A stretch of 64,000 nucleotides of DNA from a virus. Location: positions 5,422-69,421 of IMG/VR virus record IMGVR_UViG_3300034107_000490. One strand, 5' to 3'. The notes beneath the pieces were generated by a model, which saw only the letters and a list, made by a program, of their open reading frames with translations, made no database searches and was not told where the DNA came from. The stretch's first letter is position 1; each line of letters opens with the position of its first letter. Below are positions 1 through 64,000 of the stretch, one piece after another. The position numbers and the translations under genes are program-made.

Positions 1-1136
1 GTGAACAAAGACCTGAAGCTACGGTAAAATCCTTTACACCTGATAAGCCACAAGGTTTTATGGACAAGGCAGTGGATATAGTTTCTAACCCTATGACTTC
101 TGCTGGATTTTTAATGAGAGGACAAGCTATACCGGACCATATGCAACGAGATATGGACAAAGGTACTTTTGGTTATTTTTCAAATGGAAGTTATCATACA
201 GAAAGAAATCCACTTGATCTAGCAATAGGAGATATGACAGGATTATCTCTTGCAAATGATATTAGAGACGTAAAAAAAGGTGCAGAAAATAAAGATATAG
301 CTCAAGCAGGCTGGGGTTTATTTGGAGCAATACCAGGCGCATCTGAGTTGAAAGGAGCTATTAAAGGAACTAAAAATATAGCTAAACATTCAGACGAAGT
401 AATGGATGCTTATAACTTAGCTGTAGACTTAAAAAACAAAGGATTAATAAAAGAGTTACCTGATTCCCCAGATGGATTTGGTGATTGGCTAAAAGGAAAA
501 TATAATCAAAAACCTTTATATAGGGTTGTAGATGTAAATCCAAAAGTAACAAATGATCCTGCGTTTAGAAGTCAAATGAAAAATCTAGGCAAAAATCCTG
601 ATAACCCATATGAGGTTGCTGAATATATGGGTACAACTCCTGCACCATCAAATGTAGTAAATAGAGGTAGACGTAGTGGAGGACATGACCAGTTAATAGA
701 AGGTACTAATAAGGATATCTTATATTTTGCAGAAGACCCAACTTGGATAGGAAAAAGATACGGTGGAGAGAATCCATATTATGTAAAAACTTTTGCTGAT
801 CCGCTTCCTGAAAATATGTTGGATCAAGTTAAAAGATTAAGAAGCAACTCTCAAGCCCAAAAAAACTATTCAAGAAACTACCCAGGATTTGATATGAATA
901 ATGTTCCACATGGAGTATTATTTGAAGATAAGTTATTGTCAGTAGGTCCTAATTCTATAACACCAATAGTTGGCGATAAAGGTAAAAGTGTTAGAAAAGT
1001 ACATCATATTGTTAGCGGATCTGATTTTGAGAGGTTACCAAATAAAAGATTTGAGCTAGGAGGCCTAATGGACTTAATAAATGATGATAACATATCTGCG
1101 TATAAAGAGTCTAAAAAAAGTAAATCTAACAAGTAA
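1..1136 (+). CDS. Virion-module protein, 5'-truncated (reading frame open from window edge; first in-window ATG at 60)
   Basis: Frame 3 is open from nt 3 with no stop before the ATG at 60. 358+ aa, Gly/Lys-rich, no recognisable catalytic motif. First gene of the plus-strand structural block. Confidence 0.5.
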   Translation, partial: EQRPEATVKSFTPDKPQGFMDKAVDIVSNPMTSAGFLMRGQAIPDHMQRDMDKGTFGYFSNGSYHTERNPLDLAIGDMTGLSLANDIRDVKKGAENKDIAQAGWGLFGAIPGASELKGAIKGTKNIAKHSDEVMDAYNLAVDLKNKGLIKELPDSPDGFGDWLKGKYNQKPLYRVVDVNPKVTNDPAFRSQMKNLGKNPDNPYEVAEYMGTTPAPSNVVNRGRRSGGHDQLIEGTNKDILYFAEDPTWIGKRYGGENPYYVKTFADPLPENMLDQVKRLRSNSQAQKNYSRNYPGFDMNNVPHGVLFEDKLLSVGPNSITPIVGDKGKSVRKVHHIVSGSDFERLPNKRFELGGLMDLINDDNISAYKESKKSKSNK

Positions 1137-1195
1137 ATTAGTTTTACAAAATCTAATAATTTTTTAAATTAACCAATCACTAATTATATTTGTAC

Positions 1196-2506
1196 GATAT
1201 GAAAGATTATATTGATAAATTAAGGGAAGACTACCATAGAAAACAAATCAAAAAACTTAAGTTTGGAGATAAGTTTATGGCTAAAATAAACGATATAAGA
1301 TATGGTAAAATGTCTGCACCTGAACAAGAGGTTGATGAAAATGGAGAACCGGTTTCAAAAGGACCTGGTCCATCGCTTACAGCTTTAAAAGGACCTAATG
1401 CAACTCTAGGCAAAGATGTAAAACCTTCTTTATTTACAAACTCTCAAATGGGTTTAGGTAATCAGAATAAAGATGTAATATATAGTCCAGGTTATGAAAA
1501 GACAGGAAAGGAAATTGAAAAGAATCAAGAAGACCTTAAAAATATATTCACAAACCCTGGACAAGAGTCTACATATGATGGAAAAATAGCACCATCCTTT
1601 ATAAAAGAAGGTGAAAAAAAACAAACAAAGCCACCTGAACAACAGCCTCCTGGATTTTTCTTACCACCTAATGGAGATTTAACAACTAATCTTTATAATT
1701 TAGGTAGAGCTATTGGACAAAAAAAAGGAACTCCGGGTAGGGGTTTTGGAATAGTAGGTAATGCAGGAGCTGCAACTTTAGAGGCAACAAGATCACTACT
1801 TTCTGGAGTTGGTTTTTCAAAAGCACAAGCATACACAGATCAATTCAATCAAGAGCAAATGATTGCTGCTAGAAAGAAGTACGAAAGTAATCCTCAGTAT
1901 AGTAATGCAAATTACATAGGTGGACCAACAGAATCTAGAGATGGTGGAAAAATAAGAGTATTTGCAGAAGGAGGAGAACAAATGGATCCTCGTCAGGCTC
2001 AAATGATGCAGATGATGCAACAACAGCAAGGTCAACAAGAAGCTGATCCAAGACAACAACAAATGGATCCTCGTCAAGCACAGATGATGCAACAACAAGG
2101 TCAGCAACCAATGGATCCTCGTCAAGCGCAACAACAAGAGACTCAAATGACAGAACAAGAGTCTGCTGCATACCAACAAATAGCTGAGAAATTAGTAAAC
2201 TCTTTCGAAACTATTGAAGAGATAGCAAACTACCTTAAAGAAAATAGAGTAGACCAAGTAGCATATCAGGCAATATTAAATTTTGCACAAGATATGATCG
2301 AAGATAGAGATGAATCTAAACAAGAAAATGACGAAGCTACAGAAGAACCACAAAATGAAGAAGAAGGAGGAGGATCTGAAGAGATGCGTAAAGGTGGTAA
2401 AAAGTTCAATAAAAAAGTAGGAGAGTACATAGAATTCGAATACGATGGAAAAGTTCATAAAGGAACTATAAAAAGCATTAAGAACGGACAAATATTTTTG
2501 AAGTAA
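1196..2506 (+). CDS. Gln-rich repeat protein with acidic C-terminal region (scaffold-like?)
   Basis: ORF track starts at TTG 1190; first ATG is at 1196. The TATATTTG -7 box at 1185–1192 lies directly upstream. Contains three MDPRQAQMMQ-type tandem repeats and an acidic stretch EATEEPQNEEEGGGSEE. Its stop overlaps the next start (TAATG at 2504–2508). Confidence 0.55.
   Translation, partial: DMKDYIDKLREDYHRKQIKKLKFGDKFMAKINDIRYGKMSAPEQEVDENGEPVSKGPGPSLTALKGPNATLGKDVKPSLFTNSQMGLGNQNKDVIYSPGYEKTGKEIEKNQEDLKNIFTNPGQESTYDGKIAPSFIKEGEKKQTKPPEQQPPGFFLPPNGDLTTNLYNLGRAIGQKKGTPGRGFGIVGNAGAATLEATRSLLSGVGFSKAQAYTDQFNQEQMIAARKKYESNPQYSNANYIGGPTESRDGGKIRVFAEGGEQMDPRQAQMMQMMQQQQGQQEADPRQQQMDPRQAQMMQQQGQQPMDPRQAQQQETQMTEQESAAYQQIAEKLVNSFETIEEIANYLKENRVDQVAYQAILNFAQDMIEDRDESKQENDEATEEPQNEEEGGGSEEMRKGGKKFNKKVGEYIEFEYDGKVHKGTIKSIKNGQIFLK
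1982..2140 (+). repeat. Imperfect in-frame tandem repeat (ATGGATCCTCGTCARGC..CAAATGATGCA) x3 encoding MDPRQAQ(MM)Q
   Basis: Copies begin at 1982, 2063 and 2111. Seen directly in the sequence. Confidence 0.7.
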
Positions 2507-4701
2507 TGGCAGACAACGGATTTGACATAAATAAAATTAAAATAAAAGAGTCTGACAAAGTTAAGGCTCTTACAGGAGAGTATACATTTGGCCTACCACC
2601 TGCTTCAAAGACAGAACCAAACGCTGAAGTAGAGGATAACGAATACATTAAATATCCTGATGAAACTGTAGTACAAGCAAAAGGTGTAAGACACGAAAGA
2701 GGTGGAATTAAAGTAAACCTTCCGGATGAAACTGAAATACTCTCTGACACTCTTAAATTGACAGCAAAACAAGCCAGAGATATTAGAGATAAATACAATG
2801 TTGAAGTATCTATCCGAGATACATATTCTTCTGCGTTAGAAAAATACACAAAACGATTAGGATTAAAAAGGCTCAATGATGATCAGGAAGAAGTTTTCAA
2901 AATAATCAAAAAGCAACAAGAAAATAAAACAATAAAAAATCCTACACTTGCTCTTAACAATGAGTATTTATCAACAAAAGTGTATGACATTGAGCAAAAG
3001 AAAAAACCGCTAGAAGAGAAAAGGAAAAAACTATTTGACTTACTATTTGAGCAACAAGAATCTACTAAAAAACCTGACAGCAAGGATACCACTCAAATGA
3101 GACTAGGTGGAGAGTTCGAAAAGTTTGCAAGTAAACATGGATTCTCTGTAGAAGAAGCATCTAGAATATTAGCACGAGAAGGTAAAACGATTCCTATCTA
3201 TGAAAATGGAGCTAAGAAAAGAAGAAAAATTGTTAAACAAACTATTACAGATGATGAGTTTAATAAAGTTGATGCTAATGGTACATCTTTATCCGATAAA
3301 TGGAACGGAGATAAGATAGCATACGAAGAGTTCTTAACAGCTAAAAAAGGTATCCTAGACAATAAAGACTTAAGATCAAGCATGTATAAAAACTATCAAT
3401 CAGTAATTGAATCTGATGAGGCTTATACAGGAAAGAATAAAAAACTTAAAGAGGGTTATTCTAAACCACTTAAATCTTTAACCGAAGATCAAGTATTAGA
3501 GCAACTACTTGCACAAGAAGAAAGAAATGCTAGGTTATCTGCACATAAATTAGACGCTAAGACAACAGAGCAAAATGTTGCAAAAGGACAGACTACTAAC
3601 CAAACGACTTTAGACAAGATTAAAGCTACAAAAGGACTAGCAGACTTAGACTTTAGCAAAGGTTATCAAGGGCAAGCAGCATACATTGCTTACAACAAAA
3701 CAATGCAACAAGACCCTAAGTTTAAAGATTGGGCTAGTATTAATCAGACAGGGAAAGATGACGAAACTATCTTTGGGTTAAAAGGCACTATTTCAGGTAT
3801 TGACAACTATAATACTAATACAACATTAGGGGAAAGATTAGGGTATTTAGGTGAAGCTATTCCAGATTGTCCTTGTGGAGAAGATGCGAATGGAGAATGT
3901 TTACCTTGTAAAAAAGATGAACCTAAAAAAGAAGAAAACCCTCCAAAAGAAGGTCCTATAGAGGATAACACTGTAATACCAAGACAAAAACAAAACCAAC
4001 AGTTTTTTGTACCTGAGAGGTTTGTATTGCCTCCAAGTCCGCAATCTCCTGAAACTATGGTTCAAAATAGATTTAGTAGGCTAGATCCAATTAGAGTTGG
4101 TATTGAGGATGATTTGGCAAGTTCAGCTGCGAATAGGCAGTTTGGAGCATCACAGCTTAAAGACTTACCAGCTGCACAAAGAGTAGCCGGATTACAACAA
4201 ATGTTAGCTACTACAGGAGGTATAGAAAATAAAGCAATTCTAGATAAAAATAGGATAAACGCAGAGAATCAAGCAACAACTGACCAATATAACGCAGGAC
4301 AAAGAGATAGAGAGAACATAGCTTTAGGTAGTAACTTACTTAACTTTGAAGGAAGATCCTTGACAGGAAAAGATAAAACAGAGAATAATTTACGAAATTA
4401 CATAAACTTTAGAGAGAACGAATCGATGAATAATTTCGGTGTTCAACAAAGGTTCAATACACTGAATAAGTTATTCCCTGACTACAGTATTGATGCTTTT
4501 GGAATGGGTACAGACTTTGATCCATCAACAAACAATCAAGTACAAAATAACGATAACGTACAAGGCATAGTAAACGCAAGTAATCAAACTAGTTCGAATT
4601 ATTACCCTAATGATAACACAGAAGAAGAAGAGGAAAAAAGATTAGGTGGAAGATTTTGGAGATACGAAGAAGATGAAGACGATGATGATGATGATTATTA
4701 A
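2506..4701 (+). CDS. Hypothetical virion protein, 731 aa, poly-acidic C-terminal tail (EEEEEK...EEDEDDDDDDY)
   Basis: Long ORF translationally coupled to the upstream gene. Carries a CPCGEDANGECLPC Cys cluster and a strongly acidic tail. Confidence 0.55.
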   Translation: MADNGFDINKIKIKESDKVKALTGEYTFGLPPASKTEPNAEVEDNEYIKYPDETVVQAKGVRHERGGIKVNLPDETEILSDTLKLTAKQARDIRDKYNVEVSIRDTYSSALEKYTKRLGLKRLNDDQEEVFKIIKKQQENKTIKNPTLALNNEYLSTKVYDIEQKKKPLEEKRKKLFDLLFEQQESTKKPDSKDTTQMRLGGEFEKFASKHGFSVEEASRILAREGKTIPIYENGAKKRRKIVKQTITDDEFNKVDANGTSLSDKWNGDKIAYEEFLTAKKGILDNKDLRSSMYKNYQSVIESDEAYTGKNKKLKEGYSKPLKSLTEDQVLEQLLAQEERNARLSAHKLDAKTTEQNVAKGQTTNQTTLDKIKATKGLADLDFSKGYQGQAAYIAYNKTMQQDPKFKDWASINQTGKDDETIFGLKGTISGIDNYNTNTTLGERLGYLGEAIPDCPCGEDANGECLPCKKDEPKKEENPPKEGPIEDNTVIPRQKQNQQFFVPERFVLPPSPQSPETMVQNRFSRLDPIRVGIEDDLASSAANRQFGASQLKDLPAAQRVAGLQQMLATTGGIENKAILDKNRINAENQATTDQYNAGQRDRENIALGSNLLNFEGRSLTGKDKTENNLRNYINFRENESMNNFGVQQRFNTLNKLFPDYSIDAFGMGTDFDPSTNNQVQNNDNVQGIVNASNQTSSNYYPNDNTEEEEEKRLGGRFWRYEEDEDDDDDDY

Positions 4702-4744
4702 TAAGTTTAAGTATAAAAAAGTAAGATAACTAATATAAAATAAG

Positions 4745-6190
4745 ATGAAAATGATGATGAAGAAAACGACTAAAAAGTCGAAGAAAGTAACTCCATCTAA
4801 TAAATTAAAAAAATACGAAGAAGGAGGAAAAGAAGTAACTGGATTAAAGAAAAACTCAGAATACGATTCAAAAATGCCTTCAGGCGTAACTATGCCAAAA
4901 AGAGATATGCCATATGGTACAGGTATGAAAATGCTGATGAAGACAGAACCGACCACAAACAATCTTAAGAAAATTGAGATGCCTGAAGGTTCATTGCCTG
5001 TAACTCCTTCCACACCAGTTACACCAACTAAAGGTACAAAGGTAAGTACCCCAAAAACTAAATTGTTGCCTGGTGGATTTACAAGTGAAGCACAAAAGAA
5101 AGTGTATACTCAATCTTTAAGAGATAAGGTTAAATCAGGTATGTCTGTTGACGAACTAGTTAAAAAAGGATACGGAACAAAAAAAGGACTTACAGAATTA
5201 GGTTTAGGAAAGTATTCTGAAGGAGTGGCTTTAAAGAAAAAAGGACAAGAACAAAAAGCACAAGGTATTGCACTTAAAAATAAAGCTAGTAGTACAGACT
5301 ATAAGAAGCAGTGGAATGATAACCTTTTAAGTAAATCAGTAACTAATAAAAAACTAACAGATAAAGAACAATCATACATAGTTCGCAAATATGGGCATGA
5401 AAATCTTGGAGGTTTTGCAGGGGCATCAGCGAATGATAATTTAACTCCTAAGCAAAAAAAGGCCTACGACAATGTTAGAAAAGCACAGCTTGAAAAAGCA
5501 AAACCAAAAATGCGAGAAGAGCTTGAAGGAGCTGTTCAAATGATGACACCTAGAGGTATAGCTAAACAAGTAATTAAAAAAGCTGGGCAGTTTGCATTTA
5601 CAGAAGGTGCAAAAAAATTCATTGGACAGGGTACAAAACAAACAGCATCAAAAGGTTCTCAAAAATTATTAGGAGAAGGTGTAAAAAGTGTAGCTAAAAC
5701 TGGATCAAAAGCACTTAAACCTGATAAGATAATTAAACCAGTTACTAAATCATTGAACTCTGGTCAAAAAATGCTAGGAAGAACTATTAATGTTTCAGGA
5801 CGTACAGTTTCTAGTGGAAGTCAAAAAGCATTAAACAGTGGACAAAAGTTATTAAATAACGGCCAAACAAAATTAAATGCTGGTCAAAAATTACTAGGGA
5901 AAGGGACAAAAAAAGTAGCAGCTAAAACTACAAAAGCATCATCAACTAGAGGTACAAAAGCAACTAAACAACAAATTTCTGAGTTTACTAAAAAAACAGG
6001 AAGAACTAAAAAAGAAGTTGAGGCTTTTCACGCAAGAAATAAAAAAGCTATAGACAATGACTGGGCAATTATTGATAGTTATAGAAGAGGTGGAAAAACA
6101 AAAATAGTTAAAAAATCAACAATTACACCAACTAAAAGAAAACCAACAGTTAAAGTTATAAAAATGACAAAAGGTGGTATTAAAAAGTAA
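4745..6190 (+). CDS. Lysine-rich low-complexity protein, paralog A (481 aa)
   Basis: Rich in K/T/G. Contains xGQKLL decapeptide-like repeats and a C-terminal ...MTKGGIKK. Two blocks are about 90% nt-identical to the 6217 gene. Confidence 0.6.
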   Translation: MKMMMKKTTKKSKKVTPSNKLKKYEEGGKEVTGLKKNSEYDSKMPSGVTMPKRDMPYGTGMKMLMKTEPTTNNLKKIEMPEGSLPVTPSTPVTPTKGTKVSTPKTKLLPGGFTSEAQKKVYTQSLRDKVKSGMSVDELVKKGYGTKKGLTELGLGKYSEGVALKKKGQEQKAQGIALKNKASSTDYKKQWNDNLLSKSVTNKKLTDKEQSYIVRKYGHENLGGFAGASANDNLTPKQKKAYDNVRKAQLEKAKPKMREELEGAVQMMTPRGIAKQVIKKAGQFAFTEGAKKFIGQGTKQTASKGSQKLLGEGVKSVAKTGSKALKPDKIIKPVTKSLNSGQKMLGRTINVSGRTVSSGSQKALNSGQKLLNNGQTKLNAGQKLLGKGTKKVAAKTTKASSTRGTKATKQQISEFTKKTGRTKKEVEAFHARNKKAIDNDWAIIDSYRRGGKTKIVKKSTITPTKRKPTVKVIKMTKGGIKK

Positions 6191-6216
6191 TAGTAAAGTA
6201 TTTAAATTAAAGTAAG

Positions 6217-7839
6217 ATGATTAAGTATAAAACAGTAAAAAGTAAATCTTCTACTTCTCGTAAGAAATTAAAAAAATACGAAGAAGGAGGAAAAGAAGTA
6301 ACTGGATTAAAGAAAAATTCAGAATACGATGCAAAAATGCCTGCAGGCGTAACTATGCCAAAAGGAGATATGCCATATGGTACAGGTATGAAAATGCTGA
6401 TGAAGACAGAAGCAGTTCCTGCAGACAAACTTTTGAAAAAAATTGAGATGCCTGAAGGTTCATTGCCTATAACTCCTACCGCACCAACTGCTGCTCCAAA
6501 AGCTAAACTACTTCCAGGTGGATTTACAAGTGAAGCACAGAAAGCAGCTTACATTAAAAATGTAAAAGCTAGAATGGCTAAGGGTGCTACAATAGACCAA
6601 TTGGTTAAAGACAAAGTTGGAACTAAAGCAGGATTAGAAGGACTAGGCTTTAAAGATGCAGCTAAGACTAATATTACTGTTAAAACTAAAAAATCAACTA
6701 CTTTACCTAAAAATAATGTTTTAAGCTCTGTAGGAAGAAAAGGATTAGCTAATACAGCAAGTACACCTCTACCTAAAAACTCAAAAGTTCCATTAAAGAA
6801 TGCAACTCCAAAAAAAGGAAGTAATGCAGAAGAAGCTCTTAGATTAAAAGCAGAAGGAATGAAACTTAAGGGCCAAGGAATGAAACTTAAGGGCCAAGGC
6901 ATGAAACTTAAAGGTCAAGCATTGGCAACTAAGGGTAAAAAATCATACTACAAGGAACAGTACCACCAAAACCTTATAGATAAAGCAATCAAAGGTCAAA
7001 GTATAACAGATGCTGAAAATAAAGCTTTATACGAGAAATTAAACAACAAATTAGATAGCGGTAAAAAGTTAACAGATCGCGAGGCAATGGCAAGAAAAGC
7101 TACCCTTGGTACAGCAGTTAAAAAAGGAAGAGAAGATTTTACTGGTGTTGCACTAACAGTTGGAACAATATTAGCAACTCGTGGAAGAAGTGCAGGACCT
7201 CAAGCTTTAAAAAGCCAAGCTCCAAAACTTTTATCAAAAGGAAAAAATTTAATATCTTCAGGAGCAAAACAATTAACTACAAAAGGGTCTCAAAAAGCTC
7301 TAGGAGAAGGTGTAAAAAGTGTAGCTAAAACTGGATCAAAAGCACTTAAACCTGATAAAATATTTAAACCAGCTACTAAAGCACTGAACCCTGGTCAAAA
7401 AATGCTAGGAAGAACTATTAATGTTTCCGGAAGAACTGTATCAAGCGGTAGCCAAAAAGCATTAAACAGTGGACAAAAGTTATTAAATAACGGCCAAACA
7501 AAATTAAATGCTGGTCAAAAACTTTTACAACAAGGTTCTAAAGTATCTAAATCTACAGCAGCTAAAGTTAATCAAGTAGCTAAAAACAAATCATTAGCTA
7601 GAAATACAAGAAATGCTAAATTAGAAGCAGGTATAAAAACTGATAACAAAGTAGCAAGGTCAATGAGATTAAAAGATGAAAAAGCTAACTTAGTTAAGAA
7701 AGGAATTCAAAGAGTAAAAACTTCTGTAAAAAATGCAAAAGTTAGAAATGCTAAACCGAAACCAGGTGATCAATTAAAACTTGATTTAAAAAGAGGAGGT
7801 GGTAAATTTAGTTATGGCAGAAACAGCAAAAAAAAGTAA
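6217..7839 (+). CDS. Lysine-rich low-complexity protein, paralog B (540 aa)
   Basis: Shares the N-terminal LKKYEEGGKEVTGLKKNSEYD...GTGMKMLMKTE block and the C-terminal SQKALGEGVKSVAKTGSKALKPDKI...NAGQKLL block with the 4745 gene. Has 3x GMKLKGQ heptad repeats. Confidence 0.6.
   Translation: MIKYKTVKSKSSTSRKKLKKYEEGGKEVTGLKKNSEYDAKMPAGVTMPKGDMPYGTGMKMLMKTEAVPADKLLKKIEMPEGSLPITPTAPTAAPKAKLLPGGFTSEAQKAAYIKNVKARMAKGATIDQLVKDKVGTKAGLEGLGFKDAAKTNITVKTKKSTTLPKNNVLSSVGRKGLANTASTPLPKNSKVPLKNATPKKGSNAEEALRLKAEGMKLKGQGMKLKGQGMKLKGQALATKGKKSYYKEQYHQNLIDKAIKGQSITDAENKALYEKLNNKLDSGKKLTDREAMARKATLGTAVKKGREDFTGVALTVGTILATRGRSAGPQALKSQAPKLLSKGKNLISSGAKQLTTKGSQKALGEGVKSVAKTGSKALKPDKIFKPATKALNPGQKMLGRTINVSGRTVSSGSQKALNSGQKLLNNGQTKLNAGQKLLQQGSKVSKSTAAKVNQVAKNKSLARNTRNAKLEAGIKTDNKVARSMRLKDEKANLVKKGIQRVKTSVKNAKVRNAKPKPGDQLKLDLKRGGGKFSYGRNSKKK
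6856..6918 (+). repeat. 3 x 21-nt in-frame tandem repeat encoding GMKLKGQ
   Basis: ggaatgaaacttaagggccaa repeated three times with a few substitutions. Confidence 0.8.
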
Positions 7840-8206
7840 TCCAAAACTTTGGAGCCAAGTAGTCTCTTCCGTTAAATCTGGAAGCAAGGGTGGTAATGCA
7901 GGCCAATGGTCCGCAAGAAAAGCACAAATTGCTGTAAAGAAATACAAAGAAAACGGAGGAGGTTATGAAGGCAAAAAGAGTAGTAGTAATAGTCTTAAAA
8001 AATGGACAGATGAAAAATGGCGAACTAAAAGTGGAAAGCCAAGCCTAAAAACAGGTGAAAGATATTTGCCGGAAAAAGCTATAAAATCTTTGTCTAAAAA
8101 GGATTACGAAAAAACAACTAAAGTTAAAAGAGAGGGCATGAAAGCAGGAAAGCAATTTGTACCTCAACCTAAACAAATTAAAAGTAAAACAAAAAAATTT
8201 AGATAA
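7814..8206 (+). CDS. Basic K-rich protein (about 130 aa); ORF track start GTG 7799, first ATG 7814
   Basis: Overlaps the 3' end of the 540-aa gene in the +1 frame. An A8 run (7828–7835) lies in the overlap. Confidence 0.45.
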   Translation: MAETAKKSNPKLWSQVVSSVKSGSKGGNAGQWSARKAQIAVKKYKENGGGYEGKKSSSNSLKKWTDEKWRTKSGKPSLKTGERYLPEKAIKSLSKKDYEKTTKVKREGMKAGKQFVPQPKQIKSKTKKFR

Positions 8207-8208
8207 TC

Positions 8209-9300
8209 ATGGCTGTTAAAAAACATTTAGGGTTTAAAGAAACTCAAGCAAAAATTGCTAAGAAGCAAGGTATCTCTAAAGCAGCTGCTGGAGCTATCTT
8301 AGCAAGCTCTGCTCGTAAGGCAAGCCCTTCAGCAGTAAAGAAAAACCCTGCGTTAAAAAACGTTCCTGGGGTTAAAAAGTACGTAAATGGTGGTTGGGTG
8401 CAAGAAGTAATTAAAACAGCACAGGATAGAAAGAAAAAAGAAGGAAATAAAACAATTTCATCTAGTCGTAAAGATACCGATGTTAAGATAGGTAAAGATA
8501 AATATGGTACTAGCAAAGCATTTAGAGCTACAAAGTCAGGTAAACTTGTAAGCGAAACAACACAAGATTTTCCAACTAGAGGTGGTGCTACACTTTTTGA
8601 CAAAACAACAACAGTAATGGATACTACAGGTTATTCAAAGGGTAAAAAATCATTCCCTGCAAAAAGAACTAACTACAATCCATTTGATACTGACCTATTA
8701 ACAGGTGAACAACTTGGGGTAAAAACTCAAACATTTGATGTTCCAAGAAACAAAGTTAAAAAGACCATAAAAGAAATGAAGTCAAATACAGGTATGCTTC
8801 AAAAAGAGAAAGCTGCAAAATTAAAACAGAAACCAAAAACACCTGTTTCTACTAAAACAACAGTAGACAGAAATGGAAAAAAAACTACAAAAACATTTAA
8901 GCCTGTAAGAGTAAATAAGTCTGAGGCTTTTGGAGATGGTGGTAAAAAAACTGTTAAAGGTTTATATAAGGGCGTTGAATATAATAGCAAGGGTGATGTT
9001 ATATCAAAATATGATGTAGCTTCTAAAAAAGGAGATAGAAATGTTTATCAAGCATATCCTGATGGACAATTAGTGAAGAGTACTTATAATCCTACAAAAC
9101 AAAATGCTAGAAGAGCAATGTTAGATACTACAGGATACTCTAAAGGTAAGCAATCATTTCCTAAAACTATAGAACTACAAAATACAAAAAATAATAGAAG
9201 AAACGGTAAAGTAACTACTATTAAAACAAAGGTTCCAAGAAAACTTGTAAAAACTCAGATAAAGTCTATGCAGACTATGAGAAAAGGTGGTAAAAAGTAA
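8209..9300 (+). CDS. Lysine-rich protein (363 aa) with internal duplication DTTGYSKGK(K/Q)SFP and C-terminal RKGGKK
   Basis: ATG at 8209. Composition is K/T/G/S-rich. Two copies of the DTTGYSKGKxSFP segment are visible. Confidence 0.55.
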   Translation: MAVKKHLGFKETQAKIAKKQGISKAAAGAILASSARKASPSAVKKNPALKNVPGVKKYVNGGWVQEVIKTAQDRKKKEGNKTISSSRKDTDVKIGKDKYGTSKAFRATKSGKLVSETTQDFPTRGGATLFDKTTTVMDTTGYSKGKKSFPAKRTNYNPFDTDLLTGEQLGVKTQTFDVPRNKVKKTIKEMKSNTGMLQKEKAAKLKQKPKTPVSTKTTVDRNGKKTTKTFKPVRVNKSEAFGDGGKKTVKGLYKGVEYNSKGDVISKYDVASKKGDRNVYQAYPDGQLVKSTYNPTKQNARRAMLDTTGYSKGKQSFPKTIELQNTKNNRRNGKVTTIKTKVPRKLVKTQIKSMQTMRKGGKK

Positions 9301-9323
9301 TAATAATTAAATAGATAAACAAA

Positions 9324-9755
9324 ATGGCAACAGCAAAGAAAAAAGCAGCTCCAAAAAAGAAAGCTGCTCCAGTAAAAGGAGCTTGGACTCCACCTTGGGC
9401 AAAGAAAGAAGTAAAAGAAAAAAAGACAGGAGAAATCCCTAAAGCACGTAAAGGAGGTAAAACATCTTGCTCTTCTTGTAATTGTAAAGGCAAAGGTTGT
9501 ATGATGTGTGGAGGTAAGAAATATGGGGATGGTGGACTCCAAACTCAGATGGGTAAAATACTTAAATCTCAAGGACAACAAGCAAGAAAAGCAGGTTTGA
9601 CTAAAAAGTTAGATGGAATGGGTCTTTTTGAAATGAGTGAAATGAAAGTTAAACCAGTACGAAAAGGTGCAACAGGAGCTCAACTTAAAGCAGAAGGTCT
9701 GCTATTAAAAAAGAAAGGTATGGCATTAAAAAAGAAAGGCCAAAGTATGAGATAA
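9324..9755 (+). CDS. Histone H1-like basic protein (AKKKAAPKKKAAP N-terminal repeat) with a Cys cluster CSSCNCKGKGCMMCGG
   Basis: The AKKA/PKKA repeat is typical of H1 and bacterial Hc/AlgP-like tails. Has KKKGMALKKKGQ motifs similar to GMKLKGQ in the 6217 gene. Confidence 0.55.
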   Translation: MATAKKKAAPKKKAAPVKGAWTPPWAKKEVKEKKTGEIPKARKGGKTSCSSCNCKGKGCMMCGGKKYGDGGLQTQMGKILKSQGQQARKAGLTKKLDGMGLFEMSEMKVKPVRKGATGAQLKAEGLLLKKKGMALKKKGQSMR

Positions 9756-9774
9756 GGTGGTAAAACGTGTTAAT

Positions 9775-10113
9775 ATGCCAATAAAAAAAGTAAACCCAGT
9801 AAAGAATAAACTTACTAAGTTAGGGTTGTCCGGAGTAAATAAACCTAAAAAAACTCCGGAACACCCAACTAAGAAAGGTATTGTTCTAGCCAAAGAAGGT
9901 GACAAAACAAAAGTCATTAGATTTGGAGACCAAAAGATGGGACATAACTACTCTTCTGAAGCTAGAAAATCTTTTAAAGCAAGACATGCAAAGAACATAG
10001 CAAAAGGAAAAATGTCAGCAGCTTATTGGGCGGATAAATTCTTTTGGGGCGGACCAAAAGCAGACAAAAAATCCCCACCAAAAACGCAGAAAATTAAAAA
10101 AGGATTAAAATAA
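9775..10113 (+). CDS. Small basic protein (about 112 aa); ORF track start GTG 9757, first ATG 9775
   Basis: K-rich. Last gene before the plus-strand terminator. Confidence 0.45.
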   Translation: MPIKKVNPVKNKLTKLGLSGVNKPKKTPEHPTKKGIVLAKEGDKTKVIRFGDQKMGHNYSSEARKSFKARHAKNIAKGKMSAAYWADKFFWGGPKADKKSPPKTQKIKKGLK

Positions 10114-10118
10114 TAATG

Positions 10119-10148
10119 AGCCCAAGCAACGACTTGGGTTTTTTATTT
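10119..10148 (+). terminator. Intrinsic terminator GCCCAAG-caacga-CTTGGGT + T7
   Basis: Perfect 7-bp GC-rich stem followed by a T-run, immediately after the stop at 10113. Confidence 0.8.
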
Positions 10149-10196
10149 AATAAAGTTTTGCAAAAAATAATTAATTTGATTATTTTTGAGCATATT

Positions 10197-10204
10197 ATTA
10201 CATT
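10197..10204 (+). promoter_or_regulatory. Bacteroidetes-type -7 promoter box TACATTTG upstream of the 961-aa gene
   Basis: Matches the TAnnTTTG consensus, 27 nt upstream of ATG 10231 and just after a terminator. Confidence 0.5.
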
Positions 10205-10230
10205 TGTAATTCAATTAAAAATACTATAAA

Positions 10231-13116
10231 ATGGCTAGTAGCTATAGTTTAATAAACGATTATTCAAATTTAACTCTATACACTCCTGATTATAACTTAC
10301 TTCAGACTGCATTGCAGTACAAACAAGGTAAGTTAGATCAAAATAGAGCTAAGTTACAACAGGTTAGAGATCAATTTGGAGCTTTAGACGTTGTAAAAGA
10401 TGGAGACCAACAATATTTGGATAACAGATTACAGAAGATTACCGAAATAACAAATAAATACGCAGGGTTAGACCTATCTAGCGATGCTCTTACTAACAGC
10501 TTAGTGGGTAACATGAATCAAGTAATTGATGCAAATGTTAAGACTGCTGTTGTCTCTACCAAGAGATTACGTAACGAGCAAAAAGAATGGGAGGATAAGC
10601 GTAAAAATAAACCAGATCAGTACAGTGATTTGAACTATGCATTTGCTATGCAAAAAGCAAATAAATGGGTTAATGATGGAGCTACAGGATCTTCTTACTC
10701 AGGAGGTGGTGGATTTGTTGAGTACAGAGATGTAAACAAGAAAATACAAGATGCTCTTCCAAAGGCAATCGAATTAATTAAATCTAAAAGAGCTCAAGAA
10801 GTAAGTTCAGGTCAAGCGATCGGTGGTATCGCTACTATTGAAACAGTTGATAGAGGGATGCTTTCTGAAGCAATTGACTCAATGTTAGATGAGAAAGATA
10901 AGCTACAACTTCGAATAAATGCTTGGGGACAATATGACACAATTCCTGATGAGCAATTACGAGACATGTTTGATGAAAAACAAGCTCCAAAAATAAAAGA
11001 AGCAAACTCAAATATTTCCACAATAGAGTCATTATTAAAAACTACAAAAAGCCAATCAGAAAAAGAGTCACTTACTAAAACTTTAAATGCCTGGAAAGGC
11101 AGAAAAGAAGAGCTTGATGATTTGACATTTGAAAACTATGTTGGAGAAGGTGGAGCAGGTAAGGATAACCTTTATACAAGTTTATACATAGATGATTTTA
11201 AAGGAGGATTCCTTAATGCATATAGTTATGGAGATCGTATTACTGAATTAAAAGTAAATGAAATCCAAAAAGCAAACAAAGAGTATCAACTTAAGATTGC
11301 TGAATATGGCATAAAAAAAGCTGAGTTTTCTGAAAAGCTTAGAAAAAATAGAGTTGATGAAGCATACAAAGAAGCAGAATTAAAACTTAAATATGGCCAA
11401 GGAGATGGAACCGGTGCAAACGGATGGCAACCTGCAGGAGATTCTGATAACCCTATCGATACAGAGGCATCAACAAAAGGAGGATTTGATTCTCACCAAG
11501 CTTATTTAAGAGGGCTTGATGGAACTGTAAGAAAATCATTAAAAAGTAAATTAGGCTTAGATGATGCAGGAGTTAGTAAATTGATGCGTAATAAAGATTT
11601 TGTTACTCAATTGAAGTCTGGAAGTTTAGCCGGAAAGAATGAAATTAACATTGGAGGTAAAACTGTTAAGTTAGATGCAAATCTTAAAAAACAATTACTT
11701 GACTACAAAGATGAGTTCTTGGAAACTCCTGAAGTAAAGAAAGAAGCATTTAATGACGTAGAAAGTATGATGACTACTGTAAGAAAAAATTACAGAGAAG
11801 GAATTTCATCAGGTAACGCAAGTTTTGATAATTTACCAAACTATAATATTAAGTACAAAAAAGTAAACGGAGCATACACTATAGTTAAACGTACAGGCAA
11901 TGAGGTATCTAGTGCAAATAGATACGCATACCTACTTAAGATGGAAAAATCTGGTAAATTAACCGAAACAGATAAACGAGATTTAAAACTATACTCTACA
12001 TTACACTTAATGAATGACCCTACTGTAAGTCAATCCCAATCGTCTTTACTTAAAGAGTACATACAATATACGTTGTTGGGGGATGTTGACCAAGCAGGAT
12101 ATAAAAATGTTTCGCTAAAAGTATCAAATGGATTTGGTGCTATAATACCAAACTCTGCTACAAAAAGCGGAGTAAAAGACATTTGGATATCAAATATAGC
12201 AAAAGGAGATATACAAGGTAATGCTGTTACTAATATGTTTAACTCGGTAGCTAAAACAATTATTCCAGATTTATATACAGATGAAGAACTAAAACAAACA
12301 CAAAAAGGCAGTGGATTTAGAACTTACGCAACAGATAGAGTTGGTTTAGATCGAGTTATACAAGATAATTTTTCAAATATTGATAAAAAACTAGATAAAG
12401 CATACTCTCCAAAAAGAAACCTAATTAAGATGGGTAAAGTAACCCTAAATAAAGATGCTAATGAAACTTATTACAAAAAATTAGCAGGAGCACTTACATG
12501 GGATATATCAGGAAAAGGAAGTGGAAATAATATCTTTATTGAACCAGATAAAACTGAGGATGGAAAAGTAACAGGTAACTTTGTTATATCAAGACCTTAT
12601 ACACCAACATCAAGTAAAGATACAAGAACATCTGATAGAAAAGTAGTAACACCACAAGAGTTGAGTACTTATGGTATTCCACAATTAGTAGGCCTAAATA
12701 AAGAAAAATATAATGCAAATGATGGTAAGTACGCAAGAAAATTAAGTCTTGGAAATGGTACTTACACAGAAGATGGATGGGACGCAGGATTACCAGAGGA
12801 TTACAGATCACCATTATTGCAAAACGCATCTCAAAATCCTCAAATACTTTCTGAAACAAAAAGAATATTAGCAGATTATAAACGAGGTGATCTAGAAGTA
12901 AAATTAGAACCAGTAAATTATGGTGGTAAAAACATATACGCATATAGATTGTACAGAGATGGTAAAACAGCTTTAAAAGGAATACCTTTCCCTGTGAACG
13001 ATGCTTATATGACAGATGATGGGGTAAGTAAGCTTTTAGATAATCCAAAACCTTTTGCAGATGAAGCATTTGCAAATATTCTAGAACAATATCAAACTTA
13101 CTTATACAACGATTAA
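10231..13116 (+). CDS. Large structural protein, 961 aa (function not assignable; portal/connector-size)
   Basis: First gene of a new operon. Long ORF with no recognisable catalytic motifs. Confidence 0.6.
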   Translation: MASSYSLINDYSNLTLYTPDYNLLQTALQYKQGKLDQNRAKLQQVRDQFGALDVVKDGDQQYLDNRLQKITEITNKYAGLDLSSDALTNSLVGNMNQVIDANVKTAVVSTKRLRNEQKEWEDKRKNKPDQYSDLNYAFAMQKANKWVNDGATGSSYSGGGGFVEYRDVNKKIQDALPKAIELIKSKRAQEVSSGQAIGGIATIETVDRGMLSEAIDSMLDEKDKLQLRINAWGQYDTIPDEQLRDMFDEKQAPKIKEANSNISTIESLLKTTKSQSEKESLTKTLNAWKGRKEELDDLTFENYVGEGGAGKDNLYTSLYIDDFKGGFLNAYSYGDRITELKVNEIQKANKEYQLKIAEYGIKKAEFSEKLRKNRVDEAYKEAELKLKYGQGDGTGANGWQPAGDSDNPIDTEASTKGGFDSHQAYLRGLDGTVRKSLKSKLGLDDAGVSKLMRNKDFVTQLKSGSLAGKNEINIGGKTVKLDANLKKQLLDYKDEFLETPEVKKEAFNDVESMMTTVRKNYREGISSGNASFDNLPNYNIKYKKVNGAYTIVKRTGNEVSSANRYAYLLKMEKSGKLTETDKRDLKLYSTLHLMNDPTVSQSQSSLLKEYIQYTLLGDVDQAGYKNVSLKVSNGFGAIIPNSATKSGVKDIWISNIAKGDIQGNAVTNMFNSVAKTIIPDLYTDEELKQTQKGSGFRTYATDRVGLDRVIQDNFSNIDKKLDKAYSPKRNLIKMGKVTLNKDANETYYKKLAGALTWDISGKGSGNNIFIEPDKTEDGKVTGNFVISRPYTPTSSKDTRTSDRKVVTPQELSTYGIPQLVGLNKEKYNANDGKYARKLSLGNGTYTEDGWDAGLPEDYRSPLLQNASQNPQILSETKRILADYKRGDLEVKLEPVNYGGKNIYAYRLYRDGKTALKGIPFPVNDAYMTDDGVSKLLDNPKPFADEAFANILEQYQTYLYND

Positions 13117-13127
13117 ACCAAAAAATT

Positions 13128-16100
13128 ATGGCTAAAAATACACCAAAATATAGTTTTGAAACTATTGATCAAGTACTGTCTGATATAAAACAAAAGAAAG
13201 GATTAGAAACCCCTACTACAACTTCAAGTTTAGGTTCTTCAAGAAGTGTTTTGCCACAAAAAAATGTAAGCTCTGCTTTACTTTATGGAGGTGGAGATCC
13301 TAAGAAAGCTATCAGGATAGCTGAATATAGTGTTCCGTTAGAAAGTGTATATGATCGATTAAATGATGGTTCATACGCAGCTAGGTACGAAAACTACTTA
13401 GGTGCAGAAGGTAATGAAAATAGACTTGCTTTACAACAGTCAGGTGGAGAGCAATTACTAAAAGGTTTAACAAAAAATTCAGCTAAGGCATTTAATTATG
13501 CCTTCGATAGTGTAGTAGGCACTGCTTACGGATTAACTAAGGCATTGACATCAGGATCTCTTCGTGACTTATACGATAATGAGCTTACAAATAAACTTGA
13601 TGATATGAATAAACAATTAGATTATGCTTTACCGAATTACTATTCGGACGAGCAAAAATCTATGAGTTTTTTAAGAAGCATGGGTACAGCTAATTTTTGG
13701 GCTAATGATGTTGCAGGTGGTGCTGCATTCGTTGCTGGTGCTTTACTACCACAAATTGCAATTGGTATAGCAACTGGAGGTGCTTCACTTCCAAGTTTAG
13801 CTGCAACCGCTGGAAAATTTGGAGCAAAGTTAGCATTTAAAGCAGGTAAAGAAGTAGCCGAAGAAACAGCAAAAGCAGCATTAAAAAAGGGGATAAAAAG
13901 TAGCCTTGATGATGGACTGAAAGCAATTGGAGGTATATCAGAAAAAATAGGCCAGGCAACAGGGTATACAAAAGGTAAGAATGTAATTAAATCATATCAA
14001 CAAGCAATCCTTGGAGATAAGCTAGGTACATTTACAAACACAACAGGATTCCTAGCAAGATCAGCAGGTTTTGAAGCCGGCATGGAGTCAAGACAGGCTC
14101 TAAAAGAATCTACTGACAACTACTATCAACAATTCCAAGCACAAAACGGCAGAATGCCAAACGCTGAGGAATATGGTGAATTTATGAATGATGCAGTAAA
14201 AGCATCAAATAAAGTTTTTGGCGCAAACATGGCGATTCTAAGTTTATCGAATGCTGTTATGTTTGGAAAGAAAATTTTACCTGAGTCTACATCTAACTGG
14301 GTAAACAAAACTATTGGGGGTAAAGTAAATAACCTTATAGGTTTAGGTACAAAATCAGCTGTTGTAGATGGTAAACTTACCTACACAATGTTAGGCGCAA
14401 ACAGAGGTCAAAAAATTGCAGGTAAAGCATATAAGACGTTTTCAAAACCGTTAGTAGAGGGTTTATACGAAGAAGGTTTCCAAGGTGTTGCAAGTAAGAC
14501 AATGAAAAATTACTTAGACTCTAAGTATGACAAAAATAATTTAGAAGGTTATTCTTTTTGGGGTTCTTTAAATGATAGTTTTGCAGAGCAGTACGGAACA
14601 AATGAAGGATGGAAAGAGATGACAATAGGTATGCTTATTGGCTTTGCAGGTGGAGCAATCCAACCAGGTGCTGTTAAGAATGGGTACGCTTTTTCAGGAT
14701 TTGGAAAGAATAGTTATACTTCAAGACGTTCTGAAATAGAGTCTAATCTTAAAAGAGCTAATGATGGTATTGAATTATTATCAAACCTAAATAGAACTTC
14801 CGCAGCTGTAGCTAAGGATTCCGCAATGAATAGTGGAGAAAGTTCAGACTTTGTAGGTGCAGAAGATACTTTATCTCACTACAATTTTATTCGATCTCAG
14901 GAGAGTATAAATAGCCCTACTCAAATGACTAAAGATTTCAACGTAGTTATTGACAACCTACAATTTGAAGATGAATCACTTGAAGCTTTAAGTAGTGCAG
15001 GATTGGATCCAGATACATATAAAACAAAACTAAAGGATGATTTTTCAAAATACCTTAGTATCTATAAATTTTCTAAGAAAGCAGTTGAAGCACTAGGCTT
15101 AAACCAAAAGTTAAAAGATACTCCTGGAAATATTGCAGAAATATCAGATGCTCTTATGTTCGGAATAATGGCCGGAAAGGATTCATTTGAAAATTCTAAA
15201 AATATCGCAAGTCAAATTGATGCAATTATTGGTTCAGAAGGTGTATTCAATCATTTAAACTTTTATAATAATTTAGATCAAAAACAAAAAGACCAATTCT
15301 TAGAGTTAAAAGACACTAAGGAAAATTTATCACAACTTCAAGATGCAGCAGCAAAAGTTGCACAAAAAATTGGAAAGATAAATTCAACAGGACAATTAAC
15401 TCCAGAGTTAGTAGAGGATAGAAGAAAAAGATTATCAGAACAAGCAGTTGCAATACAGGATAAAATCATAGAGACTGAAGGCAGAATTAAATATTTAGAT
15501 GATGTTTTAAAGACTGACTTTAGAAACTCAAAATATAATCTTTCTGTAGATGTAATGGATAGCATAGCATCTGTTGAAGACGTAACCGGAGCAATCGAAA
15601 ACATAAATAAAATTGATGACTTGATATCCTCTTTCAGAAAATCAGGTAAAAACAAAGAGTCAGACACATTACAATACTTAGTTAGTCAATTTAAACTTTC
15701 TTCTGATGCTCACCGAGAAATGATTAATACTCATCGAAAAATGATGGATACTAATTTCTTCTCAAGCAAAGAAGGTAAAGGATTCCTTAGTTCAATACTT
15801 GGGGATAAGTTTACAATGACTGATGATTTTAAACAATTGATTGAAGATAACAATGACATAATCGACAGATCATTAAATGCCAATGGAATAAGAAACTACA
15901 AGAATGTTCAAAAGATACTTGAAACAAGTATAGTGAATAATCCTGATTTATCTGACAGAGAAAAATTCAGACTAGAGTCTCTAATCCGTATAAACCTTTC
16001 TCAAAAAGCTTATCAAAATGCTGTAGAAGATTTACAAAAAACTTCTAAGAAAATGCAAACAGACCTATCGGACTCTGATAAAGTTTTAGCAACAACAGCA

Positions 16101-18776
16101 TCAGATTTACGAAGAGTAAATTTAACTAAGAGTGATTTAAATAATATCAAACTTATAGACGATGCTATCAATGAAATAACTAAAGAGTTAGATTATATTG
16201 TAAACTATAGTTCAAAAAATGTAGATAGAATAAAAAATCTAGAAGCAGAGATAGCTAAATTGAAAGAAGAGAGAGAAGCAATCAAAGAGAATAATAAGAA
16301 AAAACAAGAAAATAAAACACCTGAACAATTACAACAGACTACTACTGCTGAGAATATATATGATGAATTAGTAGATAATAGAATTGACATACCTTGGGAT
16401 TCAGTTGTTTATGATCCAAATGCACCTGGAAGTAAAAGAAAAACAAACGGTACTTCTAATATTATTGACTATGCAGGAAGAAAGATTGTTATTATAGATG
16501 TAAATGGTAGAAACATTCCTTTTTACTTAAGCACAGGTTCAGGAGGTAAAGTTGATGTAACTTCAGGAAAATGGTATCCTATCTTTGGGATAAGTAAAGA
16601 AGGTTGGTTAAATAAGCTTTCTGGAAAAGAAATTAACAACTACTATGGAAGTGACGTTTTAAAGGGTATAGCAGAATCACTAGATAAAAAAATAGGTGAT
16701 ATTCGAAGCGATGAGTCAATTCCTAAAGTAGGTACTACAGGTAGTCATATTGATGCTATAAATAAAAACTTATCTCCTACAGAGAATAAATTACCAACTA
16801 CTCGAACAACAGTAGAACAAAATATTAAAGATACAGTTGACTTTTTAAACGGAGCAAATATATCTTCAAAAAATACTGCACCAGAAGAGACTGTTCAACA
16901 AAATGACGTGTTCACGGACACTGAACAGATGAATTTAGTGAACAGTAAAATAGCTGAGTTAGAAAAACAACTTGACGAACTAAAACGTCCCTTCAAAATA
17001 ATTGAGTCTCCTGAATATATAAGATACTATGAACTAGCAAGTAAGGCTGAAAAAGAGAGCTTAACTGAAAATGAAAAAGACGAGTTAGAAGAACTTAGAT
17101 CAGATATCGATCAATGGACTTTAATTACCGGAGTAGTAGTAGACGGATTCAGACTAAGTGATTTACTTTTACAAAAATCTGTATTGGAGAACTCCATAAT
17201 AGAAAAGGTACAGGATATCGAAATCCCAACTTCAGAGGATACTTTAGATGATGCAGAATTTTCAGATGTAACTACTAGAGCAAACTACCGATACGGATTA
17301 GTTTACGATAAAGTATTTGCATCTAAAGATGGAGACTTCATAACACTACATAATATGAATGCAAGCTCTTTGCAAGACATACTTGGAAAAGACTTTATTC
17401 GTACAAACGGAATAACAATAGAAAAAGATCCTACCGGAAAAGACAACCTAGTGTTAAGTCAAGATAATGTTGATAAAATAAATCAAAACTCTAACTTACG
17501 AATCAGAAATACTGAAAGAAACATGCTGACAAACTATAGCGTTGTTCTTGAACGAATAGTAGGTCTAGACGGTAAAGCAACTTACAAGGCTTTGTCAAGC
17601 ACTTTCTCGGATGAATTTAACAATGGAGAAGGTCACGACATTAAATCAGTATTTGAAGCAAACAGAGGAGATGAAGTAGAAATAACTACTGACCTTGATA
17701 ACGCTTATAACATTGGCTTAATAAACGAGTATAAAAAAGAACTAAGTAGTTACAATTCAAAACCTCAACAATCGGAGCAAGACAGAATTGAACTAGAGAA
17801 AGCATATAACAAACTTGTTTCAAAACTAAACATTCAAGCTAAGATAAACGGAAAAGTTGTATCTACAATGAAGGGGTTAAACAAAACTGTTCAGGATAAA
17901 AAATCTGATAATGTTTATGTTCAATTTAGAAATAATATATTTAACAACGCTGATCAATTAGAAGCTATCTTATACGGAACAGGGGAGTACACTATTAAAA
18001 TTACAAATAGCAATGACGAGTTCATTAAGCCAAAGATAACTGTATCTGAATCTTTAGTAGGACATCCTAACTATAACTATGTTGAGACAGCAGACGGAAT
18101 ACTAGCAACCGAATTTAAAGGTCTGTCAGATGTTGAAGCTAAAGCGGTTGTTGATGTCGGATACGTAGTTGGAACTAAAACGTTTACAAGGGATAATCAA
18201 ACCGTAAACACAATTATGCTTAAAAAACTAATGAATAAGAAATCAACAAATAAGATTCCATTCATTGTTCTTAACGTAGGCGGTAAGCGAATTGCGTATC
18301 CGGTAAAAGTAAATAGTTTTGGACAAGCCGAAGTAGCAGATTTCGAATCTATTTATTCAAATAAGACAACAGATCCAGTAACGAAAGCAAATGCTTTAAA
18401 TAGAATTCTTGCTAAAAATGGAATTGACATAAAACAACCTGGTAATTCTTTTATTGGTTTCTTCGATGACAATCTGAATAATAACTTTTTTCAAGAGAAA
18501 CTTGCTCAGCTGAAAAATGTTAATTACTTTTACAAGGTAGATGATTGGTTAGATTTAAACGTAGGTTTACAAGATATTGTGAAAACACAATTAGCTGTAG
18601 ACATAGATGTTTTGAATCCCTTTCATTCACCTAAACTTAGTTTTTCTTATGACGAGCTTAATCTAAAAGATTTTGTTCCACCAAAGAAAGGTAAAGGAAA
18701 AGGTAAGGCAGCAAGTAAATCTAGAAATATAAAAGTTGACTTAGCTGATTTGTTTAACAAGAAAAATTGCCAATAA
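13128..18776 (+). CDS. Giant virion-associated protein, 1882 aa
   Basis: Gly/Ala-rich hydrophobic segment (GGAAFVAGALLPQIAIGIATGGASLPSLAATAG) near the N-terminus. Coiled-coil middle. No recognisable enzymatic motifs. Confidence 0.65.
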   Translation: MAKNTPKYSFETIDQVLSDIKQKKGLETPTTTSSLGSSRSVLPQKNVSSALLYGGGDPKKAIRIAEYSVPLESVYDRLNDGSYAARYENYLGAEGNENRLALQQSGGEQLLKGLTKNSAKAFNYAFDSVVGTAYGLTKALTSGSLRDLYDNELTNKLDDMNKQLDYALPNYYSDEQKSMSFLRSMGTANFWANDVAGGAAFVAGALLPQIAIGIATGGASLPSLAATAGKFGAKLAFKAGKEVAEETAKAALKKGIKSSLDDGLKAIGGISEKIGQATGYTKGKNVIKSYQQAILGDKLGTFTNTTGFLARSAGFEAGMESRQALKESTDNYYQQFQAQNGRMPNAEEYGEFMNDAVKASNKVFGANMAILSLSNAVMFGKKILPESTSNWVNKTIGGKVNNLIGLGTKSAVVDGKLTYTMLGANRGQKIAGKAYKTFSKPLVEGLYEEGFQGVASKTMKNYLDSKYDKNNLEGYSFWGSLNDSFAEQYGTNEGWKEMTIGMLIGFAGGAIQPGAVKNGYAFSGFGKNSYTSRRSEIESNLKRANDGIELLSNLNRTSAAVAKDSAMNSGESSDFVGAEDTLSHYNFIRSQESINSPTQMTKDFNVVIDNLQFEDESLEALSSAGLDPDTYKTKLKDDFSKYLSIYKFSKKAVEALGLNQKLKDTPGNIAEISDALMFGIMAGKDSFENSKNIASQIDAIIGSEGVFNHLNFYNNLDQKQKDQFLELKDTKENLSQLQDAAAKVAQKIGKINSTGQLTPELVEDRRKRLSEQAVAIQDKIIETEGRIKYLDDVLKTDFRNSKYNLSVDVMDSIASVEDVTGAIENINKIDDLISSFRKSGKNKESDTLQYLVSQFKLSSDAHREMINTHRKMMDTNFFSSKEGKGFLSSILGDKFTMTDDFKQLIEDNNDIIDRSLNANGIRNYKNVQKILETSIVNNPDLSDREKFRLESLIRINLSQKAYQNAVEDLQKTSKKMQTDLSDSDKVLATTASDLRRVNLTKSDLNNIKLIDDAINEITKELDYIVNYSSKNVDRIKNLEAEIAKLKEEREAIKENNKKKQENKTPEQLQQTTTAENIYDELVDNRIDIPWDSVVYDPNAPGSKRKTNGTSNIIDYAGRKIVIIDVNGRNIPFYLSTGSGGKVDVTSGKWYPIFGISKEGWLNKLSGKEINNYYGSDVLKGIAESLDKKIGDIRSDESIPKVGTTGSHIDAINKNLSPTENKLPTTRTTVEQNIKDTVDFLNGANISSKNTAPEETVQQNDVFTDTEQMNLVNSKIAELEKQLDELKRPFKIIESPEYIRYYELASKAEKESLTENEKDELEELRSDIDQWTLITGVVVDGFRLSDLLLQKSVLENSIIEKVQDIEIPTSEDTLDDAEFSDVTTRANYRYGLVYDKVFASKDGDFITLHNMNASSLQDILGKDFIRTNGITIEKDPTGKDNLVLSQDNVDKINQNSNLRIRNTERNMLTNYSVVLERIVGLDGKATYKALSSTFSDEFNNGEGHDIKSVFEANRGDEVEITTDLDNAYNIGLINEYKKELSSYNSKPQQSEQDRIELEKAYNKLVSKLNIQAKINGKVVSTMKGLNKTVQDKKSDNVYVQFRNNIFNNADQLEAILYGTGEYTIKITNSNDEFIKPKITVSESLVGHPNYNYVETADGILATEFKGLSDVEAKAVVDVGYVVGTKTFTRDNQTVNTIMLKKLMNKKSTNKIPFIVLNVGGKRIAYPVKVNSFGQAEVADFESIYSNKTTDPVTKANALNRILAKNGIDIKQPGNSFIGFFDDNLNNNFFQEKLAQLKNVNYFYKVDDWLDLNVGLQDIVKTQLAVDIDVLNPFHSPKLSFSYDELNLKDFVPPKKGKGKGKAASKSRNIKVDLADLFNKKNCQ

Positions 18777-18778
18777 CA

Positions 18779-21700
18779 ATGAGTATAAACTGTAGAGTTT
18801 CTTTTAAAAATAATGCACTAGAGGTTGTCGATAAAAATGGACAACCTTCTGCACTTTATTATGATGCATTAGCATTAACAGGTAATGAGGATAAAGCAAT
18901 TGACCTTTGGTACAAAGCGTTCTCCCAAGAGTTTACCGAACAAGTAAGACTTAATAAAGATGACGTAACATTAGATGAGGTATTGAAATTTGTATCTGCC
19001 AACTCTTCTTTTGGAAAATCTCTTGAACCAGCAGAGATTCGTTCCATAAAAGATATCATGGATAAAAATTCATTTGAAACTTTATCTGATCTTTATAGAA
19101 CACTTGTCGACATATTTAAGCCACAAGGCATAATTGAGTTAGATACGGTAAAAGCATACCAATCTGGGTTATTTGATCTACAAGGTTTATCTGAAATCAA
19201 CCTAAATGAGATCGATGATATCCTGGATAAAGTAGAAGGAACACTAAGAGTTACAGATATTTACGTAGCACCATCTTCGGATAGTTCAGCTTCATTTATA
19301 GATACATCGAGAAAAACTATTTTAGGAACTCCTGAGTTTATTTCTCAAGAAGATATTGAACAAGAAATAGTTAACAATGTTGAAAGCACAAAAGATGAAA
19401 AAGAAATATCATCTTACATCAACAGTTTACCGTACAGTTCGTTTGCTGACAGATTTAATAAAGAAGGATCTTTTAGAACTACTATACTAAATAACATAAG
19501 TAAATACACAAAAGTAAATACTCTATTTATTGTAGATGGAAGACCTACCACAAAAAATTTAAATTATTATAAATCACTTGTAAATACAATTGGAAGTAAT
19601 AATAATACTGAAGGATTAATAGCTGACTTTGAATTTCTTTCCGGAATAGATGAGGATGTATGGTCGCAAAACCAGGATGAAATAAAAGAGGTTTTACGAG
19701 AAATTGAGCAAGATCAATTTACAGAAAATGGGATAGATATTTTTGGCCTAAGTAAATTTTCTTCAAATAAGTTTTTAGTTATTGATACGCTAAACTCTTT
19801 AGGCGAAATGCTTAACAATACTACTAATGAAACTATTCTTAATTTTTCAGAAAAGTTTATAAAAGTAGTTCCACAACCAGTTTCTACTACGTCTGAATTG
19901 TTACCTGAATCTTTGGAGCCATATGCTGAAAACATATTTAGAGTAGATTCTGCACTGAACGACTCTGAGTTATTTAGACAATTTGGGTTGTTAAAAGTAT
20001 CTGATAACATTTACCATAAAGTTGACTTAGGATCTAGATCAAACTTATATGAGGAATTATACCAACAAGCAAAAGAAACAGGATATCCAATATCTATAAA
20101 TGCTGAAGATAAAGAAGCGTCTTTAAGAGACTTAGAACAACATGTATTACTTCAAGATTCTAACGTAGAGAAAGACATTAGAGAAGAGTACAATCTTAAT
20201 AAAATAATTTTCAATCACCCAAAAATACAAGATACAAATGACTATTTACAATTGTCTGATATCACTACCGATACTGAATATTTGGTTAGAGATTTCGCTA
20301 GGGATTTTAATGATTACATTGTAACCGAAAAACAGGTTGACTCTCAGTTGTATCGAGATACCCTCTCTAAATTTAGAGTGAGCGATTCCGGAGTATCTCT
20401 AGCGGTCCCAATTAAATCGATCGAAGGACTTGAGTTTGAAAAAGAACTTACTGATTATATCCGATTAAAGAAGGATCAATCTATGAAATACTTATTGCCT
20501 TCAAGACCAACAAATCTAAAAAGCAGAGTTGACTTGCAAGCAATAAATAATCCTGCATCTGTTCTTAACTATTCAAGACAGTATGCCTTTGACAATGGGT
20601 TATTGGTTACAGAAAAAGTATCTGACAATTACGTAAACTTCTTTGGGAATACCTACGCTAAAGTAGCAGAAGACTCGACTAACTCTGTATTTAAAGTTGT
20701 GCCTAAAAACTTGGATGCTAACTACTATGTTACAAATACTGACTTCATAACTAGTGAGGATAAAGAAAATGCAACACAAGTCTTAAATGACGCTAAATTT
20801 TCTTTTACAAACCCAACCTTAAGTGAGCAAGAGTTTGAGAAATCAATCGAAGATGCAGGTATTAAAAACAAAGTTAAGTTTTCAATTTTTGGGCCAAAAG
20901 GTGCTGCAAGATTAGATGCTAAAGAAGAATCAAGCAGAAGACTAGATAACTTAAAAACTGCCATAGAAATGCTTGGCGGTAAAACATTTGACCAACTATA
21001 CCCTAAACAAAAGAAAGCTATTAAACTAGCTACAGAATGGGAGTTAGGTGTAGATAACAAATGGAAGTATGAATCTATTACTGACTCAAAAGCAACTTTA
21101 AACTTAGGTATAAATTCCATAGAAGATTTAGATAAAAAGAAAAAGCTTTCAGAAGTATTAGATTACCCTGAATTGTTTGATGCATATCCACAAATAAAAA
21201 ATCTTAAAATATCTGTATCCGAAAAAGGTGGATCAACAGGAGAAGCAACATTTTCACCAAGTAAAAATGAAATAATTATTGGAGTTTCAAAATATAAACT
21301 AGAGAACCACTTCAAAGAAAAAGAGAACTTAGATGAAATATCATACCTAAGAGAAGAGGTATTTGAGGCACTTAAGTTTATGGCAGAAAAAGCACTTCGA
21401 ATAGGGCTTTTAGAAAAAAGTGGAATGTCTTTTAGCGATGCACTAGATAAAGTAGCAGTTCAATTTACATATGAGGAACAAGATATACATTTAGGTGTAT
21501 TAAGTGAAGCAGGATTAAGAGATAATGATAAATTTTATGAGCTTTTAAATACCCTTGTGGATGGGTTAAGCGGAGATATACAAGATTCTGAATTTGATGA
21601 CTTTGATGCAAAAACATTGACATCTGTTTTACATGAGATCCAACACTGGATCCAACAAAAAGAAGGTTTTGCAAGAGGTGGAAATGCATATATAGCTTTA

Positions 21701-24700
21701 AGATTAGCAACACCTGAGCAGAAAGAAGAGTTAGATTTAGCTTTAGCTGAAGTACGTAAATTACAAGGTAGTGGTATTGATTTTTCAAATGCAAACCCAC
21801 AAGAAATGGAAATACTACTTAAACCTTTTGATTTAGAAGATACTTTATACAGGTCAGTAGCAGGTGAGGTAGAAGCTAGAAATGTTGAGGAAAGACTCGG
21901 TTTATTTGATGAAGCAAGAAAAGGGACACTACTAGAAGATACAGCTGACATGTTTCCTTTTAGACAAAAGGTTTACTACTCTTCATTAGATTTAATTAAT
22001 ACTCAATACGGTGAACCTATTATTGATACAGCAATTGAAAAACTAAAGCAAACAGGTTTAGCGAGCAGAGTTAATCTAATGTCTCCTGATGAGATATATG
22101 AAAGATTAACATCTCTTGGTGTTAACTTAAGTTCAAAAAAACAAATATCTGCTTATCATGTATCTTCAAGTAAGTTTGATAAGTTTGATCCAAATTATGT
22201 AGGATACTCATACGGAACAAAATTTGGATGGGGACACTATTTTACAGCTACTCAAGATGTAGCAGAATATTTCAAAGACAATAGAAAAGTTACACTTAAA
22301 GTAGGTGGAAGAGAAATTACAGGGATGCCTGCTTCTATGTATGCTATAGGTATTCTTGATAATAAAGACAGTAAAGACGAATTTATAAAAAACATTAAAG
22401 ATTTCGCACCTGCTGCTTTAGCTAATGATTTTTTCTCAAAAGAAGACGTAGAAAATGTAGATTACTTAGTCGAGGAATTAAACAAAGGAAGTAAAGTAGA
22501 AGTAAACGGTAGAAATTTATATAAAGTATCCTTTGACGATAGTTCTTTTTTAACCTGGGATAAACCTGTAAGTAAAGAGATTATTACTAAACTACAAGGA
22601 AAGACTAAAGCTAATTTAAGTAAAGTCAAATCAGGGGAAGATTTATACACTGCTTTAGAGAATTCTGTAGGACATAAAAAAACTTCAAAAATTCTTTTAG
22701 AAAACGATATTTTAGGAATGAGGTATCCTTTAAATAAAGAACCAAATGATTTAGTTACAACTGTTGGAAGAGATTTAAATAAAGAGTATGGGTATGTAGT
22801 ATACGATGAAAATGCCATAACGATTGAGGAGGTAGTTAAGTTCCAAAAACAGTTATCAGAGGGGGAAGCAATCAATAAAGACGAATTAGCACAAGACTAC
22901 TTTACACGAGAAGCTGACCGATTACCGTTAACACTTGCAATATTCAACAGACCTGAGTTTGTTAAGATGCAAGGTAAAAGCGTAAATAAAATAGCGGTAC
23001 TAAACTCCTTAAATCAATCCGGAATAAAACAAATTGAGAAAGACTTAGTAAGAAGTGTTATAGAGGATTTCTACAAAGATCAACCTAAGGTTTCTTATGA
23101 TGAATTAGAGGCAACAGTACGAGCTAATATAATGCCACTTGAAGTATTGAACACAAACTCATACGCTAACTATGGTATGGATAATCTTAGCAATGGAGAT
23201 TATGGTGATGCTAATACAATTATATTTAATTCCCCAATAGAGCATGGTATAACAGGTCATTTCAAATCTAGCTTTACTAGTAATAATAGAGAGAAATTAA
23301 ACTATGAACCAAAACAACTTAACAATAATACTTGGGTTGCAGTTCAAGAGGGATATGAGAATCAAGCAAATGGTAATGACATATATCAGTATGTAGGAAC
23401 AGCAGGCACAAAAGAATCAGTTGATAGATGGATTTTTGAATATGAGAAGGCAAGCAACAATTTTCCAGAAGTCAATACAGATATCAATGAGGAAGGTTTA
23501 AAGTTTTCAATGTATACAGACATAGACGCAGAATATGGAATAGATAATGAAGTAGTTGAAGTATCCAAAAATGGATTCTCTCTTGGCGAAGCTTTCTTTG
23601 ATAGAGGTACAACACTTACAGATGATGTTAAGAGACGAGCTTTAGAAATGGTTAGAAGACGTAATATAATTCAAGACCCTAATTACAAAGCAGAACTTAG
23701 AGAAATAAACAAAGGTATGTTTGGACATATCCGTGTTTGGACCGATGGAGACATTTATCATGTTGCAGAACTTCAATCAGATTATTTCCAAAATAATAAC
23801 GCTAGAAAAAAAGCCTTAGATAGAAACACAGAGTATGCAGAAGCTTTTGCTGATAAATCTGATACTCTAATGAAGTTAAAAGAAAAAAGAGATTCTTCTA
23901 TAATTTCTCTAAAAGAAAATGGTTATATAAATGTATATGATAGAGAAGGAGCAAAATCTAAATCTGAAGTTTTTAGACCAATTAATTCTTTTGGACAAGA
24001 GGTTGGAAAAAGGGATGGAATAGAAGTAGTAAAGTTCGGCCTCTATTATGCATTAAGCATAAATGGGGAACTAAAAACTGGAAATGTATATCGTACAGAA
24101 GAACTTGCAGAAGAGCAGATTAAAAATGACTCTGAAAAAGCAGATAACTATAAGACAATAGATGAGACTCAACCACTTACAGAAGATGATATGCCTGAAG
24201 AACTTAAAGGTGCATTTAATTTTGTAACAAAGGATTTTTACACAGAAGAAAAAAGTATTGAAAAACAATTTAATAACACTGTTGAGTCTGTTATAGCTAA
24301 TTTACCTTTAGATGAAAAACAATTTATCGCATCTCAAAAAGAGTGGGAGAAAAGAATGGTTAGAGAGTCTTTAAGATTAGCTAGTTCAAGTGGTGCAAGC
24401 AAACTTAGATTACCTACTCCACATACACTAAGTGTTATCGAGGGATATATTTCTGGAGATGGGGCTCCTTATGAAATAATAAGTGCAGATGATTACAATA
24501 GATTAGCTCCTGGAGATAAAATTGATTATCTAGGTTCATCTCAAACAGTTATTTCAGCAGATAGGGATAGTATAGAAATAGTGTTGACCGAGGATGTCAT
24601 AAAGTATAACATAGAAGATTATGTAAATGATGAGTTAAACTATTTTACAAATGAAGTAATTAATTCTGAATCAGGATTAGATTTTGAGACTCAGTATACA

Positions 24701-25786
24701 GAAGAGGAATTTAATGATGCAGATAAGCACTCATCTCTAGATGGAGTAGACTTAGAGGATATTGCAGAAGAAGTAGAAGATGGTTTGTATGAAATATCTC
24801 GTGATAAATTAGAGCAAGTTGTTAGAGATTATTGGTCAATATTTTATAACGAAGACAACATAGACTCAATACTTAGTGACCAAGGGTATAGCAATATAAA
24901 TGTTAATGGAAATTTTGTTTACTTTACAACTAGAGATATAGACACAGAAACCCTAAGTCAACCAGATGAGTATTCAGATTCAGACAAAGATACTTTCTCC
25001 ATTAGTGACTTGAGTGATACACAGCAAACTGTTGCAAATAAATATGTAGAGTTAGCTGAAATACTAAGAAAAGAAGTAGGTGAAGAGAATGTAGAAACAG
25101 TAACTGATGATCAAGGTTATGATTGGTACGAGACAGATGTAGAAGATAAGTATTCTAATAAGGCTGTAATCGCTTTCCAACAAAAACTTTCTGAACAAGG
25201 TATTAAGCCAATAGTAAACGGATTTGTTTACAATAATGAGGTATTTTTAAATAAAGATACAGTTACTGAAGAAACTCCAATTCACGAGTTCAATCACTTG
25301 TTTACTGATTGGATGAAAAAAAATCGACCAAGTCTATACAATAAAGGTATTGAATTAGTGAAGGAAGAATTAAGTAAAGAGGACAGTGACATTGCATCAG
25401 TAATAAACTACGTTCAACAAACTCAACCAGATCTAACAGGCGAAAAACTTCTTGAGGAAATCCTTACAGAACTTACAGGTAGAGAGGGTGCAGCTTTAAT
25501 TGAAAGCGGTAAAAAATCTGGAATACTTGATTGGATCCGAAGCTTATTCAAAGAGATTGGAAATATGCTTGGTATCCTTGATGCAACCCCTGAACAAATT
25601 GCTAACATGACTACGAGAGAGTTTGCTAAATCAAGTGCTGTTCAATTATTAAAAGGCGAGGATATCCTAGCAAAAGCAATGAACTTGAGAGACTCTATTT
25701 CATACGCTTCAATGTTTGGATCGGTATACTCTCCGGTAAACGATACGGTAGATTCTGTAGCAGAAGAGTTGAGAGCTTGTAATTAA
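18779..25786 (+). CDS. Giant polyvalent-like protein, about 2335 aa, with two HExxH zincin motifs
   Basis: ORF track start TTG 18767; first ATG is at 18779, 3 nt after the upstream stop. HEIQHWIQQ at 21632–21658 and HEFNH at 25283–25297. Confidence 0.65.
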   Translation: MSINCRVSFKNNALEVVDKNGQPSALYYDALALTGNEDKAIDLWYKAFSQEFTEQVRLNKDDVTLDEVLKFVSANSSFGKSLEPAEIRSIKDIMDKNSFETLSDLYRTLVDIFKPQGIIELDTVKAYQSGLFDLQGLSEINLNEIDDILDKVEGTLRVTDIYVAPSSDSSASFIDTSRKTILGTPEFISQEDIEQEIVNNVESTKDEKEISSYINSLPYSSFADRFNKEGSFRTTILNNISKYTKVNTLFIVDGRPTTKNLNYYKSLVNTIGSNNNTEGLIADFEFLSGIDEDVWSQNQDEIKEVLREIEQDQFTENGIDIFGLSKFSSNKFLVIDTLNSLGEMLNNTTNETILNFSEKFIKVVPQPVSTTSELLPESLEPYAENIFRVDSALNDSELFRQFGLLKVSDNIYHKVDLGSRSNLYEELYQQAKETGYPISINAEDKEASLRDLEQHVLLQDSNVEKDIREEYNLNKIIFNHPKIQDTNDYLQLSDITTDTEYLVRDFARDFNDYIVTEKQVDSQLYRDTLSKFRVSDSGVSLAVPIKSIEGLEFEKELTDYIRLKKDQSMKYLLPSRPTNLKSRVDLQAINNPASVLNYSRQYAFDNGLLVTEKVSDNYVNFFGNTYAKVAEDSTNSVFKVVPKNLDANYYVTNTDFITSEDKENATQVLNDAKFSFTNPTLSEQEFEKSIEDAGIKNKVKFSIFGPKGAARLDAKEESSRRLDNLKTAIEMLGGKTFDQLYPKQKKAIKLATEWELGVDNKWKYESITDSKATLNLGINSIEDLDKKKKLSEVLDYPELFDAYPQIKNLKISVSEKGGSTGEATFSPSKNEIIIGVSKYKLENHFKEKENLDEISYLREEVFEALKFMAEKALRIGLLEKSGMSFSDALDKVAVQFTYEEQDIHLGVLSEAGLRDNDKFYELLNTLVDGLSGDIQDSEFDDFDAKTLTSVLHEIQHWIQQKEGFARGGNAYIALRLATPEQKEELDLALAEVRKLQGSGIDFSNANPQEMEILLKPFDLEDTLYRSVAGEVEARNVEERLGLFDEARKGTLLEDTADMFPFRQKVYYSSLDLINTQYGEPIIDTAIEKLKQTGLASRVNLMSPDEIYERLTSLGVNLSSKKQISAYHVSSSKFDKFDPNYVGYSYGTKFGWGHYFTATQDVAEYFKDNRKVTLKVGGREITGMPASMYAIGILDNKDSKDEFIKNIKDFAPAALANDFFSKEDVENVDYLVEELNKGSKVEVNGRNLYKVSFDDSSFLTWDKPVSKEIITKLQGKTKANLSKVKSGEDLYTALENSVGHKKTSKILLENDILGMRYPLNKEPNDLVTTVGRDLNKEYGYVVYDENAITIEEVVKFQKQLSEGEAINKDELAQDYFTREADRLPLTLAIFNRPEFVKMQGKSVNKIAVLNSLNQSGIKQIEKDLVRSVIEDFYKDQPKVSYDELEATVRANIMPLEVLNTNSYANYGMDNLSNGDYGDANTIIFNSPIEHGITGHFKSSFTSNNREKLNYEPKQLNNNTWVAVQEGYENQANGNDIYQYVGTAGTKESVDRWIFEYEKASNNFPEVNTDINEEGLKFSMYTDIDAEYGIDNEVVEVSKNGFSLGEAFFDRGTTLTDDVKRRALEMVRRRNIIQDPNYKAELREINKGMFGHIRVWTDGDIYHVAELQSDYFQNNNARKKALDRNTEYAEAFADKSDTLMKLKEKRDSSIISLKENGYINVYDREGAKSKSEVFRPINSFGQEVGKRDGIEVVKFGLYYALSINGELKTGNVYRTEELAEEQIKNDSEKADNYKTIDETQPLTEDDMPEELKGAFNFVTKDFYTEEKSIEKQFNNTVESVIANLPLDEKQFIASQKEWEKRMVRESLRLASSSGASKLRLPTPHTLSVIEGYISGDGAPYEIISADDYNRLAPGDKIDYLGSSQTVISADRDSIEIVLTEDVIKYNIEDYVNDELNYFTNEVINSESGLDFETQYTEEEFNDADKHSSLDGVDLEDIAEEVEDGLYEISRDKLEQVVRDYWSIFYNEDNIDSILSDQGYSNINVNGNFVYFTTRDIDTETLSQPDEYSDSDKDTFSISDLSDTQQTVANKYVELAEILRKEVGEENVETVTDDQGYDWYETDVEDKYSNKAVIAFQQKLSEQGIKPIVNGFVYNNEVFLNKDTVTEETPIHEFNHLFTDWMKKNRPSLYNKGIELVKEELSKEDSDIASVINYVQQTQPDLTGEKLLEEILTELTGREGAALIESGKKSGILDWIRSLFKEIGNMLGILDATPEQIANMTTREFAKSSAVQLLKGEDILAKAMNLRDSISYASMFGSVYSPVNDTVDSVAEELRACN

Positions 25787-25827
25787 TACAAAAAATCCTA
25801 TTATTTTTAAAACTAATACTATAATTA

Positions 25828-25835
25828 GTATATTT
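25828..25835 (+). promoter_or_regulatory. -7 promoter box TATATTTG 5 nt upstream of ATG 25841 (leaderless-type)
   Basis: TAnnTTTG consensus. Same arrangement as at 1185–1192. Confidence 0.45.
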
Positions 25836-25840
25836 GTCCT

Positions 25841-26233
25841 ATGGTAACTTTTAAAGCACATAGTAGAGGTGGTTTTGATTATTCGTTTAATAATTTAGAA
25901 ACGCTTGCCTCTGTAAAGATGGTATGGAATGTAATAACTAGGCCAATCTTTAAAGAAAGGTCTAGAGCATTCATAGGTCTAAAAGAATTCATGGATGATG
26001 GAGACGTTATTCAAGCAGGTATTTATGACAAGTTATACCGAATTGTCAAATTTGAGAAGATGGATCCAAAGGGTGGAAACATTTACCAAATTCATCGAGT
26101 TGACAATGCAAGTATAACTGAGTTCGATATTGATGCTACTAAAAAAGGACAAAAAGTAAAAATAAAAAACCGAAAGTCATACGAACAAATGTTTAATGAC
26201 TTCTTAATTTTTGACAAAAAAGATGGCGAATAA
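25841..26233 (+). CDS. Hypothetical protein, 130 aa
   Basis: Own promoter box. Sits between the giant ORFs. Confidence 0.5.
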   Translation: MVTFKAHSRGGFDYSFNNLETLASVKMVWNVITRPIFKERSRAFIGLKEFMDDGDVIQAGIYDKLYRIVKFEKMDPKGGNIYQIHRVDNASITEFDIDATKKGQKVKIKNRKSYEQMFNDFLIFDKKDGE

Positions 26234-29200
26234 TTGTTTAATAAAAGAGAATCCAGCTACTGGTATAGTAACTGAAGTAACTACTCCAGATGGACAACCT
26301 TCTAAATTATTTGAGGTTGCCTACAGTATACCTTTTACAGGTACAACAAATAAGGTAGCTAAAATTATAGACAATGCTTACACAGACGAAATAAAGTCTA
26401 TGTTTGAAGGTGCTACTAAATACAAGTATGAGACAGGTGAACCAATGTTATTTGTAAAAGATAGCAAAGGAAATGTATACAATGATTTCGACAACGCTGT
26501 TATAAAGGGAGATGTTAGTTCATTCTCTGTTGGTTTTATGAATCCACAGACAAACGAATTTATTAAAATAGAGTCATGGAGAACAGATGTATCAGACGCA
26601 GGTAAACATTTAGTAAGCCTAATTAAAGAAGGCCTTCTTTCTCCTAACCGAGTTTTAAAAGATGGTAAATTAATTTTTCAAGGAGAAGGACAATACCCTG
26701 AGTCTAGAAAAGCTAGTGCGCAAGGTGTTAAAACAAGCATAATATTTAATTTAGGAATTGGTAATATCGATATGTTTTCCGATGGTACAATGGATATCCA
26801 TTTTCCAACTAACACTGTTATTGCAATTTCTGAAAATGACGCAAAAGTTGTTCGTCTTGAAGATAAGCCATCTAAGCTTTATGCTTATGATAATTTTATT
26901 CAGCTTTCAGCAGCACATGCAATTAGTAAGAATGGTTTAAGACCACTTACAAAAGCAGCTAAATCTAATATTAAAAAAGAAGATCAAGCCCTCGTTAACT
27001 CTTTGAGAAATTTCTTGAAGGATATGGGATTTGAAGAATCTGTGATGAGTGCGTATTTAGAGAAGCACGCTATCAAATACGGAACAACTCCATCAGTATC
27101 CGCCTTATCAGACATGGCAGAGAAGATAGTTGCTATTGCAGAGGGAGAGGATATCGCAGAAAACTTAACAGAAGAAGTTGCACATATCGCATTGGAAGCA
27201 TTAGCTGAGAAGAACTCTTTAGTAGAAATATTGGCTAACATCCATTTTACAGAAGAGTACAAAGAAAACTACGAAACATATAAAGAAGCCTATTCTAAAC
27301 TACCTCAGTATCAAGATAAACAAGACTTGGATGATGCTATCCGTATGGAGATTGCAGGTAAAATTTTGGCTAAAGCGATCAGAGCAAGGTTTAATGCTGA
27401 GCAAGTCGTTCCTGAAGAAGCTAGTATTTTTGGTAAACTAAAAGAGCTTTGGAATAAATTTACAAATTACTTACAAAGCATATCTAAACCATACCACCGT
27501 AACGAACTAACTAGATTAAACCAAAAGATTGTTGACAGCATTATTAATCAGAATTTAGGGTTATTCAATAAAGACTTCTACAGTGATAGAATTTTTTACA
27601 ATGCAGCAACAGCTAAATCTAAAAAAATAGAATCAGACTTAAAAGCTGTTAAGACCGTTTTAAATAATGTGTTTAACAACATTTTAAAAACTAGTACACC
27701 GAATCAATCTGAATTGGACAAAATTGTTGATGATATGACTGAGCATAATATTATTAGCTCGATCAATGCAATCAACTCTATGGCTAAACTTCTATTGAAA
27801 CAGATAGGTGAAAACGTAAAATCAGCACTAGAAACAGACGGATTAATTCCAGTACAAGATGTAAACGTATTTAACGCATTAAAAGAAAATGTAATACCTA
27901 CCCTTGAAAAACTACGTAATCAAATAGATCCAAAAAAATTAACTATATCTAATCCAAAAGTTGCAAGTTCAAGAATTAATTTAATTGAGGACATTGGAGA
28001 AACAATCGATACCCTATCTAAACTAAACCCATCTATCCAAGAGGATTTCGGAAAACAGGTAGATAAAATTGTTAATGATGTATTGGCAGATACTGCCCTT
28101 ACCGATCAACAAAAAGAAGACCTTAAAAATGAAGTTTCCAACGGATTAAAAGACGTTAGCTTTTGGTCTAAGAATTTAGGTTTGGCATCTCAGTCAAACA
28201 ACCTTTACATCCAGTTAATACACCAACGAGTTGCACAACTTGTATCTGATACCAATGTTGAGGTAAAAATAAAAGGAGACGAGATAATTAGACGAATCTT
28301 TACAAAGGGGTTAAACAAATTTGCTAAAAGCATTATCAAGAAAGATGGCAAAAAGAATACAGCATATTTTTTAAGCCCAGTCAATCAAGCTAAGTTCGAT
28401 GAGGATATCCTTAACTTAAAAGCTAGTGTAATTGCAAATGTTACCGGAAAAGATCTTGCAACAATAAAAGAAGCTATAACAAAAGGAGCAAGTTCTGCAT
28501 CATTTTTTACAGATGAAGCTCAATCAATACAGTTTACTAAACAATTTAGAGACGGAAAAAAGCTTCTTACAGAACAAATAAGAAAATCAGATTACTACAC
28601 TCAGAGAGATAATCGTTTTATTAAAGCAGGTGCAGCTGACGTAACAAAGGAAACACTTGCATCTATTAGTTCTGATAGAGCAGCATTATATGGAAGAATT
28701 AGAAGGTCAGATGGTACAATTAACCGACAAGATTTAACTAAATCTGAGTTACTAGTAGAGGGATCTATTCAACAGAGGCACAAAATGTACAGAAGTGTTT
28801 ATGATCAAACAGGACAAATAAAAGAAGGTCTTAAACTTGTACGAAAATCAGAGTTAACCCAAGCTGAATTAAATCAAGTTACAGGTGGTCAATTTAAGTT
28901 ACCTGATAGTTATGATGGTTATGTTGTTACAACTCTTCCTGGTGTCTCAAAAGATAGTCTAGATGATTCAGCTAGAATAACTCTAGATATGAACACATTA
29001 AATTTATTGTATTTATCTGAGGTTTCAGGAAACGAAAAAACTAAAACACCAAGTAGAAAGTTCACCGAGCAATTAGAAGTTTTAGAAGATACAGGACAAG
29101 ATGCATTTGATTGGTTACGAGAAAACTCTTCTTTTACATTAACTCAAGAGTTTTATGACTCTGTTGGTCAAGGTAAAAAATACGTAGATAAAGCTCAGGA

Positions 29201-32030
29201 TTTTATTAATTCAATCGCAGATCCAAACGAAAGACAAGTAAAACAAAACTTGCTAGATGAGTATAAAGAAACTCAAAAAACAAAATTAAACTTATTAAAA
29301 CAAAATAGAAGTCAAAGAAATCCATTAGAGATTGAAGCTCAACATATGGATGCCTTAACTAAAATAGCTATTAAAGAGTTAGAGCAAAATCTTTATGAAA
29401 TTAGAATTGATCTATCTTTAGAGTTGGAAGAAGATGAAGAATCTATAGTTGAGGAAGACTCATTTGACAAAACTGTAAATGACGCATTTACAAAAGATGT
29501 AATTGAGAGTGGTTTATCTGAGTATGAGTTTGCTATCAAGCACATGACAGGTAGCAACGAAGAAAAAGTTAAGTTATTCAAAAAATCGCTTACAAATTTA
29601 TTGAAAGGTAAAACTACAAAAATAAGAGAAAGCTTTGCAGATTTTATTTCTAACTCAGACACAGATCCTCAGTTAATCCAAAATATTAACTCTACAGATA
29701 GAGCTGTAAAAAGAGAAGCAATTGATACATTAGTAAATAATTTATCAACCGAATTTGCAAAACAAAACTTAGTAAGTTATTACACTAGATTTGAACCAAA
29801 AGGATATTCAGAAATGATTAAAAAGTTTGAAGATGGTGTATACAAAACTTCAGACCTATTTAATGATAAAGAAGGTTTAATCGAAAAGGATAGTGTTATA
29901 AGATACTTAGAGGTAACCCCAGACTATTCTTGGTTAGAGGATATCGACAGTCAAGATACTGTAAATAATAATTACATGCAAGGTGGTTTATCAACCCAAC
30001 CAATGCTTTCAAAATATGTTGATCCTGAGTTTTTCGAAAGATACGGAATTGACATGAACAAGTGGTTACAGAAACCAACAATGGATTTAAACCAATTGGT
30101 TCCAACCAAAAACATCGAAGAGTTTGAACTTTTAAAAGAGACAACAAACCTAAATAAAGAGACTATTAAGAATTATGATAATAGCCGTGACGTAAGCCCT
30201 TTCCAACGACCACAAGTATCAAAATCATTAGTCGAGGATATTGTTACATTAGACTGGAAGGATAGTATCAGAAACGTAATTAGAACACGTATTGATGATA
30301 AAGATTACGGAGAGGTTATAGGAAATATTGCTGCATCAGATTTGGGTGTAAAGGTTGTACCTAAGTATTTCCAATCAAAACTAGAAGATGTAAACAATGT
30401 TACTGAGAATACAGTAGAAGCGATATTACTAAACTTCAAACAATCTGTAACATACAAGAATCGTATTGCTGCCGAAAAAGATTTCAAAGCATTTGAATGG
30501 GCTATATCACAACAGACATTTAACCAAACAGGTAAACTAGGATCTAAGACAAACAAACAAGTATCCGGACAAACATCTGAGTATTTGAAGATGGCAAAAG
30601 AATACATTGACCATCACTTGTACGGAATTAAACAAACTCGTAATATGCACTTCTCCATGTTTGGAAAAGAGGTGGATTTAACAAGGGTTGTTTCTAAGAT
30701 GCAGGCGTTTGTTAGTTTCTCCAACTTAGGCTACAATTTATATGTGGATGCTGTATCTGCTACAACAGGAGTGCTTAACAACGTATCGGATAGATTAGCT
30801 AGAGATTACTTCCATAAGTCATCTATTAACCGAGCAATGAAACAAAGTATTGCTATGATGGGATCTTACCTTGGAGAGTCCGGAGGGATAAATAAAAAAT
30901 CTGCCCTCAATCACTTGACAGAGTATTTCTCTTTGCAAGACTTTGATTCTAAAATCAAGAATAGTTCTTATAACAGAGCAGTTAGATTCCTAACTAACTC
31001 AGCATACAAAACATCTAAGTTAGCCAACGTACCTGTTGGTCCTAGAACATTGTTAGCTATTTTAAATGACTTCAGGTATATTGATGGAAACTTCATTAAT
31101 TGGGAAACATTCTATGCTAAGAAAATTCAAGAAAACAGAAGTTTAACACGTAAGCAAGTTGAGTCTGAATGGATTAAGTACGAGAAGGATTCATTGTTTG
31201 ATAACATAGAGGTTACAGAAAAAGGTATCAAATACAATAGTAACTTTGCATCTAAATTTCCGGTGGAAGCACAAGCAAAAGAAGCGTTCAAACTACTTAC
31301 ACGTAAGGTATCCTTGAAAGCAAAAACTCTTGCTCAGTTGAATGATGGTACTCTGAATGAATTAGACCAGGTGGCAGCACAACGTGACGTTTTAACAAAT
31401 GTGTTTATGATGCACAGTGGTTGGTTACCAATCTTACTTACAAGACGTTTCAAGGGGAAACAATTCAATGTTGCTACCGGAAGAGTGGAAGAAGGTCACT
31501 TTGTTACTCTGTTTGACATTATGTACAAATCAATAATAGCAAAAAGAAGAGGAGAAAGCGTAAAAGAATTTATAAAAAATCTAGAGCCATACCAAAGAAA
31601 AAATCTTAATAGAGCACTGGCAGAGACCACACTTTGGTTAAGTATCTTAATGCTTGGTGGAGTTATTCTTGGAGCAGATGATGACGATGATTCTTATATC
31701 GAGGATTTATTCCAATACATCTACATAAGAACAGCTGCAGAGTTCTCAACTCAACAGTTACCAAGTATCCCACTTGCTTTAATTGATAAACTTAAGAATC
31801 CAATTGTACCAATCAGATCGATCGAGGCAATAGAGCCTATTTCACTTGTTGGTAAAATATACGAGGACGCAGTTAATTTTGGAGATGGACAAGGATCTGA
31901 ATTATTTAAACTATTCAAGAAGAATACAGTGTTAAAAAGATTCGATCAATACAAAGATGTACAAGCCCAATTAGATTCGTACAGATACTTCAACGACAAA
32001 ATACTTTACAACTTAGGTTCGGTAGACTAA
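26223..32030 (+). CDS. Giant protein, about 1935 aa, with C-terminal transmembrane-like segment (tape-measure-like or ejected protein)
   Basis: ORF track start TTG 26211; first ATG is at 26223 and overlaps the upstream gene by 11 nt. Mostly helical, low-complexity. TLWLSILMLGGVILGA followed by DDDDD near the C-terminus. Confidence 0.6.
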   Translation: MANNCLIKENPATGIVTEVTTPDGQPSKLFEVAYSIPFTGTTNKVAKIIDNAYTDEIKSMFEGATKYKYETGEPMLFVKDSKGNVYNDFDNAVIKGDVSSFSVGFMNPQTNEFIKIESWRTDVSDAGKHLVSLIKEGLLSPNRVLKDGKLIFQGEGQYPESRKASAQGVKTSIIFNLGIGNIDMFSDGTMDIHFPTNTVIAISENDAKVVRLEDKPSKLYAYDNFIQLSAAHAISKNGLRPLTKAAKSNIKKEDQALVNSLRNFLKDMGFEESVMSAYLEKHAIKYGTTPSVSALSDMAEKIVAIAEGEDIAENLTEEVAHIALEALAEKNSLVEILANIHFTEEYKENYETYKEAYSKLPQYQDKQDLDDAIRMEIAGKILAKAIRARFNAEQVVPEEASIFGKLKELWNKFTNYLQSISKPYHRNELTRLNQKIVDSIINQNLGLFNKDFYSDRIFYNAATAKSKKIESDLKAVKTVLNNVFNNILKTSTPNQSELDKIVDDMTEHNIISSINAINSMAKLLLKQIGENVKSALETDGLIPVQDVNVFNALKENVIPTLEKLRNQIDPKKLTISNPKVASSRINLIEDIGETIDTLSKLNPSIQEDFGKQVDKIVNDVLADTALTDQQKEDLKNEVSNGLKDVSFWSKNLGLASQSNNLYIQLIHQRVAQLVSDTNVEVKIKGDEIIRRIFTKGLNKFAKSIIKKDGKKNTAYFLSPVNQAKFDEDILNLKASVIANVTGKDLATIKEAITKGASSASFFTDEAQSIQFTKQFRDGKKLLTEQIRKSDYYTQRDNRFIKAGAADVTKETLASISSDRAALYGRIRRSDGTINRQDLTKSELLVEGSIQQRHKMYRSVYDQTGQIKEGLKLVRKSELTQAELNQVTGGQFKLPDSYDGYVVTTLPGVSKDSLDDSARITLDMNTLNLLYLSEVSGNEKTKTPSRKFTEQLEVLEDTGQDAFDWLRENSSFTLTQEFYDSVGQGKKYVDKAQDFINSIADPNERQVKQNLLDEYKETQKTKLNLLKQNRSQRNPLEIEAQHMDALTKIAIKELEQNLYEIRIDLSLELEEDEESIVEEDSFDKTVNDAFTKDVIESGLSEYEFAIKHMTGSNEEKVKLFKKSLTNLLKGKTTKIRESFADFISNSDTDPQLIQNINSTDRAVKREAIDTLVNNLSTEFAKQNLVSYYTRFEPKGYSEMIKKFEDGVYKTSDLFNDKEGLIEKDSVIRYLEVTPDYSWLEDIDSQDTVNNNYMQGGLSTQPMLSKYVDPEFFERYGIDMNKWLQKPTMDLNQLVPTKNIEEFELLKETTNLNKETIKNYDNSRDVSPFQRPQVSKSLVEDIVTLDWKDSIRNVIRTRIDDKDYGEVIGNIAASDLGVKVVPKYFQSKLEDVNNVTENTVEAILLNFKQSVTYKNRIAAEKDFKAFEWAISQQTFNQTGKLGSKTNKQVSGQTSEYLKMAKEYIDHHLYGIKQTRNMHFSMFGKEVDLTRVVSKMQAFVSFSNLGYNLYVDAVSATTGVLNNVSDRLARDYFHKSSINRAMKQSIAMMGSYLGESGGINKKSALNHLTEYFSLQDFDSKIKNSSYNRAVRFLTNSAYKTSKLANVPVGPRTLLAILNDFRYIDGNFINWETFYAKKIQENRSLTRKQVESEWIKYEKDSLFDNIEVTEKGIKYNSNFASKFPVEAQAKEAFKLLTRKVSLKAKTLAQLNDGTLNELDQVAAQRDVLTNVFMMHSGWLPILLTRRFKGKQFNVATGRVEEGHFVTLFDIMYKSIIAKRRGESVKEFIKNLEPYQRKNLNRALAETTLWLSILMLGGVILGADDDDDSYIEDLFQYIYIRTAAEFSTQQLPSIPLALIDKLKNPIVPIRSIEAIEPISLVGKIYEDAVNFGDGQGSELFKLFKKNTVLKRFDQYKDVQAQLDSYRYFNDKILYNLGSVD

Positions 32031-32034
32031 GAAA

Positions 32035-32068
32035 CAAAAAAGGGAGCACTTAGCTCCCTTATTTTATT
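32035..32068. terminator. Bidirectional intrinsic terminator AAGGGAGC-actta-GCTCCCTT flanked by A6 / T-rich
   Basis: Perfect 8-bp stem between the convergent gene ends at 32030 (+) and 32059 (-). Confidence 0.8.
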
Positions 32069-33465
32069 ACATCTAGTTTTGTTTCTTCTAAGTATGTGGT
32101 TGCATAACCTTTATACTCTTTCATTGTTTTAGCTGAGAACTCCCAACCTGATTCGTATATGGTCCAGGCTATGTATTGCCTTTTGATATCCTTTAGTTTT
32201 TGACCTTTGTGCTTTCCAAACTGAACTACATAATCCCTAGCATTTGATTTAATCTTAGGTTTGTTCTTGTCAATTATCTCCTGCTTAAGGATATCTGGTC
32301 CACCCATTGGAAATCCGGTTATAACCTTTTGGTTGCTGACAACAGCCCATCCGTAGTTTTCAATATCTTCTATAGTGACTGACTCAAACTTTCCAAACTT
32401 CTCTATATTTCCACAGAAGTCTAGTATGTTTCCACTTTCTTTGTTCGGATGAGGTCTACATACCCTTCCACACATTTGATACAGCAGAGCGAAGGAATTG
32501 GTAGGTCTCCCAACAATTACGTGTTCCATTTCAGGATAATCAAATCCAGTGGTAAGAGTTCCATAATTTAATACTACCCTAACTTCGCCTGATTTGAATT
32601 TTTCAATTATCTCATCTCGTTCTTTAGGCTTAGTATCAGCACTTACAACTTTGGCACAATCAATGTATTTTGCCATAGTTTTACAATTCTCTACGGTATC
32701 CATAAATACAAGAATTGACTTAGCCCCATCATCCAACAACTGTTTAAGTCTAATGTAAATCTTATTGTTAGTCTTTTGGACATCATTAGCTAAACGAATA
32801 GATTCGTCTGTATAATTGGATCCGTTGGAATTCAGTTTAAGTAAATCCCTGTTGTATGGATGTAGTTCGTAATTAAGTTCAGTCCACCAATTGTTCTCTA
32901 CCATTTCTTTGATCTGAGAAACGTATAAAATATTGTGAAAGAATTTAGGTCTAGTTCTATTCAGCATTGATAGTTTTGCACCATCCATACTATTGTTTAA
33001 TCTAAATGGGGTTGCAGTAAGACCAAGAACTTTTACATTTTTTCCAAAAGCACTAATGAATCTTGAAAACATACTTCCTCTTGATGGATCAATATTAAAG
33101 TGACACTCATCAATTATTATGTACTTAAGTCCAATTTCTTTAAGTTTTTCGATTGCATCATGCTTTAAGCTACCAATAGTTGCAAACGTAACTTCACCAA
33201 CTTTTTTACTATTTACCGAAGCTGAATAAAGTTCTGCCTCTAATCCTAACGAGGTATACTTTTTGTAATTTTGTATAAGCAACTCTTTAGATGGTTGTAT
33301 ACATAGTATTGGAGACTTAACTCTTTTAGCGATTTCGGCTACAACAATAGATTTACCAGCACCAGTAGGTAGAACTATGATGCCAGGTAAAACTTTGTTT
33401 CTTTCAAAAAATTCGACTCCAATGTCGACAGACTCTTTCTGGTATTTTCTTAATTTAAATGCCAT
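32059..33465 (-). CDS. SF2 DEAD/DEAH-box DNA helicase
   Basis: Motif I LPTGAGKS, motif II IIDECH, motif III LTATPFR, motif VI QMCGRVCR. Confidence 0.8.
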   Translation of the reverse strand: MAFKLRKYQKESVDIGVEFFERNKVLPGIIVLPTGAGKSIVVAEIAKRVKSPILCIQPSKELLIQNYKKYTSLGLEAELYSASVNSKKVGEVTFATIGSLKHDAIEKLKEIGLKYIIIDECHFNIDPSRGSMFSRFISAFGKNVKVLGLTATPFRLNNSMDGAKLSMLNRTRPKFFHNILYVSQIKEMVENNWWTELNYELHPYNRDLLKLNSNGSNYTDESIRLANDVQKTNNKIYIRLKQLLDDGAKSILVFMDTVENCKTMAKYIDCAKVVSADTKPKERDEIIEKFKSGEVRVVLNYGTLTTGFDYPEMEHVIVGRPTNSFALLYQMCGRVCRPHPNKESGNILDFCGNIEKFGKFESVTIEDIENYGWAVVSNQKVITGFPMGGPDILKQEIIDKNKPKIKSNARDYVVQFGKHKGQKLKDIKRQYIAWTIYESGWEFSAKTMKEYKGYATTYLEETKLDVIK

Positions 33466-33656
33466 TAGTTGTTACAAATATAAATTATCAAACCTAAGCT
33501 AATTAGGCGTAATACACTACTGTATAAATCGTGCTTTATGCCATTAACATTTACGCTACCAAATATGGTAAAAGTCCCTAAAATTATTAGGGACAAAAAC
33601 TTAATAACTTCCATATGTCTGTTGATTTGAGGTTGCTTTTTCTTTTGATGCAACAC
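33465..33656 (-). CDS. Small hydrophobic protein (63 aa), doubtful
   Basis: One predicted TM helix. Overlaps neighbours. Weak support. Confidence 0.25.
   Translation of the reverse strand: MLHQKKKQPQINRHMEVIKFLSLIILGTFTIFGSVNVNGIKHDLYSSVLRLISLGLIIYICNN
33475..33482 (-). promoter_or_regulatory. -7 promoter box (TATATTTG on the minus strand) 10 nt upstream of the helicase ATG
   Basis: Reverse complement of caaatata matches TAnnTTTG. Confidence 0.4.
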
Positions 33657-34119
33657 TCACAGATTGAACGATCGACTGAAGTGTATACGTGTAAAAATCA
33701 AATAAGTTCTCTGCTTTTATGAAAAACTCAATTAAGCTTTGAATCAAAGTTATCCTGTCTTTGTAATACTCACTACAGTAAACCATTTCCATAGCCATTG
33801 TTTGTTTGAACCCTTCATTCATAAGGATTGCAACACCTTCGCTCTTAATACGTTTTCTTGTTTCAGTCAAGTAAGTATAAGACTCTCCTTTGAACTTTCT
33901 AACTTTAGAGAATAAAGAAGTATAATACTGAAGCTCAGATATATAATTTCTCTTAAGACCTTCTAAGAATTCAATGCTAAAGAAGTCTTTACTATTGCTG
34001 TACTCCTCCGTCAGTTTTGCTAGTCTTATTAGAGACTCTTGGATTTCTTTTACGTTTTGTTCCGACAGCGGAATCAAGTCCTGTACTTTCAACGGTTGCT
34101 TCTGTTTTTGCTCTTCCAT
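33601..34119 (-). CDS. Hypothetical protein, 172 aa
   Basis: ATG at 34119. Overlaps the upstream ORF by 128 nt in another frame. Confidence 0.4.
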   Translation of the reverse strand: MEEQKQKQPLKVQDLIPLSEQNVKEIQESLIRLAKLTEEYSNSKDFFSIEFLEGLKRNYISELQYYTSLFSKVRKFKGESYTYLTETRKRIKSEGVAILMNEGFKQTMAMEMVYCSEYYKDRITLIQSLIEFFIKAENLFDFYTYTLQSIVQSVSVASKEKATSNQQTYGSY

Positions 34120-34672
34120 TTTTGTTTTTTCTTTTGGTTTCTAATACTTCAATTATCTCTGGGTAACGCTCTTCCATTGCATCTCTCATCAAAAGAGGAA
34201 TAGGAATATCACCATGGATCCCTATTGTTACTGATTGTTTATTCTCAGATATATCTATCTTTCGAATTTTCTTTGACAAATCTACAATATCTTTTTGAAT
34301 AGCTGACTGAAATTCTACTTCAAATCGTCTTTTTTCTCTTGCCCTAGAACTGTCATCTTCAATGATCGTCCAATCTTGACTCTTTAAATACTCTGAGGAT
34401 CTCAACTCATGCGTTTTGGCCAAGGATAACAACTCCTCCAAAGTAGTCTTTACAAGCTTATTCTTCAGGTCATTTTTAGCTAAGTCATACAAAGCAATAG
34501 CATTTAGCATTGTACGATTGACAATAAGATGCTGAAGTTTATATTCCTCTGATCTATCATCGTTTTGTATAATACCGGTCCAATCAATACTCTCTATGTA
34601 CTTACGCTCTTTGTTTATCGTGGTTTTTATACCCTCGATAAATACTTCAATTTCATCATCTAATTGTGACAT
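33992..34672 (-). CDS. Hypothetical protein, about 226 aa, basic C-terminal tail (start moved to ATG at 34672)
   Basis: The MSQLDDEIE start lies 1 nt after the primase stop. The upstream part of the ORF-track ORF overlaps the primase gene. Confidence 0.4.
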   Translation of the reverse strand: MSQLDDEIEVFIEGIKTTINKERKYIESIDWTGIIQNDDRSEEYKLQHLIVNRTMLNAIALYDLAKNDLKNKLVKTTLEELLSLAKTHELRSSEYLKSQDWTIIEDDSSRAREKRRFEVEFQSAIQKDIVDLSKKIRKIDISENKQSVTIGIHGDIPIPLLMRDAMEERYPEIIEVLETKRKNKNGRAKTEATVESTGLDSAVGTKRKRNPRVSNKTSKTDGGVQQ

Positions 34673-34673
34673 A

Positions 34674-35666
34674 CTATTGTTTTTTAATTCCCCACTTATT
34701 TTGAACCAAGTAAGGTAAGGTTCTAGAAAAATCTCCATCAAACTCAAGTACACACAATACACCTGATGCATTATAAGACTTGTTTGGATCAAATCCTACA
34801 CTAGTTGAGAAACAAGTAAACACTCGTTGTCTTTTGTCAAACAAGGCAGAAGAGATATTATCTGTTGCTCCTGGTCTTCTAAGACGTACAACCGATGTAT
34901 TCTCTGAAACAATAGACCAACCATTGTTTAGTAATACTTCAACAGCGTCTCCCTCTTCGTTGTAATGTTCAAAAGGAGATTTCTCCCAATCAATTCCGGT
35001 GAACATTTTATGGTTTGTCTCTTCTTTGACAACCTCGTTAAATGACCTTGCTACCTCAATCAATAAGTCGTACTCTTGCTCAGTTATTTCGGTGAACTTA
35101 CCGTGTAGTTTTTTATAACCGTTGGAAGGGGGAATCAGAAAGTATCCACCACAAACAGTTTCTGAACCACTTCTACTTTCGATAAGAACTCTTGACTTAT
35201 CATTCACAGCTATTTTCAGGGCCTTAGGGCGAGTTTCTATACTTCTGAAGGCTTCCATATAGGTTTCATGTTTTTCGTACTCCGTAGTGTGTCTACTTGC
35301 GTATCTTTCATTTCCGAAGAGACGTGTAGATGGGGCTTTAAAAACTAAATGGTATCCTTTGTTTATTGTAGATTGCACATAGGCTTTCATCAATAATTCT
35401 TTTGGAACAGCTTTCTTAAATCTCTCGAACAAATCTCCGGATAAGTCATACTTCAAATCGAAGTCCATACAAAATAACCGAGACTTACCGCCACAAAGTA
35501 TTGCCATACCTGAAGCACCCTTAAAGAATTCATCACATTCTGTTAAGGACATAGGATTAATTTGGTATTTACCCCACTTTGGAATAGTCGGATTCTTTCT
35601 AGAGTTAACAGGGATAACACTGTACCCCTGCTCTATTAATTTTTTTGCATACTCTACGATTTCCAT
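34674..35666 (-). CDS. Primase-polymerase (archaeo-eukaryotic primase / Prim-Pol N-terminal domain)
   Basis: GYSVIPV...KNPTIPKW followed by a CMDFDLK acidic motif, a pattern typical of bifunctional Prim-Pol domains. Confidence 0.55.
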   Translation of the reverse strand: MEIVEYAKKLIEQGYSVIPVNSRKNPTIPKWGKYQINPMSLTECDEFFKGASGMAILCGGKSRLFCMDFDLKYDLSGDLFERFKKAVPKELLMKAYVQSTINKGYHLVFKAPSTRLFGNERYASRHTTEYEKHETYMEAFRSIETRPKALKIAVNDKSRVLIESRSGSETVCGGYFLIPPSNGYKKLHGKFTEITEQEYDLLIEVARSFNEVVKEETNHKMFTGIDWEKSPFEHYNEEGDAVEVLLNNGWSIVSENTSVVRLRRPGATDNISSALFDKRQRVFTCFSTSVGFDPNKSYNASGVLCVLEFDGDFSRTLPYLVQNKWGIKKQ

Positions 35667-35670
35667 ATCA

Positions 35671-35979
35671 CTATCTTTTTGTTTTAGGACTACATCCTAA
35701 GTAAATTGCTACACTAAAAGAACCTCTTCTCCACTTAGGTATTTTAAATTCTTTTAATGAGTTATCGATTATATCAGCCATCAAGTCACCATTAATTTCA
35801 TATTGATCAAACTTAATATCTCTTTGACCTCTTTCATTTAATTCTGCATTTTTCCATAGTTTATAGAAATCCGCTTTAGGTGTAGCCTCTGCATATATTC
35901 TCCGATATATTTCATACAAAACCTTTTCTTCTTTACTTGGTTTGTGCCCAAGTAATTCTTCTAATTGTGTCTTTTCCAT
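35671..35979 (-). CDS. Hypothetical protein, 102 aa
   Basis: ORF only. Confidence 0.35.
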   Translation of the reverse strand: MEKTQLEELLGHKPSKEEKVLYEIYRRIYAEATPKADFYKLWKNAELNERGQRDIKFDQYEINGDLMADIIDNSLKEFKIPKWRRGSFSVAIYLGCSPKTKR

Positions 35980-36077
35980 TGTTATTTATTATTTGATTCG
36001 TAAATCATTTTTGTGATCTCGTATATGCTTGCGGATCCAATCTCTCCAAATTCTTGGTATATCTCTTTCATAATAAT

Positions 36078-36500
36078 TTATTTACCAGTACTACCATATC
36101 CACCTTCTCCTCTTTCAGTAGAAGATAACTCTTCTGCTTCCTCTAATTCAATAGATGGGTAAGGTAAAATTAATAATTGTCCAACTCTATCTTTAAGATC
36201 GTATACCATTCCTTCTTCTATGTATCTGAACTTAAACATGATTTCTCCTCGGTAGCCAGAGTCAATTACTCCTACAGAGTTAGAAAGATTCAAAGTTGTT
36301 TTACAAACAGAACTTCTTGGAAACAAAAGACCTACGTATCCTTCAGGAATCTCGATCGCTAAACCTGTTCCGTAAGTAACCATGGTGTTACCTTCGTTCC
36401 ACTCTTCACTTATTGCTGTAAGATCCAACCCAGCATCACCTTGCTTTGCGTAAACCGGAATAACTGCTTCCGGATGTAGTTTTTTAACTTTAATTTTCAT
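36078..36500 (-). CDS. dut: dUTP diphosphatase (dUTPase)
   Basis: All five trimeric dUTPase motifs are present: GDAGLDL, FPRSS, GVIDSGYRGE and C-terminal RGEGGYGSTG. Start placed at MKIKVKK (ATG 36500). Confidence 0.9.
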   Translation of the reverse strand: MKIKVKKLHPEAVIPVYAKQGDAGLDLTAISEEWNEGNTMVTYGTGLAIEIPEGYVGLLFPRSSVCKTTLNLSNSVGVIDSGYRGEIMFKFRYIEEGMVYDLKDRVGQLLILPYPSIELEEAEELSSTERGEGGYGSTGK

Positions 36501-36531
36501 AATAGTTGATTTTATATATGCAAATATAAAC

Positions 36532-36556
36532 AAAAAAGGCAGCACTAGGCCGCCTT
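36532..36556 (-). terminator. Intrinsic terminator (AAGGCAGC-actag-GCCGCCTT) after the polymerase gene
   Basis: Stem-loop followed on the minus strand by a T-run. Same family as the 32035 and 39926 terminators. Confidence 0.6.
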
Positions 36557-36577
36557 AAATGTTAAATTTTGCAAAAA

Positions 36578-38599
36578 TTAGTGTGTTTCTGCTACATTGT
36601 TTCCGGTTTGAGTCTCACAATCAAGTCTAACATTTAGTCTTATTTGTTCATTAACTTTCTCCATGGCATTATTTATAATTGCTTGTGTTTCATCTGCTTT
36701 GTCTTCATCCACAATGTATAATTGATCATCATGAGACTGCGTTACCGGCCAAATTCCTGCCTTTGTACAATTGTAAACCCAAATGTTAAAACAATATACA
36801 GCACTCGATTGGTTAATTACTGAGAACTTATCTTTTTCGTTTCGTAAGTAATACCAAAACTTTGATATAGGATTGTAAATCCAATTCTCTTTCTCAATCT
36901 TTTTTACCTCAAGACTTTCTGCAAAAACCTTGATACTAAAGTTGATCTTCCAATACGCTTCCAACAATATTTTTGCTTTTGATTCTGAAATCTCTAAGTT
37001 TCTCGCTAAGGTTGATGGACCTACGTTATACAAAGATGCATAGTTAGTAGTCTTTCCTGCACTCCTTGCAATCTTTAATCGATTCATCAGTTTCTTAGCC
37101 TCAGCATCATCTACGTTTTTTAACCTATCAAATTCAGGAGAAGGATTTCCAAACATATCCGGAGTAATGTTTTCTGGATTATCTGAGTCTTTTCTTTCCT
37201 TGTACCATTTAAACCAAATCTCTTCGTCTGCTGTCATTAAGTTGGCAAACACCGCAATCTCTGTATGTGGATCGTAGTACTTTTGTTTTGTCTTTTCAAT
37301 TCTAGCCGGATCAATATGGAACGTATAGTGGTCAGATGTCCTACTCTCAATACCACTTAAATCGCTTTGTACAATGATTTTACCTGGTCCTGCAATCAAA
37401 CATTCTCTAATCCATCTTCCGTCTCTAATATCACCTGTACCGGTGTAACGAGGCAAGTTTACAATAACCGAGTGCATCCAACGCATAGTTACAGCCAATG
37501 ACTGCAACCCTTGGTGTACAAACCCATTTTCATCCTTCTTATTAAGAAAAGATTTAAGTAATCCTATTCGGTGTGTAAGTACGGTAAGTCCATCAAATGC
37601 TTCGATCGCAGGTTCTTTTTCAACTAACTTTAGCACACTTGGACAAAGCATTTTATCCTCTGTCATTATTTGCTCAACAACATCTACCTCGTTGGTAACT
37701 TTGTCTCTGTTGTGTTTGAATGTCTGCGGTTTCCAACCAAGGGAATATAACCACTGCTTCTTTTGTACAACCGAGTTTGGATTTGGTTCATCGTAACCTT
37801 TGATTACTTTAATCGATCCCTCGTAGTCCGATGGTAGTTTACATTGGTCAAGAATTACCAACCAATCCTCACCAGCTTTTGACAAACTTCCGTCTGCTTT
37901 GTACAGGCCTCGTTTTGGAAAATTCTTTACAGCTTCAATTGGAACTTTTGGCATTGCAGCTTTTAGCTGAATTATTTTCTCTTCTTTCATCGCTTCAAAG
38001 TGAGCCAAGTTTGCCTCAGTCTTTTCTATGTCAACCATAACACCATCAGCTTCCTGACGATAGGAACAATCCATAATCCAATTCAGCAAGGATATCAAAC
38101 GCTTAATAGCATCTAAATCTCCATCGTAGATAAGTTGAAGTTTACGTAGTTGTTTCAACCAAAGCTGAGTATTAATTTTAACGTCTTCCGTACAACGATG
38201 CTCATACTCTTCGTATGTCAAAGTATTCCAATCCTTAATCTCAGGTTTAGGTACTCCAAATTCTTCTCCAAATGACTCTAGACCATACTTCTTACCCTCT
38301 TTAATTCTATTAGGTTCTAGATACCATGCAAGTGCAAGAGAGTCTATGATTGTAGCCTCTACTTTAAAACCGTATAGTTTTTCAATAGCAGGTTTGTCAA
38401 AACGTCTGCCATTGTGCATAACAATAGTCTTACTAGGATCAGAGAAAACTCGTCTAATATCTTCTTCTTTATTAGTAGCCTTCGTAGTCCAAGATCCGTC
38501 TTTTGTTTGGTAGCCAACAACAAGTACGTGCAACTTAGTCATTTGATCTAAGAGTCCGTCTGTTTCGATGTCGGCCACAAGTATGGAATCTAAATTCAT
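36578..38599 (-). CDS. Family A DNA polymerase with 3'-5' exonuclease domain
   Basis: Exo I DIETDGL. Pol motif A DLSGIESR, motif B RSAGKTTNYASLYNVG, motif C SHDDQLYIVDE. Confidence 0.8.
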   Translation of the reverse strand: MNLDSILVADIETDGLLDQMTKLHVLVVGYQTKDGSWTTKATNKEEDIRRVFSDPSKTIVMHNGRRFDKPAIEKLYGFKVEATIIDSLALAWYLEPNRIKEGKKYGLESFGEEFGVPKPEIKDWNTLTYEEYEHRCTEDVKINTQLWLKQLRKLQLIYDGDLDAIKRLISLLNWIMDCSYRQEADGVMVDIEKTEANLAHFEAMKEEKIIQLKAAMPKVPIEAVKNFPKRGLYKADGSLSKAGEDWLVILDQCKLPSDYEGSIKVIKGYDEPNPNSVVQKKQWLYSLGWKPQTFKHNRDKVTNEVDVVEQIMTEDKMLCPSVLKLVEKEPAIEAFDGLTVLTHRIGLLKSFLNKKDENGFVHQGLQSLAVTMRWMHSVIVNLPRYTGTGDIRDGRWIRECLIAGPGKIIVQSDLSGIESRTSDHYTFHIDPARIEKTKQKYYDPHTEIAVFANLMTADEEIWFKWYKERKDSDNPENITPDMFGNPSPEFDRLKNVDDAEAKKLMNRLKIARSAGKTTNYASLYNVGPSTLARNLEISESKAKILLEAYWKINFSIKVFAESLEVKKIEKENWIYNPISKFWYYLRNEKDKFSVINQSSAVYCFNIWVYNCTKAGIWPVTQSHDDQLYIVDEDKADETQAIINNAMEKVNEQIRLNVRLDCETQTGNNVAETH

Positions 38600-38624
38600 T
38601 TTAATAAAATTTAAAGAGGGAGAA

Positions 38625-38972
38625 TTATTCCCCCTCAGTTAAAGATTCAAAACCTAGCTGAAAAACTTCTTTCAGTGAGATATCTTCCTCATCATCAACG
38701 ACTGCATCAAGATAGATATTTACATCATCTTCATCGTTTTCCATTATGACATAAGTATCTTCTGCATCAGTTACATCCATTTCTACAATAAGATAGAGTG
38801 TATCATTGTAGATTGCGTAAGGCATAACTGCAGGATCGATAGCATCAATCCAAGTTTCTCCTTCTTCGATTTCTTCAATGCCATGTTTTTTGGCTATTTT
38901 TTGACAAATTTCCTCTAAAGATTCATCAACTTTTAGTGCTAATAGCTCAGCTGTAATTTTTAATAGTGCCAT
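38625..38972 (-). CDS. Highly acidic small protein, 115 aa
   Basis: About 30% D/E, with DDEEDISL and DAEDTYVIMENDEDD runs. Sits between the polymerase and exonuclease genes. Confidence 0.45.
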   Translation of the reverse strand: MALLKITAELLALKVDESLEEICQKIAKKHGIEEIEEGETWIDAIDPAVMPYAIYNDTLYLIVEMDVTDAEDTYVIMENDEDDVNIYLDAVVDDEEDISLKEVFQLGFESLTEGE

Positions 38973-38974
38973 AA

Positions 38975-39901
38975 TTATTTTTCTAAGGTTTTTAAAAATG
39001 GTTCGTAGTATTCTGCATTGTCTTGCAATCCGGTTCTAAGTATTTCAACTGAATCTTTTCGGTCTGCTTTCTTAATCTTTTTGAACTTAACAATCAATTC
39101 GATTTGCTGTTCTTCGGTAATTGTTTTAGTAGCTGCAATTTTTTCCATTAAACCTAATTGTTTAACTTCTTCAACAACATCTGTCTTATCAATAATTTCT
39201 TGAATAAAATCGTGTTTACCTTGCATTGCTAAGAATATTTTAGCTGTACAAATAACGTCTTTGTTACAATAGGTCGCAATACGTTTAATGCCACCCTCTT
39301 CACGGTAATACACTTGAGAAACCTGAGACCCATCAATATCATCTTTGGAAGATGGAACACCTGCCATGTAAGCTAATTCATTCAAAGATAATGCATTGTA
39401 GTATGTACCCTTGAATAAAGCCATGATATCAACAAAGTTATCCTCCATCGTCCAAGGCTTTTGTCCAACATCAGAAAACTTGTCGTTAAGGATTACCTCA
39501 ACTTTTTCCTCGAAAGCTTTCATTCTAACTATTGGCATATCAAATGCAATGATGTTAGCACCACAAGGAATCAAGTTTCTTGTGTTAAGTAAGTTGTAAA
39601 ACTCTTCAACGATACTTTTCTGATCACCAGTGATAGCTTTAACAACTAAACTATTGTTTCTAATGTACCCAACACTAATACAAACAATTTGGTTGTGTGG
39701 AGGAAACAAGGCTGCTGACTTCTCATACAAGGTAGCTACTTCCTCATAGGGTAATAACTTACCTGTAACCTTGTCTCTGTTCTTGTATTGGAACAAACTA
39801 AATTCTGCACTATCAACATCTAGTACATCTTGTTTTCTGACAGTCTCGATGTCAAAAAATAGCAATCCTTCAGGATTAATCTTTCTAAATTTTTGGTTCA
39901 T
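38975..39901 (-). CDS. DEDDy-type 3'-5' exonuclease
   Basis: Exo I FFDIET, and YCNKD (YxxxD, Exo III). Confidence 0.5.
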   Translation of the reverse strand: MNQKFRKINPEGLLFFDIETVRKQDVLDVDSAEFSLFQYKNRDKVTGKLLPYEEVATLYEKSAALFPPHNQIVCISVGYIRNNSLVVKAITGDQKSIVEEFYNLLNTRNLIPCGANIIAFDMPIVRMKAFEEKVEVILNDKFSDVGQKPWTMEDNFVDIMALFKGTYYNALSLNELAYMAGVPSSKDDIDGSQVSQVYYREEGGIKRIATYCNKDVICTAKIFLAMQGKHDFIQEIIDKTDVVEEVKQLGLMEKIAATKTITEEQQIELIVKFKKIKKADRKDSVEILRTGLQDNAEYYEPFLKTLEK

Positions 39902-39925
39902 GGTTTTTCTTTTTTGTAAAGGTAA

Positions 39926-39952
39926 ATAAAAAAGGTAGCACTCGGCTACCTT
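39926..39952 (-). terminator. Intrinsic terminator AAGGTAGC-actcg-GCTACCTT + T-run
   Basis: Perfect 8-bp stem. A6 on the plus strand gives T6 on the minus strand. Confidence 0.75.
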
Positions 39953-39967
39953 AATTGTTAAAAAAAT

Positions 39968-41050
39968 CTAAAATGGAGTTTCTTCCCTGGCTTTATTCAT
40001 GGCCTGACTGAAGAAGATTGGCATCTCTACATTCTCTGAGGCTTTCTCTACCGGACTATCAGGAGTGTTATCCACAATACTCTGTCTGAGTTTTTCAAGT
40101 TGCTCTGTTGTAAGATCCATCTTACTAATAAACAAATCTTTGTAGGAGTTGTCTGACTCCCTTGCCTTAGTCACAAAGTAGAATAAGTTACCGAGGGTAT
40201 CGAACGATACTCTTCCTTTTGTATCTTTCTTTCCGTAAAAATCTTCCAAGTATTCGTATCGATCATAATTTACTTTCAAGTAGTTATTGATACCTTGCTT
40301 GAAAGGGTTTGTTATGATAATGATATAAGATGCCAATTGTTCCATGAAACTACTTCCGTACAGCATTGAGTTATTTGGAATCATAGAGTTGTCAGACTCT
40401 TTTATATTACCAAGTATGTTACGATTCAACTGACTCAGTACAATGAAGTACACATTACTGAATTCAAGTTTAAGCAAGTTTATACATTCAGACACTTCTT
40501 CCAATACTGATTGCTTATCTGATCCGGAGAACAACAACATGTGGTCAACAGAAATAACTACTGCATCTTTGCTGCTATTCGTTACACAATACTCTTTGCA
40601 TATCGAATAGAATTGTTTAGGTGTAACCGGAGATTGAATCACGGATCTACGTTCATCCTTTAAACTTTCAAAGTAGTTTGATACAATAGCTTTTTCTTCT
40701 TCGGAAAACTCATTGTACAAAATCTCTGACTTCTTCTTACCAAGTAAACGAGATAACTTTCTCATTAACTTATTTAGCATTTTCATCTCCATGGAGAATT
40801 CTAATGACACATAGTTTCCGGACCCAGGATTCACTTCTATAGAAAGGATATCATCTAACATTCGGTAAAGTGTTTCTGATTTACCACTTGAAGGAGCACC
40901 ACCAATCACAACAACATCACCAGGCAATAAACCTTTGATGTGGCAATCAATCATTTCAGAACCTGTCTTCAATAATGCTCTCTCACCTGTTTGTATTTTC
41001 TTCAGGTCTTTAAATGCATTTCTTACTGCTATTTCTATACTCTCTAACAT
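39968..41050 (-). CDS. DnaB-family replicative helicase (RecA-like core only)
   Basis: H1 GAPSSGKS, H1a SLEFSME, H2 VDHMLLF, and H3 LSQLNR (the DnaB hallmark). Confidence 0.7.
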   Translation of the reverse strand: MLESIEIAVRNAFKDLKKIQTGERALLKTGSEMIDCHIKGLLPGDVVVIGGAPSSGKSETLYRMLDDILSIEVNPGSGNYVSLEFSMEMKMLNKLMRKLSRLLGKKKSEILYNEFSEEEKAIVSNYFESLKDERRSVIQSPVTPKQFYSICKEYCVTNSSKDAVVISVDHMLLFSGSDKQSVLEEVSECINLLKLEFSNVYFIVLSQLNRNILGNIKESDNSMIPNNSMLYGSSFMEQLASYIIIITNPFKQGINNYLKVNYDRYEYLEDFYGKKDTKGRVSFDTLGNLFYFVTKARESDNSYKDLFISKMDLTTEQLEKLRQSIVDNTPDSPVEKASENVEMPIFFSQAMNKAREETPF

Positions 41051-41053
41051 AAT

Positions 41054-41242
41054 CTAATTCCTTTCTGAATATTTATGACATTTTTCACAAATGTACCCAA
41101 TTCCTTTTCCTGCATTAAATCTCCATCGATCTAATCTGTAATCGTGCCAACAACAATACTTCTTCCAAGAACTCTTAATGCGTAAACAAAAATCTCCAAA
41201 CATATTAATCTTCTTTAGTGTTAAACTTTTTATCGAACTCAT
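41054..41242 (-). CDS. Small Cys-rich protein, 62 aa
   Basis: CCWHD...CEKCHKY motif. Confidence 0.3.
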   Translation of the reverse strand: MSSIKSLTLKKINMFGDFCLRIKSSWKKYCCWHDYRLDRWRFNAGKGIGYICEKCHKYSERN

Positions 41243-41786
41243 CTTTATATTTTAAATAGTATTGGTATAATCTAGAACTTTCAATGTCAAACTTTGTCGT
41301 AAAAACATTCGCAGGTTTGAAGAATAGGTACTCAAGTCTGATCGAATACTCAAACTGAGCCGGATCTTCTATGAATGCCTTACATAAGAAAGCCAAGTTG
41401 TTTTTAGATATTCCTGAGTGGGCCCTAAACTTTGCAATTAAAGTCTTAGTCTTTTTCTTGTTACCAATATCTTTTCCGGACTTTGTGTAAATACTTTCCA
41501 ACCAATCGTAAATCTTTAGGTCCTCTTCTAGTATCTCAGGTATTTCAATATCGTCAAGAATTGATGAACCCTTTTCGGTAAGTCTTATCTTTTTGAAAAC
41601 GGAATCCTTGGGTTTTCCTTTTATTCCTTCGATCAAACCTCTCATACGCAAAGAATCTAAATCTACACTTAATTCTTCCAATATCTCTGACATGTCTTCA
41701 AACTTGTTTTGTTTTACAAGTTGTAAAATTACAGTGTCAATCAATGATATGCTGTGAACCTCTAAAATTTTTACGTTGATATACAT
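41205..41786 (-). CDS. Hypothetical protein, 193 aa
   Basis: ORF only. Confidence 0.4.
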   Translation of the reverse strand: MYINVKILEVHSISLIDTVILQLVKQNKFEDMSEILEELSVDLDSLRMRGLIEGIKGKPKDSVFKKIRLTEKGSSILDDIEIPEILEEDLKIYDWLESIYTKSGKDIGNKKKTKTLIAKFRAHSGISKNNLAFLCKAFIEDPAQFEYSIRLEYLFFKPANVFTTKFDIESSRLYQYYLKYKDEFDKKFNTKED

Positions 41787-41789
41787 AGA

Positions 41790-41978
41790 CTATTTTTTAC
41801 GTTTATTCATCCCATCAATAACACCTTGCAAATAAACTGAGTTTTCAGAATTTTGTTCCAATGATATTAAGTCATCTTTTATAGCCAAGTAAGCTATAAA
41901 AAATACAATACCAGCTTTTTCTTTTGGCATTCCTTTTACGTTATCCTCGATAACTTTTAATTGATCTGTGACTTTCAT
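41790..41978 (-). CDS. Hypothetical protein, 62 aa
   Basis: ORF, tightly packed with neighbours. Confidence 0.3.
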   Translation of the reverse strand: MKVTDQLKVIEDNVKGMPKEKAGIVFFIAYLAIKDDLISLEQNSENSVYLQGVIDGMNKRKK

Positions 41979-42140
41979 TCCTTTTTCTTGTAAATAAAAA
42001 AATACTTTCTATATCCATCTCTCGTACCATTGTACCAAAGAAGTATATCTCCATTAACTGTCTTATCTATTTCTAGCCTAAGTAGCTTGAACATAAAGTG
42101 TAAAATCAGTATGAAGACTAAAAAACTTACTATAACCATT

Positions 42141-42647
42141 TCATTTGTTTAAATTAGCATTGGCAAATATATCAAATTCTGCACCACTTTCCAAGACTTG
42201 ATCCTTAAACTTTTTAAATTTTCGGCAGGCAAGTGTAAAACATTTCATATTTTTTCTCTCACTCATCTTATTATCAAACCTTTCGTGACAAGAAAATACT
42301 TCGTCTTTATCTGAACACAGGAAAATATAATTCTCCGGATGGGTTGATACAGATTTATACTTACTCTTGTTTAAGATGTGGGCAACGTTATTCACAGGGT
42401 GCAAGAAAGTCTTTATCTCTCCGCCACAGTTTTGGCAGAAAGGATTTCTTTCCAACTCTTCAACAGCTGTCTTAAAAAAATCACGAAAATCTTTTCGATC
42501 TTCTTTTCTTTTCTCAATTGCTTTAGGAGTTGCAACTTTAATCTTTGGAGTAGTCTTCTTAGAACACTGCTCACAGTTACCCTTGGAGAAGATGTACTTC
42601 TCTTCTCCGCAGGATTTACACAGTTTCTTTTTCCTTGTTACCGACAT
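42141..42647 (-). CDS. Zinc-ribbon / HNH-motif nuclease-like protein
   Basis: N-terminal CxxC...CxxC, then CQNCGG...H...N...H...C...CH spacing of the HNH type. Confidence 0.4.
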   Translation of the reverse strand: MSVTRKKKLCKSCGEEKYIFSKGNCEQCSKKTTPKIKVATPKAIEKRKEDRKDFRDFFKTAVEELERNPFCQNCGGEIKTFLHPVNNVAHILNKSKYKSVSTHPENYIFLCSDKDEVFSCHERFDNKMSERKNMKCFTLACRKFKKFKDQVLESGAEFDIFANANLNK

Positions 42648-42999
42648 GTAACCAATCTAAAAATGTTTTTGTAAGTATCAATGTAGTATCAGTATTTCCA
42701 TAGATCCTTCCAACAATACCTATCTCCTTTTTATTTGGAGTCAACTTAAACTTGTTTAGTATTTTACCCTTGTAAACGATATCAGGCCTTACTTCGTATA
42801 ACCCATAGAAGTGCGTATAACCAGTAACTTCTATAGTTATAGGCCCTTGTTTAATAATGTCCCCAATATTAAACTTAACTAAAGATTTAAGATACTTATT
42901 CTCTAGCTTTACTTTAGAAGATTCGAACTTTTTAGTCAGTTCTTTTAATTTTTCGTCAAACTCTTGTGCTGTCATCATTTCTAATAATTTTATAACCAT
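42616..42999 (-). CDS. Hypothetical protein, 127 aa
   Basis: ORF only. Confidence 0.35.
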   Translation of the reverse strand: MVIKLLEMMTAQEFDEKLKELTKKFESSKVKLENKYLKSLVKFNIGDIIKQGPITIEVTGYTHFYGLYEVRPDIVYKGKILNKFKLTPNKKEIGIVGRIYGNTDTTLILTKTFLDWLHVGNKEKETV

Positions 43000-43088
43000 T
43001 TAAATCTAACCATTGTAAAAACAATAGTGCATCCCAATCTTCCGGATCCAATTCTTCTTGGAATTGATTGATAAACCCTTGTAAGTAA

Positions 43089-43649
43089 TTAGTTTTCTCT
43101 TCCATGCATACCCTCGTTAATGTTTCCAATAACCTCACATCCATTATTTACCCAAGAGAAGTTCTGCATGTCAGACAATCCGTCCCACCAAGCAATCTTT
43201 TCTTTTCCTAAATCATCTTGGAATGAGTTTATACCAAAGCCACCAGGTACTTCAATAACTATGTAGATGCGACTTATTTCATCTCTTAGGTAATCTCCAA
43301 CATATATTGGACATCCAACCTTATCTTCAATACCTATGTATTGTTCAATAATAGTACAACCATCTGTTGGTTCTAATCCATCATCTGTTGCACGTACATA
43401 GTCTTCAGAAACTGCTTCTCCAAAACCTACATAAGTTCCTGTTTCCTTGTCAATTCCATCGTAAAAGAAAACTCTGAAGTTTATGTTATTATGATTTTTT
43501 ATTTCCTCCCAATCACTGCAATTTATCACAAAAGTTTTATACAAAGACTCATGAGCACATACGTTTCCGGAACATCTTTCGAAATGAACATGCTGATCTT
43601 TTCTTAGTGTTCCGATTATCCCTGTTTGTTTGTGTTTAAATTTCCTCAT
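43089..43649 (-). CDS. Hypothetical protein, 186 aa
   Basis: ORF only. Confidence 0.4.
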   Translation of the reverse strand: MRKFKHKQTGIIGTLRKDQHVHFERCSGNVCAHESLYKTFVINCSDWEEIKNHNNINFRVFFYDGIDKETGTYVGFGEAVSEDYVRATDDGLEPTDGCTIIEQYIGIEDKVGCPIYVGDYLRDEISRIYIVIEVPGGFGINSFQDDLGKEKIAWWDGLSDMQNFSWVNNGCEVIGNINEGMHGREN

Positions 43650-43875
43650 TTTCTTTTAGTTTATGGTGTATTAAAAACTCTATGTCTTCTAACGCTTTGA
43701 AACTACCAGGATACAGCTTTGTTTTCTTGATTGTTTTTATATCATCCAACAAATCAGTAAGCAATTCCTTTTTTGCATTCCTCTCGATCTCTCTAGCTTC
43801 ATCCAAAATATTGGGTGGAATGTTTGCTTCAAGTATTGGCCATTGTTCGATCAACCAATCTATTGATACTTGCAT
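43636..43875 (-). CDS. Hypothetical protein, 79 aa
   Basis: ORF only. Confidence 0.3.
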   Translation of the reverse strand: MQVSIDWLIEQWPILEANIPPNILDEAREIERNAKKELLTDLLDDIKTIKKTKLYPGSFKALEDIEFLIHHKLKENEEI

Positions 43876-43887
43876 AATTTTTGTAGA

Positions 43888-44166
43888 TTATTTCATTAAT
43901 AAACATCGGACTTTAATACTAAGTCCTTTTTTGAATCGAAGAATATTATCCAAAACACGACCATAAGCAGTGGATATTCTAATTTTTCTTTTTTCGTATT
44001 CCTCGTATTCTAAATTTAACCAAGCATCAGCATGTGCTTTTGTTTTACAATAAGGGCAAGTGATAAAATCACCTTTCATAATATTGTCTGTTTTTAAAGG
44101 ACCTCTACGCCCCTTGCATGATTCACACCCACAGGTGCTTTCAAGTTTACATTTTGGACAAGTCAT
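43888..44166 (-). CDS. Zinc-ribbon protein, 92 aa
   Basis: CPKC...CGCESC...CPYC motifs. Confidence 0.4.
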   Translation of the reverse strand: MTCPKCKLESTCGCESCKGRRGPLKTDNIMKGDFITCPYCKTKAHADAWLNLEYEEYEKRKIRISTAYGRVLDNILRFKKGLSIKVRCLLMK

Positions 44167-44175
44167 AGTTTATCT

Positions 44176-44805
44176 TTATTTAGGGTTAACACACGCTTCT
44201 AAAACTGCTTTACACAATTCTACAGGAATAATACTTCTGTAGTAGCTATTTGATCTAGCAGATGTTCCTGCTTGAGATCCTCTCGGAGCCGGTTCATGGT
44301 GGCAATTCTTATTGCCATTGTGGCATACTGGTTTTGGTATCCAATTACTATTGTTTGTCCAAATATCCGTGGGCTTAGCAGTTCGATTACCATATTGACA
44401 ATACCATATTGTATGTCTATCAAACTCTTGCATGAATGGCATCTTACGCATCATACCTCTTGGGTTTTCAATGTAAAACTTTAAGTTTGGATTAATCTCC
44501 AACCACTTTTTAATCAAGCTAATGTAGTGTACATTTACTCGGTCACATTTTTCTGCATATTCACTTTTTGCTTTTGTACCATTCCTGTGTTTACGTAATC
44601 CTGCAATTGAGTAAGTAGTACAATCAGGAGAAGCCCAAATAATATCAGGGACAAATGGTATGTCACTTATTTTTAAGAACTCTACGTCCACTACTAAGTT
44701 TATGTCTTTGTAGTCTTTCCAATCTACACTAAACACATTCATTCCCATACTTTCAGCTTCTTTCCCTATGGATCTACTTCCTGCAAATAATTCTAAAACA
44801 TTCAT
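44176..44805 (-). CDS. Compact C5-cytosine methyltransferase-like protein, 209 aa
   Basis: Motif I LELFAGSRSIG, motif IV SPDCTTYSIAG (the P-C catalytic dyad), motif VI FYIENPRG, and a C-terminal SIIPVELCKAVLEA motif-X-like helix. No large target-recognition domain. Confidence 0.55.
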   Translation of the reverse strand: MNVLELFAGSRSIGKEAESMGMNVFSVDWKDYKDINLVVDVEFLKISDIPFVPDIIWASPDCTTYSIAGLRKHRNGTKAKSEYAEKCDRVNVHYISLIKKWLEINPNLKFYIENPRGMMRKMPFMQEFDRHTIWYCQYGNRTAKPTDIWTNNSNWIPKPVCHNGNKNCHHEPAPRGSQAGTSARSNSYYRSIIPVELCKAVLEACVNPK

Positions 44806-45344
44806 ACTTTTAATGATTTTGCTATTAATTCAAACTCTTGGAAATGCAATCTAATATAGTTGCTGTACCCATGATGTGCATAACTTCTATCTAAGTGAGC
44901 CAAATATTGCTCTCTTGTCATAGTGTGTCCACCTACAAATTCTAAGTATAGTTTGTAGTCTAATACGCTGTGTTGCCACTTTTTAAAAGACGCAAACCCA
45001 GACTTTCTTCCAATACTTAAGGTAGGCCTAACACCTGGTTGACGCATTCCAAATAAGTTTTTATTTTTCTTGAATAAGTTACTGCAAAGATTCGACTCCT
45101 GTCTAGCGATAGCATATGCAACCTCAGGGTGAGCAATCTTTTCAGACAAAACAAACTTAACTAACAATTCTTTTGTAAGGTTAGTGCTGTCAGGTCCAAA
45201 AACTATTTCTTCAGTTCTTTTTTCTTTTTTTAACGTTACTTTGGGGTAATCTTTATTTTGAGTACCATTATTCTGAGGATATCCGAATAACAAAATAACT
45301 ACTGCGGTAAAAATTGTATTTTTCATATTGCAAATATAAAGCAA
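44802..45344 (-). CDS. Secreted glucosaminidase-like peptidoglycan hydrolase (putative)
   Basis: N-terminal signal-like hydrophobic segment. AYAIARQESNL...FGMRQ resembles mannosyl-glycoprotein endo-beta-N-acetylglucosaminidase/FlgJ-type domains. Confidence 0.4.
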   Translation of the reverse strand: MLYICNMKNTIFTAVVILLFGYPQNNGTQNKDYPKVTLKKEKRTEEIVFGPDSTNLTKELLVKFVLSEKIAHPEVAYAIARQESNLCSNLFKKNKNLFGMRQPGVRPTLSIGRKSGFASFKKWQHSVLDYKLYLEFVGGHTMTREQYLAHLDRSYAHHGYSNYIRLHFQEFELIAKSLKV

Positions 45345-45375
45345 AAAAAGGAGACCATCTCTGATCTCCTCCCTC
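45345..45375 (-). terminator. Intrinsic terminator (GGAGA-loop-TCTCC) flanked by A7 / T-run
   Basis: Lies after the stop at 45389. The minus-strand RNA ends in U7. Confidence 0.55.
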
Positions 45376-45388
45376 TTTTTAACATTTT

Positions 45389-45835
45389 TTACAAAATGCT
45401 AACCTTTGGCGTGGATTGTACATCTTTAACTGTGTGATACTCTTGACAACCAGGAATACTGTAGTACTTACCATCCATTTCGAATGCTTCTACATTTATC
45501 CATTCATCTGTCTGATACTTATTTGCAAGCAGGGTATACCTATTGGACATATCCATTAAGTTTCTAATGGTTCTCCATTCTCTTGCATCAAAGCTATCAC
45601 CAAGGTTTTCTTCAAAATCTGCCTCATCAATCTCTTTCATTGTTCTGTACTTGAAATGATCACTTAGCAAATCATATTTCTTTTTTAACTCTGAAGTGCA
45701 AGAAGACACAACATAAGTTCTTCGGCCAAGACAGTATCTGAAAGCACAAGCTAAAAGGATTTCTTCATCTAGCCCCAGTTTTTGTTCGACTTCTTCGTAT
45801 CTTCCGTTTCGTTTTTTTCGGTATAGCTTTTCCAT
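45389..45835 (-). CDS. Hypothetical protein, 148 aa
   Basis: ORF only. Confidence 0.4.
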   Translation of the reverse strand: MEKLYRKKRNGRYEEVEQKLGLDEEILLACAFRYCLGRRTYVVSSCTSELKKKYDLLSDHFKYRTMKEIDEADFEENLGDSFDAREWRTIRNLMDMSNRYTLLANKYQTDEWINVEAFEMDGKYYSIPGCQEYHTVKDVQSTPKVSIL

Positions 45836-46008
45836 GATTTTGTTATAGTTTTAATTATTGTATTCTTTGTGCTGTAATGTGCTATTGCATTGCCTTTTTC
45901 ATCCTCAAAGACAAAGTAGTCACCTACCACTTTGACAGATGATGCTACTACTTGTCTTATTGATTTTGGTATGTTAGGCATTACTACCTCAATAGTGTAA
46001 GTCTTCAT
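45769..46008 (-). CDS. Hypothetical protein, 79 aa
   Basis: ORF only. Confidence 0.3.
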   Translation of the reverse strand: MKTYTIEVVMPNIPKSIRQVVASSVKVVGDYFVFEDEKGNAIAHYSTKNTIIKTITKSWKSYTEKNETEDTKKSNKNWG

Positions 46009-47708
46009 TAGTCAGCACAACTTACACAAGTGTCCCAAGACTTACCATCTTTCTCTAAAGCTGCGTGAGCAGAAGTATATCCGTAGTACAAAGTTTTAAT
46101 TCCCTTGTCCCAAGCATACTTATGGATATCATAAACATCTTGAAGAGTATAATTCTTTCTAAACACTAGGTTTAAACTTTGCCCCATATCGATAAACACT
46201 TGTCTATCTGCAGCAAGGTCAATGATATCCTTTGGACTTATCTCTGCAAAGGTAAGGAACACAGACTTTTGTTCAGCATTTAAGAAGTCAAGGTGTTGTA
46301 CAGATCCGTTGTTCTGCATAATGCTTTCCCAAATGTCTGCTGTATTCTTACCGAGACTCTCTAACAACTTAACTAAGTGTTTATTCTTAAATACAAATTG
46401 TTTCTTAGCCAAAGTCTTCATAAAGAAGTTACTCATAAAAGGCTCGAATCCTCCAGATGTAGCACCTGAGATAAACGATGTCGACTTGTTAGGTGCAATC
46501 ATCATCAAACTTGCGTTACGTCTCACCATTCCGGCAAACTCGCAAATAAGTGGAGATCCTAACTTAGCACCAATCTCTTGTGTATACTGCTCTCCTAAGT
46601 CTCTGATGAACTTGAATATCTCTTTGTTTAAGATTCGACTTCCGATGTCTCCGTAAGCAAGACCTTCTGATTGAAGTAACTCGTGGAATCCTAATGCACC
46701 AAGTCCGATGTCTCTTTTCTCCATTGCAGACTTTCTTGCCTTCTCCATGAATGGAACACCCTCTGTAAGTTTGATGTACTCCTCGTTCATAATGTCTAAG
46801 AACATGAATGCATCCTTTACCATTTGAGGATTCTTTTTAATTATATTCCAGTGAACCAAGTTCATAGCACCAATAACACAAACAGATGTCATATCCGTAA
46901 ACAAAGGTTGTAAAAACTCTGTACAAATATTTGTAGTTTGTACACTTAGGTTAAGTTTTTTGTAAACCGGAGAAGAGTTTTCATTCGCATTGTCAACATC
47001 CAACATGTAAACCTTACCTGTTTTTTGTCTTGCTTTCAATACCATCAAGTATCTTTTCTTGTACTCTTCGTTTGTTGTAATATTGTCTCTGAAACCTGTA
47101 GGTAAAATAACTCCGATTGTGTTGTTGATCAATGGGTCGTTCTTGTCCGGATTTGTTTTGTCTATTCGTTCCATTAAACCGTAGAAGTCTTCATCAAGTA
47201 TTGATATGAACGGAGTGTTATAACCTCTTCTCACAGCCCCTTGGCTAACTTTCTGAGCTGTACGTACAGACTCTTCAATCCAATCTAACTTAGAGTTGGA
47301 ATAGAATCCCTCTTCTAACTTAGTTCCTTTCTGAACAACTAGTTGGTAATCAGATCCAACACCACCACCTAACTTAGATGCCATTGCTGTCTGTCCAATG
47401 GAATGGTAGATCTCAGCGATAGAGTTTCCAACCGTAACAATGTAACAACTAGCAGGTAACTCATGTGAGTTAGAGCCTTCGTCTAATGGTCTTCCAAAGT
47501 TAGCAAGGGAAGGTGTAGACAAACTGAATATGTTTTTATCCAACATATGTTCTATTCGGTCAGCCAATCCCTCTGAGTAAAGGTTCTCATACTCTCTAAT
47601 CTTTTCAACAATTTGTTTAAATCGTTGGTGCGGAGTTTCGTTTTCTTTAATATATTGTCCCTCTTTAAGGAACTCAATCTGTGCTTCTTCTAAAAATTCT
47701 AATTTCAT
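46008..47708 (-). CDS. nrdA: Ribonucleotide reductase class I large subunit (no ATP cone)
   Basis: Active-site N-x-C-x-E (TTNICTEF). The ASCYIV thiyl-region Cys and C-terminal CVSC pair are present. Confidence 0.75.
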   Translation of the reverse strand: MKLEFLEEAQIEFLKEGQYIKENETPHQRFKQIVEKIREYENLYSEGLADRIEHMLDKNIFSLSTPSLANFGRPLDEGSNSHELPASCYIVTVGNSIAEIYHSIGQTAMASKLGGGVGSDYQLVVQKGTKLEEGFYSNSKLDWIEESVRTAQKVSQGAVRRGYNTPFISILDEDFYGLMERIDKTNPDKNDPLINNTIGVILPTGFRDNITTNEEYKKRYLMVLKARQKTGKVYMLDVDNANENSSPVYKKLNLSVQTTNICTEFLQPLFTDMTSVCVIGAMNLVHWNIIKKNPQMVKDAFMFLDIMNEEYIKLTEGVPFMEKARKSAMEKRDIGLGALGFHELLQSEGLAYGDIGSRILNKEIFKFIRDLGEQYTQEIGAKLGSPLICEFAGMVRRNASLMMIAPNKSTSFISGATSGGFEPFMSNFFMKTLAKKQFVFKNKHLVKLLESLGKNTADIWESIMQNNGSVQHLDFLNAEQKSVFLTFAEISPKDIIDLAADRQVFIDMGQSLNLVFRKNYTLQDVYDIHKYAWDKGIKTLYYGYTSAHAALEKDGKSWDTCVSCAD

Positions 47709-47712
47709 TTTT

Positions 47713-48696
47713 TTAAAATTTAAAATCGTCTAAATCTATTTCTTCTTCTTCTGATGCATAGCCGGAAACCGCTTGATCAAAGAAATCTGGTTCGCTGGTT
47801 GTGAATACTTTAACCGTAAACCATTCGTTTCTTTCTTGGTAAAGTTTATCGTCAACCGGATATTTAAAGTCAAGCCCAAGGTCTTTGGATATCACATTGA
47901 AATTGTAATTCAAGAAGTTAATAACCTCTTCTTTTGTCAAGTGGTCAGGAACTCCATTCTCAAAGAACCAGTCAATAAGGTTAAGTTCTGATTGGTACGC
48001 AACCTTAATGTTATCCGTAACCAACTCGATCATGTACTCGTCCCACAGCTGAGGTAATTCTTCTTTTATTATGTTGATTAAATCAATTCCAAAACTGTAG
48101 TGAGTTACTTCCTCAATAGCTGTTGTTTCCTGCAAAGCAGAAATAGTCTTAAGCCCTCTGTTACGATAAGCATACGACATCAAAATATAGAACTGAGTAA
48201 ATAAGCTGCATCGTTCAACCAAGGAAGTAAATAAAACTAACTTCTTTAGTATTCTTTTCTTACCGATAATCTTTGGATCGTTTTCTACGTACTTAGACAA
48301 GTACTCAATTCGACCCCTAAGAGCATCATGTTTCTCTAGATCATCTGTGTCTACGTTTAACAACTCTGTCAACGCATGGTAGCTACGTCTGTGTGTAACC
48401 TCAGACATACCAAATAAACCTCCGACATCCCCAATAATTGTTTGTGGAATCTCCAAGGCTAAACTGCTCCAATAAGTCTTTACCTTATCTTCTACAATAG
48501 AGATAGCAAGGATACATCTACTAACCACTTCCTGGTCCATTGTACCCATTGCGTTAAAGAAGTGTGATACATCAACCTCTTTAATTAATTTTTCATACTT
48601 TGCAGGAGTCCAGAAACCTCTGTACATAATATTCACATATTTATCCAAGTGTTGATACTTTGGATCTATGTGTTTAGTTTTTTCAAAAATGCTCAT
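47713..48696 (-). CDS. nrdB: Ribonucleotide reductase small subunit (ferritin-like di-iron)
   Basis: Two E..H iron ligand motifs (SEVTHRRSYHAL and EEVTHYSFG). Adjacent to nrdA. Confidence 0.7.
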   Translation of the reverse strand: MSIFEKTKHIDPKYQHLDKYVNIMYRGFWTPAKYEKLIKEVDVSHFFNAMGTMDQEVVSRCILAISIVEDKVKTYWSSLALEIPQTIIGDVGGLFGMSEVTHRRSYHALTELLNVDTDDLEKHDALRGRIEYLSKYVENDPKIIGKKRILKKLVLFTSLVERCSLFTQFYILMSYAYRNRGLKTISALQETTAIEEVTHYSFGIDLINIIKEELPQLWDEYMIELVTDNIKVAYQSELNLIDWFFENGVPDHLTKEEVINFLNYNFNVISKDLGLDFKYPVDDKLYQERNEWFTVKVFTTSEPDFFDQAVSGYASEEEEIDLDDFKF

Positions 48697-48713
48697 AATT
48701 ACTATTTTAGATT

Positions 48714-48746
48714 AAAAACCCCCTAACAAAAAGTTGCAAGGGGGCT
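48714..48746 (-). terminator. Intrinsic terminator CCCCCT-loop-AGGGGG preceded by A5 on the plus strand
   Basis: 6-bp G/C stem. The minus-strand RNA is followed by a U-run. Same family as the 61321 terminator. Confidence 0.7.
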
Positions 48747-48783
48747 TCAAAGATAAGTAATCAATTTGGATTACACAAATTTA

Positions 48784-49296
48784 TTATGGTAATTCATCTA
48801 TTAATTCTTCAGTAGACTTATAGTCCTCTGGCTCAGGAGCAAACCTAGATATTTCTTTATCTAAACTTTCTTCATTGTAAGGAAACAAGTCAACGATCGG
48901 AGTAATAGAAACAGCATCAATGTTGAAATCAACCATCATAGTACTCAAACTTTCTTTTGTTCTTTCAGTAGCTTCAGCAACCGAAGAAGCAGTTACCAAG
49001 AAAGTGTTCTTAACTTTTTTAGTTTTTCCGGTATCCTCGTCCTCTGTTCCGTAAGAAATTACTGACTTGTACCATACGTCTGCATCCTCGTAGTGGAAGA
49101 TATCATGGAACTCTGTTCTTGTGATCGATACCACTGTGAACTCACCACGAATAATGTTTCCTAACTCTTCGTAAATTCTTGCCTCAGCATCTGTGAAAGA
49201 CATTGCAGCCAATACGTAAGGCTCTGTTACTCTTTTGAAAGCACCGTTATCTAATTGTTTAGTGTAACGCACTTTAACTGTCATCCAATTGTTCAT
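48784..49296 (-). CDS. Hypothetical protein, 170 aa, acidic C-terminus (SSB-like?)
   Basis: ORF. The acidic C-terminal tail is only suggestive. Confidence 0.35.
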   Translation of the reverse strand: MNNWMTVKVRYTKQLDNGAFKRVTEPYVLAAMSFTDAEARIYEELGNIIRGEFTVVSITRTEFHDIFHYEDADVWYKSVISYGTEDEDTGKTKKVKNTFLVTASSVAEATERTKESLSTMMVDFNIDAVSITPIVDLFPYNEESLDKEISRFAPEPEDYKSTEELIDELP

Positions 49297-49323
49297 TGTT
49301 ATTTGGTTTTTATTGGTTATTAA

Positions 49324-50028
49324 TTATTTTTTAAGTGATTCTAGCATAGCTATCATCTTTGGTTGTGGAGAGATGTCTGACTTATCTCTCCTGTAAGAGT
49401 TGTGTGTATAAACTCCTGGAACTCCTTTTAAGGCATTCGTAGATACATCCCACATATCAGAAGCTTTATAGTCTAAAGATATTCCATAAAGATCTCCCCA
49501 ATACACTAATAGTTGTCTAACTGATTCAATCTGTGCATCAGTATATGCATGGTAATACTTATGTCCTTTGTAAGGCTTATCTAATTCGCATACCTGAGAA
49601 GCAGGAACCTCTCTGTTTACATAGTTAAAGAACTTACTGTTTGTACCTGGTCCTACCCCAACCTTTTCTAGAGGACCCCAATTGCAAATTTCAATACCTA
49701 TTGAAATCTTATCAAGGTTTTGATACGCAATACCTCTTGACCTAAATACATCAGGCTTAATACCTAAGTGATAAGCCCAATATCTAGATGAGAACGCTTG
49801 ACAAATCTCACCATCAAAAGTTCCTTTAGATAAACCACTTCCAGATACTGTAACACACGTTGCAATCCTGCCTCTATCATCGTTATCCCACATATTTATA
49901 ACTGCAGGACCGGATGAGTTGCCTGCTGTGTGGTGCAGTACAATCTGAAACTTATCAGCCTCTTCTTTAATGTACTGAGACTCCTTCATCGGAATCTGTT
50001 TGATCTTGCTTGTGTCTAACTTTTGCAT
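49324..50028 (-). CDS. N-acetylmuramoyl-L-alanine amidase (amidase_2/PGRP-type endolysin)
   Basis: The IVLHHTAG zinc-amidase signature near the N-terminus. Confidence 0.65.
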   Translation of the reverse strand: MQKLDTSKIKQIPMKESQYIKEEADKFQIVLHHTAGNSSGPAVINMWDNDDRGRIATCVTVSGSGLSKGTFDGEICQAFSSRYWAYHLGIKPDVFRSRGIAYQNLDKISIGIEICNWGPLEKVGVGPGTNSKFFNYVNREVPASQVCELDKPYKGHKYYHAYTDAQIESVRQLLVYWGDLYGISLDYKASDMWDVSTNALKGVPGVYTHNSYRRDKSDISPQPKMIAMLESLKK

Positions 50029-50099
50029 TGCTTTTTTCTTTTTCTTTATTAAAATAATCTAACCAATAAGCGATCTTTTCATTTACGCTTTGTGGTTTG

Positions 50100-50576
50100 T
50101 CACTTATTTCCTTCTTCTTTTTCTCCGGCATTGATCAACAATTCTTTAAAATCACTCTCGTGCTTTTCGTTTCTGTACATAGCTTTTGCTCGTATAGTCT
50201 CCATAAAAGGCTGAACTTTGAACATGAAACCTTTGTAATTAATGTACTCATAATGCGCGTAAGGATTTACCTGGATATCAACCTTTACTCCATCAACTAA
50301 TACTTGTTCTTGGAAGTCACAGCCTGAAGGTAAGTCTTTAGATGGTTGTGGTTCTTTACCATCAATCTCTAACAACTCCCACTGAGTAAGAATCAAGTCA
50401 ATATCTGATGCAGTATCAGAAAATCTTTTTAGTCTTACTCCTTGTAAGAATAATGCAGCACTACCACATAAGATAGCATGGTCGAACTTCTCCTGGATCT
50501 TAGCGATCAAACCTATGTTAAGGTTTCTTTCTTCAGCTGTGTTGAAATCAGGGATCTTATTAACTCTTCTTGACAT
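50100..50576 (-). CDS. Minimal nucleotidyltransferase (pol-beta superfamily, MNT-like)
   Basis: GSAALFLQG...SDIDLIL, matching the hG[GS]x9-13[DE]h[DE]h NTase signature. Confidence 0.5.
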   Translation of the reverse strand: MSRRVNKIPDFNTAEERNLNIGLIAKIQEKFDHAILCGSAALFLQGVRLKRFSDTASDIDLILTQWELLEIDGKEPQPSKDLPSGCDFQEQVLVDGVKVDIQVNPYAHYEYINYKGFMFKVQPFMETIRAKAMYRNEKHESDFKELLINAGEKEEGNK

Positions 50577-50589
50577 TTGGTTTGGTTTT

Positions 50590-50620
50590 AAAAAGCCCCC
50601 AACAAAGTTATCGAGGGCTA
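50590..50620 (-). terminator. Intrinsic terminator AGCCC-loop-GGGCT + U-run (minus strand)
   Basis: Stem-loop between the 115-aa and 158-aa genes. Confidence 0.5.
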
Positions 50621-50627
50621 AGGTTTA

Positions 50628-50975
50628 TTAATTGTTTGTGATCGGTTGGATGTCAGCGATTGCGTCTTCCTTATCTAACTCCTCGTTAGAAATTGTTGCT
50701 CCACTATCGATGTTTGCAACGTGTGCTTCCATCAATCGAATTGATAACTTAGCTGTTTGCTCATTCAAGTGACTAGCAACTGAAAGTGTAGCTTGAGCCG
50801 ACTTCTCGATACTTTGTAAAGTCTGTTTTACAAAAGACACAGTGTTAACGAAATCTGCGAACAGTGATCCAGGGATCGTTACTGTAGATTCTTTTGAGTA
50901 ACCACGGTTAGTGTACTCAGGTTGTTCCAACTTCTTCATCAATTCCACGAACTGATCTTTCTTTTCTTCGCTCAT
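50628..50975 (-). CDS. Small helical protein, 115 aa, with an Rx4H motif (HEPN-like?)
   Basis: IRLMEAH in the C-terminal third. Assignment is weak. Confidence 0.35.
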   Translation of the reverse strand: MSEEKKDQFVELMKKLEQPEYTNRGYSKESTVTIPGSLFADFVNTVSFVKQTLQSIEKSAQATLSVASHLNEQTAKLSIRLMEAHVANIDSGATISNEELDKEDAIADIQPITNN

Positions 50976-51035
50976 TTTATTTTGGTTTTTAATTGTGATA
51001 CAAATATAAAGTTAAATAATTAATCTCAAATAATT

Positions 51036-51443
51036 TTAACTTTTATTAACATTCTCTCTGAATTTTAATTCTTTTCTTAATAAATCTAAATGCCAATCTG
51101 CACCACCGTATTCGAGTACTGCCTCGATATGGTCTGTATCCATTTCTGAAATTGGAATCCATTTAAGTGGTTCTTTTCCAGATTTTCCACGTCCACCTCT
51201 TGTTGCGTGAGTTCTAACTATTTCAAATGGATCATCTGCGTAGACTGTTATTACATCTACTTTCTCTAGATCCTTTGCTCCGATTCGAATGTAGTATGTC
51301 CCACCATCAACCGATGCATGGTTATCACAACCACAAACCTTGTAGTCATGCACATGGTAGCTAACCAATGTTTCGTTACACTCTAAACATTTTATAGAGT
51401 TGTAAACTATTTGTTTATCTTCAGTTCCAGTCATCGTTGACAA
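51036..51443 (-). CDS. Zn-binding hypothetical protein, 135 aa
   Basis: CLECN...CGCDNH motif. Confidence 0.4.
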   Translation of the reverse strand: MSTMTGTEDKQIVYNSIKCLECNETLVSYHVHDYKVCGCDNHASVDGGTYYIRIGAKDLEKVDVITVYADDPFEIVRTHATRGGRGKSGKEPLKWIPISEMDTDHIEAVLEYGGADWHLDLLRKELKFRENVNKS

Positions 51444-51557
51444 TATTTTTAATGCGAGTTGCGGTTACAATTATAGTAGCTTTCTTTTTTCTCCTTCTTC
51501 TTTTATTGAAGAGTATTTGATTGGTGTTTCTTTCTCTAAGGTTTTTCCGGTTTTTAT

Positions 51558-51980
51558 TCATGGTTTAAAAATTTGAATTGTTGTTTCTTCTTCTACCAGA
51601 TCAGTGAACTTACCTTTGAATCTTGTTGCCCTTACAATGTGATTATCAACCCAATGATAGTTTCCACCTCTAGGTTTACCCATAAGTAATCCATCGTATT
51701 TAAACCCATGTCTGTCTAACCATTCTTCGGTACACTCACGATGCTCTTCGGTTCTTGATGTGAAGAACGTAATGATATGTCCTTCATCAAACCATTTGGT
51801 TAATGTCTCCAATGCGTCCGGATAAACAGAAGCAGTGGCCATTCTCTCAGGTTCCTCATTAGGGATATCATCACAGATAGTTCCATCGATATCGATCAAG
51901 TAGTTTTTTACTCCTTCAGGAAGGGTAGGGCTTACTGACAAACCATTTTCTTTTTTTGCTTCCATATTACTAGCGTTCAA
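51558..51980 (-). CDS. HAD-superfamily phosphatase (5'-nucleotidase/Pnkp-phosphatase-like)
   Basis: The LIDIDGTI (DxDGT) nucleophile motif, with downstream ...FTSR and GKPRGG. Confidence 0.6.
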   Translation of the reverse strand: MNASNMEAKKENGLSVSPTLPEGVKNYLIDIDGTICDDIPNEEPERMATASVYPDALETLTKWFDEGHIITFFTSRTEEHRECTEEWLDRHGFKYDGLLMGKPRGGNYHWVDNHIVRATRFKGKFTDLVEEETTIQIFKP

Positions 51981-52521
51981 TTCCTAATTCTTTTAAGGTT
52001 ACTGGAGTGTAATTCACATGCTCGCAGGACACGCAATGGTATCTTTCATCTGGGTATTCAAACATCATATCATCAACCCAATTAATAACCATTATTTTAT
52101 GTTCATGTATATGTCCATGGATATTTCTTGGAACTCTGAATTCTAATTCACGATCATGCACCGGACAATGCGTTAACCACATTCCTTTGTACCTAACCAT
52201 ACCTGACACTCCGTTTACATACTTCAGGAGTTCAGGGACATCACTTAGCCTATCATGATTTCCTAACACAACTTTCTTAGCTCCATTCAACTTATTAAGT
52301 AATGGATATGATTTATTGGATTCCATTGATATATCACCAAGTATCCACGTTGTATCTCTTTTATGCACAACCTTATTCCAATTTGAAATAATGTGATTGT
52401 CATGTTCTTCTGCTGAAGCAAACCCTCTTTTTATTGCCATACTCTCATGGCCAAAATGCAAGTCTGCTATAAATCGTACTATGCTCATACTAATCTTCTT
52501 TATCAAACCAATAGAACCCAA
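51970..52521 (-). CDS. Calcineurin-like metallophosphoesterase
   Basis: The DLHFGH, GDI, GNHD and GHIHEH motifs. Confidence 0.7.
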   Translation of the reverse strand: MGSIGLIKKISMSIVRFIADLHFGHESMAIKRGFASAEEHDNHIISNWNKVVHKRDTTWILGDISMESNKSYPLLNKLNGAKKVVLGNHDRLSDVPELLKYVNGVSGMVRYKGMWLTHCPVHDRELEFRVPRNIHGHIHEHKIMVINWVDDMMFEYPDERYHCVSCEHVNYTPVTLKELGIER

Positions 52522-52741
52522 AAAACTTTCTCATAAAGAAACGTTGCAACCAATTTGGTTTATGTTCAATATTAAACTGAACTGAGTATTCTAACTTTTC
52601 TCCTATTCGGTAACCTCCTTTAGGATTTGGGGGACTTACTAAAAGTGCATGAAAATTTAAATTTTTTACAACCCCTAATTCCCCAATTGGCATACCTTCT
52701 AAAAATTGATTTTCCATACTATTTCTTTTTATATTTACCAC
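52490..52741 (-). CDS. Hypothetical protein, 83 aa
   Basis: ORF only. Confidence 0.3.
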   Translation of the reverse strand: MVNIKRNSMENQFLEGMPIGELGVVKNLNFHALLVSPPNPKGGYRIGEKLEYSVQFNIEHKPNWLQRFFMRKFFGFYWFDKED

Positions 52742-52964
52742 AATCTATACATATGTCATAACCAAGAGTTGTACTTGGTATATATGTATGCTTACAAAAT
52801 AATCTTTTAATCTTTTTCCACATTTTCTTTTAGTTTTAAGTTAATAGCTTTTTCTAAATCTTTGAAGCTAAATCTATGCTTTTCAGGATCATTGTTAGGT
52901 CTTGCAATGTAGTTATTCCAAACTTCTACTGCTATTTCATGTGCTGTGTCCATACTATTTCTTT

Positions 52965-53324
52965 TTAAAGTGACCTAACTGCGCGCGTGAAGGAAGTATT
53001 GATCTTATAGAGGTGGCCGGCGTAGACAAACCCATTGGAGAAGTGGAAGTACCAAGCGTTGGTATTATTGAACTCCGAACTACTCCAATATACACCTTCA
53101 GTAATTACTTTGTTATTGTACATGATAAAGCATTCTTCAATTGTTGGTAATCTCCAACCATCACCTAAACTTTTTGCATATGCCACTGCATCATCCCATT
53201 GTAATTTATTATTTGATATAATAGGATGCAATTCAAACTTATAATTACTTTCTACAATTATAGGTTCAATTTTTTTTCTCAATTCTTTAGGAACATATAC
53301 TATTCCATTTATTACTATTTCCAT
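52965..53324 (-). CDS. Hypothetical protein, 119 aa
   Basis: ORF only. Confidence 0.4.
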   Translation of the reverse strand: MEIVINGIVYVPKELRKKIEPIIVESNYKFELHPIISNNKLQWDDAVAYAKSLGDGWRLPTIEECFIMYNNKVITEGVYWSSSEFNNTNAWYFHFSNGFVYAGHLYKINTSFTRAVRSL

Positions 53325-53617
53325 CTTATTTTTTTTTTATTTTCTTCAAACCAAACTCCAAAATTTGCAGTTCTTATTTCACCTTGTGCAGTAACCAATG
53401 AACCACAAAGATTATGGTCGTTATGTGTTAAAGCTTTTATGATTAATTCTCTAACTTCATCGTCTGAATAACTTCTTTTAGCTTGCCATTTAGCACCATT
53501 TATAAAGTCTTGTTTAGCAGAATTTGCTAAGTCATTTGCTTTTACTGGATCAGAGAATGTATTTGTTTTGATTCTCCATCCATAGTTTTCAGCAGCTTCT
53601 TCTAATGTCTCTTTCAT
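53315..53617 (-). CDS. Hypothetical protein, 100 aa
   Basis: ORF only. Shares an AKWQAKRSYSDDE-like segment with the 58033 ORF (FIAGAKYMAERMYSEEE). Confidence 0.4.
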   Translation of the reverse strand: MKETLEEAAENYGWRIKTNTFSDPVKANDLANSAKQDFINGAKWQAKRSYSDDEVRELIIKALTHNDHNLCGSLVTAQGEIRTANFGVWFEENKKKIRWK

Positions 53618-53618
53618 C

Positions 53619-54170
53619 TTATTTCTTTTTAAGTATTAAACAACCATTTTCATCAAGTTTTGGCCTTTCTCTTGTTTCGGAATACCCACAAGTATCTGCA
53701 TGAGCACAATGCCACATTCCTGCTTTTCTACAACCTTCACAATAGCCATATTTTTCCATCTCAATCTCAACCTCTATTTCTGTTGGTTGTTCGAACATCG
53801 GAAGCACTGTTTGTTCAAAGAAATTTCTTAATGTAGTGTTATTTCCTGCTGCATTAATTAGTAATGCTCTATATAAATCCTCAACAGTAAAAAACTTATC
53901 TTTATTAAGTTCCATTGCTTTATTGAAGCCATCAGTGAAAGATTTCTTTGCAATAAATTCAAAAAATTCTTGATTATTATAGTCTCCTCTTTTATTAAAC
54001 CATATTGAGTCGTGTGAATATTCATCACTTAAAGTTTCAACATCTACTACTCTAAATATCTCATCACAGTTTTGTTTGGATAATCTTTTATGTGGTGACT
54101 CTTGAGTTGTAGCTATACAGCTATCATGTGAATAGAGTTTATACTCATCACCTAATTTCATTAGTATCAT
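53619..54170 (-). CDS. Hypothetical Cys-rich protein (about 184 aa; ATG at 54170)
   Basis: ORF track start is TTG 54176. Contains a CEGCRKAGMWHCAHADTCGY cluster. Confidence 0.4.
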   Translation of the reverse strand: MILMKLGDEYKLYSHDSCIATTQESPHKRLSKQNCDEIFRVVDVETLSDEYSHDSIWFNKRGDYNNQEFFEFIAKKSFTDGFNKAMELNKDKFFTVEDLYRALLINAAGNNTTLRNFFEQTVLPMFEQPTEIEVEIEMEKYGYCEGCRKAGMWHCAHADTCGYSETRERPKLDENGCLILKKK

Positions 54171-54180
54171 AGTCAAATTT

Positions 54181-54236
54181 ATTTAATAAAAGAAAGCCAC
54201 CCTTTATAACACGGAATACGGTTCATGAGTGGCTCA
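54181..54236 (-). terminator. Candidate terminator stem-loop (AGCCAC...GUGGCU + UUUCUUUUAUU) at the end of the GC-rich 3' region of the HNH gene
   Basis: Inverted repeat agccac / gtggct, followed on the minus strand by a U-rich run. The 28-nt loop makes it atypical. Confidence 0.35.
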
Positions 54237-54372
54237 ACCCAGGGATTCTATCCAAGGGGATGATTCCGTTAAAGAGCTTTAACATTGGTACTCTCTGCGA
54301 ATAGTTTGCTTTCCTATAACCCTCGATCACGGATATAACGCTCCCATCGAATGTATCCCTGCTATCGTTATC

Positions 54373-54855
54373 TCAGGACACCGGTTTCTTTAGTATGAAG
54401 TGTAATGTACTCTTGCTTGTTATGTTGAAATGATCCATTGTCTTTTTGTAAGACTTACACTCTGAGTAGAAACTTCTTACTTCTTCTTTGTCATATTTCC
54501 TAACGAAAGAAGTAGCGTGCAAGGCTTTGGATATCCTTACATCCTTCGGCATGTCTAACATGTTCTCAGAGTGAGTGCCTATTGTAATATTGTCCCAAGA
54601 ATTATTAACAGAGTTACCATCTAGATGTCTCACTACAATACCATCCTTAAACATATCTTCTCCAAACTTTTTATAGGCCTGAAGTCTATGAGCAAAGATA
54701 TTAACTCTCTTATCGTTGATCCTCATAGAAAATTGTATGTAACCTCTATCATTAGATCCTTTGAGTCTGTTACCTTTGATACCTGTTACATTTCCTTCCT
54801 TGTCAATGTTAAACCCTTTGTCAAAGGCATGTTTTATTTTACTAACTTCTACCAT
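54373..54855 (-). CDS. HNH homing-endonuclease-like protein
   Basis: VRHLDGNSVNNSWDNITIGTHSEN, matching the H-N-N-H core of phage freestanding or intron HNH endonucleases. Confidence 0.65.
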   Translation of the reverse strand: MVEVSKIKHAFDKGFNIDKEGNVTGIKGNRLKGSNDRGYIQFSMRINDKRVNIFAHRLQAYKKFGEDMFKDGIVVRHLDGNSVNNSWDNITIGTHSENMLDMPKDVRISKALHATSFVRKYDKEEVRSFYSECKSYKKTMDHFNITSKSTLHFILKKPVS

Positions 54856-54946
54856 AACATTTATTTTAGTTCCCCCAGGTAGTTCCGAGCTACCAACTGA
54901 CGATGCCTCGTCTGCTTTCTATAAGCTATGGGGAAATTTATATGAG

Positions 54947-55900
54947 TTACTTAATATTTAAGAATGTTCCGGAACCACCTGCCATAGTTTTAGGTAATTG
55001 GCCATCCCATTTCTCAATTTTCTTATACTCAACAAATAATGGTGTTAACTTTTGCTGAGTTAAGTCCATTGCTTTTGCCTTTGCAGATGCATTGATAATT
55101 GTCTCTGCTGAATCAGCTCGTGCAATTGCAATCTTACGTTGACCATCAGCTTGTGCCGCTAACGCTTGTTGTATAGATGCTTCTGCTTGTTGTACTGAGC
55201 GTGTCTTAGCAACGATTGCTTCTTGTAAAGCTTCCGGTGGAACAATGTTAGATCTCATTTGAGATACAATAAACCACTTGGATAACCTCAAGTTACACTC
55301 TGCTACGATTGCAGCCTCAAACCCTTGTCTGTGTCCAAAAATTGAGTCAACTTCCCATGTATTTGCTACGTCATTTACAGCTCCGACAATCGCTGTCTTT
55401 AACCAACCTTGCTCAACATCCTTGATTGGAATTCGAAGGTTTTGGAACATATCTCCTACAGCATTAGGCTTAAGTGCGTAGTTAAAGCTTGGCTTGATGT
55501 CAGCAGGAAATCCTCCTTTTGTGATTACTTGTTGCTGATCAAACTCGATGTGCTGTTGGAATGTAGGAAACTCATACATATTCTCGGTCCATGTGTTGTA
55601 AAGAACCCAACCGGTTTTGTACTCGTATTTGCTAACTCCTCGTGAATCACCAGTTAAGTTAACTTTGATACCTACGTGCCCAGCATCTACACGTTCAATT
55701 GCGAAAGGTTGAATGATTACAATAAGTAACCCTACAATGAAAAGTGCAAGACCTTTTATTAACCAAATTGGTCTGAATTTTTCTGTTGCACTGTCCCATT
55801 TACCAACAGGATCTACTTTTTCATAAGCCTGGTCTTTTGTAGAAAAGAAATAATAAGCAGTTGCTGCTAATGTAACTAAAATTAAAATAGTTGAAATCAT
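54947..55900 (-). CDS. SPFH/band-7 (prohibitin/HflK-like) membrane protein
   Basis: N-terminal TM segment, an SPFH core, and the Ala/Gln-rich coiled-coil QQAEASIQQALAAQADGQRKIAIARADSAE typical of the family. Confidence 0.7.
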   Translation of the reverse strand: MISTILILVTLAATAYYFFSTKDQAYEKVDPVGKWDSATEKFRPIWLIKGLALFIVGLLIVIIQPFAIERVDAGHVGIKVNLTGDSRGVSKYEYKTGWVLYNTWTENMYEFPTFQQHIEFDQQQVITKGGFPADIKPSFNYALKPNAVGDMFQNLRIPIKDVEQGWLKTAIVGAVNDVANTWEVDSIFGHRQGFEAAIVAECNLRLSKWFIVSQMRSNIVPPEALQEAIVAKTRSVQQAEASIQQALAAQADGQRKIAIARADSAETIINASAKAKAMDLTQQKLTPLFVEYKKIEKWDGQLPKTMAGGSGTFLNIK

Positions 55901-56097
55901 TTGTTTTGGTTTTTAAGGTTTAATGATGATGTAAAAATAGAATTTAAAAGTGTTATCACAGCCATTAACAACAGAAATGTTGATAGTAGTTGGAGTGCCC
56001 CATTTAATTCTCGACTGATTACGTACTCTCCGTATAAAGAGAATAAACTCATTATAAGTACGACCTTGATAAAGGATTTTAAAATAAATTTTTTCAT
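55897..56097 (-). CDS. Small two-TM membrane protein (66 aa), translationally coupled to the SPFH gene
   Basis: ATGA start/stop overlap with the SPFH gene. Two hydrophobic helices. Confidence 0.4.
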   Translation of the reverse strand: MKKFILKSFIKVVLIMSLFSLYGEYVISRELNGALQLLSTFLLLMAVITLLNSIFTSSLNLKNQNK

Positions 56098-56170
56098 TTT
56101 TTGGTTTTTAGTATGTCAAAGAACTTGTGTGCAAATTTATGATAATTTTTTTTATCTCCAACTATTTTTC

Positions 56171-56178
56171 TAAGTTTG
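56171..56178 (+). promoter_or_regulatory. -7 promoter box TAAGTTTG for the plus-strand basic-protein gene
   Basis: TAnnTTTG consensus, about 19 nt upstream of ATG 56197. Confidence 0.4.
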
Positions 56179-56196
56179 TTAACAAATTTTAACATC

Positions 56197-56499
56197 ATGC
56201 CTAGAAACTCATTAGCCGGTACTAAAAAAGGAACTTCAAAAAGTGCTTTGTATTTCCAAACTAATCCTGTAGCAAAAGCTAAGAAGAAAGCTTATGACAC
56301 AGCATACAATGCTTCACCCTTACAACGTAAGAAGAGATCCGAACTTGTAAAGATTAACCGTGATAAAGGTAACTATGGAAACCTTGACGGTAAAGATGAA
56401 GCACATGTATCTAAGAAGAAGACTAAACTTCAATCTCAATCTAAGAATAGAGCTGATAAGTCAAAGAACTTTTTTGGAAAAGCTAAGAAAAAGAAGTAA
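56197..56499 (+). CDS. Small lysine-rich basic protein (about 100 aa), opposite orientation to its neighbours
   Basis: ORF track start TTG 56176; first ATG at 56197. KKK-rich ends. Confidence 0.45.
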   Translation: MPRNSLAGTKKGTSKSALYFQTNPVAKAKKKAYDTAYNASPLQRKKRSELVKINRDKGNYGNLDGKDEAHVSKKKTKLQSQSKNRADKSKNFFGKAKKKK

Positions 56500-56649
56500 T
56501 TAATAATTATCTTCCATGTAGTTTCCAACCAGGAATACTACAACTAAAAGTATTAATAGTGCCATGATATTATTTTCTAAAAATTATCGATAAGGTATAA
56601 AAGAATACTACTATTAAAGCGTATCCGTAAACTAGGGCCATTCCATCTT

Positions 56650-56910
56650 TTAACATTTCTTTATGTTTTTTACTATGCTTTCCTTTGCGTCAGCAAGTTG
56701 ATTAATAACTTCTTTTATAGTATCATCATTAGACAACTCAAGACCAAAGTTTTTTGCTATCCTCCAATGGATCGTTCTAGTTGGCATCTTTATTCCTGCA
56801 CTTTCTAGAATCGATTGGATATCCTGTACAGAGATCCTGTACTTTTTCATTTTGTCAAAATATTCATTATTCATCTGTACAAATTTTTTGAATTTTAATA
56901 ACCCAGTCAA
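56650..56910 (-). CDS. Hypothetical protein, 86 aa
   Basis: ORF only. Confidence 0.35.
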   Translation of the reverse strand: MTGLLKFKKFVQMNNEYFDKMKKYRISVQDIQSILESAGIKMPTRTIHWRIAKNFGLELSNDDTIKEVINQLADAKESIVKNIKKC

Positions 56911-57070
56911 CTTCTTTTTTTGTAAGTTCTACAAAATAAGGTTCTGCCATTTCTTCATCATCGTATAGTTCTACAATATCTACCGGACACTTGCTCAGTA
57001 CAACATCTTCTATATCTTTTTTCTTTTTGTACATTGTGACAGCACATCTGCCTAATAAGTAATAAGCCAT
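56867..57070 (-). CDS. Hypothetical protein, 67 aa
   Basis: ORF only. Confidence 0.3.
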   Translation of the reverse strand: MAYYLLGRCAVTMYKKKKDIEDVVLSKCPVDIVELYDDEEMAEPYFVELTKKEVDWVIKIQKICTDE

Positions 57071-57081
57071 AAGTTTAATTT

Positions 57082-57324
57082 TTAATAAGGTTCTTTGAGA
57101 CTATTCTCAAGTTTAACTATCTCAGCCTCGGTTCTATTATAAATCTCCTCAGCTCTTTCATCATTCATCGGAAAGTCTTCAGACGATCCATAGAAGTAGG
57201 CCATGTCTTTATCTAACTGATGCATATGCCAAAAGTTTCGGAGGAAGGATTTCTTTTCTGCAACCTCCCTCTTTAACTTTCTTCTTTCAAGTCCATGTAT
57301 CTTAAACTCCGGTTTGTTGTCCAT
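57082..57324 (-). CDS. Hypothetical protein, 80 aa
   Basis: ORF only. Confidence 0.35.
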   Translation of the reverse strand: MDNKPEFKIHGLERRKLKREVAEKKSFLRNFWHMHQLDKDMAYFYGSSEDFPMNDERAEEIYNRTEAEIVKLENSLKEPY

Positions 57325-58015
57325 CTAATAGTACTTTACCCCATTGCTCAGCAAAAGCTTTTGCCATACCATGGAAGGTTTTACTTCTAAGCGTTTGTCT
57401 TTCCTCTTTGGTCTTAGCATTCTTTAATGCTTCGTAGTACCACATAGGTTGACTCTTCTTGTTTCCTTTCTTGTCGATCCATTCGAACTGTTTACCTGTG
57501 CCTACGACATTTGTCTCGGTAAGTTTCGGCAGGTTCTTTAACCATAAGCAAGTAGACTTTTTAGCTTCGTCACCAAACATCCATGGTTGGACTATTTGTT
57601 CTGGCTTTCTCCATCGGCTGCTTAACAATCCAATTGGGTTCTCAACCGCTACGTGCTTGATGTTAGAGTTGTACAATGCATTAACAAACGTAACACTATC
57701 TAACATATCTTGTCTTCTCTGAGGATACTTAGGGTGAGGTCTTCTGTCTTCGAATGGTAAGTCTACATCATCAGGGTGAGATAACCACTGGACACCACTA
57801 CTTGCAAGGAACGTGCAAGGGGGATGGGCTACCATAAGATCCCAATGATGATCTTCGATTACTTTGAATACATCTTGTTGGAAGTGCCATTCAGGGTGAC
57901 CACCACTACAAGGCAGTAAGTCACAGCTGAATGCTTCAAATCCTAATTCTCTGAAAGCTTTTGTTGTTGCTTGGCTTTCTTCGCAAGCTACTAGTACTCT
58001 TAATTTATTTTTCAT
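57302..58015 (-). CDS. C5-cytosine methyltransferase-like protein, 237 aa, with degenerate motif I
   Basis: Motif IV HPPCTFLASSG, motif VI VAVENPIG, C-terminal ...TFHGMAKAFAEQW. The motif I region VLVACEESQ lacks the glycines. Confidence 0.5.
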   Translation of the reverse strand: MKNKLRVLVACEESQATTKAFRELGFEAFSCDLLPCSGGHPEWHFQQDVFKVIEDHHWDLMVAHPPCTFLASSGVQWLSHPDDVDLPFEDRRPHPKYPQRRQDMLDSVTFVNALYNSNIKHVAVENPIGLLSSRWRKPEQIVQPWMFGDEAKKSTCLWLKNLPKLTETNVVGTGKQFEWIDKKGNKKSQPMWYYEALKNAKTKEERQTLRSKTFHGMAKAFAEQWGKVLLDGQQTGV

Positions 58016-58032
58016 TTCAAAATTATTTTAAA

Positions 58033-58398
58033 TTAATAATTACCATTACCGTCTATGAAATATGGATCCTCTATATCATCACCTTTGTAAGCAATTATTT
58101 GTCTCTCAGGAAAATCTCTTCTCGCATTATCAAAACTTGCATACACATAATAACTCCACAACTCAACTCCATCAGGAGTAATCAATGTTTCTTCGCAACT
58201 GAAATCAGGTTGGAAATATACATTTTTGTTATATTTCATTTCCTCCTCACTATACATTCTTTCAGCCATGTATTTAGCACCTGCTATGAAATTATTTTTG
58301 CACCTTTCAGCATGGATTGGATTAGATAAATGAATATTAGTTAATAATCTACATTCTTGCAAATACTTTTCAGCAGCTTCTTCTAGTTCATTATTCAT
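58033..58398 (-). CDS. Hypothetical protein, 121 aa
   Basis: ORF only. Confidence 0.4.
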   Translation of the reverse strand: MNNELEEAAEKYLQECRLLTNIHLSNPIHAERCKNNFIAGAKYMAERMYSEEEMKYNKNVYFQPDFSCEETLITPDGVELWSYYVYASFDNARRDFPERQIIAYKGDDIEDPYFIDGNGNY

Positions 58399-58409
58399 TT
58401 TATTTATTT

Positions 58410-59105
58410 TTAGTTTTGTTCAACAAATTTACTTTTCTTATTTCCGTGCACTTCGATTACAATGTTCTTAGCTTTGCCTGCACCTGAGCAAAGTTTACAG
58501 TCTGCGCATTGTATGTTACTAGTTGTGTTAGGACAAACAATCTCATTAGGCATTAGATCCTTGATGTTATTTGTAACCCTGAATGTTCTCCAACCATTCT
58601 TCTGAGCTTCCAATGCTTCTGCCTGGCTGTCTACACTTGCCATCGAAATGTTTTTAAGGATATCCTTGTCGGCATTTTTCCATTGGTGTGTATAGCTTGT
58701 ATGATTCTTTGATCTAGATTTGATATTGTTTAGGATATCAATTGGTAAAGCAGCAGGATCTCCGTAGGCTCCGAACCTAATTAGCTTGTCATTAAAGATT
58801 GACATGTCAGTTGCAAGTGGGTATGAACCTCTTTTGTATGTCTTGTATACATTGAGTGGTGCTTGGAACAATACAACATAACAGCTACCACCTAAGTGAT
58901 GTCTGTGTGGACACATTCCACATACAGCTTCATCTGATCCGGACTTGGTTGCGTCTGTTGGTTTTTCATCTGCACTAAGGATCCACATGGATGCCATGTC
59001 ACCTGTCTTAACATTTGAACTTTTCATTGTAACTACTGCTACAATAGGTTCACCATTCAACATTGATGGGCCTTCATAAACTACGTATCCTTTTTCTTTA
59101 CTCAT
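58410..59105 (-). CDS. Cys/His-rich hypothetical protein, 231 aa
   Basis: CGMCPHRHH...C and C...CADCKLC clusters. No assignable fold. Confidence 0.4.
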   Translation of the reverse strand: MSKEKGYVVYEGPSMLNGEPIVAVVTMKSSNVKTGDMASMWILSADEKPTDATKSGSDEAVCGMCPHRHHLGGSCYVVLFQAPLNVYKTYKRGSYPLATDMSIFNDKLIRFGAYGDPAALPIDILNNIKSRSKNHTSYTHQWKNADKDILKNISMASVDSQAEALEAQKNGWRTFRVTNNIKDLMPNEIVCPNTTSNIQCADCKLCSGAGKAKNIVIEVHGNKKSKFVEQN

Positions 59106-59160
59106 AACTTTGGTATTTAAAAGGCTGCAACTGAATTGCTACAGCCTTGTTGTTAATAAT

Positions 59161-60168
59161 TTATTTTACTTTTGAAACTTCACCTAAAGCCCATGCTTTG
59201 AAGCCTTCGAACTTCTTAAGTATCTCATCTTTAGTTGAATGTTGTATACATGTTTCTGGTGCTTGGAAAGTGTTAACCCAGTTCTGTAACTGTTTCTTTG
59301 GAGCCAAAGTTATTTCCTTAAGAGCTTTCTCTTCAGCAGCTCTTGCTTCAGCTTCTACTTTCTCTTTAGCTTTTCTTTCTTGCTCATTCTTTTTCTCAAG
59401 CTCTTTCTTTAACTTTTCATTTTCCTTAGCAATCTTTTCTTTTTCCTTTTGGTCAGTCTCAAAGGATTTCTTTCCTGATGTAAGTAAAACTTTAAACTCT
59501 TTATCTGTAAGGTCTGAAAGAATAATTGTATTGTAGTTCTCAATGAATGGAGAGTAAGCACCTATCTCAATCTTTCTTTCTATCTCTAACTTTTGTTTCA
59601 ATACTATTGCTTTATATTTCTCTTCTTCTGCAGCTAATCTTTTTTGCTCAGCTTCGAATGTAAGTTTACGAGCAGATAAGAACGCTTCGAATACTTCCTG
59701 GTCCATTGACACTAAGTCTAACTCGTCTGCCTTGTCAGAGTATGGTCTAAGCAAGTCAGCTCGTTTAATTTGAAGTGCTTCTAACCTTTCTTTCTCTAAT
59801 CGATCGTAGTGTTCTTCGATTTGTTTTAACTGCTCTTCACGTTGAATGATTGGCTGTTGTAACTTGTTCTTGATAGCATCAACAAACTTACCTGCTTGTA
59901 GGTAGAAATCCTTCTCTACCTTGTGTATCTTGTCGATACCTGTACGGATAGGAACTAACTTCAATCGAAGCTCTCTTGCTTCTTTTGATAACTCAGGTGT
60001 AATCTCCTTTGATAACACAACTACAGAGTTAGCCAATAGGATATCTCTTTCCGTAGCCTTCTCGTTGAAGGCACTCATAATAGATGTTGCTTTTGCAATC
60101 TCTAATTTAAATTCTTGTGGGTTAACATCTATCGAAGTTATAGCCACCTCTTGGTTTTTGTTTTTCAT
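59161..60168 (-). CDS. Coiled-coil protein, 335 aa
   Basis: Long E/K-rich heptad regions. Confidence 0.45.
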   Translation of the reverse strand: MKNKNQEVAITSIDVNPQEFKLEIAKATSIMSAFNEKATERDILLANSVVVLSKEITPELSKEARELRLKLVPIRTGIDKIHKVEKDFYLQAGKFVDAIKNKLQQPIIQREEQLKQIEEHYDRLEKERLEALQIKRADLLRPYSDKADELDLVSMDQEVFEAFLSARKLTFEAEQKRLAAEEEKYKAIVLKQKLEIERKIEIGAYSPFIENYNTIILSDLTDKEFKVLLTSGKKSFETDQKEKEKIAKENEKLKKELEKKNEQERKAKEKVEAEARAAEEKALKEITLAPKKQLQNWVNTFQAPETCIQHSTKDEILKKFEGFKAWALGEVSKVK

Positions 60169-60184
60169 AGCTCAAAATTAGCAA

Positions 60185-60511
60185 TTAAAATTTAAAAAAG
60201 TCCATTTGTCCAAAAAAAGTTGAATAATATTCTTCAGCCATGTTTCTAGCTAAAGGTCCTGTATACTTATTAGCATGCACATGGGCATCCCTAATGTCAC
60301 TAAAGTTCTTTCTATGTGCCTCATTGAGTGCAACTTTGTATTTCTGTCTGTCTTCCTCAGACATCGCTTCTGCGATAATGTCAATTGCTGTTTTCATATT
60401 ATTCTGATTTAAAGGTTTCGTTGTAGTATTGCTCTGCTTCTTCCGGATAGTCGTAGAAATGCTCAACAACATCAAATATTTGTTTCTTTTCCATTTCTTT
60501 GGCTTGTTCAA
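60185..60511 (-). CDS. Hypothetical protein, 108 aa
   Basis: ORF only. Confidence 0.35.
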   Translation of the reverse strand: MNKPKKWKRNKYLMLLSISTTIRKKQSNTTTKPLNQNNMKTAIDIIAEAMSEEDRQKYKVALNEAHRKNFSDIRDAHVHANKYTGPLARNMAEEYYSTFFGQMDFFKF

Positions 60512-60580
60512 GAAGTTCAGGTAAATCTTCTCCTGAAGTTATCCATACTTGCTCAAATAACCATTCTACTGCTGTCTTTT

Positions 60581-60781
60581 TCATGTTATTTCATTTTTTA
60601 AAATTTTTGATGCTCCCTTTTTAACGTAACTACTTTTTGGTTTAGGATTCAATCTCATTATCAACTCATGTATAGCATACTGCCTTGCAGTACCACCAGG
60701 TAATGATGTATCAATCTCATTGTAGAAGTCTTCGATAGTCTTTAAGATTCTTTCTTTTGACATCCTTGTTGTTACTTTCAT
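60581..60781 (-). CDS. Hypothetical protein, 66 aa
   Basis: ORF only. Confidence 0.3.
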   Translation of the reverse strand: MKVTTRMSKERILKTIEDFYNEIDTSLPGGTARQYAIHELIMRLNPKPKSSYVKKGASKILKNEIT

Positions 60782-60966
60782 AATTCCTCTATTAATAGAT
60801 CATCACAACTTGAAATAAATAAATCTATTTCGTGGTCTGTACTGCCTCCTTGTTCAATCTCGTCAAACATTAGCTGAAGTAAATCGTCTACTTGTTCTTG
60901 TAAATCCGGACGTTCTATCAGAAACTCCCTTCTGTAGATTAAAGCTCTTTCGTATCTCATCTGCAA
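60778..60966 (-). CDS. Hypothetical acidic protein, 62 aa
   Basis: ORF only. Confidence 0.3.
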   Translation of the reverse strand: MQMRYERALIYRREFLIERPDLQEQVDDLLQLMFDEIEQGGSTDHEIDLFISSCDDLLIEEL

Positions 60967-61301
60967 CCTTTTTTAACTAATTCCACATTATCGTTGTGAA
61001 CTAACACTTTATCTGTTACATTAAAGCTGTTCCAACAATCTCTTGTTACTTCTATTTCTTCGGTTCCTTTTGCATTTCCAACGTAAAGTTTCCAGGAAGG
61101 TTCTATTCTTTCATGGTGATGTACGTGAGTATGAGTGTGTACATAAAGGATTCCTGCTTGAACTTCTTCTATAACATTATCATCATGGCACATGTGCTCC
61201 GGTGTGTATGATTTATACACTATGTAGCCTTCAAGATTATCGTCTCCAGAAGAGCATGACAGAAGTAAAAATGTTGATAGTATTGTGTAAACCTTTTTCA
61301 T
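60957..61301 (-). CDS. Lipoprotein with His-rich metal-binding stretch
   Basis: Signal peptide plus lipobox LLSC|S. HTHTHVHHHE run. Confidence 0.5.
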   Translation of the reverse strand: MKKVYTILSTFLLLSCSSGDDNLEGYIVYKSYTPEHMCHDDNVIEEVQAGILYVHTHTHVHHHERIEPSWKLYVGNAKGTEEIEVTRDCWNSFNVTDKVLVHNDNVELVKKGCR

Positions 61302-61320
61302 GTTAAATTGTTTTTAAATT

Positions 61321-61350
61321 AAAAACCCCCTCCGAAAGTTGAAGGGGGTA
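61321..61350 (-). terminator. Intrinsic terminator CCCCCT-ccgaaagttga-AGGGGG (A5 on the plus strand = U5 on the minus strand)
   Basis: Perfect 6-bp G/C stem. Same family as 48714. Confidence 0.7.
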
Positions 61351-61555
61351 TACTCTTGACTCGACATTCCCCTATGAATACTTAGTGTGCAAAGGGTTTA
61401 GCTAAGATGGGTAGGACAAAATAAATTTAATGCTTGGTAACCAGGCTACCTATCCCATCTAAGATGAAGAGCCACCACGTTTACAGAGTATCAGCAAAGC
61501 CTGTTTGTCTCACACAAACCTGATTACACTAATTATATTGGGTTATTAATTTCTA

Positions 61556-61732
61556 ATTATTTGGTAGATACAATTCTCTACAATTAAATCCCACGTTGAT
61601 GTAGTGTCACACTCTTCCTCGTGTTGGAATAGGTGCAACACTTCATTGATCTGACTTTCGTTTAGTTCTATGTTAAGAGAATTAGCTACTGCTAATATGT
61701 CTTTTTCACAAATGTTGCTAACCATACTAAAT
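61556..61732 (-). CDS. Small ORF, about 58 aa (not in the ORF track)
   Basis: ATG at 61732 (MVSNICEKDIL...), in frame to a stop near 61556. Below the track's length cut-off. Confidence 0.3.
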
Positions 61733-61935
61733 TATTTTTTTATTTTTAAAACCTCTTTCTGTTCTCAATTGTAATTTTCCACGAACAAACTGAGAACTTT
61801 GTTTGTTCTGTTTAATGAATTGCTGAGCAAGTCCAGGAGAAGGAAATCTTCTGACTTCTTGTACATTTTCTCCGAGTACAAATGTAACTAAAAAATTATC
61901 CATTTTACAAATTATTAGTGATTTATTTTACACTT

Positions 61936-62310
61936 TTAGAGTAAGTATAGTCCGTAGTCTACACTTCCTATTGATTTAAAGTAGTCGTTATCAACTACTT
62001 CTCCGTTTAGTAACCAGTTAGGTTGGATTCTTGGATTGTATCTAACTCGATCACAATGCTTATCAAATTGTTGCATATCTTTATTTATGATCTCAATATC
62101 TTCACATAACACCCAAGCACATACTTGTTTATTCTGTCCGTCAAAGATTCTTTGTGCAACTTTCTTGTAGTTTTTAAGCTGACAAGACTTCATTATCAAT
62201 TGATTATCTGTTGGTGATAGATATACAGTCCTATCCGGATACTCTACTTTCCACTTGAAATAATTTACGCCACGCGATAAATTAAACCTTACCTTAATTC
62301 TTTTTGCCAT
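61936..62310 (-). CDS. Hypothetical protein, 124 aa
   Basis: ORF only. Confidence 0.4.
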   Translation of the reverse strand: MAKRIKVRFNLSRGVNYFKWKVEYPDRTVYLSPTDNQLIMKSCQLKNYKKVAQRIFDGQNKQVCAWVLCEDIEIINKDMQQFDKHCDRVRYNPRIQPNWLLNGEVVDNDYFKSIGSVDYGLYLL

Positions 62311-62316
62311 ACTATT

Positions 62317-62550
62317 CTATATTGATATGTACTCTACATCGTCTTTTAGCATATGAGTTATTGTATTGTGTGGGTACAATCTCTCTAACTCTTCTACTAA
62401 ATCATCATTCATGTACTCGATTTCTTCTTCCCTTTCTTTTCTTATAATAGGAAAGATAGCATCTTGTATTTGTTCTTCCGTTAAATCCGTTAACAGAAGG
62501 AAGTTCTCTTCTTGGTAAGCTGTTGTGTTTACCTCTACTAATCTAATCAT
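62317..62550 (-). CDS. Hypothetical acidic protein, 77 aa
   Basis: ORF only. Confidence 0.35.
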   Translation of the reverse strand: MIRLVEVNTTAYQEENFLLLTDLTEEQIQDAIFPIIRKEREEEIEYMNDDLVEELERLYPHNTITHMLKDDVEYISI

Positions 62551-63323
62551 GGCTTATATTGTTTTGCTGTTAAACCTATGCCCTCAAGCATTTCTATTTT
62601 ATCTGATTCTTGTAACTCATCCATCCAGGTCGAGTTAAAATTTTCTGCCTCAACTAAGGCTTCTTGTTTAAGTATTCTATTGTATCCAAAACTGAAATCA
62701 ATATTGTCTACGTTATCTTCAAACATTTTATTTACATCAATGCTATCCCAGGTCTTTTCGATTATAGTTACGAAATGATCCTCAATAACTGACTCGCACC
62801 AATCGTAGTACAGATCTTCTTCGTTGATATCCTCTATCTTACATACTATATTTAATAGGAATCCTAAGTAGTGTTCATTTTCTGAGAAGTCTGTAAAGTT
62901 ATTGGTTTCCTCCTTCCAATCCTCAATGTTATTTGAGTGGTACGACATGAATCCGTCATAACTTGTATGCTTATCTTTTATCTCTTCAAGGAACTCTGCA
63001 TAGTTTTCTTTGATATACTCTCCTAATGTATGTCCGTCTAATACAACTGTTATGTTTATCGAATCATTTGAGAAGTTGTAGTATGCAGGAGAGTGCGAAG
63101 ACTGAAACTCCATAGAAAGGATACCTGCCTTATTGAATAGATAAGTCATACTCTCTAAGTAATCAATAGAAGTCTTACCGATAGTCTCTAAGAACTTTTT
63201 AAAGTCAAGTTTATACTCATCGTATCCTAGATCTTCTCCTTCCGAATCTTTTGGGTTATACTCATCCCAAATTGTACCATATGTTCCACTGAACACTGGC
63301 ATATATGTCTCAAATGTTTTCAT
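62547..63323 (-). CDS. Hypothetical acidic protein, 258 aa
   Basis: ORF. ATGA coupling with the upstream gene. Confidence 0.45.
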   Translation of the reverse strand: MKTFETYMPVFSGTYGTIWDEYNPKDSEGEDLGYDEYKLDFKKFLETIGKTSIDYLESMTYLFNKAGILSMEFQSSHSPAYYNFSNDSINITVVLDGHTLGEYIKENYAEFLEEIKDKHTSYDGFMSYHSNNIEDWKEETNNFTDFSENEHYLGFLLNIVCKIEDINEEDLYYDWCESVIEDHFVTIIEKTWDSIDVNKMFEDNVDNIDFSFGYNRILKQEALVEAENFNSTWMDELQESDKIEMLEGIGLTAKQYKP

Positions 63324-63325
63324 AA

Positions 63326-63700
63326 CTATTTAATTGTTAAACCTATTTCTAACTCTGTATCATCTCCCTCTATAAGTAGATACATATCTGAAGGTAAATT
63401 GTAGTCATCTTCTCCTATATAGAGTTTTGCTTCATCTAATCCAAGGATTAAATCTTGTACTCTCAAATCAGCTCTCTTACTTACGTCTGGACATAATACA
63501 TCTTCGTCATATTCAAAAGTTAATATTATCTTTTTATCTTTTATATAGCTACTTCCTATTACATCTAAATATAAAGACCTGTCTTTTCTCTCTAGGCTTA
63601 ATATTCCGAATGAAAACTTGCTTATATCAAATGGTTTGTCAAACTCTAACACTGCTTCAATATAGATTTTCTCTTCCTCAATTGCTTTTAATAGTTTCAT
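63326..63700 (-). CDS. Hypothetical protein, 124 aa
   Basis: ORF only. Confidence 0.4.
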   Translation of the reverse strand: MKLLKAIEEEKIYIEAVLEFDKPFDISKFSFGILSLERKDRSLYLDVIGSSYIKDKKIILTFEYDEDVLCPDVSKRADLRVQDLILGLDEAKLYIGEDDYNLPSDMYLLIEGDDTELEIGLTIK

Positions 63701-63707
63701 AATCTAT

Positions 63708-63920
63708 TTATTTAATTAATTCAATTGCATCACTAATTATTTTCTGTAATGATATTGGTAATGCCTGTACAGCTATAAATTCTTCGTCTTTATGTACTTG
63801 AAACCCATCATTAAGCAACTCCACTACAGTGGTAAAATGATACACCGTATCAACGTCTTCTATTAATTTCCTTGTTTTATAATTCCAAAGTACGTAATCT
63901 TCTCTGCTAATATTCTTCAT
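63708..63920 (-). CDS. Hypothetical protein, 70 aa
   Basis: ORF only. Confidence 0.35.
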   Translation of the reverse strand: MKNISREDYVLWNYKTRKLIEDVDTVYHFTTVVELLNDGFQVHKDEEFIAVQALPISLQKIISDAIELIK

Positions 63921-64000
63921 AACTCACATTTTTATGGTATATAATCTTCTAGGCTTTTAACTAAATTTATTTTAGATACAGTCGTAAGGTATCTGAACTT

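Follow-up and report, generated by a model that had tools for sequence, protein, structure and literature searches.

A variable cassette of six lysine-rich proteins in the late operon of an uncultured marine crass-like phage, possibly accessory virion cargo

The protease adenain cuts the adenovirus core proteins pVII and pre-Mu at (M/L/I)XGG↓X. In phages, P22 gp7, gp16 and gp20, T7 gp14–gp16 and the inner-body proteins of SPN3US and phiKZ are packed alongside the DNA and transferred to the host, and their genes lie in late structural modules. The internal proteins of T4 are also packaged with the DNA and injected; they have in common a capsid-targeting sequence (CTS) of ~10 aa, which serves for loading and is removed afterwards (PMC7697877). 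Mass spectrometry and cryo-EM revealed the cargo proteins gp45 and gp46 in crAss001 virions; they are thought to be ejected partly unfolded, and the structure paper makes no mention of a processing protease or of cleavage (PMC10172136).

The window analysed here is a stretch of 64,000 nucleotides from the virus record IMGVR_UViG_3300034107_000490. Its source is a marine crass-like phage, distantly related to the Cellulophaga phages phi17:2 and phi4:1. Six co-oriented genes (P1–P6) at positions 4745–10113 make up the distal, variable portion of this uncultured phage's late tail/cargo operon (Table 1). The proteins contain 18.9–24.6% lysine and their pI values are 10.33–10.61, whereas the other 48 ORFs of the window (≥100 aa) contain 9.4 ± 2.6% lysine (maximum 16.7%) and none of them has a pI above 10. 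One copy of each of the six proteins amounts to ~196 kDa and +301 charges. These values confirm the extreme basicity described in the first-pass annotation, which had also stated that no standard phage structural family resembles this composition; none of the six matched histone, HU or known structural families in Pfam, PHROGs and NCBIfam. No match to PDB sequences was obtained for P2 (as its family profile), P3, P6 or the P1/P2 core domain. A transmembrane or hydrophobic segment is present in none of the six proteins (maximum 19-residue hydropathy 0.78).

Table 1. Features of the cassette and its flanks (positions in the window)
Feature	Coordinates	Strand	Length (aa)	Net charge	Remarks
731-aa virion-protein family	2506..4701	+	731		poly-acidic tail; phrog_36695 'virion structural protein', E 1.8e-46
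P1	4745..6190	+	481	+74	K 20%; paralogue of P2
P2	6217..7839	+	540	+85	K 18.9%; GMKLKGQ x3; mostly disordered
P3	7814..8206	+	130 (from ATG)	+26	small conserved basic protein; N-terminal half possibly DUF5872-like
P4	8209..9300	+	363	+60	family of 40 proteins
P5	9324..9755 (9324..9773 with remnant)	+	143	+30	Cys knuckle, KKYGDGG, K-rich helical tail
P6	9775..10113	+	112 (from ATG)	+26	phrog_7595 (E 4.5e-29); folded, strongly conserved, basic
Intrinsic terminator closing the operon	10118..10147	+			hairpin 10118-10141, stem CCCAAG/CTTGGG, then T-run
Nearly invariant intergenic element	10148..10230	+			upstream of 961-aa and giant-protein genes
961-aa virion-protein family	10231..13116	+	961		end mark of cassette slot; phrog_32131 'virion structural protein'; synteny

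The cassette region contains 44.7% A on the coding strand, and P5 has a premature TAA. Both features would fit spurious or decaying ORFs arising as a by-product of A-rich DNA. However, the reading frame is kept by orthologues in 7 related contig lineages, motifs and domains are conserved, and dN/dS is below 1 (0.03–0.07 for P6, 0.17 for P3, 0.18–0.32 for P5 and 0.40–0.47 for P1/P2, compared with 0.12–0.26 for the flanking genes). The six genes are real coding sequences under purifying selection. According to the kept orthologues, the conserved core and dN/dS, a spurious origin is effectively refuted already, and we assign it a negligible probability. The large basic proteins (dN/dS 0.4–0.47) evolve faster than the flanks.

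The cassette is located on the same strand and in the same operon as the gene of the 731-aa protein, with a gap of 43 nt. The 731-aa protein, which has the acidic tail noted in the first-pass annotation, shares 33% identity with phi17:2 gp041 and with phi4:1 gp40, which both have a structural annotation, and the phi17:2 homologues of the 731-aa and 961-aa proteins carry virion annotation. As both flanks match 'virion structural protein' families of PHROGs, the array does lie in a virion module, as had been proposed, and the module is one of virion/ejected proteins. In the related contigs (~128 kb), the gene order is muzzle, ~435 aa, ~731 aa, cassette, ~960 aa and giant proteins, the proteins downstream of the slot having 1,640–2,150 aa. 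The same slot, downstream of the crAss_MUZ muzzle gene, holds 2–7 basic genes (pI >10) in each of 7 related metagenomic contig lineages, with gene gain and loss between lineages. The cassette is absent from the cultured relatives phi17:2 and phi4:1 and from the gut phage csAssE-Sib. Therefore, it is dispensable for this virion type. P1, P2, P4 and P5 have no match in 50,697 phage records (tblastn), and no cultured phage is found among the carriers; these four proteins are confined to this lineage and known from metagenomes only.

The terminator that had been reported to close the operon is present, and a hairpin with a T-run follows the last cassette gene in 8/8 loci. The stems have five different sequences with the hairpin kept, which indicates compensatory changes. 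The intergenic element behind it contains the Bacteroidetes-type promoter consensus TTTG-N20-TAcaTTTG at 10175–10206.

P1, P2, P4 and P5 are largely disordered mosaics, the modules of which are shuffled, fused and split between phages. P1 begins with a conserved basic leader that ends in KKYEEGG; a conserved three-helix core (52 aa), GQKLL repeats and the C-terminus MTKGGIKK follow. In the leader, K20, G24 and G25 are near-invariant, and no sequence similarity to the T4 CTS is found. P1 and P2 are paralogous and have common nucleotide stretches of 87–97% identity. The AF2 model of P2 has a mean pLDDT of 55.9, with values below 50 in 295 of the 540 residues, and the confident helical segments are located at about 100–148, 240–300 and 450–510. 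No fold or PDB match was found for P2. Among 5.8 billion proteins, its family counts 21, and at E<1e-10 the P1/P2 core domain occurs in only 23 representative clusters. The GMKLKGQ heptads correspond to a 21-nt repeat of 3.1 copies at 6854–6919. P4 has an N-terminal HLGFK...AGAILASSARKAS module, two DTTGYSKGK modules and the end MRKGGKK; related loci have these modules in a different order or split into ORFs of their own. The GMKLKGQ heptads, the GQKLL-type repeats and the duplicated DTTGYSKGKxSFP segment listed in the first-pass annotation are all present, as are the N-terminal repeat of P5 (AKKKAAPKKKAAP, about two copies, kept in orthologues) and its Cys cluster (C-x-C-x4-C-x2-C, in 4/8 related proteins). 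At the C-terminus of P5, the stop TAA (9753–9755) stands in place of the K/N codon of the usual MR[KN]GGK.., and an in-frame remnant, GGKTC-stop, follows at 9756–9773.

P3 and P6 are small conserved domains present at the late-operon end in many marine phages. P3, which would have 135 aa from the alternative start GTG at 7799, matches phrog_14910 (E 1.5e-30) and phrog_17747 (E 2.2e-14), both widespread, and has homologues in Pelagibacter, Roseobacter, Puniceispirillum and Synechococcus phages. DUF5872 (PF19197) gave no Pfam match for the P3 of the window and a faint match for the 82%-identical orthologue of lineage L009. For P6, GTG at 9757 would give 118 aa, and the orthologues favour ATG at 9775. 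The fold of P6 is predicted with confidence (pLDDT 79.5, pTM 0.70), with BFVD structural matches down to E 5.7e-13; it is compact and highly conserved, with invariant His, Asp and Arg residues. The family has at least 7,999 members (7,999/8,000 scored candidates passed), and the best 120 listed are 70–90% identical. The window copy has no Pfam match. It is 29% identical (E 1e-4) to the C-terminal stretch (aa 426–517, matching DUF5754, PF19058) of a lysozyme protein of lineage L010, in which the P6/DUF5754-like domain is fused to a tail lysozyme (PF18013). P6 is distantly related to DUF5754 and very abundant in marine phages; a further match covers part of phrog_220 'minor head protein and DNA pilot'. 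Thus, the earlier description of six low-complexity proteins is inaccurate, as it does not hold for the folded P6 or for P3 with its widespread PHROG families; the disorder expected from structure prediction was obtained for P2 and not for P6.

In unrelated marine podophages, members of the P6 family are encoded at the far end of the late operons, close to endolysin genes, and P3/P6 homologues adjoin endolysin genes in Roseobacter phage CRP-13, Synechococcus phage S-CRES1, Lentibacter phage ICBM2 and phage HMO-2011. A tail lysozyme (PF18013) is encoded directly upstream in loci related to the window, besides the fusion described above. These locations would be expected if the cassette proteins helped to breach the envelope, destabilising the outer membrane and LPS together with the tail lysozyme or endolysin at entry or lysis. 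The cationic tails of some endolysins and the 'disruptin' peptides are models for such helpers. However, the six proteins have no hydrophobic or transmembrane segment, the cassette proteins of 360–540 aa greatly exceed the size of known membrane-active lysis peptides, and P6, with its compact fold and invariant residues, is no amphipathic peptide. We regard a lysis role as quite unlikely.

The cassette modules are separated by the motif K-K-[YFML]-x-x-G-G-K, which is conserved also in the 731-aa virion-protein family. In the six proteins, [MLIFY]xxGG was observed 13 times against 3.1 expected, and its density is 7.3 per 1000 aa compared with 0.46 in replication-module proteins. It falls within the last 14 residues in 16/34 cassette proteins, against 0/38 neighbours. 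In the 731-aa protein, the hydrophobic-x-x-G-G pattern occurs at conserved aligned positions (QMRLGG at 198–203, and KRLGGRFW just before the acidic tail), which are shared by the family members phi17:2 gp041 and csAssE-Sib. The phi17:2 gp041 protein has 6 motifs against 1.6 expected and ends in KLKWGGKKR. In lineage L004, the motif lies at a module boundary (...FKNGG/KKLHLGFK, the slash marking the boundary), in agreement with the N-terminus of the window P4. In crAss001 gp45 the count is not above chance (4 observed, 2.9 expected). By analogy with the CTS of T4 internal proteins, the motif would most likely be a common handle for loading or processing. Unlike the CTS, it is present at both ends and internally, and it is not known to be cleaved by any protease.

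The first-pass annotation had proposed protamine- or pVII-like condensation of the genome, that is, high-copy core proteins that condense or neutralise the packaged DNA. The extreme positive charge, the AKKKAAPKKK N-terminus and conserved Cys knuckle of P5, the location in the virion module and the GG-type motif, which recalls the adenain sites of adenovirus core-protein precursors, agree with this proposal. The A/K/P repeats of P5 also resemble those of H1, Hc1/Hc2 and AlgP. However, the H1 likeness is limited to two AKKKAAP units: Pfam, PHROGs and NCBIfam gave no winged-helix or Hc1 domain, none of the six proteins matched linker histone H1/H5 (PF00538) in Pfam at E<=0.1, and HU/IHF (PF00216) and chlamydial Hc1 gave no match in Pfam and NCBIfam. 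A genome of ~128 kb, as in the related contigs, has ~256,000 phosphates. Twelve copies of each protein (2.3 MDa) would neutralise only about 1.4% of this charge, and 30% neutralisation would need ~255 copies of each, or ~50 MDa, whereas the cargo space of crAss001 is ~5.5 MDa with the giant proteins included (PMC10172136). In related phages the charges of a whole cassette set sum to only +94 to +260, and the cultured relatives have no cassette, so that the function cannot be essential for DNA packing; phi17:2, without the cassette, already suggests a normal packing density. Thus, global condensation is quantitatively implausible at cargo-like copy numbers, and we consider this role very unlikely.

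At somewhat less than even probability, we tentatively prefer to read the cassette as accessory cargo proteins, either internal or ejected, which form a variable set and have a parallel in the T4 internal proteins. The cassette is in one operon with genes whose homologues are annotated virion proteins, and it keeps the same slot in 7 related lineages. The crAss001 block from the muzzle gene to the giant proteins encodes the cargo proteins C1/C2 (gp45 and gp46), which gives a precedent for this location. This equivalence is positional only, since hhalign of the 731-aa and 961-aa family profiles with gp45 and gp46 detected no homology (probability 0.2% and 0.1%). Unlike the cassette proteins, gp45 and gp46 are not rich in lysine (7.1% and 6.7%). 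The cargo reading is also favoured by the enriched motif at module boundaries, common to the 731-aa virion protein, by the lysozyme fusion and the partial phrog_220 match of P6, and by the mostly disordered P2 and the lack of transmembrane segments in all six proteins. The fast evolution and the gene gain and loss resemble the variable, CTS-tagged T4 internal proteins. Like IPI, IPII and IPIII, the cassette proteins are basic and small to medium in size, are encoded beside head/virion genes and are dispensable for the virion; as in the variable T-even loci, the gene set varies and short terminal motifs are in common. In contrast to the T4 proteins, they reach 540 aa and are mostly disordered, and no sequence similarity is seen; the ~1,370 internal-protein subunits of T4 (~18 MDa) are far above what a crass-type cargo space likely allows. 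The P22, T7 and SPN3US/phiKZ proteins differ in being folded or membrane-inserting rather than polycationic disordered mosaics, and have no homology to the cassette. Against the cargo reading, the cassette is dispensable, as seen from its absence in the three phages, and the endolysin-adjacent P3/P6 homologues fit a late non-virion role equally well. The silence of the crAss001 structure paper on processing also counts against it.

For the cassette proteins, we infer packaging, ejection and nucleic-acid binding, and likewise the role of the motif. In this reading, they and the conserved virion proteins encoded next to them would enter the cargo space of the capsid and/or tail, and the cassette proteins would be released into the host before the DNA or together with it. 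Their unfolded and cationic state may allow passage through the narrow DNA-conducting channel and, inside the host, binding to polyanions such as DNA or RNA. Alternatively, the proteins could stay unpackaged in the cytoplasm late in infection, as assembly chaperones or scaffold-like partners of the acidic giant proteins, or as nucleoid- or RNA-binding host-takeover factors. They are co-transcribed with late genes and have acidic neighbours (the 2339-aa protein has a net charge of -153, and the 731-aa protein its acidic tail). However, the cargo sets of phi17:2, crAss001 and csAssE-Sib are equally acidic (-2.0 to -3.0 per 100 aa) without a cassette, which indicates no special need for a counter-charge, and the motif common to a virion protein suggests a common fate. 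We consider a cytoplasmic role unlikely.

The cassette proteins could also be polyprotein-like precursors, cut at K-K-[YFML]-x-x-G-G↓K by a phage or host protease into small basic peptides or domains that travel with the DNA. The 19-residue Cys knuckle and the H1-like tails are examples of such peptides. Like pVII and pre-Mu, the proteins are very basic, and they have a Gly-Gly motif led by a hydrophobic residue, both ~25 residues into the chain and between short basic segments. However, the hydrophobic residue stands three before Gly-Gly, one position further away than in adenain sites, and the proteins are lysine-rich, not arginine-rich. No adenain-like protease was found among the scanned ORFs of the window, and no protease family matched in Pfam among the 14 plus-strand ORFs (60 to 32030) and 10 of the 40 minus-strand ORFs. 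We give this reading little credence. If true, the cassette would parallel, in a tailed phage, the pVII/Mu core-protein system of adenovirus, and a Gly-Gly-directed maturation step would be new for Crassvirales.

Six open reading frames (ORFs), P1 to P6, are tightly packed on the plus strand between positions 4745 and 10113, and all six proteins are compositionally extreme. The lysine content is 18.9–24.6% and the pI is 10.33–10.61, and the net charges listed in the table sum to +301. The remaining 48 ORFs of at least 100 residues in the window show a lysine content of 9.4 ± 2.6% (maximum 16.7%), and the pI exceeds 10 in none of them. The repeats and local features described in the first-pass annotation were reproduced in the translations. 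The GMKLKGQ heptads are encoded by a 21-nt repeat of 3.1 copies. Repeats of the GQKLL type and the DTTGYSKGK duplication are both visible. P5 has the AKKKAAPKKKAAP N-terminus and the Cys cluster, and both are kept in the orthologues. The 731-aa protein upstream carries the acidic tail at its C-terminus (...EEDEDDDDDDY), and the terminator said to close the array is a hairpin with a T-run located 5 nt past the final stop codon.

Table. Features of the window, with the net charge and dN/dS of the encoded proteins
Feature	Position	Strand	Net charge	dN/dS
Upstream flanking protein (731 aa)	2506–4701	+		0.12–0.26 (both flanks)
P1	4745–6190	+	+74	0.40–0.47 (P1/P2)
P2 (540 aa)	6217–7839	+	+85	0.40–0.47 (P1/P2)
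P3 (130 aa)	7814–8206	+	+26	0.17
P4	8209–9300	+	+60	
P5 (143 aa)	9324–9755 (remnant to 9773)	+	+30	0.18–0.32
P6 (112 aa)	9775–10113	+	+26	0.03–0.07
P1/P2 segment of 151 nt (97% identity)	4798–4948 and 6261–6411	+		
P1/P2 segment of 278 nt (87% identity)	5634–5911 and 7265–7542	+		
Terminator hairpin	10118 onward			
TTTG-N20-TAcaTTTG	10175–10206			
Downstream flanking protein (961 aa)	10231–13116	+		0.12–0.26 (both flanks)
Giant protein (1882 aa)	13128–18776	+		
Giant protein (2339 aa)		+	−153	
Giant protein (1939 aa)	26211–32030	+		
Replication module	32059–60168	−		

According to the orthologues, the starts of P3 and P6 were corrected to ATG 7814 and ATG 9775, respectively. The GTG at 9757, an apparent start of P6, falls inside the remnant stretch of P5 in a different reading frame. 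In P5, a TAA stands where the orthologues encode Lys or Asn in the C-terminal motif (9741–9775): the window reads QSMR-TAA-GGKTC-TAA, and the relatives read QSMRKGGKVC or QSMRNGGKTS before the stop codon. A nonsense change of one base (or an error in sequencing) has cost P5 its terminal motif. P1 and P2 share two segments of high nucleotide identity (table), and the rest of both genes has diverged. Because these segments lie within otherwise diverged genes, a recent duplication or gene conversion between these paralogues is suggested.

The array has no near-identical DNA counterpart among 50,697 deposited phage genomes. The 731-aa protein shares 33% identity with a structural protein of the Cellulophaga phages phi17:2 and phi4:1 (genus Lightbulbvirus) and about 35% with one from the gut phage csAssE-Sib. 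The 731-aa protein, the 961-aa protein and the 1939-aa giant protein match the PHROG label 'virion structural protein', and in related metagenomic contigs (68–128 kb) the muzzle protein crAss_MUZ is encoded just upstream. According to these flank homologies and labels, the muzzle and the replication module, the source of the window can be assigned to an uncultured marine crass-like phage. The convergent replication module encodes an SNF2/DEAD helicase, a primase-polymerase, PolA, a DnaB-like helicase, both ribonucleotide reductase subunits and an SPFH/Band 7 protein. The family A DNA polymerase is apparently split into two proteins, one exonuclease-like and the other a polymerase. No tRNA gene was found in the window.

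The 731-aa family contains an invariant G-x-x-H-E-x-G-G-[IVT]-x-[VIL]-[ND]-L motif (H63, E64, G66 and G67) from marine through gut crass-like phages, and its poly-Asp/Glu tail is present in only five of the eight marine lineages. No homology was found between the two flanking proteins and gp45 and gp46, the cargo proteins C1 and C2 of the gut phage crAss001. The giant proteins (13128–32030) are usually assumed to be virion RNA polymerase subunits. In the present lineage, searches did not confirm this. The giants gave no sequence match in the PDB, the solved virion RNA polymerase structures of crass-like phages included, and a convincing DxDxD motif was not seen. The 1882-aa and 1939-aa giants each contain one strongly hydrophobic stretch (residues 197–215 and 1802–1820, respectively; 19-residue hydropathy 1.7–1.8). 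These are possibly membrane-inserting segments, as expected of ejection proteins. The highly acidic 2339-aa giant shows a weak match to LPD23, a polyvalent-protein domain.

By exact-protein look-ups of P2 relatives, seven further lineages carrying the P1–P6 type of gene array (hereafter the cassette) were recovered: L003, L004/5, L006/7, L008, L009, L010 and L011. The gene order is the same in all seven. The muzzle gene is followed by a variable or tail-lysozyme gene, a gene for about 360–480 aa, a gene for about 660–740 aa and the cassette, and then by a gene for about 950–1000 aa and the giant proteins. Each cassette contains 2–7 basic genes, nearly all with lysine above 17% and pI above 10, and the summed net charge per locus is +94 to +301. 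No cassette is present in phi17:2 or csAssE-Sib, where the flanking genes adjoin. Because the slot is constant in the lineages and yet the flanks are adjacent in these two phages, the cassette is an accessory insertion kept at one fixed site.

In all eight loci, the cassette ends in a GC-rich hairpin followed by a T-run. Five different stem sequences are present (for example, CCCAAG/CTTGGG and CCCTCC/GGAGGG), and these compensatory changes indicate a real intrinsic terminator. A 37-aa ORF over the terminator in L004 and L008 was rejected as a gene; its ATG is lost in L003 and L009, and the hairpin is kept. The approximately 90 nt downstream of the terminator are almost invariant in five loci, more conserved than the neighbouring genes, and contain TTTG-N20-TAcaTTTG, which we take to be the Bacteroidetes promoter consensus. 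This pattern occurs four times in the window, where chance predicts 2.2, and as evidence for a promoter it is weak alone; the conservation is the stronger point. According to the terminator and the promoter-like stretch behind it, the cassette closes one late transcription unit, and a new unit begins with the 961-aa gene and the giant genes.

The dN/dS values (table) and the conservation exclude the possibility that P1–P6 are junk ORFs, and the selection agrees with a split between P3 and P6 on one side and P1, P2, P4 and P5 on the other. P6 matches phrog_7595 and has at least 7,999 relatives (7,999 of 8,000 scored candidates passed), of which the best 120 listed are 70–90% identical. In this family (about 108–112 aa), many residues are invariant, among them His30, His57, His71, Asp52, Arg49, Arg64 and Arg70. 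The predicted fold consists of a helix, a β-hairpin and helices (pLDDT 79.5, pTM 0.70), and no known fold neighbour was found. The domain recurs in predicted viral structures, fused to XkdF-like and ChaB-like proteins, a 1393-aa protein and ICP1 ORF125. The family is among the most abundant small proteins of marine viral metagenomes. P3 resembles DUF5872 and has matches to two PHROG families.

In Roseobacter phage CRP-13 and Synechococcus phage S-CRES1, relatives of P3 and P6 lie together beside the endolysin at the distal end of the late operon. In Lentibacter phage ICBM2, internal virion protein D and endolysin are followed by a P6 relative and then a terminator. Podophages of roseobacter, SAR11, SAR116 and cyanobacteria similarly carry a P6 relative near the endolysin at the late-operon end, often beside a P3-like gene. 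In L010, a tail lysozyme (PF18013) and a DUF5754 match are within one protein (5165–6793), and in L011 (4807–6688) the tail lysozyme is followed by a separate 91-aa DUF5754 ORF, an arrangement that reflects gene fusion or fission of a P6-like domain. The endolysin and tail-lysozyme neighbourhood would suit a role of the cassette proteins in the envelope or in lysis. However, four of the six are very large for such a function and none has a hydrophobic segment, so that membrane insertion was rejected and the role itself is quite unlikely.

In contrast to P3 and P6, the proteins P1, P2, P4 and P5 are lineage-restricted. Among 5.8 billion proteins, 21 relatives of P2 and 40 of P4 were found. The single well-conserved part of P1/P2 is a 52-aa segment, whose profile gave only 23 representative clusters at E<1e-10 (1.84 billion searched). 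No match was found for the four proteins in Pfam, PHROGs and NCBIfam, or in IMG/VR pattern scans with P4 and P2, and tblastn of P1–P6 joined end to end detected cultured-phage relatives for P3 and P6 only. Sequence searches of the PDB gave nothing real for P3, P6, the family profile of P1/P2 or the 52-aa profile; an apparent match to protein A was a 14-residue helix summed over tandem repeats (each stretch E>60). Large proteins with a distant match to the 52-aa core were also discarded, showing only marginal NlpC/P60, marginal SET and weak minor-tail-protein matches in Pfam and PHROGs. Disorder had been expected for the array. It holds for P2, with a mean pLDDT of 55.9, 295 of 540 residues below 50, confident modelling only in a small three-helix core (about 100–148) and two helical stretches, and no structural neighbour in the PDB. 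It does not hold for P6, which folds confidently.

Modules are exchanged between the cassette proteins. In L006 and L009, the HLGFK module found at the N-terminus of P4 forms an ORF of its own (54 or 75 aa), and in L004 it is placed after the DTTGYSKGK module. Also in L004, a 413-aa protein carries the P5 tail as a fusion, and a P5-type N-terminus, Met included, sits internally in L010. The modules are separated by a motif with the consensus K-K-[YFML]-x-x-G-G-K, and module boundaries coincide with it (...FKNGG|KKLHLGFK in L004, corresponding to the N-terminus of P4 in the window). Across 34 cassette proteins, 75 copies of the motif were counted (8.6 per 1000 aa). The window cassette has 13 copies, where shuffling predicts 3.1, and the replication-module proteins have 0.46 per 1000 aa. 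In the P1/P2 family, the leader at the N-terminus closes with KKYEEGG (near-invariant K20, G24 and G25). Within the final 14 residues, the motif is found in 16 of the 34 cassette proteins (MRKGGKK, often then Cys) and in none of 38 neighbours. It is also conserved in the 731-aa family at aligned positions ~198–202 and ~231, including csAssE-Sib and phi17:2 gp041, which contains six copies where 1.6 are expected and has the C-terminus KLKWGGKKR. Internally, the main evidence for a link between the basic proteins and an annotated virion protein is this short shared motif.

The first-pass annotation had proposed protamine-like condensation of the packaged genome, and the charge arithmetic is against it. 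One copy of each of P1–P6 supplies +301 charges in about 196 kDa. When the genome is taken as about 128 kb, the length of related contigs (about 256,000 phosphates), twelve copies of each would cancel only 1.4% of its charge. The cargo space of crAss001 is about 5.1 MDa in the capsid and 0.4 MDa in the tail (PMC10172136), and cancelling 30% of the charge needs about 50 MDa of protein, ten times that space. The cassette charge is a third to four-fifths of the window's in related phages, and the cultured relatives have none. Domain and homology tests showed no membership in the histone H1, Hc1, HU/IHF, T4 internal protein, adenovirus core or crAss001 C1/C2 families. A cassette offsetting unusually acidic cargo was rejected, since the cargo of phi17:2, crAss001 and csAssE-Sib is equally acidic without one.

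Crass-like phages deliver unusually large protein cargo. To our knowledge, studied cargo has so far been limited to the conserved cargo proteins of one gut phage, and a literature search for lysine-rich or histone-like proteins in Crassvirales gave no description of such proteins. In crAss001, the cargo is encoded by the genes that separate the muzzle gene from those of the giant proteins. Mass spectrometry detected these cargo proteins in virions, parts of them are resolved within the capsid and the tail, and ejection in a partly unfolded state was proposed (PMC10172136). On the basis of position, operon membership, the shared motif, disorder and the P6-like domain fused to the L010 tail lysozyme, we tentatively consider accessory cargo, internal or ejected, to be the best explanation of the cassette proteins, at a little under even likelihood. 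A late role without packaging is unlikely. After delivery, the accessory cargo might bind DNA or RNA, protect the incoming DNA or affect the cell envelope.

The closest functional analogue is the T4 internal proteins, which vary between T-even phages. They are basic, dispensable and injected, and they share a short capsid-targeting sequence, which loads them and is then removed by cleavage (PMC7697877). The cassette motif also resembles adenain sites imperfectly, the hydrophobic residue in the latter being one position closer to Gly-Gly. No protease for the motif was found with Pfam in the 14 plus-strand ORFs (60–32030) and 10 of the 40 minus-strand ORFs. A Gly-Gly-processed, adenovirus-like core-peptide system is very improbable.

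The cassette points to a second, fast-evolving cargo layer in marine crass-like relatives, made of polycationic, disordered, modular and Gly-Gly-tagged proteins. If these are packaged, the Gly-Gly motif would become a directly testable candidate for a loading or processing signal of crassvirus cargo, the variable cassette content would be a place to seek injected anti-defence or DNA-protecting factors, and the very abundant P6 family would for the first time be placed in a functional context. Otherwise, the cassette remains a clear case of module shuffling among disordered phage proteins.
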